Positions 1-64,000 of a stretch of DNA of 64,000 nt are shown one piece after another (the stretch's first letter is position 1; each line of letters opens with the position of its first letter). This stretch comes from Eledone cirrhosa (lineage: Eukaryota), in the NCBI GenBank assembly GCA_964016885.1, contig OZ024742.1, forward strand, positions 153,574,001 to 153,638,000, written 5' to 3'. The notes below the pieces were generated by a model that saw nothing but the letters and a program-made list of their open reading frames with translations, ran no database searches and had not been told where the DNA came from. The translations under genes were made by a program, and so were the position numbers.

Positions 1-20
1 ACACGAGTGAAAGTATAAAG

Positions 21-127
21 AAAAAAAGATGAAATCGAAAATGCAACTGGAGTCTTATTTAAAAAATATATATTTATTTATTCTTTTTAAAATAAGACTC
101 CAGCATTTTCGATTTCATCTTTTTTTA
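21..127. repeat. Imperfect inverted repeat (about 45-bp arms)
   Basis: aaagatgaaatcgaaaatgc(aa)ctggagtcttatttaaaaa ... tttttaaaataagactccagcattttcgatttcatcttt. Confidence 0.85.
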
Positions 128-705
128 TTACCTGTATGTTTTGTGAAGGTACGTATACTTTCTCGTACGTATATTTGATTGTATATGTTATGGCGCATAA
201 TTTTATATATTCTGGTACATATGGTTTGGTTATGTGTATACGGGAGTTTTGCGTCTGTGTGAGTATGCAGGTTCGTACGTATGTAGGGTGTGTTTATATG
301 TGTACTTCATGTTTTGGTTGACTTACCTCTCCGAACATTTGTGTATTTACATGTAGGAATGAGTGTGCGCTTGTTATATACGTATTTATTTATATACGTT
401 TATTTAATTATTTATTTATTTGTATACACGCACACACACACACACATATTTATATGTGCGTGGGTTTGTATACCTATGGTAAGTGTTTTCGCAGATGCTT
501 GTGTATGTACGTATTTGTATGCGTGTATGTCTTTATTTAATTTCTCTTACCTCTGTATTGTATTTATTTACTTTGTTCTTAACGCTGAAGCGGAGATTCA
601 TTCGGTCTCCTAGTTAGAATTTTAGTCTATATTGTATCTGTATTAGTTTTGACCGTTGGTCAGTCAATGGCATATCACAAACGTCGCAAACCTAATTCAT
701 CGCCG

Positions 706-1097
<392 letters not shown>

Positions 1098-1801
1098 TTT
1101 ATATATACACTCACACACGCATGCACATATATATGTACACGTGAGTGTTTGTGAGTCTATCTATACCTATAGGAACCGAAAAGCAGAAACACCTTCCAGA
1201 AGTCGATTGATATAACTAATGGCTTAGAAAATCGCATTAATTACCCTATTGACGTAAATAAGTGGCTAGTATCCACTACGAATAATCGAACTCTGTATCT
1301 TTAAAATTTTGTCTCAGTGCTCTAAACATTGGGTGTCGCGTCATTTAGCAATAGATACAATATGAATTAGATGCTATATGAAGAGATTGTTAAAATATAC
1401 ACCTATACACAATCTCAGAAATCCCAAATCATATCGTTCAAGTATAGTTCCTTCTGTATTTCCATTTCAATTAAACCCTCCACCGACACACACTAATTAT
1501 TCATATGTGGAATACGTATGTTATTAACCTGCTGCCGTCATAGTTTCAAAGTTATTATTGCAATCGATAGCGTTTACGGTATTGCATCTCTGCATTTGGG
1601 ATGTCTACATTTTCTAATAGATTCGAAAAAGTTCAACTGACATTGAAATCTCTACGTATATCGATCTGTAGCACATACATATATATATAGATATATATAT
1701 ATAGTGGTACAACATGGAAGGTAATATCCGTAGTTGTAGAGCACTCAAGCCATGGGACGAGTTAGGTAGAAGTGGTTACACAATAATTAGTTCACCATAC
1801 C

Positions 1802-1837
1802 GAGAACAATTGTTTCACCTTAGCGGATCCTCAGCTC
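1802..1837 (-). ncRNA. Minimal type I hammerhead ribozyme motif (PLE-type)
   Basis: Minus strand: gag CUGAGGA u-cc-gcuaa-gg-u GAAA caauug UU cuc; palindromic stem III ACAAUUGU; stems I and II are very short. Confidence 0.5.
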
Positions 1838-2326
1838 AAAATATATATATATATATATATATTGAAATAACAGATTAAAATGCAATGGGTCGCAGTTTTC
1901 ACCCTTAACGGGATCTCCTGAATATCTCGTTAAGGGTGAAAGCAGCGATTCTTAGCTTAAAAAATGTAATCCGTTAATTTAATAATTATATATTTATATA
2001 TATATATGTGAGTGTCTTCGTGATTGTAAATACCTGACAATTTTTGCAGGCGTCACTATCCTTTGGCAGAGTATGTTAATACACGCATTTAAGGAAAACC
2101 CTTTGTTTGCTTAGAATAAATGAACCTTGAAAATTAGTCTTGCCTGCATTCTGTATTTATGTAAAAAAATCCCCATTCTTCAAATCCATCAGCAAATGAC
2201 CCCTTCCCATCCCAATCACCACTTTCCTCTAACAGCAGAAAATGTATAAATACCAATATATCACATTGACAGTCGGCTTCCCTGATGATTTCCTTCGAGT
2301 GAAACAGTTCTAGTCTTGTAGAAGCC

Positions 2327-2331
<5 letters not shown>

Positions 2332-2377
<46 letters not shown>

Positions 2378-2382
2378 TATAC

Positions 2383-2419
<37 letters not shown>

Positions 2420-2426
2420 TATATAC

Positions 2427-2517
<91 letters not shown>
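2332..2517. repeat. (TA)n followed by (GA)n microsatellite
   Basis: Seen directly. Confidence 0.95.
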
Positions 2518-2520
<3 letters not shown>

Positions 2521-2560
2521 TAAGAGATAATATACGAGCTTGCCGGAGTTGTAATGTAAT

Positions 2561-2742
2561 AACTGTTTCTACTTTAGACACAAGGCCAGCACAATACCCA
2601 GTGCATTACTGGTACTTTTATTTTATCGACCCCGTAAGGATGAAAGGCAAAGTCAACCTCGGCGGGATTTGAACTCAGATCGTAAAGGTACGTAACTATG
2701 CTGGAAAGCATGGCGTCCGACCCTCTACCGATACTGCCTAAT
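2561..2742 (-). mobile_element. tRNA-derived SINE, family A
   Basis: Minus strand has A-box-like GGCAGTATCGG, B box GAGTTCAAATCC and central GCCTTTCATCCTTACGGGGTCGATAAAATAAAGTACCAG; about 11 copies in the window. Confidence 0.85.
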
Positions 2743-2819
2743 GTAATAACGATACCCAATAGCCAGTGCAGAGGACGGTGTAAAACCGTGTGATTGCTTA
2801 AATCTGCCAACGAAGAAAT

Positions 2820-3790
2820 GAACGACTATGGTACTCACAGGTTGAAATACGTGAAAGACAAAATGATAACGGAGGTGTTATAGAATGTGGAATATATATA
2901 GCGCTAAAAATAAGTAAGTCCATCTTAACGTGAGTATTTACACGTGTTTATTTGGGTGCAATACAACTTTTTTATATTTGATACAAGATACTGAAAATAG
3001 AGATCAATATAATTATAGACTATTTTATGCTTTATATGTATGAAAAAAAGAAGTACAGGATAAGACAACCTTATGGGTTTTTTTCAAGAGAGGATTCCTT
3101 TGACGTTGAAGAATATGAGGAAAATGAAAGGACACTATGTATCATGTGGAATATAAAGAATGGATATATACATTTTCAAGATAATAGTTAATACAAGGTT
3201 TATATCAAAATGAAAACAACAAATGAGACATATTATGAGATCCGAATTCTATAACATTCAAGTATATATTAGTATATGCACAAAAGGGGGTATCAAGAAC
3301 TGATATATTACAGATAAACTTAGAGAGAATATGTGCTATACATGTATGAAAAGGTTTTCGGTATTGCCATTCGTCTATTACGAATACTATTACGAATGAA
3401 AGGAATTAATTTCTAAATATAACAGACAACAAATTAATGGGTATGGGCATACAGATACAAATATATTGAGAACATATTTCTAAAATAGGTAGCTAAAATA
3501 TATAATCCAAATATAACATTTTTTTATGAAAAGTTAAAAAAGTGTTTTGGAAAGTGTTCTGGCGAGGAAATACTTATTCCTTCTGACATGCTGATATACA
3601 AATCAAGATAAAAATAATAGAGTATTGGATATTAAAGATGAGTACATATATCGGCGAAATTTAAATCAAATTAGTATAGACAATTTTGCATTGTTTTTTA
3701 AAAGGTACATATTTTCAACAACGGTAGTGTATAAAGCTTTTACAAATGACAAATTCCAGGAAGCATAGCTGAGTATGTATAGATAAAACG
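2820..3790 (+). pseudogene. Highly decayed 3' part of an L1/Tx1-like LINE ORF2
   Basis: Broken frames read ...GGV..IALKIS..., TNER*FLNITDNKL...IENIF and YIYRRNLNQISIDNFALFFKRYIF...DKFQEA*, resembling zf-RVT and C-terminal tails; many stops. Confidence 0.35.
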
Positions 3791-4184
3791 ATGTATAGAT
3801 AAACTACAACACAATTGACGAATAAAATCATGGGATGAGCGGAAAGAATAACGAAGGCAATCAACAGTGACTTAAAATGAACATGATATACTAGTGAATG
3901 AAACCGATAGAAAAAAATATATATGAACATTCGACAAAGTTGAATTTTGGATATACGCATGAAAGTCATATTGGCGGGAATTTGTGTAGAAAGAGAGAAT
4001 TCCATGCATGCAGTGCTCCCTGTCTATAGAAGTGCATTAATGTATATATAGATATATATTTATGTGTACATATGCATTACAATCCGTATGAATAGAAATA
4101 ATCAAAAGAATTATTGACCATCACATTATTCACCAAATACTGTTTCAATAATTCAGAATAATATTTATGTTTCATAAAAATAAT

Positions 4185-4367
4185 TGTTTTTACTTTAGGC
4201 ACAAGGCCAGCAATTACCCAGTGCATTACTGGTACTTTATTTTATCGACCCTGTAAGGATGAAAGGCAAAGTCAACGTCGGCGGTATTTGAACTCAGTTC
4301 GTAAAGAGACGTAACTATGCTGGAAAGCATGGCGTCCGACCCTCTACCAATACTGCCAATCCACCGC
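4185..4367 (-). mobile_element. SINE family A, full length, with about 19-bp TSD
   Basis: TSD tatg(t/c)ttcataaaaataat at 4166-4184 and 4368-4386; A and B boxes present. Confidence 0.9.
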
Positions 4368-4797
4368 TATGCTTCATAAAAATAATGATAGGTGAATAAA
4401 CTGTTCTTGCTGCGTAATGATGATTTCAATAAAACGATGTTAGTTATGTATCTACTAACACATAGTTATGGTGTATACAATTACATCGAATCTCCTGACG
4501 ATATCGAAGTGTTTATAGGAAAGTATACATCCATCGACTCAAATACTAATACATTTTTTCTCCATATTCCCATCATTTTTTATTAGATATTCAATACCAT
4601 AAAATATTTTTAGTCATGTATTCATATAGCATACGATTACAAAATATTTTTTGGTGTTATTATTTTTTGGTTATCATTAAATTATATCTTTTCAAATCAC
4701 CGCCATTGAGTAATAGATTAATCGCATAATACAGTCCTTCGGTAATAACTTTAGACATTAATATTCACGACCATACTTCACTAAGATACTACTGTCT

Positions 4798-4835
<38 letters not shown>

Positions 4836-5639
4836 CTGAATATCTTACAGAATTTGGTTACACCCCTTTACATTATACGTTCAGATTTTTTGAATTCCAC
4901 TTTTTATTGCATTTGATACGCTTCGATAATCTAAACAATAGTAGTCGCATAGGTCGTTCCAAGTGGTTGCACCATTCATTAACAATCTCTGACATTCTCT
5001 TAATGTAAGATGTCAATATTTACGATCATACAGAGAGAAAAAATAGGCAAGATGCCATATGGTATTAATTATGTTACTTTACAAGTTCATATCTCAGCAA
5101 TGGACGGTACTCCACCTTCCTTTCCTTTGTATTTATGTTAAGCGATAATTTAATCGATTACTTTTCCTTCACAGATATTACACAGTGCCTATGATAGACA
5201 TGATATTTTCATAAACAAAGGTGGAAAACAAATATCAGTTTGCAAGGTTGTATCAGCGTCAACTTAAGACAGACTAAAGAGAATGTATAATTAAAAACAT
5301 GTAAGCCTTTATAATGTTTGCAGATATATGCTGTTGAATATCTCTCTCATCACTTAGTTGCTATTTCTTCCTGATATAGTAACTTCGTTAACACTTCATT
5401 ATTGTTCCATGACAAATATACTGCTTCAAGTCTTAGGAGAATCCGTTAGATGCAGCATCACTAATTACATTCAGAATACACCTGAATGAAACAACATCTA
5501 ACCATTTACCCCAACTATCAGTTATTTCCCTGAAATACGTACATAAATAATTTGAAGTACATACTTTGAGGTTAAACTCTGCTATCAACATGAGATATTT
5601 TTCTCCACAAAATTCTATCACCAACAGCAGGGTTTAAAG

Positions 5640-6050
5640 AGCAAAGTTCAAGTCCAGTCCATAAGTTGACATCATTTTGGCTGCCGGCCTTGCTTCTCTT
5701 ACCAGCCAACCTTCCTTCCGGGCATAACCTACTCACACCACGCGTTCATCTTTTTATATGACCGTATAGTTTGAGTACTCTTGACTTGACAATTGCAGTA
5801 ATTCGTCTACATTTGATAATGTTGAGCAGCTCAATGATACAGATACGGTCGCTTAGCCACTTGACAGTCATAAGCCTGATGATCCGGTTCTGGAATGTAG
5901 AGAGCTTCTGAAATGACCTTGTCGTACAATTAACACAATCAAGACCATATAACACAACTGGTAGGTTGTAAGAATCGAAGATCTTGACCTTCAAATGATA
6001 GGAAACACGTTTTAATATTAATACATCCATGTTCTTTTTGAAAGCTTCTC
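5640..6050 (-). pseudogene. RTE-clade LINE, C-terminal ORF fragment
   Basis: LKVKIFDSYNLPVVLYG...FQNRIIR...W.SDRI...RVLKLYGHIKR, then EGRLAGKRS; typical RTE C-terminus. Confidence 0.7.
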
Positions 6051-6322
6051 AATCTAGAGGGATGCAATACTGCGCAGCATTCATTCCATTGTTTAAGTAC
6101 ATACTTTTACCAAATAAAATCAACAAAGTAGTTCTATTAAAGAGTAGCTGTGTGCTTGTGCAGTATTATATCTGAGAGCTTCATATTATCTTCTCCGTTC
6201 CTGTAGATATAGAATTTCAATCGATCGTGCGTTTCTTCAAATAACAATCGAGCCACCAAATTTCCTCCAGATAGTACTCTACTGATATCAGTAAGAAAGA
6301 ATGGGGCATTAGCAATAATAAT

Positions 6323-6430
6323 TGTTTCTACTTTTGGGACAAGGCCAGCAATTACCCAGTGCATTACTGGTACTTTATTTTATCGACCCGTAAGGATGAA
6401 AGGCAAAGTTAACCTCGGCGGGATTTGAAC
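6323..6430 (-). mobile_element. SINE family A, 5'-truncated, with 17-bp TSD
   Basis: TSD gcattagcaataataat at 6306-6322 and 6431-6447. Confidence 0.9.
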
Positions 6431-6869
6431 GCATTAGCAATAATAATACCACCACCATTATCACCAAAAAATTAGCAAGGGGACAATGTTGAATTTCCAG
6501 CGTCACCAACACAGTGGATATAATGTGTTGAAAATTACGTGGTGACCCTCGGGACTCTACTTTGGAAGCTATAGTTTTCCAAGGCGTCTCGCTCGAAGCG
6601 GAACGTGGAAATTCAGCCGTCTGCACATGCGCACCCCATCAACGGGATAATGTCGACCATCTCGAAACTCGAGGTGGCTTGCACCTTTTTAGAAAGTATG
6701 ACAGGAACAACACTGAACCAGTATTAGACGGTGGTTTTGCAGCTCTGTACCCGGAGAGGTAACTTCATGCCATTCAACAGCATCGTCTTGTGCTGAACGG
6801 AGAGACCGCGGAAGTTACTCGGGGGCTGGTTCGGATCAGGCTTCCATGACATATAAGAACATGGACGAG

Positions 6870-7800
6870 GAAACGAGTAGGTTGGCCACCCTCACACAGA
6901 AATGGGCCGCGAAAAAGCTATCTCCGAAAGGCTGAATGAGGGTGGTGAACATACATTTTGTCCATCAATTATCGCCACCTAATCTTTGTGCCTTGCTCCC
7001 GTTCGCACCTCTTCAATATAGTAACATCTGCACTTCAAACTTTTGTATAAGGGTTAGCTTTCATTGGTTGGGTGGTCCTTCTGATGCCAGCAACTTCTAC
7101 ACGAAGCACTGTGCATGCCGACACTAATGATGCGCAAACATATTCTGAGTGTACAACATCTTCAGATATACTTAAATGCTGACCAGGTGTGGTCGCAATG
7201 GTGTGATAGGTCTTTCCGCAGTTCGTCTCTTTTATTGAGCTGCAGTTGTTGATCAAGTAGAGACCGATACTGGCATCCCTCTTCACTGCTCTCTATCAGG
7301 CTGGCAATGTTGTAAGTAGAAATTCCACTCTAGTGTTCTATAGAAGATACATTTTGGGTAAGTGCGACGATGATGTTTGAGAGTCTTTGGGCGTCGATGA
7401 AATCGTTTTAATCAGTCTCTTCCAGAGGACTTTCGAGCCGGGGACTATTGATAAATTCAAGCAATCCCTCGCTTGACAGTGCTACCTGGGAGGGCACTGC
7501 AGATTTCAAATACAGCCTACAGACACGGAATTGCGGTCACACTCATCTGTCCGAGATGAGGGCAGAGCGACGATACCTTTCTGAATGTACTCGTCCAGTG
7601 TACGTGCATTACTGACTTGTGGAGTTATGTCGAACAGCTGTTATTCCTCAGAGGACGGATACCGCTACAGGCGGAGTTCATTATGAAGATTGGATGGCCC
7701 CACAGCTTTCTTTTGGCCGAGAAAGGCAGTTAGATTTTCTCTACCACGTGACTGTATCGAAATAGGTTGTGTTGTGGGCGAGGCTGAAATGGCTGGAGAC
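6870..7800 (-). pseudogene. Decayed LINE (Jockey/CR1-like) RT and 3' region
   Basis: GC-richer block; minus-strand remnants KKAVGPSN, HCDHTWS and HSAFGDSFFAAH resemble conserved LINE segments; heavily broken. Confidence 0.35.
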
Positions 7801-7909
7801 ATAATTTTCAAGTTCCACTTTTTTTGTTTTTATATGTTTCTATAAAACTCCTACTGTCCCCCTCCTCTGTATTGGTCCCCTACATGTCGGCCCTGGTGGG
7901 CAATAAAAT

Positions 7910-8095
7910 AATTGTTTCTACTTTTGGCACATGGACAGCAATTATCCCAGTGCATTTCTGGTACTTTATTTTATCGAGCCGTAAGGATGAAAGGCAAAGT
8001 TAACCTCGGTGGGATCTGAACTCAGACCGTAAAACGACCTAACTATGCTTGAACGCATGTCGTCCGACCCTCTATCGATACTGCCAATCCACTGC
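7910..8095 (-). mobile_element. SINE family A (diverged); an older relative follows at about 8200-8360
   Basis: Similarity to other family A copies. Confidence 0.8.
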
Positions 8096-9227
8096 CCGAT
8101 GGACAATAAATGAAACCATTATTTTTAACATTAATAACATTGATGTTGTTATTAACTGTTTTTACATTTTTCATACTGATAGCATATTGAATGAAAGAGA
8201 AAAGTTGATTAAATCGACCCCAGTGTGTCACTTTTACTTTATTTTATCATCCCTGTAATGATCTCCGCTCGAAATTAAACTCAGAAATGAATGTAAACAT
8301 CCATAGCCATAAGCTATGAAGCAAGTTGCCCGAAGCTCTACCAATACTGCCAAACCACCGTCCGTTGTTATTAATAATCCTTAATAACTGTTATTTCGTG
8401 TGTTCTGTCCATATCAGAGCTCGGTTATATATGTCGTATGTACGTACGCTGTTTTATTTTGTTTTACTTTTTAATCATTTTATATCGCCTAAAAGTGTTA
8501 TTTACCTCGAGGCTTTCAAGTCATGCAGTATTGGGCTGGTTGACTTTTACCAGTTCCGCTACTCTGGTAACTATAGTACACGACTCCGTACCAAATCACC
8601 TTATACTGTTTTATCCAATCCCCTATCATTTATTAACGTTATTACATTTGCATATTTTTATAAAGTACGTCATTTCTATAATTCGTTATAACTATGCATT
8701 TGCTATACTATTGAATAGAGAAACTTATATGCGAACACGTTAGTTATTTTACAGATGATTAGTACATCTTAAAATATGAAGCAAATCTTACAATACCCAT
8801 ATATTCAAATTACAATTGAATACAACCCACTATTGTATTAGTTGAGCAGAGACGACATAAGTTTAGCGAGGATAATCAACTTATAAAAACATTAAATATT
8901 ACAGGTCAAAATTATAACTGAAACTTTATTTCACATTGAAAGTTCACTTCAACTTTAGTAACATTTTTGCCATTGGGATATATTTTTTTAAAACCTTGAC
9001 TTGCTATATTCCCGTCTGTTTAATTTGTTTCACCTTATTGCTCTTTCATAAGAATGTGTAGGTCAGGAATTGTTTTATAAGAGATTGATCTATTCAATTT
9101 AAGATTAAAATTATAAACTTCGCAAAATTTTCACGTTTCGCATGAGAATATCTTTTAGACTGTGATCTCACCGTTTCAATATATATTCAATACTCAAAAC
9201 TGAATAAAAGCTGCACACTCACACATT

Positions 9228-9510
<283 letters not shown>

Positions 9511-9521
9511 TATATATATAT

Positions 9522-12500
9522 ATTGGAATAAATGCTCTGAAATAGCGATATATATGTGAATATAGACATAGAATATTCGAAAATATTCTGTATGTTTATA
9601 ATAAACATTTTGAAGACCTAATCGCTATAGAATAGAATACGTCACGTATTACAATTAGATTCTCGATAAAAGCAAGGGAAGTAATCTACGCGTTTCATTC
9701 TTATTAGAAATCTTCAGGACTACATATCCAGTGCTTTTATCGAGAATGACACAGCTAGAGACTTATAGAATACTTAGCTGTGTACAGGAACTGGTTTGAA
9801 AGAGCGGTTGCCGGTCCGGCAGAAATTAGAAATTGGAATAAATGCTCTGAAATAGCGATATATATGTGAATATAGACATAGAATATTCGAAAATATTCTG
9901 TATGTTTATAATAAACATTTTGAAGACCTAATCGCTATAGAATAGAATACGTCACGTATTACAATTAGATTCTCGATAAAAGCAAGGGAAGTAATCTACG
10001 CGTTTCATTCTTATTAGAAATCTTCAGGACTACATATACAGTGCTTTTATCGAGAATGACACAGCTAGAGACTTATAGAATACTTAGCTGTGTACAGGAA
10101 CTGGTTTGAAAGAGCGGTTGCCGGTCCGGCAGAAATTAGAAATTGGAATAAATGCTCTGAAATAGCGATATATATGTGAATATAGACATAGAATATTCGA
10201 AAATATTCTGTATGTTTATAATAAACATTTTGAAGACCTAATCGCTATAGAATAGAATACGTCACGTATTACAATTAGATTCTCGATAAAAGCAAGGGAA
10301 GTAATCTACGCGTTTCATTCTTATTAGAAATCTTCAGGACTACATATCCAGTGCTTTTATCGAGAATGACACAGCTAGAGACTTATAGAATACTTAGCTG
10401 TGTACAGGAACTGGTTTGAAAGAGCGGTTGCCGGTCCGGCAGAAATTAGAAATTGGAATAAATGCTCTGAAATAGCGATATATATGTGAATATAGACATA
10501 GAATATTCGAAAATATTCTGTATGTTTATAATAAACATTTTGAAGACCTAATCGCTATAGAATAGAATACGTCACGTATTACAATTAGATTCTCGATAAA
10601 AGCAAGGGAAGTAATCTACGCGTTTCATTCTTATTAGAAATCTTCAGGACTACATATCCAGTGCTTTTATCGAGAATGACACAGCTAGAGACTTATAGAA
10701 TACTTAGCTGTGTACAGGAACTGGTTTGAAAGAGCGGTTGCCGGTCCGGCAGAAATTAGAAATTGGAATAAATGCTCTGAAATAGCGATATATATGTGAA
10801 TATAGACATAGAATATTCGAAAATATTCTGTATGTTTATAATAAACATTTTGAAGACCTAATCGCTATAGAATAGAATACGTCACGTATTACAATTAGAT
10901 TCTCGATAAAAGCAAGGGAAGTAATCTACGCGTTTCATTCTTATTAGAAATCTTCAGGACTACATATCCAGTGCTTTTATCGAGAATGACACAGCTAGAG
11001 ACTTATAGAATACTTAGCTGTGTACAGGAACTGGTTTGAAAGAGCGGTTGCCGGTCCGGCAGAAATTAGAAATTGGAATAAATGCTCTGAAATAGCGATA
11101 TATATGTGAATATAGACATAGAATATTCGAAAATATTCTGTATGTTTATAATAAACATTTTGAAGACCTAATCGCTATAGAATAGAATACGTCACGTATT
11201 ACAATTAGATTCTCGATAAAAGCAAGGGAAGTAATCTACGCGTTTCATTCTTATTAGAAATCTTCAGGACTACATATCCAGTGCTTTTATCGAGAATGAC
11301 ACAGCTAGAGACTTATAGAATACTTAGCTGTGTACAGGAACTGGTTTGAAAGAGCGGTTGCCGGTCCGGCAGAAATTAGAAATTGGAATAAATGCTCTGA
11401 AATAGCGATATATATGTGAATATAGACATAGAATATTCGAAAATATTCTGTATGTTTATAATAAACATTTTGAAGACCTAATCGCTATAGAATAGAATAC
11501 GTCACGTATTACAATTAGATTCTCGATAAAAGCAAGGGAAGTAATCTACGCGTTTCATTCTTATTAGAAATCTTCAGGACTACATATCCAGTGCTTTTAT
11601 CGAGAATGACACAGCTAGAGACTTATAGAATACTTAGCTGTGTACAGGAACTGGTTTGAAAGAGCGGTTGCCGGTCCGGCAGAAATTAGAAATTGGAATA
11701 AATGCTCTGAAATAGCGATATATATGTGAATATAGACATAGAATATTCGAAAATATTCTGTATGTTTATAATAAACATTTTGAAGACCTAATCGCTATAG
11801 AATAGAATACGTCACGTATTACAATTAGATTCTCGATAAAAGCAAGGGAAGTAATCTACGCGTTTCATTCTTATTAGAAATCTTCAGGACTACATATACA
11901 GTGCTTTTATCGAGAATGACACAGCTAGAGACTTATAGAATACTTAGCTGTGTACAGGAACTGGTTTGAAAGAGCGGTTGCCGGTCCGGCAGAAATTAGA
12001 AATTGGAATAAATGCTCTGAAATAGCGATATATATGTGAATATAGACATAGAATATTCGAAAATATTCTGTATGTTTATAATAAACATTTTGAAGACCTA
12101 ATCGCTATAGAATAGAATACGTCACGTATTACAATTAGATTCTCGATAAAAGCAAGGGAAGTAATCTACGCGTTTCATTCTTATTAGAAATCTTCAGGAC
12201 TACATATCCAGTGCTTTTATCGAGAATGACACAGCTAGAGACTTATAGAATACTTAGCTGTGTACAGGAACTGGTTTGAAAGAGCGGTTGCCGGTCCGGC
12301 AGAAATTAGAAATTGGAATAAATGCTCTGAAATAGCGATATATATGTGAATATAGACATAGAATATTCGAAAATATTCTGTATGTTTATAATAAACATTT
12401 TGAAGACCTAATCGCTATAGAATAGAATACGTCACGTATTACAATTAGATTCTCGATAAAAGCAAGGGAAGTAATCTACGCGTTTCATTCTTATTAGAAA

Positions 12501-15500
12501 TCTTCAGGACTACATATACAGTGCTTTTATCGAGAATGACACAGCTAGAGACTTATAGAATACTTAGCTGTGTACAGGAACTGGTTTGAAAGAGCGGTTG
12601 CCGGTCCGGCAGAAATTAGAAATTGGAATAAATGCTCTGAAATAGCGATATATATGTGAATATAGACATAGAATATTCGAAAATATTCTGTATGTTTATA
12701 ATAAACATTTTGAAGACCTAATCGCTATAGAATAGAATACGTCACGTATTACAATTAGATTCTCGATAAAAGCAAGGGAAGTAATCTACGCGTTTCATTC
12801 TTATTAGAAATCTTCAGGACTACATATCCAGTGCTTTTATCGAGAATGACACAGCTAGAGACTTATAGAATACTTAGCTGTGTACAGGAACTGGTTTGAA
12901 AGAGCGGTTGCCGGTCCGGCAGAAATTAGAAATTGGAATAAATGCTCTGAAATAGCGATATATATGTGAATATAGACATAGAATATTCGAAAATATTCTG
13001 TATGTTTATAATAAACATTTTGAAGACCTAATCGCTATAGAATAGAATACGTCACGTATTACAATTAGATTCTCGATAAAAGCAAGGGAAGTAATCTACG
13101 CGTTTCATTCTTATTAGAAATCTTCAGGACTACATATCCAGTGCTTTTATCGAGAATGACACAGCTAGAGACTTATAGAATACTTAGCTGTGTACAGGAA
13201 CTGGTTTGAAAGAGCGGTTGCCGGTCCGGCAGAAATTAGAAATTGGAATAAATGCTCTGAAATAGCGATATATATGTGAATATAGACATAGAATATTCGA
13301 AAATATTCTGTATGTTTATAATAAACATTTTGAAGACCTAATCGCTATAGAATAGAATACGTCACGTATTACAATTAGATTCTCGATAAAAGCAAGGGAA
13401 GTAATCTACGCGTTTCATTCTTATTAGAAATCTTCAGGACTACATATACAGTGCTTTTATCGAGAATGACACAGCTAGAGACTTATAGAATACTTAGCTG
13501 TGTACAGGAACTGGTTTGAAAGAGCGGTTGCCGGTCCGGCAGAAATTAGAAATTGGAATAAATGCTCTGAAATAGCGATATATATGTGAATATAGACATA
13601 GAATATTCGAAAATATTCTGTATGTTTATAATAAACATTTTGAAGACCTAATCGCTATAGAATAGAATACGTCACGTATTACAATTAGATTCTCGATAAA
13701 AGCAAGGGAAGTAATCTACGCGTTTCATTCGTATTAGAAATCTTCAGGACTATATATCCAGTGCTTTTATCGAGAATGACACAGCTAGAGACTTATAGAA
13801 TACTTAGCTGTGTACAGGAACTGGTTTGAAAGAGCGGTTGCCGGTCCGGCAGAAATTAGAAATTGGAATAAATGCTCTGAAATAGCGATATATATGTGAA
13901 TATAGACATAGAATATTCGAAAATATTCTGTATGTTTATAATAAACATTTTGAAGACCTAATCGCTATAGAATAGAATACGTCACGTATTACAATTAGAT
14001 TCTCGATAAAAGCAAGGGAAGTAATCTACGCGTTTCATTCTTATTAGAAATCTTCAGGACTACATATCCAGTGCTTTTATCGAGAATGACACAGCTAGAG
14101 ACTTATAGAATACTTAGCTGTGTACAGGAACTGGTTTGAAAGAGCGGTTGCCGGTCCGGCAGAAATTAGAAATTGGAATAAATGCTCTGAAATAGCGATA
14201 TATATGTGAATATAGACATAGAATATTCGAAAATATTCTGTATGTTTATAATAAACATTTTGAAGACCTAATCGCTATAGAATAGAATACGTCACGTATT
14301 ACAATTAGATTCTCGATAAAAGCAAGGGAAGTAATCTACGCGTTTCATTCGTATTAGAAATCTTCAGGACTACATATCCAGTGCTTTTATCGAGAATGAC
14401 ACAGCTAGAGACTTATAGAATACTTAGCTGTGTACAGGAACTGGTTTGAAAGAGCGGTTGCCGGTCCGGCAGAAATTAGAAATTGGAATAAATGCTCTGA
14501 AATAGCGATATATATGTGAATATAGACATAGAATATTCGAAAATATTCTGTATGTTTATAATAAACATTTTGAAGACCTAATCGCTATAGAATAGAATAC
14601 GTCACGTATTACAATTAGATTCTCGATAAAAGCAAGGGAAGTAATCTACGCGTTTCATTCTTATTAGAAATCTTCAGGACTACATATCCAGTGCTTTTAT
14701 CGAGAATGACACAGCTAGAGACTTATAGAATACTTAGCTGTGTACAGGAACTGGTTTGAAAGAGCGGTTGCCGGTCCGGCAGAAATTAGAAATTGGAATA
14801 AATGCTCTGAAATAGCGATATATATGTGAATATAGACATAAAATATTCGAAAATATTCTGTATGTTTATAATAAACATTTTGAAGACCTAATCGCTATAG
14901 AATAGAATACGTCACGTATTACAATTAGATTCTCGATAAAAGCAAGGGAAGTAATCTACGCGTTTCATTCTTATTAGAAATCTTCAGGACTACATATCCA
15001 GTGCTTTTATCGAGAATGACACAGCTAGAGACTTATAGAATACTTAGCTGTGTACAGGAACTGGTTTGAAAGAGCGGTTGCCGGTCCGGCAGAAATTAGA
15101 AATTGGAATAAATGCTCTGAAATAGCGATATATATGTGAATATAGACATAGAATATTCGAAAATATTCTGTATGTTTATAATAAACATTTTGAAGACCTA
15201 ATCGCTATAGAATAGAATACGTCACGTATTACAATTAGATTCTCGATAAAAGCAAGGGAAGTAATCTACGCGTTTCATTCTTATTAGAAATCTTCAGGAC
15301 TACATATCCAGTGCTTTTATCGAGAATGACACAGCTAGAGACTTATAGAATACTTAGCTGTGTACAGGAACTGGTTTGAAAGAGCGGTTGCCGGTCCGGC
15401 AGAAATTAGAAATTGGAATAAATGCTCTGAAATAGCGATATATATGTGAATATAGACATAGAATATTCGAAAATATTCTGTATGTTTATAATAAACATTT

Positions 15501-17990
15501 TGAAGACCTAATCGCTATAGAATAGAATACGTCACGTATTACAATTAGATTCTCGATAAAAGCAAGGGAAGTAATCTACGCGTTTCATTCTTATTAGAAA
15601 TCTTCAGGACTACATATACAGTGCTTTTATCGAGAATGACACAGCTAGAGACTTATAGAATACTTAGCTGTGTACAGGAACTGGTTTGAAAGAGCGGTTG
15701 CCGGTCCGGCAGAAATTAGAAATTGGAATAAATGCTCTGAAATAGCGATATATATGTGAATATAGACATAGAATATTCGAAAATATTCTGTATGTTTATA
15801 ATAAACATTTTGAAGACCTAATCGCTATAGAATAGAATACGTCACGTATTACAATTAGATTCTCGATAAAAGCAAGGGAAGTAATCTACGCGTTTCATTC
15901 TTATTAGAAATCTTCAGGACTACATATCCAGTGCTTTTATCGAGAATGACACAGCTAGAGACTTATAGAATACTTAGCTGTGTACAGGAACTGGTTTGAA
16001 AGAGCGGTTGCCGGTCCGGCAGAAATTAGAAATTGGAATAAATGCTCTGAAATAGCGATATATATGTGAATATAGACATAGAATATTCGAAAATATTCTG
16101 TATGTTTATAATAAACATTTTGAAGACCTAATCGCTATAGAATAGAATACGTCACGTATTACAATTAGATTCTCGATAAAAGCAAGGGAAGTAATCTACG
16201 CGTTTCATTCTTATTAGAAATCTTCAGGACTACATATCCAGTGCTTTTATCGAGAATGACACAGCTAGAGACTTATAGAATACTTAGCTGTGTACAGGAA
16301 CTGGTTTGAAAGAGCGGTTGCCGGTCCGGCAGAAATTAGAAATTGGAATAAATGCTCTGAAATAGCGATATATATGTGAATATAGACATAGAATATTCGA
16401 AAATATTCTGTATGTTTATAATAAACATTTTGAAGACCTAATCGCTATAGAATAGAATACGTCACGTATTACAATTAGATTCTCGATAAAAGCAAGGGAA
16501 GTAATCTACGCGTTTCATTCTTATTAGAAATCTTCAGGACTACATATCCAGTGCTTTTATCGAGAATGACACAGCTAGAGACTTATAGAATACTTAGCTG
16601 TGTACAGGAACTGGTTTGAAAGAGCGGTTGCCGGTCCGGCAGGAATTAGAAATTGGAATAAATGCTCTGAAATAGCGATATATATGTGAATATAGACATA
16701 GAATATTCGAAAATATTCTGTATGTTTATAATGAACATTTTGAAGACCTAATCGCTATAGAATAGAATACGTCACGTATTACAATTAGATTCTCGATAAA
16801 AGCAAGGGAAGTAATCTACGCGTTTCATTCTTATTAGAAATCTTCAGGACTACATATCCAGTGCTTTTATCGAGAATGACACAGCTAGAGACTTATAGAA
16901 TACTTAGCTGTGTACAGGAACTGGTTTGAAAGAGCGGTTGCCGGTCCGGCAGAAATTAGAAATTGGAATAAATGCTCTGAAATAGCGATATATATGTGAA
17001 TATAGACATAGAATATTCGAAAATATTCTGTATGTTTATAATAAACATTTTGAAGACCTAATCGCTATAGAATAGAATACGTCACGTATTACAATTAGAT
17101 TCTCGATAAAAGCAAGGGAAGTAATCTACGCGTTTCATTCTTATTAGAAATCTTCAGGACTACATATCCAGTGCTTTTATCGAGAATGACACAGCTAGAG
17201 ACTTATAGAATACTTAGCTGTGTACAGGAACTGGTTTGAAAGAGCGGTTGCCGGTCCGGCAGAAATTAGAAATTGGAATAAATGCTCTGAAATAGCGATA
17301 TATATGTGAATATAGACATAGAATATTCGAAAATATTCTGTATGTTTATAATAAACATTTTGAAGACCTAATCGCTATAGAATAGAATACGTCACGTATT
17401 ACAATTAGATTCTCGATAAAAGCAAGGGAAGTAATCTACGCGTTTCATTCGTATTAGAAATCTTCAGGACTACATATCCAGTGCTTTTATCGAGAATGAC
17501 ACAGCTAGAGACTTATAGAATACTTAGCTGTGTACAGGAACTGGTTTGAAAGAGCGGTTGCCGGTCCGGCAGAAATTAGAAATTGGAATAAATGCTCTGA
17601 AATAGCGATATATATGTGAATATAGACATAGAATATTCGAAAATATTCTGTATGTTTATAATAAACATTTTGAAGACCTAATCGCTATAGAATAGAATAC
17701 GTCACGTATTACAATTAGATTCTCGATAAAAGCAAGGGAAGTAATCTACGCGTTTCATTCTTATTAGAAATCTTCAGGACTACATATCCAGTGCTTTTAT
17801 CGAGAATGACACAGCTAGAGACTTATAGAATACTTAGCTGTGTACAGGAACTGGTTTGAAAGAGCAGTTGCCGGTCCGGCAGAAATTAGAAATTGGAATA
17901 AATGCTCTGAAATAGCGATATATATGTGAATATAGACATAGAATATTCGAAAATATTCTGTATGTTTATAATAAACATTTTGAAGACCTA
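9522..17990 (-). repeat. Tandem array of 310-bp hammerhead-containing monomer, about 27.3 copies (HHR on minus strand)
   Basis: aatgctctga recurs at 9531+310n through 17901; copies nearly identical; one HHR per complete unit. Confidence 0.97.
9681..9723 (-). ncRNA. Type I hammerhead ribozyme, first of 27 minus-strand copies (period 310, last at 17741-17783)
   Basis: Minus: guaguc CUGAAGA u-uucu-aaua-agaa-u GAAA cgcg UA gauuac; 6-bp stem I, extended by the 16-bp inverted repeat 9659-9674/9732-9747. Confidence 0.8.
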
Positions 17991-19206
17991 ATTTATTCCA
18001 ATTTCTAATTTCTGCCGGACTGGCAACCGCTCTTTCAAACCAGTTCCTGTACACAGCTAAGTATTCTATAAGTCTCTAGCTGTGTCATTCTCGATAAAAG
18101 CACTGGATATGTAGTCCTGAAGATTTCTAATAAGAATGAAACGCGTAGATTACTTCCCTTGCTTTTATCGAGAATCTAATTGTAATACGTGACGTATTCT
18201 ATTCTATAGCGATTAGGTCTTCAAAATGTTTATTATAAACATACAGAATATTTTCGAATATTCTATGTCTATATTCACATATATATCGCTATTTCAGAGC
18301 ATTTATTCCAATTTCTAATTTCTGCCGGACCGGCAACCGCTCTTTCAAACCAGTTCCTGTACACAGCTAAGTATTCTATAAGTCTCTAGCTGTGTCATTC
18401 TCGATAAAAGCACTGGATATGTAGTCCTGAAGATTTCTAATAAGAATGAAACGCGTAGATTACTTCCCTTGCTTTTATCGAGAATCTAATTGTAATACGT
18501 GACGTATTCTATTCTATAGCGATTAGGTCTTCAAAATGTTTATTATAAACATACAGAATATTTTCGAATATTCTATGTCTATATTCACATATATATCGCT
18601 ATTTCAGAGCATTTATTCCAATTTCTAATTTCTGCCGGACCGGCAACCGCTCTTTCAAACCAGTTCCTGTACACAGCTAAGTATTCTATAAGTCTCTAGC
18701 TGTGTCATTCTCGATAAAAGCACTGGATATGTAGTCCTGAAGATTTCTAATAAGAATGAAACGCGTAGATTACTTCCCTTGCTTTTATCGAGAATCTAAT
18801 TGTAATACGTGACGTATTCTATTCTATAGCGATTAGGTCTTCAAAATGTTTATTATAAACATACAGAATATTTTCGAATATTCTATGTCTATATTCACAT
18901 ATATATCGCTATTTCAGAGCATTTATTCCAATTTCTAATTTCTGCCGGACCGGCAACCGCTCTTTCAAACCAGTTCCTGTACACAGCTAAGTATTCTATA
19001 AGTCTCTAGCTGTGTCATTCTCGATAAAAGCACTGGATATGTAGTCCTGAAGATTTCTAATAAGAATGAAACGCGTAGATTACTTCCCTTGCTTTTATCG
19101 AGAATCTAATTGTAATACGTGACTTATTCTATTCTATAGCGATTAGGTCTTCAAAATGTTTATTATAAACATACAGAATATTTTCGAATATTCTATGTCT
19201 ATATTC

Positions 19207-19212
<6 letters not shown>
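17991..19212 (+). repeat. Inverted arm of the 310-bp array, about 3.9 copies (HHR on plus strand)
   Basis: Reverse complement of the monomer starting at 17991, 18301, 18611 and 18921; ends in (TA)n at attcacatatatat. Confidence 0.97.
18111..18153 (+). ncRNA. Type I hammerhead ribozyme (also 18421-18463, 18731-18773, 19041-19083)
   Basis: gtagtc CTGAAGA tttctaataagaat GAAA cgcg TA gattac; predicted cleavage after GUA at 18147. Confidence 0.8.
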
Positions 19213-19237
<25 letters not shown>

Positions 19238-19416
19238 AGTAAGTAAGTAAAAAATTTTTTAAAAATTTTTTTAAAAGATATCTTCTTATTTTACGTCTTT
19301 TATATTATTGTTCTGCACCCTCCTGCATTGAACCACCTAGGTACTATGACATAACCTGTGTATTTGCTGGCATGGACGTACATCTGTGCGCCTATGTTAG
19401 TTGATATATTAAATTA

Positions 19417-19452
<36 letters not shown>

Positions 19453-19454
<2 letters not shown>

Positions 19455-20256
19455 GTTTCTGAATTTGTTTAGCAAGATTCTTTATCTGAAAACGTGTGTT
19501 GAAACCGATATTGTTATACTTTGGGAGGGTCATGTTGCCAATAAGAAACACACGCACCAGTTATTTCACTTCAATTTATTATAAATTAAATTTTAAATTT
19601 CCGGTTGGTTGGTTGGTTCCACAGCCAAACGATTGTTCATATATTGTCAACGTTCTCTCGTCACACATTCTGTGACCTCTTCAGTGACTGGGGATTTTTT
19701 TCTTTGTTTTTGTGCCCCTCTCCTTTGTTCTGTCCTACACCATCTTGTTTTTGTGTGTGGTGTGTGCTTAGTTTGCGCATGTGTTACATCCGGGTGTCTG
19801 TGTGTGTTTATATTTGTTTATTTATTTGTTTATTTACATGTTACTGGTTGGTTGTTTGTTCTATGTGTGTGTGTGTTTTCATTTTGTCCTTAATTGTATG
19901 TTGTGATGTTGCTGTTCCATTCATGTTTTTTATTTAACATGTAAATAAACAAATAATTAAATAAATATAAACACTCAGACACCCGGATGTAACACATGCG
20001 CGCACTAAGCACACATCACACACAAAAACAAGATAGCGTAGGACAGAACAAAGAAGAGGCACAAACACAAATAAAATAATCCTCAATCACTGAAGAGGTC
20101 ACAGAATGTGTGATGAAAGAACTTTGACAATATATGAACAATCGTCTGGCTGTGGAACCAACCAACCGGAAAGTTATAAATTTAATTTATAATAAATTGA
20201 AGTGAAAGCAACTGGTGCGTGTGTTTCTTATTGGCAACATGACCCTCCCACAGTAT

Positions 20257-20262
<6 letters not shown>
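19453..20262. mobile_element. Head-to-head pair of PLE family B pseudo-LTR fragments, each with an HHR-like motif
   Basis: 19453-19930 is the reverse complement of the family B 3' end; 19935-20262 is forward; (TA)n on both sides; CTGAAGA...GAAA at 20090-20118. Confidence 0.85.
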
Positions 20263-20300
<38 letters not shown>

Positions 20301-20407
20301 ATATATTCACACACATAATATATATATATATATATATATATTGTCCATATCGAGCCCTCCTCGGATTTTAGTCTTTACAATTATTATTATTACTATATAT
20401 AGTAATA

Positions 20408-20596
20408 GGCGGTTGATTGGCAGTATCGGTAGAGAGTCGGACGTCATGCTTTGCAGCATAGTTACGTCCCTCTACGGTCTAAATTCAAATACCGCCGAGG
20501 TTCACTTTGCCTTTCATCCTTGTGGGGTCGATAAAATAAAGTACCAGTAATACACTGGAATAATTGCTGGCCTTGTGCCAAAAAGTAGAAACAATT
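20408..20596 (+). mobile_element. SINE family A, full length, with TSD
   Basis: A box TGGCAGTATCGG, B-box-like AATTCAAATACC; flanked by caattattatta(tta)ctatatata duplicates. Confidence 0.85.
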
Positions 20597-20635
20597 ATTA
20601 TTACTATATATATAAATATATAAATATATATATAT

Positions 20636-21469
20636 ATAAAGAATTCATATCTAGTAACATATATATATACATACATATGCATATCGATGCTAGCAAATAT
20701 ATAGGTTTTGTCTTAATAACATTGTGGTTCAATGCATGGGGTTGCAGAACAATAATATGAGAGACGTAAAATAAGAAAATTATAAAATTAACTTACTTAC
20801 TAAAATATCACTTCCAACTAATTATTTTCTGGAATGGAGTAAATATATTTTCCGTAGAAGATACAGATAAGCATTCTGTCGTTAGGAAAGTCTATTCTCG
20901 GATAAATTTCCAGGCAAAGCGAGGACTCTGGAAACTTACTAAAAAATAATTCAGTGGATAGGAAATAGCGAAGCGTGGACTGAATTCCTAGCCATTGAAA
21001 AAATCTCAGCCTCTGCGTCTGTGGCAAATTCAAAAAGAATCAAACACGTGACATCGAGGTCAATCAGTGGAAAGTGGTTCGCTATTAAGACAGCGGCCTG
21101 CCTACTACCATAGCAGCAGTCATGGCCAATATTGCTCGACAAATAATTTGGAGATAATTATAAAGAATTCATATCTAGTAACATATATATACATACATAT
21201 GCATATCGATGCTAGCAAATGTATAGGTTTTGTCTTAATAACATTGTTGTTCAATGCATGGGGTTGCAGAACAATAATATGAGAGACGTAAAATAAGAAA
21301 ATTATAAAATTAACTTACTAAAATATCACTTCCAACTAATTAGTTTCTGGAATGGAGTAAATATATTTTCCGTAGAAGATATAGAGAAGCATTCCGTCGT
21401 CAGGAAAGTCTATTCTCGTATAAATTTCCAGGCAAAGCGAGGACTCTGGAAACTTACTAAAAAATAATT
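20636..21469. repeat. Partial tandem duplication: about 315-bp direct repeat, period about 524
   Basis: 20636-20950 is near-identical to 21160-21469; part matches 19237-19345 in reverse. Confidence 0.9.
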
Positions 21470-21484
21470 GTTGATACTACTTTC

Positions 21485-21612
21485 CAACTGAGTATAGTGG
21501 AGCAATGTGAAATTAAGTGTTTTGCTCAAGAACAGAACACCCAGCCAATGAATCGAACCCACGACATTATGATCATAAGTCCGACACACTTACCATTAGG
21601 TTACATGCCTCC
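21485..21612 (-). mobile_element. CORE-type tRNA SINE fragment
   Basis: aagtgttttgctcaagaacagaac (reverse CORE-like) plus gaatcgaaccc (reverse B box). Confidence 0.6.
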
Positions 21613-21731
21613 ACACACATAGACAGGCAGACGCACACATGCACAAACACACTCCCACAAATATATCTATATCTATATCTATCTATCTATTTATCTATGT
21701 ACATACAATCATATATATATATATATATATA

Positions 21732-22620
21732 TATTGTTATACTTCGGGAGGGTCATGTTTCCAATAAGAAACACACGCACCAGCTGCCTTCACTTCAATT
21801 TTTCATAAATTTTATAAATTTTATCAATATATATTTTATAAATTTCCGGTTGGTTGGTTGGTTACACAACCGGATGGTTAATATATTGTCAAAGTTCTTT
21901 CGTCGCACATTATGTGATCTCTTCAGTGACTGGGGATTATTTCTTTGTGTTGTGCCTCTCCTTTGTTCTGTCCCACGCCATTTGGTTTTTTGTGTGTGTT
22001 TTGTGCTCATTTTGCGCATGTGTTACATCCGACTGTCTGTGTGTGTTTCTATTTGTTTATTTATTTGTTTATTTACTTGTTACTAGTTAATTGTTTGTTC
22101 TATGTGTGTGTGTTTTCATTTTGTCCTTAATTATAAGTCGTGATTTTGCTATTTCATTCATGTTTTCTATTTAATTTTGGCTGGAGTTCATTTATGTTTA
22201 TTGCCTCTGTGATTTGTCTAAGCATTGTGTATTTCTGTGTGTAGATTCCATTTTTATATCTAAGTTGCCCTTATGTTCTATTTTAGCATGTTAGTGGAGT
22301 ATTGATGAGACTTTTCTATCTTGGAGTTCTCGCCAGTGTTGATTTAATCGTTCTCCTATACTACGAGCTGTCTCACCTATGTAGATTATATTCTTATTTC
22401 TACATCGTCCCTCAGTACATCTTATGCTATTTACTGTTTCTAGCTTTACAGTTAATATGAAGGCATAGCTTACAGATTATTCATTTCTAATCTATACAGG
22501 GAGGTCTTTGAAAATGTTATGTATTATTAATTAGCGTTTTTATGGAGGTACCTGGTCTTTCCACTATCTTAATATTTAGTTTATCTAGGGCTCTTCTAAA
22601 TTTGTAAGCTCGTCCACCTA
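21732..22620 (-). mobile_element. PLE family B 3' fragment: decayed GIY-YIG plus pseudo-LTR with HHR
   Basis: Homologous in reverse to about 39360-40270; YIGETARSIGER remnant; HHR at about 21888-21930; followed by an inverted terminus at 22620-22730. Confidence 0.85.
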
Positions 22621-23342
22621 AATTGAAGTGAAAGCATCTAGTGAAAGCATCTTATTTGCAACATGACCCCGCAGAGTATAACAATATCTGTTTCAACACA
22701 CATTTTCAGATAAAGAATCTTGCGAAACAATTTATGTATGTGTGTGTGTGTGTGTGTGTGTCTGTATATATATCTATCTTTCCAAATCTAGAAAGTAATT
22801 TTTTTTTCTGTAATGATGTTTAATGTTGTAATATATTATATACTTATATTCTTAATTCTACATTCTGATCGTATAAACACGTCTTGATGTCAATCAAAAC
22901 TGATGTGTTATTCTTAATCTAATATTGATTTATTTTTTATGAAACCTTCATATAGTCCATCTTATCTATGGAATAAGTTTTCATCATTTCTGTAACCTTT
23001 TGCTTTTGAGACATAATTGTCTCATGAAATCGTACATTTGAAACCAGCACACTAAATCAAATATTACGAAGTCACATATAGGTTAGCATTATACCAAAAT
23101 GTTGGCAATTTCTCTCAATATCCCCTCCCCCTCTTTTTCTATATTTCCCTTACTCTCTCATTCTCACTTACAACCCCCCTCTCTCTCTCTCTCTAATTTC
23201 GTTTGTTCATGAATCAGAAGGAAAATGATAAACCAAAAGGTTTCTTACAGATTTGTAAAAGTTACTTTCAAAATTTAGAGTTATTTCAGTTAACTTATGT
23301 CATTATGATTGTTACTGAAGTGGCTTCTGCTATATCTCAGTG

Positions 23343-23390
<48 letters not shown>

Positions 23391-23391
23391 T
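23343..23391. repeat. (TAC)n microsatellite
   Basis: Seen directly. Confidence 0.95.
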
Positions 23392-24530
23392 ACAGATGAT
23401 GTAGAAATAGCAGGAAGTAGTTGATGTCTCTCCGCCAGTATGTTCGCAGTCAAATTCGACATGTTTGCATGGATCTTAAATCAATGAAATACTCGGGATT
23501 AGAATCGTTCTGTGGTGAACTTAATAAACTCACCTCCCATACCTCTGGAAATCGTTCGGGCGTATTTTGTCAAGGATAGATGAGAAATATCCAAAACAGT
23601 TATAAGCAAATTTTCTGGTAAGGTATAAGTAAATATCTACCTACTGTTCATTATAAATACTTCACGTATTTGCGAAAGTTTTAAAGAATTCATTTGAACA
23701 ACAAATATGATCAGAGGATTAAACACTGAAGCGAAATTTAATTTCCCAGCTTTGACTCACTATTTTGGACTTTGTTCTATAGTTGTCAATGGCCTGCACA
23801 TCTGTTAGCAGCTGAGCTACACGCAAGCAGGACTTTCATCTTTCTTACATCAATATATCAGCATGTTGTCGATGCCATAACTACCTTTATTCTATAGACG
23901 TTTCAATTACGAATAACACCTGCCCGGAGATGCTTAATTCAAACTTAACAAGTTAGTAGAAATCTTGTAAAATTTAGTAGCAAAAACAATGCTATATTTT
24001 GAAATGAATTCAATGTTAGTAAGCACAGGGAGCGCAGCGTTGCTAATGTGGTTTCGATATTTGCATGTGACGTTTTATTTACTGGAATCATTTTCCCAGT
24101 GTATCTAATTAGTACAAACTCAATACAAGTGGCATTATAAGAGTTACGCAGGAAAGGAATAACTCCAAATGATACAGTCAAAAGGGATAGACCCAAAATA
24201 ACATTCTAGTGCAGTGATGTGTTATATTTTAAGACACACACACACGCACACTCACACAGAAACACAGCCACATAAACACACCAACCACACAGAGACCCTC
24301 ATACACACACGCATACATATACATATGCAGAAATAAGGTGCAGTGCACCTTACTGCTGCATTAGTGCGGCAGAAACTCGAGTCCGGGTAACTTATAGGCA
24401 CCTGTTTTACGTGTGTTGTGTTGAGGGAAATAACTGTGTATACTCTGGTAATATATCTTACATTGCCCATTGAGTGCGCTGAGATACAACCGGTGCTGGC
24501 ATTGATAAATATGGTGGGTCCGTCAAACCT

Positions 24531-24559
<29 letters not shown>

Positions 24560-24566
<7 letters not shown>

Positions 24567-24690
24567 ATATTTGGGGAGGGTTATATTGTTATAATAATAT
24601 TGGTCAATATTATTACAACAATATGACCCTCCCCAAGTATAACAATATTTGTTTCGACACACGATTTCATATAAAAAACTTTGCAAACAC
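24560..24690. repeat. Palindromic pair of PLE family B-like termini between (TA)n tracts
   Basis: tattgttatatttggggagggttatattgttataataatattg / caatattattacaacaatatgaccctccccaagtataacaata. Confidence 0.75.
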
Positions 24691-24700
24691 ATATATATAC

Positions 24701-24811
<111 letters not shown>

Positions 24812-26154
24812 TACGGGATAACAGGTTATCGTTATAGGCAGTCCACTTAGATGTAGTCCAGTTAGAGTACTCCGTGTAGTGGTTGGTATTGACGTGTGGT
24901 TTGTTTCACTCAACATGACGTTTCCATAGTGATGCTGCGAGTTCGCGGTCAATTCTAAGTAGTTTATACTTGGAGTAATAATAATTCAAGAAAGAAGAGT
25001 GCCATGGTTTGCTATACAATAAGGGCTTTATTCACATTGTTGACAATTGTTTATTTGATCTGCTAGGTGTAGAGTTCGCTACTCGCTTGATGTTGCGTCA
25101 ATCGATCTCCAATACTTTGTTTATAATCAGTCGTTTTCATCAGAGCACGCGAGAGTGAGGAAGATACACAAGGCATGGCTTTTATAGAGGAGTGGTATTA
25201 AACAAGAACAATAATATCAATAATAAAATAACTAGATACTGAATAGTTAAAATAATAACATATATATAAGTAAGAAATAGGGTATAATGATGAATCTAGC
25301 ATATTACACGAACTGATATGATACAGATGTATGAAATTGACATCTGAAAACTGCTATAGAGTACATTAGATGTAGTGTTTAGGTGGTGAGGAGATAACTG
25401 ATAAAATGTACTTGGAGTCAGGATTGATTAGGTATATGCGTTTACTGTAGGGCTGAAAGCACGCTAGCAAGAAACTGGAGATTTATTTATTGTTTGACAG
25501 ATAGGCATTTTCGTTGTACTAATTTAGTGAGAATGATAGGGTGGGTGCAAAGAAATATATAGTTTATATGTGGTGTTAAGTGAAGTTGTAGATTCGTTAT
25601 TTAAGTGGCCTATTCTAAAAGTTGTGATTATTAGATCGAATCAAACATTAATAGAGACAATAAAAGTAATAAAATATAAAATATGAAAGGTAGATAGAGA
25701 GAACATGATGAATAATATTAGGGATACATTGAGATGATCATAATAATAATAAGAGAAAAATAAGAATTCAAGGAGTGTAGGAGTGATAAGATAATGTACT
25801 TAGAATTAAGTTCATCTGTTAGAGATCACGAGTGCTAATGTGAGATACGTAGATATAATTGTTTGGTCCGAAGGAGTAAAAAACAGCAAAGAAGGGATTG
25901 ATTTATGGGCTGACAAAATAGTTGTAGACATTACTGCCGCATCCTAATGGTATAGATTTAGGGAGGTTAGAAGGTGTTTATAGAAGATTGTGGTTCTGTA
26001 GTGGGCTGTGTGAGAATGTGGATTTCATATGTTAAATGCTAAGTAATTTTCCCTTAATATATATATATATATATTTATATATAGCTACACGTATATATAT
26101 ATATATATATTTATTTATAGCTACACGTATATGTATATATATATATATATGTAT

Positions 26155-26927
26155 ATTGGTAAACGGAATAGGAAATGCTGTCAAATTGTTCACAGTGAAA
26201 AATAGTTTAATTAGGAATAAGTGAGAAATAGTAATAGTATTGGTTAGTATTGACCTTTGGTTTTTACCGGTTGCGCATTTCTAATGCTTTTCAAAAATAA
26301 TTTTGAGATAGAGCGTCCGTGATGTTTGCTCTGATCTACCTTTTGATGTCTATAGATATAGACGTGCCGACACACACACACATACATAAACGCACACATG
26401 CATTGCACACTGAAGGGCACATACATATTTGTGCACAGGTATTCCAATACGCAAGGCCTAAAGAATTCCCCTTGCAGTACGTACAATCTGGACACACTCC
26501 AGATACATTTTGTGCATAGGTATACACTTTCTGGACACACTCCAGATACATATGTACAATTTGTGCACAGGTATACAGTTTGTGCACAGGAATACCATTT
26601 CTGCACACACTCCAGACACATATTTGTGCACAGGTATTCCAATACGGCAAGGCCCAATGAATCCCCCTTGCAGTACGTACAATCTTGACACATTCACACA
26701 CACCTTGGTATTATGCCAATACTATATATCATTTCACACCTTTTATTATTAAGGTTTTTGATGTTCTATTGAGAGAATCGATTTTACTGAAAATATCGAA
26801 TAATATACACCATTTTACCAGTAATAAATACTGGTCCACCTCCACACACACACACACACATTCTCTCACACTCACACACACACATACACACACACACATA
26901 CACACGCGTACATTAACATACAAAGAG

Positions 26928-26967
<40 letters not shown>

Positions 26968-27625
26968 CCTTCTCCGTATAAGACAAGAGCTGAAAAAATA
27001 TCTTTTAACATGTTAAAATATCCCCCACACACTAACAGACAGATTCCTACTGACCATCCCTCTACCACGAATTACTCTACTACACACACACACACACACT
27101 TGTTTTAATAGACATTTGAACTGTCAACAGGCTGCGATTCACACACACATCCCTGCTGACCATTATCACAACAACGAACCCCTCTACTACTACTACACAC
27201 ACACACACACATATTTGTTGTGAAAGACTTATGTCTCAGTCCTACATTTGGCGCAAAATCAATTTTTTACATTCACATGACCTCTACCGACCAATCAAAA
27301 TTGTTTTGACCACAATAATTTTTGCAACACGAATTGGCGCAAAACTTATTTTAATACCGCTGGAGCCACTTTTTTAACATAAAAAAGGTAGAATTCCCCA
27401 AACTAATCAGATCAGAGCAAACATCACGGACGCTCTATCTCAGAATTATTATTGAAAAGCATTAGAAATGCGCAACCGGTAAAAAACAAAACTCAATACT
27501 AACCAATACTATTACTAATTCTCATTTATTCCTAATTAAACTATTTTTCACTGTGAATAATTTGTCTGCATTTTCTATTCCGTTTACCAATATATCATAA
27601 CTTGTGTGTTACACATCTATTCTTT

Positions 27626-27662
<37 letters not shown>

Positions 27663-29089
27663 CAATAAAAACACCTGCTAATTACGGCTACAAGAACTAA
27701 AGGACACACTCATAGGCAGGGACTACCCTGCATCACTAATTGACAATGGAATCCAATGTGCCCTAAAACTCACTACCCAGGACACCCTAAAGTAAATCAA
27801 CTGAAACTAAAAGCTCTTCCATACATCTCCACACACAATCCCCTCAACAATGAGGCCTTTGACACCATCCTCCAGAACATCCCTGTGTTGAAAAAGAACC
27901 ATAGAATGAACCAAATCCTACGAACACACGATATCATAAGGAGTAAAAGACAATCTAAGTCAATGAAAAACATCCTAACACATGCTAAAGTACTGCCAAC
28001 CACAACAACGAAACCCACAGTAAAAAAATGCAATAGACCCAACTGTGGCATTTGCATCAACCTAATAGAGGATTCGGAATTCTATTTCAAAGAAGAACAA
28101 CGCTTTATAGTAAAACACAATTTCACATATGCATCAGAAAATCTAATATATGTATTAACTTGCTCAGGTTGTCGAGAACAATACATAGGCCAGACCAAAC
28201 ACAGCCTCCGCCAAATATGACTGTCCATAGATCCCAAATTAAAATACGGGGATACAGGAAAATACCACTGAGTGATCACATTGATACCTGTGCCGCCCAA
28301 AATCATCCCAACTTCAGAATCTTTCCCATCTACAAATTTAAAGATAATGCCAACCACACCCAGCGCATCAGCAAGGAATCTTACTTTATTAACAAGTACG
28401 GACCCCGTCTAAACACTTCTCCCTAAGACGAACCCACAACATACACACGTCAACATACATACCTACATCAGCACACATCTCTACCCACATATAAACACAA
28501 TGACATACGTAAACACACATGTTCTATGGTGCAACACAAATATACACAAATTTGCATACCTTTTGATGTCTATAGGTATAAACGTGCCGAAACACACACA
28601 TACATAAACGCACACATGCATTGCACACTGAGGGACATATACATTTTTTTGCACAGGTATTCCAATACGGCAAATCCTAATGAATTCCCCTTGCAGTACG
28701 TGCAATCTGGACACACTCCAGATACATATTTGTACACAGGTATACAATTTCTGGACACACTCCAGATGCATATTTGTGCACGGGTATTCCAATACGGCAA
28801 GGCCTAAGGGATCCCCCTTTCAGTACGTACAATCTGGGGACACACATACACTAACACACACCTTGGTATTTTGCCAATACTATATATCATTTCACACCTT
28901 TTATTATTAAGGTTTTTGATGTTCTATTGAGAGAATCGATTTTACTGAAAATATCGAATAATGTACACCATTTTACCATGGAAGAAAATACTGGTCCACC
29001 CACACACACACACACACACACATTCTCACACACACACACACACATATATACGCACATACATACACACGCGTACATTAACATACAAAGAA

Positions 29090-29123
<34 letters not shown>

Positions 29124-29756
29124 TTCTCCGTATAAGACAAGAGCTGAAAAATATCTTTTAACATGTTAAAATATCCGCCACTCACGTACAGACACATTCC
29201 TACTGACCATCCCTCTACCACGAATTACTCTGCTACACACACACACACTTGTCTTAATAGGCATTTGAACTGTCAACAGGCTGCGGTTCGCACACACATC
29301 CTTGCTAACCATTATCACAACAACAAACACTTTACTACTACTACACACACACACACACACATATTGGTTGTGAAAGAGTCATTTCTCAGTCAGCCGAGAC
29401 AAACCTACATTTGGCGCAAAATAAATTTTTTACATTCACATGACCTCTACAGACCAATCAAAATTGTTTTGACCACAAGAATTTTTGCAACACGAATTGA
29501 CGCAAAACCTATTTTAATACCGCTGGAGCCACTTTTTTAACATAAAAACAGGTAGAATTCCCCAAACTAATCAGATCAGAGCAAACATCACGGGCGCTCT
29601 ATCTCAAAATTATTTTTGAAAAGCATTAGAAATGCGCAACCGGTAAAACTCAAAACCAAAACTGAATACTAACCAATACAATTACTAATTCTCACTTATT
29701 CCTAATTAAACTATTTTTCACTGTGAACAATTTGTCAGCATTTTCTATTCCGTTTA

Positions 29757-29760
<4 letters not shown>
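26155..29760 (+). mobile_element. PLE family C insertion: short inverted terminus, upstream tail copy, (TA)n, GIY-YIG fragment, long 3' tail
   Basis: 26155-26335 is the reverse complement of about 29573-29760; 26337-27592 repeats as 28557-29760; (TA)n at both outer ends. Confidence 0.8.
27660..28426 (+). pseudogene. Frameshifted PLE linker + GIY-YIG endonuclease (Neptune/Poseidon-like)
   Basis: KCNRPNCGIC...ENLIYVLTCSGCREQYIGQTKHSLRQ / MTVHRSQI...SDH...KESYFINKYGPRLN. Confidence 0.85.
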
Positions 29761-29824
<64 letters not shown>

Positions 29825-29830
29825 GCTACA

Positions 29831-29873
<43 letters not shown>

Positions 29874-29877
29874 AATC

Positions 29878-30191
29878 TAATCTGAGTTTTTCGAATTTTA
29901 ATAATAACATTCGATTCGTTTGCAATTATGCAAACAAGCCTCAATTGTATAGCCATGTCAGTAGAATGAACACTTCATTCTACTGACATGGCTATACAAT
30001 TGAGGCTTGTTTGCATAATTGCAAACGAATCGAATGTTATTATTAATATTTGAAAAAAATATCCCGCCAACGTTAACTTAGCCTTTTATCCATACACGGT
30101 CGATAAAATAAAGTACCAGTAATGTACTGGGTAATTGCTTGCCTTGTGCCAAAAGCAGAAACAATTATTAATATTCGAAAAACTCAGATTA
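29878..30191. repeat. Perfect 73-bp-arm palindrome (29898-29970 / 29974-30046); right arm interrupted by a truncated SINE A (about 30060-30165)
   Basis: Arms exactly complementary around a 3-nt loop; pairing resumes at ttcgaaaaactcagatta after the SINE. Confidence 0.9.
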
Positions 30192-30914
30192 CATTTATTG
30201 TATTCAGCCATCTAGAGCGAAATTTTCTTTTTTATATATAGTTATATACATATAAATAAAATGTAGAGTGAATAACTGATATTGATACGCTGTAATTAAC
30301 AAACTAAAAGTATAAATAACGTGCATAATCTCATAATATATGTAGTAGTAAACACAGTAATTTGTGTCTAAAATTACGAGGGTTGAAATACCTCGATGGT
30401 TTGACAATTTTAACCTGAAGTAAACATAATTGTTTCTACTTTTGGCACAAGGCCAGCAATTATCCAGTGCCTTACTGGTACTTTATTTTAGGGCCAAAGG
30501 TCAATCCGCAGTCCTCGCGACCCCTCTCTGACCGCCAGATCATCCATATACGTACAACCCGCACGGCAGTTGCATTGCATTCACTCACTGCGCTCAGCAG
30601 TCCGGTCCTACTGGTCAACAGCGCTACTCGATTAAATCATTTTACATCTGTCTAAGGAAGGTGTTTCCTCTGCCCAACACCATCCAACCGATCAATTCAT
30701 GCTCAAATTACCCTTAGAGCGGTGTAGTGCCGTCCAAGTGGGTGGATGTTGTCACACCTGCCGTAGAGGTATAAATGGGTATTTTCCCTGCGAAGGGTTC
30801 CAGAGGGATGTCGTTGTTTGTGTTATAATGGATCAGCTAGTGTTGGGTATGTAGTATAGGGTGTGTCTCTGGTGTTTGATGCTAGATGTGGTGTTAGGTT
30901 CCAGTCCGACATTG

Positions 30915-33373
30915 CTATATATAGGGCTTAAAGTTTTGGAAGGAATGTCTGAGGCGGTGCTGGCAAGTTGCAAACACCTCAGATTTTTTGTTAAGTAGGT
31001 TACGGTTGGAGAAGATAATATTGTGTGTCTCTAGTATACAGAGGTTACAGAATTTGTTAGGTGGTTTGTACGAGGTCGCGCTGCCTATCACTTCCCATTT
31101 GAGTGAGTATGGTTTATTTTTAGATTTTAGATAGTGTATGTAGCTAGAAAGTGAGGTGGAGTTGGCTAGGCTGTGCTTTTTGAACGAGTGGATGTGCGAG
31201 TTATATCTGATTTTGAAGCAGTTAGAAGTGGAGCCTACATAGGTTTCTGAAGAGTTATTAGTCGTGACTGTGCATGAGTATATGACATCCTTGGTTAGGC
31301 ATTTTTTATCTAAAGGGCAGGTTCTATTAGCTCTACAGTTACAATTATTCTGTGCGTTAGTCCGCTGGTTATAATGCAATGCGGAAGTCTGTGTGGTGGA
31401 TATAGGATTTTGGGTGTTCGGGTTGACAACCCTGGTGTTATTACTTATACTAGTGTTATTTCTATTGTTACTGCCGTTGCTATTGTTGCTTGCTACAGTG
31501 GTATTTAGAGGGTTTGCATCCCGTTGTGATTTTGTTTGTTGGAAGTAAGAACTAATTTTACTATTATTGCTGCTAGCTATGTGGTATGCTAAGTTAGGCG
31601 TCGTAGAGTAAGAGATTTTAATGGTGTTTTTGTTTAAGAGGTTGTGGTACTTGTGTCCTAGAGGGAAGTTTTTATCTAGTAGTGAGAAGAAAGCCCTAGG
31701 TATGTTGGTGGAGACATTTAGGTTGAAAGGAGGGTTGAAAAATGTATTATTTCTTCTTCTATTTTTGCTTTTAGTGTTTGGTGTGTTGCTTCCTCCTAAG
31801 GCCTCACAGTAGTTTCCATGGTAATGGTTACTTCCGGTGGCACCCTCCGCTTTGGTGTACTTGTGGTTGCTATTCCTATTATTAGATTTCCTCATGGACA
31901 TGTTGTGCGAGATGATGTTGTAGTTATGTGTTTTCTTAGGTAGGAACTCAATTTCTATATTATGGCCGGAGCTAGCTAATGCTTGATTGTAATATTGTGA
32001 GTTTTTGCTAAATATGTTTGCGTCATAGGACAGACTAGAGATTCTATTGGACACCCCCTTAGAGATAGAGTTTAATATTGATCTAGGGTGATTAGACTTG
32101 GTATCTACGTAAATAAGTTTCTCATTAGGCTTATGGAAAGGTGTATATATTTTTGAGTCTAGGTATAGTGTGGCGTCTAGGAAGTTTACATTTTTAGTGT
32201 TTTTGTCCATGGTGATACTAAGGTTAAAGTTTTTGAATGTCTTATGCAGTTGTTTTCTAGTTCTTTCTATATTAAATTTTTTATATTCTATGAGTAGAAG
32301 TGCATCATCGCGGTACAAACCACCGTTGAGGTAAGGGAGGTCTTTATGGATTTCATTGAGGAGGTATAGGCCGACCAAATCAGTGACCTGCGCCGAGTCA
32401 CTAGATCCCATGGTTATGTCGAAGTTGTTGTGCGTATCCTTGCGTGTCCATAGTTGGTCCTCGAAGGTGATTATGGTTTTACGGGCCGCAAGGATGACAT
32501 CAACCTGGGCTCTAGTCAGGTCGCTATTGGCCATGGCCATGATAAGTGCCTTATTTAATAGGATAGGGGAAATAGAGGTGTAGTATGAATTGATATCAAA
32601 TTGAATACATTTTTTGTTCTTATTATTCTTGATATCCTTAAACCATTCAATTACTTCACCCGTATTTCCCCATTGTTTAAGGTGTATCCTGTGTTTAATT
32701 TGTGGGATGATTTTATCCAAAATCTTCTTGCTGATAATACCAATGTCGGACTTGGAAGGGCAGATAAGTCTTATCGTGGGGTTGCTGATGAAGTTCTCCT
32801 TATGGTCCTTCAGAGAGAATCTAGGGGGTTCGGAGTGAAAGGTTGTGTATGCCTCTGTAGTCCTAGTTTAGACACTATATTATAACCCTCTACATTAATA
32901 TCTTCTAAGTTTTTCAAGGTGGTTTTTTTGTAGCTTTTATGTAGTTCATTATATATAAACTTTCTATAAGTAATATAATCTAGGCTGTATATGTTATTAG
33001 TTTTATCTGCGTGTACAATAATTTTATTACTAGTTTTGAATCCACTAATAGAAGTGTTAAGTTTGTTTAAGAAGGTGTTGCTTCTAATATGGTGCTTATT
33101 GTATTTAATGTTCTTAACTAGTTTAACTAGGTCATTTTCAAAGGAGTTAAGTAGAGTGTTATGAGGGGGGCTTTTAAAGGTTTTAAAGCCGAAGGAGTCA
33201 AAATTGTTAGTATTATTCAAGTTGTTAGATTTGTTTCTATCATAATGGAATGTCCTCCATCTCACTCTATTGATAAATGAATTTACACTGTTGATCAGCA
33301 ATTTCTCATATGTATTCCTGGATGGTATTGGTATGTTCTTGGTTGACATGGAGAGTTGGTCTTTGATTAGCAT
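30915..33373 (-). CDS. Penelope-like RT + GIY-YIG polyprotein (about 820 aa) split by one frameshift at the G5 run 32824-32828
   Basis: ADKTNN, LKDHK, QFDINSYY, MGSSDSAQVTDLVG, LYRDD, CNCx5C linker, VIY...YVGST...RYNSH, CNLC; ORFs 32810-33373 and 30915-32720 join if one base is added. Confidence 0.9.
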
Positions 33374-33622
33374 ATTGGCAATATTATATGTCAGCTCAAC
33401 GATATGGAGCAGTTAATAGTATTAGTTATACTATTTATGGTTATGTAAACACAAAACCTTAAGCAGTTGTAAGTATTTTACACACACCCTAAATAGTGGT
33501 AGGCAGTAATGTATTACTACCTTATTACCAGTAAGTTAAGTAGCTCAATGTAAAAACATCACATGATTTACAGAGCAGTTATATGAAATATAAGAATCAA
33601 AGAACTGTTCAAAACATTATTG

Positions 33623-33669
33623 TGCTTACAGCTGTTTCCTCCAAACCGAGGTTTGGATTCTTCGGAGCA
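33623..33669 (-). ncRNA. Hammerhead ribozyme variant with CCGAAGA core, in family D pseudo-LTR
   Basis: ugcu CCGAAGA a-uccaaacc-uc-gguuugga-g GAAA cagcug UA agca; palindromic stem III. Confidence 0.65.
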
Positions 33670-34726
33670 ATTTATTAATGCATGGACAGTTATATGACCT
33701 CCTTTTCAGCCGAGAGACATACCAATACATATTCAAACATTGATACATATTCAAACATTGTGGGTCAACATTCATTACAGAATTTAGAGTGGCAGTACAC
33801 ACTTCGAGATTACATTTATATTAATAGGTACAATCAAAAATCAAAGATATAGGTTAAAGTACAACATGAAGATAAGTGGTTATATAGTGCAAATGTTATA
33901 TGTGTGGCACGCATGTGCGTCTTGTTTATATAGTGTGGCAGAGAGATATGTGTGGTAGAGGCACTTAGGTAGGTAAATAAGAGTGTTAGGTTGGTAGATC
34001 TGGTGGCAAAGTCTTTATATGATTGATATAGTCTGTGTGTGGAGAAATATTATAAGCATTAAAGATAGTGCAAGCATTAAAAGTGTTATAAGTATTGGAG
34101 ATGCACAGCGCAGGGATGTCAAGTAATTCATGTACTTCGGCATTTTCATGGTCAAGGGAGTGTATATTTCGATTATATGCCTTTCACATAATCCACGACA
34201 ATCCAGTTAGAGATCGTAGTCTGGTGTTCTTTAGTTCGATACAGGAGGTTGTTACGTTTCGAGAAACGCCATTGAATACCGGAAGTGTGTGTGTGGCTAA
34301 GGGGAGTTAATGCATGCGGGGAGGTAACTCTGGGGTTTCTATATCTAGCCATTAAAATGTGTCCCAATATAGACCCTAAATTCTATGGTGAGGTGCACCT
34401 TCCAAGAGAGACTTTTAAAGCATAAAGTGTACTAACTATAGAGTAGTTTAACTAAATTATGCTGAAGGTGATCATATTATTATTAAGGTGGATTAACCCA
34501 TCATAAGGTGCTACAAATGGAAATTATAGATGATGAGCGAGGATTCTAAATTAATGATCTCTGTGGTTGTAGTCTGCTCATATGACCAGGCGCGGTGATT
34601 GCAGGATTGCTTCAGGACCCAATGATCTCTGGTAAGATCTGGGTCATCACTTGCTACATTGGATGTCGAAAGATAATCGTCCCCAGGCGAAAAGGAGGTC
34701 ATATAACTGTCCATGCATTAATAAAT

Positions 34727-34773
34727 TGCTCCGAAGAATCCAAACCTCGGTTTGGAGGAAACAGCTGTAAGCA
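34727..34773 (+). ncRNA. Inverted copy of the family D hammerhead
   Basis: tgct CCGAAGA atccaaacctcggtttggag GAAA cagctg TA agca. Confidence 0.65.
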
Positions 34774-35134
34774 CAATAATGTTTTGAACAGTTCTTTGAT
34801 TCTTATATTTCATATATTTCATATATTTCATATTTCATATATATATATATATATATATGTTTATGTAATAAACAACATAAGGCAATTATTTCATTTACCA
34901 GTGGTTTCTTATAAGCAAAATAATTTTGCTTTCAATCATCAGTATGAAAACATCCTGGTGTATTTATTTGCGTTAGATTTTAAAAACAAAAATATAATCT
35001 ATATGAAAGTGAGGCTGGAAAAGGAAGAAGGAAAGGAAAAATAAAAACACACATGCAAAAGCACACACACACACAAATATATACATACACATATATATAT
35101 ATATACATACACACATACATACACACACACACAT

Positions 35135-35166
<32 letters not shown>

Positions 35167-35265
35167 GTGTATATATATACATACACATACATATACACAT
35201 ACATACATACACACATAATTATCAACATATCCATACATACACATACATACAAATACACAAGCGTG

Positions 35266-35305
<40 letters not shown>

Positions 35306-35332
35306 TGCATATATATATACATATATATATAT

Positions 35333-36660
35333 TTCGTTTCTGAATTTGTTTAGCAAGATTCTTTATCTGAAATCGTGTGTTGAAACCGATATTGTTATAC
35401 TCTGGGAGGGTCATGTTGCCAATAAGAAACACATGCACCAGCTGTTTCACTTCAATTTATAATATATTTATAAATTTACAAATTTATAAATTTATAAATT
35501 TATGGTTGGTTGGTTGGTTCCACAACCAGATAGTTGTTTATATATAGTCATAGTCCTTTCGTCACACACTCTGTGACCTCTTCAGTGACTGGGGATTCCT
35601 TTCTTTGTTTCTGTGCCTCTCCTTTGTTCTGTCCTACGCCATTTTGTTTCTGTGTGTGTGTCGTGTGCTCAGTCTGCGCATGCGCCACATCCGGGTGTCT
35701 GTGTGTGTTTATGTTCATTTATCTATTTGTTTATTTCTTTATTTATTTACATGTATATTGGTTGGTTGTTTGTTCTATGTGTGTTGTGTGTGTTTTCATT
35801 TTGTCCTTAATTGTAAGTTGTGATGTTGCTGTTCCACTCATATTTTCTATTTTATTTTGGTTGTATTTCTTTTATGTTTATTGCCTTTGTAATTTGTCTA
35901 AATATTGCATCTTTTCTGTGTGTAGATTCTATTTTTAATTCTATGTTCTCTAATTTACCCTTGTGTTCTATCTTAGCATGTTGGTAGAGTACAGTTGATT
36001 CTTTATTATCTTGAAGCTCTCGCCAGTGTTCATTTATCCGTTCCCCTATACTACGAGCTGTCTCACCTATGTACACTATATTTTTGTTTCTACATTGTCC
36101 TTCAGTACATCTTATGCTATACACTACATTTCTAGTTTTACAGTTAATATGGGGGCTTATTTTACAGGTTATACATTTCTTATCTATACATGAGGGTCGT
36201 TGAAAATGGTATGTCTTGCTAGTAAGTGTTTTTACGGAGGTACCTGGTCTTTCTACTATCTTAATATTGAGTTTATGTTTATTTAGGGCCCTTCTAAATG
36301 TGTAGGCTAGTTCGCCTCTAGGGTTGTATCGATGAACATTACACTCTGGTATTTATTGCTATCATACCATGAGTTTATTCTGTTAGCCTTGTTCCTAGTT
36401 CTTTCTATTCTATTCCAAAATGTGCTCCTATACAAGGGGCAGGTCCCATTTATGTCATTATTTACCATTGTTTCCCATTTGGTTCTGGCTCCTCTATACA
36501 CTCTGATTCTGTCTCTCTGATTGTAGCCAGAGAACTGCATACGGTGGATGAAGTGTTGCATGTGTCTCTCTAGTTCTTCGGGGTTGCACATGCGGGACAC
36601 ATTTCTCATCACCCGTACCAAATCCGCAATCAGTATGTTGATTTTGGTATGGTCCGAAAT
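35333..36660 (-). mobile_element. PLE family B, inverted 3' arm (RT thumb, GIY-YIG, pseudo-LTR)
   Basis: Reverse complement of about 39020-40270; ORFs 36307-36738 and 35852-36124. Confidence 0.9.
35546..35590 (-). ncRNA. Hammerhead ribozyme in family B pseudo-LTR (best-preserved copy)
   Basis: aguca CUGAAGA g-gucaca-gagug-ugugac GAAA ggac UA ugacu. Confidence 0.7.
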
Positions 36661-36679
36661 GGCCGAAATGGCCGAAATT

Positions 36680-39600
36680 GACGGTAGAAACATGGCCGAC
36701 ACCTCATTAACAGAAGAGTTCAACAACAAAAACACCAATATTTATGGGAACGCAAGAATAGATAATGACGAGATGTCTGTGTTGTGTCTGCCCCCGAAAT
36801 GTGCGACATTCAAGAAGGTAAATATGATTAGTTTTCTGTCAGAAATAGAAAAATCATTTACAAAACTACGCTGGAGCATCAATAACAAAAACAAAAACAA
36901 AAGCAACAATATACGCACACACATATACAACACACATCCCAACAACAACAGACACACAGACACAAACAACAATAACAACAACACACACATCAACAACAAT
37001 AACAACATACCCAGAAACAACAACAGACACGCAGACACAAACAACAACAATAACAACATACCCAGAAACAACAACAGACACGCAGACACAAACAACAATA
37101 ACAACACACACAACAAGAATAACACACGGAGACAACAACAACACACATCAACAACAGCACACATCAACAACAACAACACACACGCATTCAATGCCTCTCA
37201 CCACCACCACAATCTTAACAAACACACAGACAGAGAAAGCAAGTAATGACAGTAGCACAGAAATCACAGAAATAAGGGAAATTAATAGGATTAAAAGGAG
37301 AAGCGAGACTAACGACAAAGAGAATAACCAAGACGAACACACAGACACAAAAAATAGGGTAGATAACAACAATGAGCCAGTGGAAAGAGACAGGTGTAAT
37401 AATGAGAGACATAGAAACAACCACGAGGCTGTTGGTGGAAATAGAAATACAAACAACACAACTAACAACAACAATAGCACTGGTACACATAAAGCAGCAG
37501 CCTGGAACTCTCCGTTTTATAATCCCTCCGATAAATCATTCGACCTGCGACGAGTCCACGCCGCGACTTTACCATTTAACAAACGCACGCAATTGTCGTC
37601 GCAGGTCGATGAACAAACAGAAGCACAATCTAGTATAGCTAGATCCGAACTTAGAAATATTATAGAACAGTATAGCAAGAAGCATAATAGAATGGAGGCC
37701 CAGCAACTGGGAGAAAAATCTGCAAATGGCTTGTGTAAGCTCATGCAGCGCTCACGTAATGGAGAGATAGCATGCTTTCCAACAGACAAGTCTGGCAGAA
37801 TGTCGGTTGACAGCCTGCCAAACTACATCCAGGCAATGCAACCCACCTCACTAACACAAGAGAGGTAACACCACAGGAGCATGAGGATAGAGAAAAAGCC
37901 CTCAATGCCCATATGGTGATGTGGACGAATATAATGCAGCCCAACAAAAGGACTGCCAACAACTTCCAGGCCTGGAACAATGACGTGCCGGCGTTGTATG
38001 GGCTTCGAAAAGACCATAAAACGGGCAGTGACCCTGTCACCCGACCGCCAACACGGCCAGTCTGTGGAGCTAACATTGCTAGTAACTACAGACTGTCCTA
38101 CTTCCTCTCTCTGATCATACGCCCCATCATTGAAATGTCCCCAGATGTATGTGACAGCGCGGAGGACCTCCTCAGCAGAATCGGCGAGAGTAACCGATCT
38201 AGGGACCTAACAAACTGTATAATAGGTAGTATGGATGTTGTGTCCCTGTATCCATCTATTGATGTGGATTTTGCTGTGTAGAAATGCGTAGAAATGATCA
38301 GTGAGAGCAATGTTGAGTTCCGTGGGATTGATACCAGTGAGCTGGGATTCCTAATTAAACTTACATATAGTAATAATTACTTAGACACATATGACCTTAG
38401 CAACCTGTGCGCTACAAGACTAGCAAGAGGCAGACCACCTACCACTACCTCAATGGCCAAGAAAACCCACACAGATAGATGGAGTGGGTGGACCAGAGCC
38501 ATACGGACACCCGAAAACCACGATGAACTGAAGAAAATGATTGCACATGCGGTAGGGGCCAGCATAAAACTAACCCTTAAGGAACATATGTTCAAATTTA
38601 ATGGAAAAACATATGCCCAAGAGGAAGGAGCAGCCATTGCAGGCGACATAGCTAACTTATTCATGGTATAGTGGGACAGTAGACTTAAACTTAAACTTAA
38701 AGAACAATTAGGAGACCCCTTAAACCTGATAATGTACTCCCGCTACGTTGATGATATAAACATCGTAGTTAAGACACCAGCACTAGAGAACAGTCAGGAA
38801 CTAGAGAAAAACACAATGGAAAGCATCCAGCAAATAGCTAACTCCATCCACCAGAGTATTAGAGTTACTATAGGCTACCCAAGTAAACACCCCAATCATC
38901 GATTACCTGTACTAGACACAGAGCTCTGGTTAGATACCATTAATAACAAAAAACACATCCTCCATTCCCATTATGCCAAACCCATGACTTCCAAACATCT
39001 GATCCACCGAAACTCAGCTGTTTCGGACCATACCAAAATCAACATACTGATTGCGGATTTGGTACGGGTGATGAGAAACGTGTCCCGCATGTTCAACCCT
39101 GAAGAACTAAAGAGACACATACAACATTTTCTCCACCGTATGCAGTTCTCTGGTTACAATCAGAGAGATACAATCAGAGTGTATAGAGGAGCCAGAACCA
39201 AATGGGAAAAAATGGTAAATAATGACGCGAATGTGACCTGCCTCTTTTATAGGAGCAAAGTTTGGAATAGAATAGAAAGAACTAGGAATAAGGCTAATAG
39301 AATAAACTCATGGTATGATAGCAATAAATACCAGAGTGTAATGTTCATCGATACAACCCCTAGAGGTGAATTAGCTTACACATTTAGAAGGGCCCTAGAT
39401 AAACAAAAACTCAATATTAAGATAGTAGAAAGACCAGGTACCTCCGTAAAAACACTTATTAGCAAGACATACCCTTTTCAAAGACCCTCATGTATAGATA
39501 AGAAATGTATAACCTGTAAAATAAGCCCCCATATTAACTGTAAAACTAGAAATGTAGTGTATAGCATAAGATGTACTGAAGGACAATGTAGAGACAAAAA

Positions 39601-40270
39601 TATAGTGTACATAGGGGAGACAGCTCGTAGTGTAGGGGAACGGATAAACGAACACTGGCGAGAGCTTCAAGATAGTAAAGAATCATCTGTACTCTACCAA
39701 CATGCTAAAATAGAACATAAGGGTAAATTAGTGAACATAGAATTAAAAATAGAATCTACACACAGAAAAGACGCAATGTTTAGACAAATCACAGAAGCAA
39801 TAAACATAAAAGAATTACAACCAAAATTAAATAGAAAATATGAGTGGAACAGCAACATCATAACTTACAATTAAGGACAAAATGAAAACACACACGGACA
39901 TAGAACAAACAACCAACCGGTAACATGTAAATAAACAAATAAATAAACGAATATAAACACACACATACACCCGGATGTGGTGCATGCGCAGACTGGGCAC
40001 ACAACACACACACAGAAACAAAATGGCGTAGGACAGAACAAAGGAGAGGCACACAAACAAAGAAAAGAATCCCCAGTCACTGAAGAGGTCGCATAATGTG
40101 TGACGAAATAACTTTGACAATATATAAACAACTATCTGGTTGTGGAACCAACCAGCCAACCAGAAATTTATAAATTCCTAAATTTATAAATTTATTATAA
40201 TAAATTGAAGTGAAAGCAACTGGTGCGTGTGTTTCTTATTGGCATCATGACCCTCCGAAAGTATAACAAT
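36680..40270 (+). mobile_element. PLE family B, near full length, disabled
   Basis: Coding remnant followed by pseudo-LTR with HHR at 40076-40118, ending at ataacaat + (TA)n. Confidence 0.9.
36700..39874 (+). pseudogene. Penelope-like RT + GIY-YIG ORF with several stops and frameshifts
   Basis: PTDKSG, LYGLRKDHK, TRPVCG, SMDVVSLYPSI, AGDIANLFM, YSRYVDD, NCKTRNVVYSIRC...YIGETARSVGERINEH; Asn-rich insert near the N-terminus. Confidence 0.9.
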
Positions 40271-40422
40271 ATATATATATATATATATATTGTTATACTT
40301 AGGGTGGGTCATATTGTTGTAATAATATTGCCAGAATTAATAACAGAACACACTCACTGTTTGGTTGGTTTTCGCTTCTGTATCTTTTATATCACTTAAT
40401 TTATTCTGTCCTCAATGCTTAG

Positions 40423-41164
<742 letters not shown>

Positions 41165-41314
41165 TCTTTTACTCTTTTACCTGTTTCAGCCATCCGGCTG
41201 AGGCCATGCTGGGGCATATATATATGTAAGAGGTAAACTACAGAAATAAGAACACAATCGGCACAGTATGTGGAAGGGATATATTAGGTTAACGCTTGAT
41301 ATAATAGGAAGAGC

Positions 41315-41350
41315 GACGTAACGTTTCGGACGCCAGTCCTTCATCATCAG
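41315..41350 (-). ncRNA. Degenerate hammerhead motif
   Basis: CUGAUGA ugaa ggac-uggc-gucc GAAA cg-uua-cg UC; stems II and III good, stem I not evident. Confidence 0.4.
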
Positions 41351-41435
41351 AAATGATGAGAAATAAGATAGATTGAGGGGATGGGCGGGTTGGAATTTGA
41401 AAAAATGTCTTTAGATAAAAATAACAGGTTCATAT

Positions 41436-41509
<74 letters not shown>

Positions 41510-42216
41510 GAATTTTATTCCTTTTTTCCAAATTTGAATTGACCGCCAAAACCGGGGGTTACCTCCCTTCTGGAAAACCATGTGCGTTCTAACAGTACTT
41601 ACTACTTGCATTCACACCCGGGCGGACGAGAACGAAAAACTTGTTGACGGAGTAAATTCCTTGTTCTATCTTCCCAAAACCATTAACTTGCAGAGCCCTG
41701 CAAGTGGATTTTGTCGATTTCGGATTTACAGAACCCTTGCGGAGATATTATATATTATATGTGATGTATATTATATGGTATATATCATGTGTTGTGCATG
41801 ATGTCGACGCGAGGGTCCAGGTTAGTCAAATATTATCCTGAGTTCAGTTTTTTCGTCGCTATGGTCACTGCGGCTCGTCTATCGGTAGCTGCCTTCAATT
41901 TGCAAAGCTGCCTAAACGTAATGTTATAACTCTAGAGTAATATACCATATTGAGTGCTTAGCAGCACAACGAGATTGAATTTTCGTTAGCTTGGCTGTAT
42001 CCAGAGCTTCGATGATGTTGTACTAAATGTTGTATATATATATATATATATATAAAAGAAGATAAAGAAAAAATAAACAAGTTTCGTTTAATGATTTTAT
42101 ATTTTTCTTAAGTATCGAACTGTTATGTGTTTCACAGATGTTTGGCTCATGGTCCACTATGGTAGCTCTGATCCAGACTCCAGTATCAAACTGCTAACCA
42201 GACTGATCATATAAAA

Positions 42217-42248
<32 letters not shown>

Positions 42249-43099
42249 GTCTGTAATAGTAAACCATTCACATGATGGTTATTTGTATTCAATAAACATA
42301 TGACTAAATACAAATTGGAGTGAGCAGTGACAGTCTGACACCTATTTTTCATGTCTCCTAGAACCATTTATTTATGTTTAAATTGATCAAATTTGGAAAC
42401 ATGACCTCCCTTTCTGCAGGTTTCGACCTACGTCAAATAAACCCACTTTTCTCTGGTGGGAAAATGAATTATCTCCCCTGGAATATCAATGCTATTATCT
42501 CTGAGTAAATGGGGCAGATCAAATCATATAGGGGGACGAACAGCTTAATTTAGGATTAAAAAATATCGAAACTTATATGCTGCGTTAGTAAAGGTTGTGT
42601 GATCGGAAGAATAATTGATATACTAGACACATGGGAGTAGGAGTTAGTATAGAATAGAAGGTCAATGATGAAATATCATAAAGTTAGATTGATGCAGATG
42701 TACATCAAATTAATTGTATGAAAACGGGATTGTAGGAACGGAAAGTGTGCAGTTTGATATAGTATAAGCTACAGGGATAAAACATATAGTATAGACTGGC
42801 AGAAATATTAGAGCAAATAAGAAAGCAAGAAAGCCTATCATATTTATACGACATTGAATTTGCAAGCCAGGTGTTCGTTCAGAGTCATATATTTTTGGTG
42901 GAAAGAACAGCTAATCCCGGTACATATGTGGAACTTATCTTATATATGTCTATGATGGATTAAAGCCAATGTCACCATCGAGCAATATAATATAAGAAGG
43001 TATAGAAAGGTAATTAAAGGCATTTAAATTTCTGCAATACTCTAGCATTTCTTGCAATGATGCCACTCAATCTTCCCCGAAAGTCTGCAATATTAATAT

Positions 43100-44330
43100 G
43101 TTAGAAACTCGTTCACGTAGGTTTACTGATAAAGCTACCAACATTCTTGTGGTACATATTTTTCCGTCCACTGGCAACAATTAGATACTGTTATTTTTTA
43201 AACACAAATTATAAAGTAACGTATTACAATGCCACAACAATTTTGGATGTCGTCAATCACAACTAACCTATAAATCATGCATATTTTAATTAACTATTAA
43301 AGATGATGCGCTGCATGATTTTATCACAAAATATTAAAACAAAACTGAATATAAAAATAAGGAATTATTTTTGTATTCTGTCAATACAGTGATGCACCTT
43401 TCCCTCTTAATGAGGACTGTATAATTAAATGATGCACTCAAATCCAGACCTTTGAGAGTGAACAGGGTTATATCAACGTGGTAGTTTACAAATAATTATA
43501 ATCTCCATATCGAATGATGAAAGACAAAAATAGCTTCTAGTTGGGATTTGATCCTATACTATAATGAAACGTATGTCAATACTATACATTTTTTCTATAA
43601 CTCTTATTTTTCTAGAAATCGACGCTCGCATTTAATCGATAATATTACTGTACATTTAGCGAATTCATTTTGAATTCCATGTTGCAATTTATATTTAGTT
43701 ACTTATACAATAAAGTATATTTTCCCGTCGTAGATTTGTTCCGGATATTACATGCGATATTCCGAATAAAATAAGAGCTTCATTATTGGCTTCATTCATG
43801 GAATTCTTAACGCACTATAGTTTACTAATCTCCTTGTTGCTTTGAAAGGTCTGCGAGGACATCACATTTTATTGTGAATCTGATATTAATTCAGTCGATG
43901 ACACGATATATCGATTTAATAATTGAAACTCCGTTTCATACCATTATAATTTCTCTGCTATTTCCTTTTTTCTTGAAACATTGGAACTATTTTCATACAG
44001 GAAGTTACACACATTTATCTATAAATCATTGATATCCGCTGCCAAGGATGTCAGATTAACAACATAATTAAGGAGCATATATTGGCGAATATCTACTTAT
44101 AAGGGATAAACGAATTCGGATGCAAAAAGATATACAAATAATTTCAGCAGTTTAATATATAAAAAATATTCATACGTTCCAAAATGTAGAGAATAGGATG
44201 ATGTCTTTCGTCTTTTTTTGGATTCGTAATCTGAGACAAGAAAATTAATTGCAAATAAAAATGTGGCATCAATAATCAATAAATCCACTCTGAGCAATCT
44301 AACCCAGGCATACATTTTCAAGGGGTGATG
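43100..44330 (+). pseudogene. Possible ancient hAT-type transposase fossil
   Basis: Broken frames give FTDKATNI, RCMILSQN, RLYQRGSL and SSFLDS*SETR in the order of hAT motifs (TDGA, HCxxH, RWLSRG, FS...K.K.R); weak. Confidence 0.25.
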
Positions 44331-44792
44331 GAGAGAATCATAAGTATTACCGCCCACGACACATACACTTAAACCAAAAGTATGCACGCTAAGAAAGTTT
44401 ATTCGTTACCATAATCCGTGCTTTCACGAATGGCTTTAGATGCATGTGCTACTAAAGAAAGATATGGCGGACTAATTTGAGCCTCTCGACTTCTATCTAG
44501 AAAGAGATGATAAGTATACCAAGGAAGGTTTGAACTAACTAAAACTCTTTTTCGCGCTTAATATCTCGGTTCATTTAGCAGATTTCAAATTGATTCAAGA
44601 GTGCTGACATTGCTTCAAATTTGAGGATATTCACCAACCTTTACTTAGCAGACATTGACAATCGAAATAGAGTGAGAAACACTATATTTCCCTTCCTGAC
44701 TAAACAGTGGTAATATGCTCTGTGTATCAAGCAGTGTCGATAAAATGATATACAGAACTGCACGCACACTTCTTCTGTATTTTTGACGTATA

Positions 44793-44930
44793 GAGTTACG
44801 GCCCTTGCCATTCTGAGTTCAAATCCCGCCGAGGTTAACTTTGCCTTTCATCCTTACGGGGTCGATAAAATAAAGTACCAGTAATCTACTGGGTAATTGC
44901 TGGCCTTGTGCCAAAAATAGAAACAATTAT
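44793..44930 (+). mobile_element. SINE family A, 5'-truncated
   Basis: B box GAGTTCAAATCC, central domain and tail. Confidence 0.85.
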
Positions 44931-44985
44931 TAATAGTACATCTGATCTGTTATTATTCTCGGTAAGGGGTTTCCATCAGCTACAT

Positions 44986-45071
44986 TTCTTCTTCTTCTTC
45001 TTCTTCTTCTTCTTCTTCTTCTTCTTCTTCTTCTTCTTCTTCTTCTTCTTCTTCTTCTTCTTCTTCTTCTT

Positions 45072-45102
<31 letters not shown>

Positions 45103-46520
45103 ACTGGGTTGTGGGAGCAGAGTCCTCGAACACGCCTTCCAGTGGCTCGTGTCATAAGCACCCATCTCCAATTGATCCAGCTCCTTAAAGGAGGACGGAG
45201 AGCACCGACGCATTGTACATACGAAGCTTCGTATTCGGGGAGATAGAGCAGTGATGCCAAGTGAACTTCCATTCGAAGTGCATGAATATGGCGGTCTGGT
45301 CACATCTGCTGTTGATCTCCGGAATCAAATCTACATTGTTGGTGAATGGTGAGCTCAGGTAAACGAAGGAACTGACAAACTCCACGACATTGGTGACAAT
45401 ATGTAGCGGTGGAAATTCCGAGACATAACATATATGCATTATTTTGGTCATCGCCGAGCTCACCTGAAAGCAAACAATTGCTGATTCATCCCGGTATGTG
45501 GTCAGTGCGTCCCTGATCTAATTGATTGAGTTGCTGAATAGATTTGTGTCGTCCGCATACTCCAAATCGCTAAAGTTATAGTTCTCGAGTTAATGTGAGA
45601 AACTTGTTCACATGCCTTGGTCATCATATAGACCATGAAACAATTGAAGAGGTCAGGGGCAGCAACCCAATCCTGTTTGACCCCGCTATTGATGAACACA
45701 TTGTCAGATTCCTTCCCGTTCACCGGCAAGATACTAGCGATAGAGCACTTGTAAGAGGATAGTGATCTTGGGAAATGCGTGATAATTATTTCAGAGGGAT
45801 GCATGGTCCACCATGTCGAAACCTACTTTTGTTCAGCAAAGGTAGCATAGAGGCGACGAATTTGCAGAACTCCCGAGACCTTTCAATGATACACGGAAGG
45901 CAAAGATTTCGTCGGCTATACATCGATTTGTCATGAATCCAGCTTGTTGCGGGTGACGTTTGCGACTAATGGCGGGCAGAGCACGACTGAGGTGGATTTT
46001 AGTGAAGAGCTTGCTGGGGATGAAATGGACATTGATATAGTCGAAGATGATGCCCCACTGCAAACATTGGGAGCCGCTCTGATACCAATACATGGTTGGT
46101 GATGCCAGTGAGCCACCACTCTTCAGCTTCTTCGTGGCGGTTCTGACTTGAATGGGGTGGGGGTGGGGGGGGACAGGATCGAGTCAGCAAAGGTCATGAT
46201 GGTTAGGTAGGGATCGATTCGGATGTGTGTGTGATGAAACAGAAAGCCGAAAACCTCCTTTCCAGCGTTTGAGGGGGTGGATCTGGTGGCCATGACGTTG
46301 CCATTGTTTTCCATCACCAGGGCTGACTTTATCTGGGAACCGACACAAGCTTTGTGGAGTGTGTTGAACAGCTGGCAGAGGTCGTTCATTTTGCCGCTGT
46401 CTCCAGGTGCTCGGATTCGTCCGGTCAAAATTTCTCCCGGTCATCCATGATGGCCTTGATGCTCTGTCATATATGCGTATATGAACACACAACCCGAATC
46501 CGCTTGCTGCTGCGGTCGGG
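44986..46520 (-). mobile_element. Decayed RTE-clade LINE ending in an expanded (GAA)n tail (44986-45101)
   Basis: PQQAGF..NRCIADEIF, SGVKQDWVAAPDLFN, DLEYADD, FVYLSS, TKLRMYNASVLSVLL; (TTC)n on plus strand directly at the 3' end. Confidence 0.8.
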
Positions 46521-46730
46521 ATTAAGCCTATATATCTATGTACTGCCTATCTCACACTCCATATATATATTTATGTGGGTGTGTGTATGTATATATATAT
46601 ATATATATATACATACACACACACATATATATATATATGTGTATATATACATACACACACAGACACACACATATATATATACACAAATTTCTATACACAC
46701 ACATATACATATATATATATATATATCTTA

Positions 46731-46781
<51 letters not shown>

Positions 46782-46782
<1 letters not shown>

Positions 46783-49700
46783 GTAGGGGGTGAGTTTTAT
46801 CGTAGCACAATAAAGCAATGCAAATATCGGATAAGTAGCACTCTACAATTTGTAGTACTGTAATATAAATAATATAAGATCAAAAGATGGTTAAAAGAGT
46901 TCCAAAGAATTTTATTATGCGCATTTCAAAAACAAATATCATCATGAGATGATATCTGCGTTTTCATCAGATAAAATAAGGATAAATGATATGAAGGTTA
47001 AAAAATACTTGTGAATAGTGAAGTTATAAATCAACATATGAAAAGTAATTTAAGATTGATGTGTGATATTGGGAAACAGTGAGGGGGTTTGGAAACGGTA
47101 AGGAAGAGGAGGAGATGAAAGTAAAGAATGGTGGGAGAGGAGTATAAGAAGGAAGGATGAGAGAGGAAGAGAGATGGGTGATGGAGAGAGAGAGATAGCC
47201 TTTGCAACTGAGAAAAAGATATATATTGTCTCACAGAGAGAAGTTAAAAAGCTGTCGGAAGAAATAGATAATTTAAAAGAATTTGAAATTAAAAGTTGAT
47301 GAAGAGAAAAAGGGGTTAGGAATAATATTAAATTAAGGTTTGTATATTGAAGGGTTTTATAATATGAGCGAGGAAAAGAAATGGTTAATATGTATTATTA
47401 AAATAAAAATGTTAATGGTATTAAGGATGTAATGTGAAAAGAAGTAGAAGAGTGGATGAGTTATGAATTTAGAGGAATTATTTAGTGTTTAAGTTTGTTT
47501 TTATGTTATGTAATATCTGTGCGTAATATATGTACATAGTTTGTTTAAAAATGAGCGCAGAAAGCAAAGAAGAAAATAATGTTTAAGAAAGAAAATATTT
47601 AACATCAAAATATATATGTTTACGAAATATTTTCTAATGGTAACAATATAATATATTAAAGGAAATTAGTTAGGGTTTAAGTTTGTTTTTATGCATTGTA
47701 ATATGTAATTTGTAAAAGTCAAACGAGCATGAAAGGAAGAGATAAGGAACTTATGGAAGAAAAATCTAACGTCAAAAAATGTTTACGTTTACGAAGGACT
47801 ATTAAAGGTAATACTATAATGTATTTAAAAGATAATACTAATTTGTATGGCCAGTGATATGAAGAAAGATTGAAGAGTTGGTATGTTGCGGTGCGTAATA
47901 ATAAGAATTGAGATGTAGTTAAGAAGAAAAATTACAGACTAGAGGTTAGAAATTAAAAAGAGAAAAGAAAAGAGGAAGAAAGTAAAGTGATGAAGATGAA
48001 TGATATAGAATAAGTAACTTGTATTATATAATATATAATAAATAATATTGAAATAAGGTAGAAAGATGGGTATATTTAAAAAATATATATAAGCCTTTGA
48101 GAAAAAGGATTTTAAACTAGTAAAGTATTAGATATTAGCTGTATACTTTATGGAATGTTCTGTGGAATTTATGCAGAGCGAAAATAAATCAGTGCGTCTA
48201 TTTATTATAGAATCTAAATTAGATATAATGATCAATTTCTCAGATAGGCAAAGATTACACGTTCTAGATAGGGAGGCATTCAAGTAGCGATAGGCAGAAC
48301 ACATTTTCTCCAAGATATGTTATAGTTAATATTTTTGTCTTTCAAGGACCATATGTGTTCTGAGAGTGCCGTGTCAGTACTTTTAAGTTGGTATCTAAAT
48401 ACGAATTGTGATTATAAAATCTCACTTTGAAGGAGGTGGAAGTGGAACCGGAATAGCTAAGGGAATTGGTATCAATTATAACCTTACATTCATAGTCTAA
48501 GTTATTTTCAAGACAATGGATATTGAGAAGACATTTAATTTTAACAGGGCAATTACAATTGCGATTAGAGAAATTAACAGAGTTATTAACAAATGACCTA
48601 GTGTTATTTATAGGAGGAATTGCATTGGAGAAGTTATTTACGACAGGAATAATAGTTTCCTGATTTAGATTGGTATTATGAACATTCAAAAAGTTAGGTT
48701 TGACGTCGTATTTGAGTTTGCTGAATCTAGCCTAGAGTTAACAATGACGTCGGGTGTACGTACTACTGCTATTATTATGACACTCTGTGTTGGATGGATG
48801 TGATTTAATATTTAATATTTTATTGTTGTGTTTAGAGATAATGTTAGAGATGTTGGAGGAGGTGGAATATGAAGATTTTAATGTATGTTTCTTAAATATT
48901 TTACTATAGATATGTGAGGGAGGGAAGCATTTATCTAAGGCCCTAAAGAATAGTTTAGGAATATTATTATTAATAGAAATAGAGAAAGGCGCATTATACC
49001 AGATGATATTTGTGTATCTCGGTCTTTTATTTAAGTTATTGGAATGATCATAATTAATTACTTTACTGTAAGATCGTCTAGGATTGGTTTCGTTACTGTA
49101 TTTAATTTTATCAGGATAACCGGCTTTAGAAAGTGCATTATTATAGTAATTGGCGTTAACATCAACGATATATTTATTAGAGGATAGGTTTGATATTCTT
49201 TTTCCAATAATACTAACTATAGCATTTTTAATATTAGTGGGGTGGTTAGATTGAAAATTAACATAACTTAGATTCTCATTGTTTTTATGGTAAGGGTAAT
49301 ATAGGCCAGTGTCAAGATTAAGGGATATATCCAATAAGTTAGCTAGTTTGACATTGTTATCAAATTCGATTTTAAGGTTATGTTGCTTAAAGCGATCACA
49401 TATATTGTTCTTAATAATATTAAGGTTAACTAAATTGCAATTTAAGATACTAAAAAGTCCATCGTCACGATAAATTCCACTGCGAAGTCGAGACATTTTC
49501 CGATTTAAAGAATTCAAAATAAAGATACCAATCAAATCAGTCAATTGCGATGAATCGAAAGCACCCATTGTGATATCAAAGTTGTTGGCGGTATCAGTTC
49601 TAGTCCTGTATTCATTGTTGAATTCTAAGATGGTTTTGCTTGAGGTGAGAATGATGTGAAATTCATCTGTGGTGATATCAGAATATTTAAAAGCGAAAGA

Positions 49701-50057
49701 TAGAGTATTGTTGAGAAGTGAAGGCGAAATAGAAGAGTAGTAGCTGGCAATATCAAATTGAATAAATTGTTGTTTGTTTTTCTTATTCAGGTTGTTGAAC
49801 TAGCCAATTACTTCAGATGTACCAAACCATAAATTTAAGTTAGAAACAGAGCAATTAGAACGAACCAGTGGCTTTACTAACAACCCCGAGATCTGATTTA
49901 GAGGAGAAGATTAGTCTAACAGGTAGTTCCGTTCGAAAATTACTTTTATGATCCTTGAGATTTATCCTCGGAGTTCTTGGGAGGAATGGTTCGGTCTTCT
50001 TTTCAATGCCAAGTTTTGACATAATCTCAGAAGCTTCAAAGTTTAAAGATTCCAAAT
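46782..50057 (-). mobile_element. PLE family E, 5'-truncated inverted arm (RT, GIY-YIG, long 3' UTR, HHR)
   Basis: ORFs with LKDHK, IYRDDG, CNCPVKIKC and CNLCLSEK; reverse complement of about 50900-54105 plus an extension matching 50060-50165. Confidence 0.9.
46909..46977 (-). ncRNA. Type I hammerhead ribozyme, family E pseudo-LTR
   Basis: Exact reverse complement of 54001-54069. Confidence 0.85.
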
Positions 50058-50243
50058 TGTCTTTTGATCTTATATTATTTATACTCCAGTCCTACAAACT
50101 GTAGACTGCTACTTATCAGATATTTGCATTGCTTTATTGTACAACAATAACACTCACCTCCTACATTAACTTGCTCCTTAACGGTTGTGCGCTAACCCTC
50201 ATATCGGATACCTTTTGATGGTCTTTCATTTTTCTTCTACAAC

Positions 50244-52844
50244 ATGGAATATTACAACATAACCACTTCAACTAAAGACATTCCTATACCTGGTAAATCT
50301 GAATTCACTAAAATTCAGATTGAAAAGACTGACTCCTTCATGAGAAGGCTTAGATGGATAGCCTTTTTCCATGACCAGCGCCAAAAGGAAATTTCTATAC
50401 TAAGGAACATAGCTTTCTTGATCATTTATTTAACTCTAGAAGAAATCCTCCTTCCAACAGAAATCTAGTGCAATTCGAGGAAGAATTAACTAATATTATA
50501 AGAAAGGGTGTTATATTGGCAGTATCGGTAGAGGGTCAGACGCCATGCTTTCTAGCATAGTGATGTCCCTTTATGATCTGAGTTCAACTCCCTCCGAGGA
50601 TAACTTTGCCTTTCATCCTTACGAGGTCGATAAAATAAAGTACCAGTAATGCACTGGGTAATTGCTGGCCTTGTGCCAAACGTAGAAACAATTATAAGAA
50701 ATCTTAAAATCAAGAGAAACACTTACAGAGGAAAAGAGCACCTTATAAATCTCAGGAATACGATTTTAAACCTTAATTCCTCTAAAAATGTCTTAGTCCA
50801 CTCCGTCAAAACTAATAATTTATATGCAATATCTAGGGATAACTACAATAACCTTATCCTTAAGGAACTAAGGAAGAAATATCGTAAAACTAACCATGAC
50901 AATATGGAATCTATAAACTTTGAAGCTTCTGAGATTATGTCAAAACTTGGCATTGAAAAAAAGACCGAACCATTCCTCCCAAGAACTCCGAGGATAAATC
51001 TCAAGAATCATAAAAGTAATTTTCGAACGGAACTACCTGTTAGACTAATCGCCCCCTCTAAATCAGATCTGGGGGTTGTTAGTAAAGCCATCTTGGATAT
51101 AACTATCCGACAGGTTCGTTCTAATTGCTCTATTTCTAACTTAAATTTATGGTTTGGTACATCTGAAGTAATTGGTTGGTTCAACAACCTGAATATGAAA
51201 ACAAACAAAAATTCACTCAATTTGATATTGCCAGCTACTATTCTTCTATTTCGCGTTCACTTCACAACAATGCTCTATCTTTCGCTTTTAAATATTCTGA
51301 CATCACCACAGATGAAATTCACATCATTCTCACCGCAAGAAAAACCATATTAGAATTAAACTATGAATACTGGACTAGAGCTGGTACCTCCAACAACTTT
51401 GATATCAAAATCGGTGCTTCCGATTCATCGCAATTGACTGATTTGATTGGTATCTTTATTTTGAATTCTTTAAATCGGAAAATTACTCAACTTCGCGGTG
51501 GAATTTATCGTGACGATGGACTTTTTAGTATCTTAAATTGCAATTTAGTTAACCTTAATATTATTAAGAACAATATATGTGATCTCATTAAGCAACATAA
51601 CCTTAAAATCGACTTTGATAACAACGTCAAACTAGCTAACTTATTGGATATATCCCTTAATCTTGACACTGGCCTATATTACCTTTACCATAAAATCAAT
51701 GAGAATCTAAATTATGTTAATTTTCAATCTAACCACCCCACTAACATTAAAAATGCTATAGTTAGTAATATTGGAAAAAGAATATCAAACCTATCCTCTA
51801 ATAAAAAATATCGTTGATACTAACGCCAATTACTATAATAATGCGCTTTCTAAAGCCGGTTATCCTGATAAAATTAAATACAGTAACGAAACCAATCCTA
51901 GAAGCTCTTACAGTAATATAATTAATTATGATCATTCCAATAACTTAAATAAAAGACCTAGATACAAAAATATAATCTGGTATAATGCTCCTTTCTCTAT
52001 TTCTATTAATAATAATATTGATACACTATTCCTTAGGGCCTTAGATAAATGCTTCTCTCCCTCACATATATATAGTAAAATATTTAACAAACAAACAATA
52101 AAATCTTCCTATTCCATCTTCTCCAACATCTCTATTATTATCTCTAAACACAACAATAAAATATTAAATATTAAATCACATCCTTCCAACACAGAGTGTC
52201 ATAATAAGAGCAGTAGTACTCCCGACATCATTGTTAACTCTAGGCTAGATTCTGCAAACTCAAATACGACGTCAAACCTAACTTCTTTGAATGTTCATAA
52301 TACCAATCTGATTCAGGAAACTATTATTCCTGTCGTAAATAACTTCTCCAATCCAATTCCTCCTATAAATAACACTAGGTCACTTGTTAATAACTCTGTT
52401 AATTTCTCTAATCGCAATTGTAATTGCCCTGTTAAAACTAAATGTCCTCTCAACAACCATTGTCTTGAAAAAACATAGTCTATGAATGTAAGGTTATAAC
52501 TGATAGCAATTCCTTTACCTATTTCGGTTCCACTTCCACCTCTTTCAAAGTGAGATTTTATAATCACAATTCGTTGTTAGTTACCAAATTAAAAGAACTA
52601 ACACGGCACTCTATGAACTCATATGGTCCTTGAAAGACAAAAATATTAACTATAATATCTCTTGGAGGAAAGTTTGTTCTGTCTCTCCCACTTGAATGCC
52701 TCTGTATCCAGAACGTGTAATATTTGCCTATCTGAGACATTTACCATTATATCTAATTTAGATTCTATAATAAATAGACGCACTGATTTATTTTCTCTCT
52801 GCTTGCATAAATTCCACAGAACATTCCATAAAGTATACAGCTAA
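50244..52844 (+). pseudogene. Penelope-like RT + GIY-YIG ORF with frameshifts and a SINE insertion
   Basis: STKDIPIP, FMRRLRW, PSKSDLG, QFDIASYY, IYRDDG, CNCPVKTKCPL, CNICLSE. Confidence 0.9.
50506..50690 (+). mobile_element. SINE family A inserted in the PLE ORF, 11-bp TSD
   Basis: TSD attataagaaa at 50495-50505 and 50691-50701; removal restores ...LTNIIRNLKIKRN... Confidence 0.92.
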
Positions 52845-53999
52845 TATTTAATACTTTACTAGATTAAAATCCTTTTTTCTCAAAGGCTTATATATATTTT
52901 TTAAATAAACCCATCTTTCTACCTTATTTCAATATTATATATTATATATTATATAATACAAGTTACTCATTCTATATATCATTCCTTTTCATCACTTTCC
53001 TTTCTTCCTCTTTTCTTTTCTCTTTTTAGTTTCTAACCTCTAATCTGTACTTTTTCTTCCTGAATACTTCTCAATTCTTATTATTACTCACCACAACATA
53101 TGTACTCTTCCATCTTTCTTCATATCATTGGCCATAACAATTATTATTGTCTTTTACATACATTATAGTATTACCTTTAATAGTCCTTCGTAAACATAAA
53201 CATTTTTTGACGTTAGATTTTTCTTCCTTAAGTTCCATATCTCTTCCTTACATGCTCGTTTGACTTTTACATATTACATATTACAATACATAAAAAACAA
53301 ACTTAAACCCTAACTAATTTCCTTTAATATATTATATTATTACCATTAGAAAATATTTCGTAAACATATATATTTTGATGTTAAATATTTTCTTCCTTAA
53401 ACATTCTTCTCTTCTTTGCTTTCTGCGCTCATTTTTAAACAAACTATTTACATATATTACGCACACATATTACATTACATGAAAACAAACTTAAACACTA
53501 ACTAACTCCTCTAAATTCATGACACATCCACTCTTCTACTTCTTTTCACATTACATCTTTAATAACGTTAACATATTTATTTTAATAATATATATTAACA
53601 ATTTCTTTTCCTCGCATATATTATTAAACCCTTCAATATACAAACCTTAATTTAATATTATTCCTAACCCCTTTTTCTCTACACCAACTCTTAATTTCAA
53701 ATTCTTTTAAATTATCTATTATCTTCCAACAACTTTTTAACTTCTCTCTTTGAGACAATATTGTTTTTCTTAGTTGTAAAGGCTATCTCTCTCTCTCCAT
53801 CACCCATCTCTCCTCCTCTTTCATCCTTCCTCCTTATACTCCACCCCCACTATTCTTTACTCTCATCTCCACCTCTTCCTTACCCTTTCCAAACCCCCTC
53901 ACTTTTTCCTAATATCACACATCAATCTTAAATTATTTTTCATATGTTGATTTAACTTCACTATTCACAAGTGATTTGTAACCTCATATCATGTATCCC

Positions 54000-54070
54000 T
54001 ATTTTATCTGATGAAAACGCAGATATCATCTCATGATGATATTTGTTTTTGAAATGCGCATAATAAAATA
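54000..54070 (+). ncRNA. Type I hammerhead ribozyme, family E pseudo-LTR
   Basis: tattttat CTGATGA [16-bp stem II, tcat loop] GAAA tgcgca TA ataaaata; palindromic stem III. Confidence 0.85.
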
Positions 54071-54100
54071 CTTGTAACTCTTTTAACCATCTTTTGATCT

Positions 54101-54183
<83 letters not shown>

Positions 54184-54718
54184 CAAATATATATATATAT
54201 ATATATATATATTCATGTGTATGTATGTGGGGCTCTTTGGTGCCTGCATGCATCCATCTGTTATTAGATTTGTTCGTAATACAAATCCTGTTCAAGCATA
54301 TACAGATATTTATTTTTTCTTCTACATAAGTTATTTCCGCTGTAATCTTTTTGAGAAAATTAATTGCCTTGTTAAAATTCTATAATGTTTTCTTATCCTT
54401 TACAGATATTGAAAAACGTTTCTCTTTTTTTCATTGCGGGAAAGATATGGCTGTATCATTTCCTTTATCCTCTTTCTAATACTACGAATTATATAGACTG
54501 ACCAAGGTATTAGATAAAAGGGTAATTAAGTCTATAAAACCTTAGTGATGAATAGAAGCAATTATTTCGTTTACCATTCACGAATAGCATTTTAATGCAG
54601 TTAAATGCATGCTAAGTAGCGCATCGTTTCCGGCGAGTACATACTCACACCCTCACATAGACATACATACAGACGCAAGGACATACAAGCAGATACACAT
54701 TCTCTCGCAGATACACAC

Positions 54719-54788
<70 letters not shown>

Positions 54789-54792
54789 AGAG

Positions 54793-54847
<55 letters not shown>

Positions 54848-55044
54848 TACAGAGATAGAGAGAGAGAGAAAGAGAGAGAGAGATGTAGACAATGGTGACA
54901 TGAACAATGGTCTATAACAATTGTACACACATGCATGCGTTTAATTTAATAGGAAATATTCTATAACGAAGGATACAGATCGTTCGATGGGGTTTCGTCC
55001 AGTAATTGTAACTATAAAGCAGGTGTGAGTAAATATGTGGTACA

Positions 55045-55337
55045 AGCAAAGTATATACTTTCAAAAGTTCAATCATCTGACAGGAAGGAATACGGTGTAG
55101 ACGATAGCTAATAAGCTTGAAACTTGTTCATTGTTCCTTTGTCAATGTTGAACAAAATGGCAACGATGGTTGGCGAACACTGTACGGCTTAATTCGGGCT
55201 GTTTGTTTACAAACAAACCGAACATTATAATAAATGTTCGGTAAACCCATTCGCACATATATATGTGTGCATGTATGTATATATATATATACTACTGTAC
55301 GTCTGTATACATATATGTATGTACGTATACACACTTA

Positions 55338-55345
<8 letters not shown>
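55045..55345 (+). mobile_element. Old copy of the 511-bp HHR monomer family with decayed core
   Basis: acggtg TAGACGA tagctaataagctt GAAA cttg TT cattgt at 55092-55134; colinear with about 60650-61010. Confidence 0.75.
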
Positions 55346-56726
<1,381 letters not shown>

Positions 56727-56995
56727 ATATACCACTAGGTATATATTTAGATATATATATAGGCAGTGGTGCTTCAAGATTTGTTAAGTGTACTGTCATG
56801 AAATAGACTATAGCCTGTATAGTATTTTGCGTGGTAATCGCTTGCTGGTGATGCTCATTTGCATATCGTACTAGCATGGCTGGTTATATATAATTGCTGA
56901 TAGCACTAAGCTGTGTATAAGCATAATATAGGTGTATATGAAAATATTATATAATATGGGTAGGCATGCAACCGAAGGAAATATCTTTCGTATGA

Positions 56996-57033
<38 letters not shown>

Positions 57034-57170
57034 TACCACAACAGGAGTCCAACGAGCTTTAGATTCAAAATTCGAGCTGGAACGATACAGTGCGAACCAT
57101 GATCAATTGCGAAACGCACGCTTCCTACTCAAGAAAGGTTACGACGACGTACCGAATCGTTTTTTTATCT

Positions 57171-57202
<32 letters not shown>

Positions 57203-57254
57203 AACAAAACTTAGAATAAACGATGGCAACAACAGAGTAAGGAGTAAGATAACA

Positions 57255-57315
57255 TAAGTACATGGGGAGGGTAAACGTGTGGCTCTGCCACACGTTTACC
57301 CTCCCCATGTACTTA
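57255..57315. repeat. Perfect 29-bp-arm hairpin
   Basis: taagtacatggggagggtaaacgtgtggc-tct-gccacacgtttaccctccccatgtactta. Confidence 0.92.
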
Positions 57316-57447
57316 AATTATTGTTTCTATTCCAAAGGCGAACGCTCCTATTTCCACAAGTTTTTCATGTCGTAATACACGCGCGCACACACATATAAAC
57401 ATATATATATACATACATATTTCTATGTATACTCATATATGTTTAGA

Positions 57448-58035
<588 letters not shown>

Positions 58036-58359
58036 TAGTAAACAGTGAAACAAAGTTAGAACATTAAGGAATAGTAAACAAATTACCTTACTTGAGGAAA
58101 AACATAATAAATATATAAAGATGAACCTGGCGATTGTTTATATACATGCAAATCTAGTGTACACAACGAAAATAAATTATTTCCTACAAAATACATTATA
58201 ATGTTGTTTTTTTTCAATCTAGGTGGGTTTTATAAAATAGTCATGATTATCAAATTAGGTTTTTTTTAATTAAATTCTTTCATTTTCAGTATCTTTTGAA
58301 AGATTCATCATGACTAATGATGTTATTGGACATATGTTTTTCCCAGATATACTTATGTT

Positions 58360-58400
<41 letters not shown>

Positions 58401-58403
<3 letters not shown>

Positions 58404-58517
58404 TTGAAATAAAATGAAAACGAAATTTCATTTCTGACTCTTAGTATGGCACTTACTTAAATGTAAGTATGTATGTATACGTACATACATATATGTATAC
58501 AGACGTACAGTAGCATG

Positions 58518-58525
<8 letters not shown>
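58401..58525 (-). mobile_element. Fragment of the 511-bp HHR monomer family
   Basis: Matches 59962-60090. Confidence 0.8.
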
Positions 58526-58568
<43 letters not shown>

Positions 58569-59230
58569 TGGCTGCCAACTCGTTTTCGAGTACGGCCACT
58601 ACTTTATATCCATGTAGGAGAACCCCTACCGATGCGCTGAGCGAGTGTGACTTTTTAGTCCAGCCAGCGACTTGAAAACTCTGGTACAAACACTACACTT
58701 GTGACAATTACTGACACATAGTGCTGGGCCCATGGTACCATGTGACGACAAGTGCAGAGAGATCTCCAGATATAAAGCAATGCCTGTGCCGTGAAGCTTT
58801 TATAGTGAGCAAAGGCACTGCACAAAGCCAGTCCCACTCTCTTAACCAAGATGATATTTACCAAAAAGAAGAACAAGTCAACATCATTGGATACTATCAG
58901 GGTTGCAGGTGTTATATCAGAGTTTTCCTTCTCCTAGAATTCTGCCTTGACAAAGGCTAAGGGGTCATCTCTCCCGGTGATTTTGGATGGCCATTGACTC
59001 TTAAGAGCTCCTTTGCCCTTTGACAGGTTTTGTTTTTAGTCCTGCAGGATGTCCAAAGTCACCCTCCTCACCAAGAAACCTTGGTGGGGTTGCCAGTTTA
59101 GTCGCCAACGACCCGACCATGGGACAGGTTGTACTGGGATACATGTTACCAGTAGCACCAACTGGTGACCTGACAACTATTTTTTTTTTTTTTTTTCTCT
59201 TACTCTCCTTCTCTTTTTCTTTTTCCTTTT

Positions 59231-61056
<1,826 letters not shown>

Positions 61057-63132
61057 AGAACGAGTAGGACACCGACGGCTGAGCTCAAGCCGTTTCGACG
61101 GCTAATTCAGGACTAAATGAACATTTTTATCCTGTTAAATGAATAGCCGAGCTTCTCAGGGGGTAATATTCCATATACGGAAAAAATGATTGTCACACGG
61201 ATGGGTCAAAAGTTTTTTGCTGAGACACATAATTCTATCATGGCATTTTGTGGAAGGAAGGGGTAGCTGAACTTGCCAGTAGAAGAAAGAGGGAGAGGGA
61301 GTGGAGGAAACCCAGTCGTGCGTTGAAAGTGACAACTACAGCAGAATCCTAAGGATAAGAGGACAAGAGGGGGAGTGGGGTGGGTGAAGTCGAAACAATA
61401 AGTAGATCTATATGGAGTAAATCTATAGAGTAAAATAAGAATGGTTAAAATATAAAAAAACACAATTTCTGGTTACTATTCCCCTACCACACTCATCAAA
61501 TCTCTCACTGTCACTGCTAAACTATAGAAAAGTGTAATAGGTGGTTACTAAATACGAGATTGTAGTGAAAGAATTGTATGAGTTAGTAGTACTCTGCCTA
61601 ATCTTTCTTACAATGACAGGTCAACAAGTACGGGGCCAAAATACTAAAAAAAAAAAACCTAATACGAAATAATAATTCAGAGACCCGAAAATAATAGGAA
61701 ATATTAATTCAGAATCCCGAAAATGAATACTAATACGATATATAAGAGTACCGCTACAATACATACATTCTAATGCAAACTACATAAATGCTCGTACGAT
61801 ATATAAGAAAAAATGAATACAAAAAATTAATTCAGAGCCCCCCCCCCCCCCCCCCTAATACTGATATACGAGAAACTAAAGCAGAGATACCACTAAGAAA
61901 TCTAGAAATCACGGAAATGGGGTACCAATCAGATAAGAAAGCAAGTATCTGGGGTCTAGCAGATCTGCTATAAAAGGCGGATTTGGCCAATTCTATCATA
62001 GAATGGGGGTGGGGGTACTAAGGCTACGGAGGACTGAATGGCTGCCTTGTGGTGGGCGAGAAGGCGAAAAGAACGACAAAGAAGGAGAGCTGGGGTGGAA
62101 GGACGAGGAAGGGATGGGAGGAAGGAGGAAATATAGAGGAGACGATAAAAATTTATAAGACAATCTTATGTCTACCTTTGTAAGCAGGGGTTACCCATTA
62201 CACAGTCGGCAAGTGGGGTGTTACAGCCCTTGTCTACCCCCACCCTCGGGTCATTATGGGGTTTGAGGGCGAGGTATGTCCTACGCAATCTGTGTTTCCA
62301 TCCAGTTACCCGTCGTCTTTGTTGTTTAGGAGATGGTCCGTCGAAAACAGCATTTGTAAAGTATTCTCCGAGCATAAATTACACGGCCGGCGTCCTCCCG
62401 TGTAAGAGTTGGCTCTGGACAGTAAGGTCCAAGTGAGATTATAGGTTGTATTGTTATCTTTGACGTCCCAGATGTGGCCCTAAAGTGTAGTGTCGTGACG
62501 CCTGGCCGGGTTTCGGAAAGTATGAATGTGTTGGTATAACCGGGTCTTGAAGTCCCAAGCGCTTAATCCTATATAAGCTTTGTTGGAGGTGTCCGTCCTC
62601 ACGTTGCGCTGGTAGATCACATTACGATCTCTGTATCTGTTGTCGAGGGGCAAATGGATCCAGCAGGACAGTGACACCTCCTGGTCGGCTCTCCACTGCT
62701 ATCTAGGATATTTCTTCCATAGGGGTTGAGTATTTTGTTGTTATAGGAGACGATGTTATTTTTCTATATAGATTTACTCCATATAGATATACTTATTGTT
62801 TCAACTTCCTCCCTCCTCCCCCTCTTGACCTCTTATCCTTAGGATTCTGCTATAGTCGTCACTTTCAAAGAACGACTCAGTTTCCTCCATTCCCTCTCCC
62901 TCTTTCTTCTACTGGCAAGTTCAGCTACCCCTTCCTTCCACAAAATGCCATGATAGAATTGTGTGTCTCAACAACAAACTTTGACCCATCCTTGTGACAA
63001 TCACTTTTAACATATATGTAATATTACCCCCTGAGACGCTCGGCTATGCATTTAACAGGATAAACATTTTCATTTAGTCCTGAATTTGCCGTCGAAACGG
63101 CTTGAGCTCAGCCGTCGTAGTCCTACTCGTTC
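61057..63132 (-). mobile_element. PLE family F 3' fragment (GIY-YIG remnant about 62280-62760) with inverted pseudo-LTR
   Basis: RNVIYQRNV...AYIGLS..DFKTRLYQHIHTF; inverted repeats 61057-61430 / 62763-63132. Confidence 0.8.
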
Positions 63133-63212
63133 CTATTACCCATTCTACTACCCTAAGTATTGAGTACTTTGGTGCGTTATGGTCCATCTGGTTCCTTACC
63201 ACATTTCCTTCG

Positions 63213-63278
<66 letters not shown>

Positions 63279-63440
63279 GAGGAAGTTATAGTTCACTTGA
63301 AGCATTGTGTAATGAGGTATAAACGTTTTTAGGTGTATAGTAAAGCCAAAACAATGCACGTATGGACATAGAATATAGAATCCAAATGCAAAATATATTG
63401 TCGACAATTAGTCTACCTACGTAGAAGTTGCTGCATTTGT

Positions 63441-63708
63441 CGCACTTGCGACAAATGCAGCAACTTCTACGTAGGTAGCACCACCAGACCACTCCACATT
63501 AGAATAAAAGAACACCTCAATACAACGCTTCCTCATTTAAGAAACAATTAGTTAAATGCAAATACACCGACAAAACCATAACAGTTAGGATAGAAACTAA
63601 TGAAAGAAACCTCAGCAATCTTAGAATTAAGGAAGCACTAATTATAGACAAAACACAACCACCAATAAATAAAAGACTAGAATTCAACACCCAATTTATA
63701 ACTTCATA
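63441..63708 (+). pseudogene. PLE GIY-YIG 3' fragment (Penelope/Poseidon-like)
   Basis: TCDKCSNFYVGSTTRPLHIRIKEH...LRIKEALIIDKTQPPINKRLE; a perfect 32-bp foldback (63413-63478) sits at its 5' truncation. Confidence 0.8.
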
Positions 63709-64000
63709 GAGCATCTAGCCCCGTGTTTCCACCCCCCTTCCACATACACGCGCACACACACACGCACGCACACACACACATACACACACTCGCACGCACA
63801 CACACATACTTACACATTCACGCATTCTCCCACACACTTAAACAGGCATGTACAAAAAAAATCTTTTAAAGGAGACTGCTCTTCACCCATCTAAGCTTAA
63901 CTCTTTGACATTAGAGATAGAACAGATACTCTATACCATTTCCAGTCAGCATGACTTGGCAAGCTCTATAGAACACTGGTTTAACCGCTGTACTTCCCTC

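What the first reader, a model, noticed from the sequence alone, without database searches (positions are those of the whole stretch)
9522..19212. A 9.7-kb satellite with a hammerhead ribozyme in every 310-bp unit (31 HHRs): retrozyme-like circular-RNA element
Seen: each complete monomer has stem I guaguc/gauuac, core CUGAAGA, stem II uucu/agaa, GAAA, palindromic stem III ACGCGU and a GUA cleavage triplet, with no credible ORF. Known: tandem non-coding type I HHR monomers (newt satellite 2, Schistosoma Sm-alpha, cricket pDo500, animal non-LTR retrozymes) self-cleave into unit-length RNAs that can circularise, and palindromic stem III HHRs work as dimers, which a tandem transcript favours. Inference: this locus yields 310-nt linear or circular RNAs and is a non-autonomous retroelement. 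I do not recognise this family, and I cannot confirm novelty without a search.
Basis: partly seen in the sequence, partly recalled or inferred. Interest (0 to 1): 0.92.

Follow-up and report, generated by a model that had tools for sequence, protein, structure and literature searches.

The report
Two-armed hammerhead retrozyme with Penelope footprint
This is one insertion of a young, non-coding jumping repeat whose 310-base unit carries a self-cutting RNA motif; the class is already known in animals, but its mirror-image insertions suggest that a Penelope-type enzyme copies one small RNA circle twice at once.

Summary
The 31 type I hammerhead motifs are real, but the locus is not a one-way satellite. 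It has two divergent arms: 27 hammerheads on the minus strand, 4 on the plus, joined 5'-to-5', with both 3' ends in (TA)n. The family is dispersed and very young: 15,895 unit matches and 1,015 end junctions in a 3.0-Gb genome. Other insertions repeat the plan: one arm ends at unit position 165, the other at about 130-139. That is the 'tail' plus inverted copy known from Penelope-like elements (PLEs), and coding PLEs in this window show it too. In 44 two-armed insertions (21 haplotypes), both arms and nearly all units share one haplotype, which favours rolling-circle reverse transcription of one monomer, probably a circle. A sister family at about 64% identity keeps the hammerhead by covariation (U3-A8 core, other palindromes). 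The dimer's lowest-energy fold is a double hammerhead. Cleavage, expression, circles and the autonomous partner are not shown. Verdict: new family of animal non-LTR retrozyme, a known class; its value is unusually clean genomic evidence on how PLEs mobilise it.

The parts
9522..17992 (-). Long arm: 27.3 head-to-tail 310-bp units, 27 hammerheads (cleavage nucleotides at 17747, 17437 ... 9687); 3' end at unit position 165, 5' end at position 65 (position 1 = first base after the predicted cut)
17991..19216 (+). Short arm: 3.95 units, 4 hammerheads (cuts predicted after 18147, 18457, 18767, 19077); 5' end at position 154, 3' end at position 130-139, merging with the TA run
17991..17992 (.). 5'-to-5' junction of the two arms, 2-nt (AT) overlap
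   Evidence: junction overlaps at other loci
9522..9556 (-). Penelope-type 'tail': unit positions 131-165; 140-165 are present at this end only, 131-139 are an AT run that cannot be told from the target at the other end
   Evidence: tail defined in PMC8557442 and PMC11167929
18087..18175 (+). Example type I hammerhead domain: 16-bp outer stem, internal loop, 6-bp stem I, core 18117-18123, stem II, GAAA, palindromic stem III, cut predicted after 18147
18206..18382 (+). Example of the structured module (unit positions about 59-235) shared with the sister family; it holds both inferred reverse-transcription start sites and is the inferred binding site of the mobilising protein
   Evidence: function inferred
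9506..9521 (.). Left (AT)n target run, itself the end of an older PLE terminal fragment (9347-9521)
19209..19234 (.). Right (AT)n target run

Best explanation
A single recent insertion of a non-autonomous, hammerhead-bearing retroelement (animal non-LTR retrozyme) written into a (TA)n run by the reverse transcriptase-endonuclease of a Penelope-like element. Proposed cycle. (1, inferred) An array is transcribed into a multimer. (2, fold shown, activity inferred) Neighbouring hammerheads pair through ACGCGU as a double hammerhead and cut after GUA, giving 310-nt monomers; a host ligase closes them, and a lone hammerhead in the circle cannot form stem III, so the circle is stable. (3, footprint shown, enzyme inferred) A PLE protein binds the structured module, nicks both strands of (TA)n and primes two cDNAs at two fixed internal sites about 35 nt apart (130-139 and 165). 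(4, strongly suggested) Both cDNAs are copied from the same unit-length template for a random number of turns. (5, suggested) The two cDNA 3' ends join, often through 1-5 nt of microhomology, and fill-in leaves two divergent arms with the tail on one.
For: Dispersed family: 15,895 exact matches to an internal 30-mer, 1,015 exact tail-to-TA junctions, 1,361 exact copies of this window's HHR variant; reversed-pattern controls 0. Architecture: 9 of the first 11 HHR-selected clusters on contig C1 are two-armed, each with one end at 165-168 and one at 130-139. Of 40 tail-selected loci, 36 are two-armed, 2 single-armed, 2 undetermined; the second arm's end, mapped in 34, lies at 118-139 and never at 165. 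5' ends are spread over the unit. 15 of 22 clean joins overlap by 2 nt or more, against 18% expected. Two insertions of one coding PLE family and one of another, in this window, show the same divergent arms with a one-sided tail. Haplotypes: 44 two-armed insertions, 21 fixed haplotypes; 39 of 44 have no non-fixed variant seen twice; two random insertions share a haplotype 8.6% of the time; singleton rate 0.04%. Non-fixed variants: 38 in one arm only, 6 shared in register. Ribozyme: core CUGANGA intact in 524 and GAAACGCGUA in 523 of 526 units, with common variation confined to N7, loop II, the base of stem II and wobble or bulge changes in stem I. The unconstrained minimum-energy fold of a window dimer is the double hammerhead. 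The sister family has a different hammerhead at the same place: U3-A8 core in 20 of 21, three interchangeable stem II helices, and a perfect 12-nt stem III palindrome in 13 of 21, in three versions.
Against: No cleavage or RNA data. 8 of 9 Xenopus retrozyme dimers did not cleave in vitro, and hammerhead cleavage was dispensable for an anole PLE in vitro, where unprocessed RNA was the main template. No autonomous partner found: three coding PLE families from the window do not share the module (90 loci, best hit in a PLE's own sequence E=0.025). Five of 44 insertions are mixed: L040 switches haplotype at the same register in both arms, as a linear multimer would give; L206 switches in one arm only; this window's long arm has two variants recurring in 5 and 3 scattered units, which a single circle cannot give. 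Units within an insertion are not independent, and 0 of 24 fixed variants in the 12 core positions is not significant alone (about 0.9 expected).
Confidence: 0.68

Rival explanations
1. Same PLE-driven insertion, but the template is an uncleaved linear multimer transcribed from an existing array, read twice from two start sites in the same unit. The hammerhead and circles are incidental to transposition.
For: Frangieh et al. found unprocessed RNA the dominant substrate and no RNA-seq ends at the cut site. L040 shows the same haplotype switch at the same distance from the 3' end in both arms. Homogeneous parents would give homogeneous daughters.
Against: It cannot by itself fix new variants in every unit of both arms (21 haplotypes in 44 insertions), nor restore array length over generations. 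Parental singletons should be shared in register: 6 shared sites in 3 insertions against 38 unshared. L206 breaks register.
Confidence: 0.2
2. The template is a cleaved linear 310-nt monomer and the enzyme jumps end-to-end on it repeatedly; no covalent circle is needed.
For: Gives the same single-unit bottleneck as a circle. Two fixed one-base insertions lie within 3 nt of the predicted cut site.
Against: End-to-end jumps are expected to leave scattered extra or missing bases at the cut site (own knowledge of R2-type enzymes); in 526 units the junction is almost invariant within insertions (the filter drops units with more than 8 differences).
Confidence: 0.07
3. A DNA-level satellite or eccDNA-spread repeat derived once from a PLE terminal repeat and amplified by unequal crossing-over or reintegration; the hammerhead is a relic.
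For: Proposed as a route for retrozyme arrays in the 2026 preprint. The scattered recurrent variants in this window's long arm suggest some local amplification after insertion.
Against: Fixed, asymmetric 3' ends in (TA)n, varied central junctions, and the same geometry as coding PLEs; compensatory changes keep the hammerhead in two families.
Confidence: 0.05

Closest known systems
Metazoan non-LTR retrozymes (Cervera and de la Pena 2020, PMC7229834; coral, mussel, axolotl; newt satellite 2)
   Same: Non-coding tandem units of 150-450 bp, GC under 50% (34% here), one type I hammerhead per unit, palindromic stem III. The U.U pair at the base of stem II matches axolotl HHR_Amex2. That paper proposes circular RNA templates and PLE mobilisation.
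   Different: Circles and cleavage were shown there and are untested here. In the sections I read, no divergent two-arm insertions, fixed 3' ends, tail or per-insertion haplotypes are described. Sequence is unrelated as far as I could test (no Dfam or Repbase here).
Retrozymes as non-autonomous PLE derivatives (Li, Clavereau and Pollet 2026, bioRxiv 10.64898/2026.07.22.740005)
   Same: Same conclusion on the mobilising class; similar unit sizes and array lengths.
   Different: Their evidence is co-occurrence and homology to PLE terminal repeats in Xenopus, and they suggest local amplification by unequal crossover. Here the evidence is the insertion footprint and haplotype pattern, and arrays appear to arrive ready-made; homology to a coding PLE was not found.
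Endonuclease-bearing Penelope-like elements (Craig et al. 2021, PMC8557442; Frangieh et al. 2024, PMC11167929; Arkhipova et al. 2013, PMC3846280)
   Same: 5'-truncated inverted copy joined head-to-head, 30-40-bp tail at one end, (TA)n targets, hammerhead upstream of two internal reverse-transcription start sites.
   Different: No ORF. Both arms are long multimers of one short unit. The varied, microhomology-joined centres fit two target-primed cDNAs better than the antisense self-priming proposed in PMC3846280.
Non-autonomous Chlamys elements such as MRC1 (passage in PMC8557442)
   Same: Non-autonomous PLE parasites with multicopy head-to-tail insertions.
   Different: Chlamys elements mostly lack hammerheads and resemble their autonomous partners at the 3' end; no such partner was found here.

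Membership tests
Animal non-LTR retrozyme | Tandem non-coding unit of 150-450 bp, low GC | tested here: met
   310 bp, 34% GC, longest ATG-started frame 30 codons
Animal non-LTR retrozyme | One type I hammerhead motif per unit | tested here: met
   31 of 31 complete positions in the window; core intact in 524 of 526 units across loci. No Rfam hammerhead hit
Animal non-LTR retrozyme | Dispersed multi-copy family without LTR structure | tested here: met
   1,015 end junctions and 15,895 unit matches; no terminal direct repeats apart from the units
Animal non-LTR retrozyme | Self-cleavage of multimeric transcripts | not testable with these tools
   Only folding and covariation
Animal non-LTR retrozyme | Expression as unit-length linear and circular RNA | not testable with these tools
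   No raw RNA reads were available to lay
Non-autonomous Penelope-like element | Inverted 5'-truncated copy joined at the 5' end | tested here: met
   Window; 9 of 11 HHR-selected and 36 of 40 tail-selected loci
Non-autonomous Penelope-like element | 30-40-bp tail at one end only | tested here: met
   Ends at 165-168 versus 130-139, a 26-38-nt difference; second arm never at 165 in 34 mapped cases
Non-autonomous Penelope-like element | AT-rich or (TA)n target | tested here: met
   3' ends run into TA repeats at the loci examined; the tail-selected set was chosen for this, the 11 HHR-selected clusters were not
Non-autonomous Penelope-like element | Terminal sequence shared with a coding PLE of the same genome | tested here: inconclusive
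   No match in 90 loci of three coding families; a motif search that excluded both retrozyme families gave 45 hits that I could not fetch; the genome holds many more PLE candidates
Non-autonomous Penelope-like element | Target-site duplication | tested here: inconclusive
   Hidden by the TA run on both sides
Dimer-dependent (double) hammerhead | Unstable monomeric stem III with a palindrome that pairs between two motifs | tested here: met
   ACGCGU cannot close a hairpin; the dimer's minimum-energy fold pairs the two palindromes; sister family keeps palindromes by compensatory change. Prediction only

The most novel reading that the evidence does not exclude
Each two-armed insertion records a dimeric PLE enzyme priming both strands of the cut target at two sites 35 nt apart on one 310-nt RNA circle, both subunits rolling round it together and even changing circles in step (L040), and the two cDNAs then joining end to end. 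This would be one mechanism for the tandem, inverted and tail features of Penelope-like elements, and direct genomic evidence that ribozyme-made circular RNAs are transposition templates in animals.
Probability: 0.4. Interest if true: 0.8.

Novelty: new member of a known kind. Interest (0 to 1): 0.57.

Why it matters
The element class is known. Two linked questions are still open in the papers I read: whether retrozyme circles are really the templates for new insertions, and how Penelope-like elements make their tandem, inverted, tailed insertions. This family offers at least a thousand nearly unmutated insertions whose haplotypes act as barcodes of the template molecule, so both questions can be tested by computation on one assembly and by a simple in vitro assay with a 310-nt RNA. 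It also makes up roughly 5 Mb of multi-kilobase perfect inverted repeats in the genome (15,895 x 310 bp), a possible source of double-stranded RNA.

Tried and rejected
Rfam: nothing at gathering score in the window, one chance hit at E=5. Expression: no RNA holder listed. Laying four coded runs gave contigs only: X1 has 597 pieces like a genomic repeat; X4, X5 and X6 each hold one closed 340-nt contig, which tandem DNA and a circular RNA would both give, and the run types are not on record, so I draw nothing from it. Autonomous partner: not found; further genome stretches could not be taken, so the 45 hits are unread and are probably point mutants of the two retrozyme families. Pfam on five window PLE frames gave one sub-threshold GIY-YIG hit. 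A-to-I editing as source of the fixed variants: 6 A>G against 3 T>C among 22, too few. My first arm-mapping script fragmented the arms and was replaced; a hammerhead tally regex returned nothing and was redone. In one search, 39 of the junctions were analysed, 22 were clean joins (one of them, L196, a hairpin artefact) and 17 had inserted bases or failed anchoring, including the window's own. In one search one of five input stretches (L081) was mis-placed, so only the F1-versus-sister hairpin comparison is used. In one search, 12 of 30 loci gave a full unit for alignment (one is the main family, one has an internal deletion, one is mis-cut) and 21 of 30 matched the hammerhead pattern. A regex count of the sister family's short ends failed. 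Earlier scan notes: none by sequence or place. Literature searches for an octopus or cephalopod case or for two-armed retrozyme insertions listed none; subscription papers, Dfam and Repbase were not searchable, and I did not open any supplements (those of the bioRxiv preprint are closed; Cervera 2020 figures S6 and S9 may bear on novelty).
Full report
Observation. Tandem Repeats Finder splits the region into two 310-bp arrays of opposite orientation, 9522-17992 and 17991-19216. The predicted cuts after 18147 and 18457 are right. The motif is not chance: 16 of 20,000 shuffled units pass a looser test, and the surrounding 96 nt fold at z = -5.9, with a 16-bp outer stem extending stem I. Rfam does not detect it. 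The unit is 34% GC and non-coding. Below, position 1 is the first base after the predicted cut.

Anatomy of the insertion. The arms diverge: their 5' ends meet at 17991-17992 with a 2-nt overlap, and both 3' ends run into (AT)n. The long arm ends at position 165 and the short arm at 130-139, where the unit's own AT run merges with the target. The left TA run is the end of an older PLE fragment.

The family. The window lies in a 3.0-Gb genome. Exact patterns give 15,895 internal unit matches, 1,015 position-165-to-TA junctions and 1,361 copies of this window's hammerhead variant, with 0 in the reversed controls. Of the first 11 clusters on contig C1 picked by the hammerhead alone, 9 are two-armed, each with one end at 165-168 and one at 130-139. 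Of 40 loci picked by the 165 junction and fetched at about 8 kb, 36 are two-armed, 2 single-armed and 2 undetermined; the other arm's end was mapped in 34 and lies at 118-139 (values under 130 come from private variants that stop the exact match), never at 165. 5' ends fall all over the unit. Among 22 clean central joins, 15 overlap by 2 nt or more, against 18% expected (17 of 39 analysed joins had inserts or failed anchoring). Median arms are 5.0 and 3.0 units, so this 31-unit copy is among the longest seen.

This is the Penelope footprint. Craig et al. 2021 (passages and the Hydra section read) describe an inverted 5'-truncated copy, a 30-40-bp tail at one end and (TA)n targets. Frangieh et al. 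2024 (main text read) showed that a PLE protein nicks both strands and starts reverse transcription at two internal sites whose interval is the tail. Coding PLEs in this same window show divergent arms with a one-sided tail at 35300-40300 and 46863-54114, as does a short copy at 19450-20280. The genome holds many intact PLE frames, for example a family with an 832-codon frame whose RWR, DKT and CxCx5C motifs match the Hydra clade as defined. None of three families tested shares the retrozyme's module, so the partner is unnamed.

Template. In 44 two-armed insertions with both arms at least 150 bp, I found 21 haplotypes of variants fixed across all units of both arms. Two random insertions share a haplotype 8.6% of the time, yet 39 of 44 insertions have no non-fixed variant seen twice; the test is weak for a few very short arms. 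Singletons run at 0.04%, so the family is very young. Non-fixed variants are nearly always in one arm only (38 against 6 shared in register). Fixing a new variant in every unit of both arms needs a one-unit bottleneck, which rolling-circle copying of a monomer provides and a linear multimer does not. Against this: L040 changes haplotype at the same register in both arms, L206 in one arm, and the window's long arm has variants at positions 269 and 296 in 5 and 3 scattered units. Template switching, re-priming at a broken palindrome, later unequal exchange or assembly error could explain these; I could not tell them apart.

Ribozyme. Across 526 units the core is CUGANGA in 524 (N = U 372, A 138, C 14) and GAAACGCGUA is intact in 523; common variants change N7, loop II, the U.U pair to A-U, or stem I by wobble or a one-base bulge. 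These units are not independent. Stronger is a sister family (about 320 bp, 61-66% identity, 1,158 pattern hits that include a few main-family variants, one copy at 40448-41051). It shares positions 59-235, with compensatory changes in two hairpins, and has a different hammerhead at the same place: a U3-A8 core in 20 of 21 copies, a covariation already reported in PLE hammerheads (Cervera and de la Pena 2014, first two of four parts read), stem II in three compensating versions, and a perfect 12-nt stem III palindrome in 13 of 21, with even the would-be loop changing as a palindrome. The unconstrained minimum-energy fold of a window dimer is the double hammerhead. Activity is still unproven: 8 of 9 Xenopus dimers did not cleave (Li et al. 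2026, text read through the discussion), and cleavage was dispensable for the anole PLE in vitro.

Comparison and novelty. It works like, and on every feature testable here belongs to, the animal non-LTR retrozymes (Cervera and de la Pena 2020; abstract, passages, two of three parts of Results and the Discussion read), which already proposes circles as templates and PLEs as helpers. Arkhipova et al. 2013 (passages) explain head-to-head PLE structures by self-priming; the varied microhomology joins here fit two target-primed cDNAs better. Eight searches listed no paper on two-armed, tailed retrozyme insertions or on per-insertion haplotypes; supplements, subscription journals, Dfam and Repbase were not seen. 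The host was not determined; an octopus-like cephalopod is my untested guess from recall of genome size and TA-rich composition. Earlier scan notes report similar PLE-footprinted tandem repeats in other genomes; they are unchecked leads and suggest the footprint is widespread.

Verdict. Real and well supported as a young retrozyme insertion made by a Penelope-type enzyme (about 0.9); a circular monomer as template about 0.7. New member of a known kind, interest 0.57, carried by the mechanistic test it offers.

Noticed in passing
window 40448-41051: Two-armed copy of an older sister retrozyme family (about 320-bp unit, U3-A8 hammerhead with 12-nt palindromic stem III, same tail module).
   Followed up: yes
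window 59648-61000: A third hammerhead-bearing non-coding family: 511-bp unit holding a TA run, palindrome ACUAGU, motifs at 59834 (-), 60191 (+), 60702 (+), two divergent arms with a one-sided tail; no sequence likeness to the 310-bp unit.
   Followed up: partly
window 30915-33700, minus strand; L104-L133: PLE family with Hydra-clade motifs and many identical intact 832-codon frames genome-wide; its 5' region has a hammerhead-like motif with a C4 core variant and palindrome ACAGCUGU.
   Followed up: partly
window 46863-54114: Large inverted pair of a second Hydra-like PLE, with a hammerhead-like motif near each end (46970 -, 54008 +) and a tail of about 70 nt on one arm.
   Followed up: partly
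window 35300-40300, 19450-20280, 21713-22619, 9347-9521: Copies of a PLE family with long N/T-rich inserts and a tail of about 50 nt; the studied array sits in the TA run at the end of one fragment.
   Followed up: partly
window 26057-29870: Inverted copy of a PLE family with DKG and CX4CxxC motifs (Neptune-like), 784-codon intact frames elsewhere.
   Followed up: partly
L040 2509-8901 and L206: Insertions that switch haplotype part-way: L040 at the same register in both arms, L206 in one arm; inner parts of both arms match. Unexplained.
   Followed up: partly
window 18278-18315 (unit positions 131-168): The AT run and a YYANWYY-like word about 30 nt downstream could be a TATA/initiator pair, as suggested for rotifer PLE repeats; low information in AT-rich DNA, consensus recalled.
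   Followed up: no
L037 2440-6752: The same two-armed insertion, with the same junction, appears twice beside an N gap: local duplication or assembly artefact.
   Followed up: no
window 2557-2738, 4175-4367, 7905-8096, 20409-20603, 50515-50695, 59231-59380 and others: A short interspersed repeat of about 190 bp in ten or more copies, SINE-like.
   Followed up: no

Follow-up and report, generated by a model that had tools for sequence, protein, structure and literature searches.

A predicted retrozyme family of Eledone cirrhosa bears the insertion footprint of Penelope-like elements

The locus described here raises the question of how a tandem array comes to lie back to back with an inverted copy of itself, with TA microsatellite at both outer ends. 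In the window, by which we mean the whole 64,000-nt stretch of E. cirrhosa DNA that was analysed (contig OZ024742.1, positions 153,574,001 to 153,638,000), a 310-bp tandem array and its own reverse complement form two back-to-back arms (9522-17992 and 17991-19216). The features of the locus are as follows, with unit positions numbered from the predicted hammerhead cleavage site.

9506..9521, no strand: (AT)8 target microsatellite on the left side, abutting the left arm
9522..17992, minus strand: left (tailed) arm with 27.3 copies of the 310-bp hammerhead unit in tandem, unit positions 65 to 165
9522..9547, minus strand: tail of 26 nt, unit positions 140-165, only at the outer end of the left arm
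17991..17992, no strand: 5'-to-5' junction, 2-nt AT microhomology between unit positions 65 and 154, not a palindrome centre
17991..19216, plus strand: right (untailed) arm with 3.95 units running from position 154 to 139, of the left-arm haplotype
18111..18153, plus strand: example of the type I hammerhead motif, identified by sequence, one per unit
18148..18457, plus strand: a complete monomer between successive cleavage sites, structured RNA (predicted fold)
19209..19234, no strand: (AT)13 on the right side, with unit positions 132-139 making up its first 8 nt

The original prediction had described a 5'-to-5' flip of polarity at 17990/17991 with both outer 3' ends in (TA)n, and both points hold: the arms meet at 17991-17992, the ribozyme sense is directed outward from this junction in each of them, the left arm ends at the (AT)8, and the right arm passes into (AT)13 through the unit's own ATATATAT. 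The first 8 nt of (AT)13 are the likely primer-annealing site. Ahead of the (AT)8, at about 9340-9505, a copy of a different Penelope-like family has its 3' end, whose likeness to the end of the element at 35.3-40.3 kb was judged by eye. The left flank of the array has a single occurrence in the assembly, with no empty allele seen; inside (TA)n a target-site duplication would not stand out.

The 310-bp unit and its neighbours in the window

Each unit contains a motif that reads, in order, as stem I, CUGAAGA, stem II, GAAA, a short palindromic stem III and UA, and in the example motif cleavage is predicted between 18147 and 18148. The monomer has a predicted folding energy of -72.5 kcal/mol (z -4.56), and equal stability was reached in 0 of 100 shuffles. 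A search of the window against Rfam gave no match at the gathering threshold, and HH9 matched a neighbouring unit weakly (17 bits, E 0.36, against a gathering score of 52). The ribozyme core carries no fixed variants, the changes being located in N7, the stems and the loop. When four sister copies were included in a consensus fold, covariation was low (3 of 47 pairs, covariation term +0.92), and because of this we claim no structure for the start sites discussed below. Six loci (L046, L051, L067, L069, L073 and L105) have haplotypes with a 1-nt insertion right after the predicted cleavage/ligation site, fixed in both arms.

Within the arrays there are no ORFs of at least 200 aa besides TA-run frames at the array ends, and the window arrays, being non-coding, lack the RT plus GIY-YIG ORF of an autonomous Penelope-like element (PLE). 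Metazoan non-LTR retrozymes consist of tandem non-coding units of 170-400 nt with a type I hammerhead, according to the portions of PMC7229834 and 10.64898/2026.07.22.740005 available to us; the units described here are of 310 bp, within that range, and a type I hammerhead motif can be read in every one of them. The axolotl HHR_Amex2, as far as its published description was accessible, is also alike in the U-U at the base of stem II and the two-pair stem III. Expression and cleavage have been demonstrated for metazoan non-LTR retrozymes; from its DNA sequence, we would class the present family as a young, non-coding, putative non-LTR retrozyme with a predicted type I hammerhead.

Two further elements of the window also have inverted arms.

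35389-40272: ORF-bearing PLE-like element, inverted arms 35389-36659 and 39021-40272, hammerhead-like motifs, one-sided extension of ~58 nt before (TA)n
46863-54114: broken PLE-like element, inverted arms 46863-50061 and 50898-54114, 3.2 kb, 92% alike

A weak GIY-YIG match in the first (E 4e-4, below the cut-off) and a weak pairwise likeness to an RT plus GIY-YIG ORF suggest PLE identity for these two ORF-bearing elements of the window. Ends related to the first element are found at 19400-22700 and in the array's left flank; the second has a minimal hammerhead motif per arm, is extended on one side by ~80 nt before (TA)n, and causes a mirror GC skew in the window. A PLE-like RT ORF of 650 aa without a Pfam match lies at 30918-33412 (minus strand), beside a direct-plus-inverted repeat element between TA runs (26057-29870), and a small two-armed repeat of ~511-bp period at 59484-61054, in TA runs, has hammerhead-like motifs at 59841, 60184 and 60695. 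An older sister family (40691-41040 in the window; L040, L086, L094, L157, L159, L172 and L176) is ~75% identical to the 310-bp unit over unit positions 59-235, is two-armed with the same ends (139 and about 165-167) and has a variant hammerhead-like motif; it may share a helper with the 310-bp family.

Outer ends and junctions across insertions

Insertions of EN+ PLEs are marked by an adjacent inverted 5'-truncated copy in head-to-head arrangement, a tail of 30-40 bp that is often at one end, and a bias for (TA)n, as described in the available parts of PMC8557442 (Craig 2021) and PMC3846280 (Arkhipova 2013). A footprint of this type had been proposed for the window locus, to be refuted if other loci had random polarity and non-TA flanks, and the family was accordingly traced with exact patterns. 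The exact 37-nt ribozyme pattern has 1,578 matches in the 3.0-Gb genome (one haplotype only), and patterns in which the unit runs into TA have 1,034 matches at position 165 and 1,245 at 139; reversed control patterns have 0. The window locus is one among about a thousand similar insertions in TA microsatellites. Outward-facing end pairs within 20 kb (81 and 100 ends in the range listed) comprise 54 that mix 139 with 165, and 0 of either 139/139 or 165/165.

The first 220 Mb of contig C1 supplied 92 stretches, which together with the window gave a sample of 95 insertions, 81 of them two-armed, 11 single-armed, one with an 11-nt second arm and two cut by N runs; of the ends that had no partner, 13 of 25 tailed and 22 of 44 untailed ones lie outside this sample. 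An inverted 5'-truncated copy is thus adjacent at the 5' end in 81 of 95 cases, and every one of the two-armed insertions runs minus then plus, 5'-to-5', with none joined 3'-to-3', a regularity that far exceeds chance. In all 81, one outer end lies at 128-139 and the other at 157-172, and 64 of the 81 tailed arms stop exactly at 165 (range 157-172). The short tail is one-sided throughout (81/81) and mostly 26 nt, slightly below the 30-40 bp quoted for EN+ PLEs. While the 54 pairs were chosen by their end patterns, the same rule of ends and polarity is followed by all 10 two-armed insertions that were selected solely for their ribozyme core, and it holds for loci chosen by one end only (10 and 12 two-armed among 12 and 20). 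At one locus (L046:303-5036) there is a nested re-inversion, in which the junction 65/29 appears twice around a short extra inverted piece.

Given this fixed polarity and these TA flanks, neither of which is random among the other loci, the proposed PLE-type footprint is borne out. The ends themselves need a correction, in that both lie in TA as predicted but are not free: one is always near 139 and the other near 165, the latter being the known Penelope tail.

The 162 outer ends run into at least 8 nt of perfect TA in 146 cases, into shorter or imperfect TA in 14, into N in one and into a nested junction in one; the (TA)n target was partly built into the search patterns and is also found at the core-selected loci. 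In 51 of 79 last units ending at 139, T replaces the unit's C131, and since this change is fixed in only three loci, it was likely supplied by the target primer. We infer that (TA)n acted as a primer by annealing over the unit's AUAUAUAU, the bases there being contributed by the target. The earlier proposal that both target strands primed reverse transcription agrees with the fixed position of both outer ends and with the base derived from the target, and two-strand priming of the Penelope type is well supported, such that we hold it with high confidence.

The inner ends, by comparison with the fixed outer ones, are uniformly spread (KS p 0.10, 69 insertions). Fifty of the 69 junctions are flush or overlapping and 19 have inserted bases, and the overlap, estimated from BLAST ends, has a mean of 2.5 nt vs 0.77 nt simulated. 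Arm lengths fit an exponential with a mean of 1.6 kb (KS p 0.10), the lengths of the two sides are uncorrelated (rho 0.19, p 0.12), and 58 of 69 insertions have more than one unit in both arms. Ends and lengths fit two independent cDNAs with fixed starts and random stops that were then joined.

In L1 twin priming, as attributed to Ostertag and Kazazian, both target strands reportedly prime one RNA to give a 5'-to-5' junction with microhomology, and the second primer is said to anneal at a chance internal site beside the first cDNA stop. The insertions described here are alike in both-strand priming and in their 5'-to-5' microhomology junctions and differ in that the second site is fixed; it lies within 15 nt of the first cDNA stop in 7/69 and 10/69, with 6.9 expected. 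The 12-nt overlap in the window between the left outer end (165) and the right inner end (154), considered as a sign of L1-style twin priming, is due to chance.

Alternatively, the first cDNA might have folded back or primed itself to give the second arm, or the DNA might have been inverted and converted later. For rotifer Penelope, palindromic junctions led to a proposal of self-priming (PMC3846280, in the part available), whereas the junctions here are non-palindromic: their 5' positions fall within 10 nt of each other in 4 of 69, with 4.7 expected by chance, and the arms stop at different fixed positions. Because junction positions are random and not palindromic, both this origin and a fold-back read or assembly artefact are disfavoured. 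The latter might be suspected since no displayed read crosses the window junction at 17991, and none of the listed contig pieces of run X1 crosses 17991-17992; the X1 contigs, which may derive from the assembly's own sample, do contain 11 other left-arm/right-arm joints of this kind. Moreover, the window junction is asymmetric, its flanks differ and the left one is unique, a single rule applies across 81 loci, and coding PLE-like elements in the window have the same one-sided extension, so that we give an artefact hardly any credence.

Haplotypes and the template of the arms

Haplotypes were counted in 79 loci with 793 units, the duplicated, error-rich L038 pair being excluded, and positions 296-310 of L043 and the last 14 nt of terminal units were dropped from the variant analysis. 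The 79 loci contain 31 haplotypes, and no locus has a variant that is fixed in one arm yet missing from the other, whereas two random templates would make about 9 of 79 concordant. Fifteen private variants, each confined to a single locus, are fixed in both arms (14 loci). Unit-specific variants are not mirrored between arms in 69 of the 74 testable cases, and between-arm conversion therefore does not explain the shared haplotype. The same count tells against fold-back, which would itself put one haplotype in both arms; with the junction data, fold-back or inversion is largely refuted, and we consider it very improbable.

The original prediction had named a circular or multimeric RNA as the template. 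A shared template is upheld by the presence of one haplotype in both arms, the choice between circle and multimer is an indirect one, and 3 of 79 loci are multimer-like. At 0.135 singletons per unit, sampling of monomers predicts ~11 loci with a new fixed variant, and 14 were seen. Linear copying of equally mutated donors predicts ~31 in-register shared variants, and these were seen at three loci (p 1.6e-10); were the donors four times less mutated, the in-register deficit would be only marginal (p 0.049). Because in-register sharing is rare and new fixed variants match monomer sampling, the usual template appears to pass through one monomer, and one monomer, most simply a circle, is in our judgement the probable, if far from certain, usual template per insertion.

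The three loci with unit-specific variants common to both arms in the same register are L043, L062 and L122. L043 (2000-8401) switches haplotype after the same two full units in both arms, which points either to a chimeric linear template or to a simultaneous template switch, and L062 and L122 each have a single-unit variant in register in both arms. These 3 of 79 loci look as if copied from a linear multimer, and a monomer circle offers no simple account of them. At L100, A276G is present in 7/7 units of one arm and only in the last-copied 2/6 of the other, out of register, a pattern that a linear template does not give.

On the RNA strand, fixed variants comprise 10 A>G to 3 T>C and singletons 8 to 17 (Fisher p 0.016, post hoc), and A276G is fixed in six loci on five backgrounds; RNA editing is a possible cause of the A>G lean among fixed variants. 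Sequencing runs also contain this repeat. Twenty runs under 18 organism labels contain at least half of the sampled words from window positions 17700-18400, and runs X4 and X10 have one closed 340-nt contig each (310 plus overlap), of a single haplotype and without flanks; circular RNA, cross-contamination and a perfect tandem array would all look alike in this respect.

The original prediction had further suggested that a satellite could be seeded in one event. In the 27-copy arm of the window, G269T recurs in 5/27 units and A296C in 3/27; the long arms of L033, L055, L064 and L110 likewise have unit-specific variants that recur, and such variants occur in 0 of four arms of 14-15 units. Two variants recur at offset 7 in L055 and several at offset 27 in L064, and no strict higher-order period was found by eye in the window's long arm. 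From these patterns the long arms appear to have undergone DNA-level duplication or conversion, and the recurrence of G269T and A296C suggests that the window arm was probably reshaped at the DNA level after insertion. Arms of over 27 units number 2 among 160 other arms, with 0.6 expected; arm length alone does not require expansion, and only the variant pattern indicates turnover. The suggestion thus stands for the seed, and not for the whole of the long arms, which include the window's and show signs of later turnover; the window's 27 copies need not all stem from the first event.

Such block duplications, like the in-register sharing at L043, L062 and L122, would suit a reading in which two-strand Penelope priming takes place on an uncleaved linear multimer from a homogeneous donor array, length and homogeneity being regained by DNA-level amplification. 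It would be in keeping, too, with unprocessed RNA as the dominant substrate in vitro (PMC11167929) and with 8 of 9 Xenopus retrozyme dimers being uncleaved in vitro (10.64898/2026.07.22.740005), both as reported in the text available. However, the 79 loci would have to stem from at least 31 donors, each homogenised on its own, and both the shortfall of in-register variants and the L100 pattern speak against this reading, which we regard as unlikely. Still less probable is that a monomer circle was amplified as RNA into a linear multimer, which was then copied by Penelope from both DNA ends. This would yield a monomer bottleneck together with occasional in-register variants (L062, L122), and RNA-RNA replication has been raised for retrozymes (PMC7229834 and PMC9695139, in the parts available), but an extra step is required, and minus-strand RNA and a polymerase are hypothetical here.

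Proposed mechanism and relation to known systems

We return to direct copying of a monomer, and propose, with somewhat better than even confidence, that the locus is a single insertion whose two arms were made by a Penelope-type enzyme copying the same RNA, probably a 310-nt circle, from both cut strands. The proposal builds on the observed polarity, the two fixed outer ends used one each, the TA targets, the random inner ends and the one haplotype per insertion. The enzyme would cut a (TA)n microsatellite on both strands, with each end priming copying, and an RT-endonuclease dimer would bind the RNA near positions 130-170. One DNA end would anneal to the unit's AUAUAUAU and begin at or before 139, the other would begin near 165, and each cDNA would circle the template several times and fall off at random, the two cDNA ends then being joined through microhomology. 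Uncleaved linear multimers probably served as the template in a minority of cases, and unequal exchange or conversion probably reshuffled long arms later. In its full form, double rolling-circle reverse transcription, with a Penelope RT dimer and one 310-nt circular RNA giving two opposite multi-kilobase arrays from one fixed start site per cut strand, we give the proposal an even chance.

The single-armed insertions (11/95) count against a two-armed model. A small screen of 30 GIY-YIG loci and 13 tail-motif loci found no autonomous partner: 1 of the 30 has just a sister-family fragment, and the 13 are sister-family or retrozyme copies with no linked ORF. The best biochemical comparison is the anole PLE protein, which cuts and extends both strands, has two adjacent internal starts bounding the tail and is predicted to be a dimer (PMC11167929, Frangieh 2024, as far as available). 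In vitro it used unprocessed RNA, and its choice of start site did not differ between the strands (same source, same part); both points count against our explanation.

With EN+ PLEs, as described in the accessible text on them, the family shares the inverted 5'-truncated copy, head-to-head arrangement, one-sided tail, (TA)n bias and, on our reading, two adjacent start sites that bound the tail as well as cutting and extension of both strands; it differs in having no ORF, multi-copy arms on both sides and a tail of about 26 nt, and in the strict pairing of one tailed with one untailed arm (81/81), which is not stated in the available parts of PMC8557442, PMC3846280 and PMC11167929. The MRC1-type PLE derivatives of Chlamys are likewise non-coding passengers with multicopy head-to-tail insertions (PMC8557442, part available); the Chlamys elements are mostly without hammerheads according to the same text, whereas the present family has a hammerhead motif, and no autonomous relative of it was identified.

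For retrozymes, conversion of circles into tandem cDNA by PLEs was proposed in 2020 (Cervera and de la Pena, PMC7229834), and a 2026 preprint (Li, Clavereau and Pollet, 10.64898/2026.07.22.740005) ties retrozymes to PLE pLTRs and favours local DNA amplification, each in the portion available. The main text of both, so far as accessible, makes no mention of inverted arms, fixed ends, a tail or (TA)n targets, and that of the preprint none of orientation; inverted arms, fixed ends, tail, TA targets and per-insertion haplotype are what is measured here. In the literature searched, with subscription journals outside its scope and some sources available in part, we found no report of a Penelope footprint on retrozyme arrays. 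The footprint itself is known; new are a retrozyme family that bears it and the measured evidence that each insertion had a single template and each DNA strand a start site of its own.

These results bear on how animal retrozymes return to DNA, in that about a thousand young insertions have a PLE footprint with one haplotype each, and they offer a way in which a tandem satellite could arise without DNA slippage as its starting point. The 81/81 pairing predicts that the two known PLE start sites are used one per DNA strand, which bears on the inverted arm and tail, and the 310-nt unit is a small RNA substrate for PLE biochemistry. Double rolling-circle copying, if true, would account for the inverted arm and the one-sided tail of Penelope insertions at large, a satellite would be born from an RNA circle in one step, and RNA edits (A-to-G) would become fixed in the genome.
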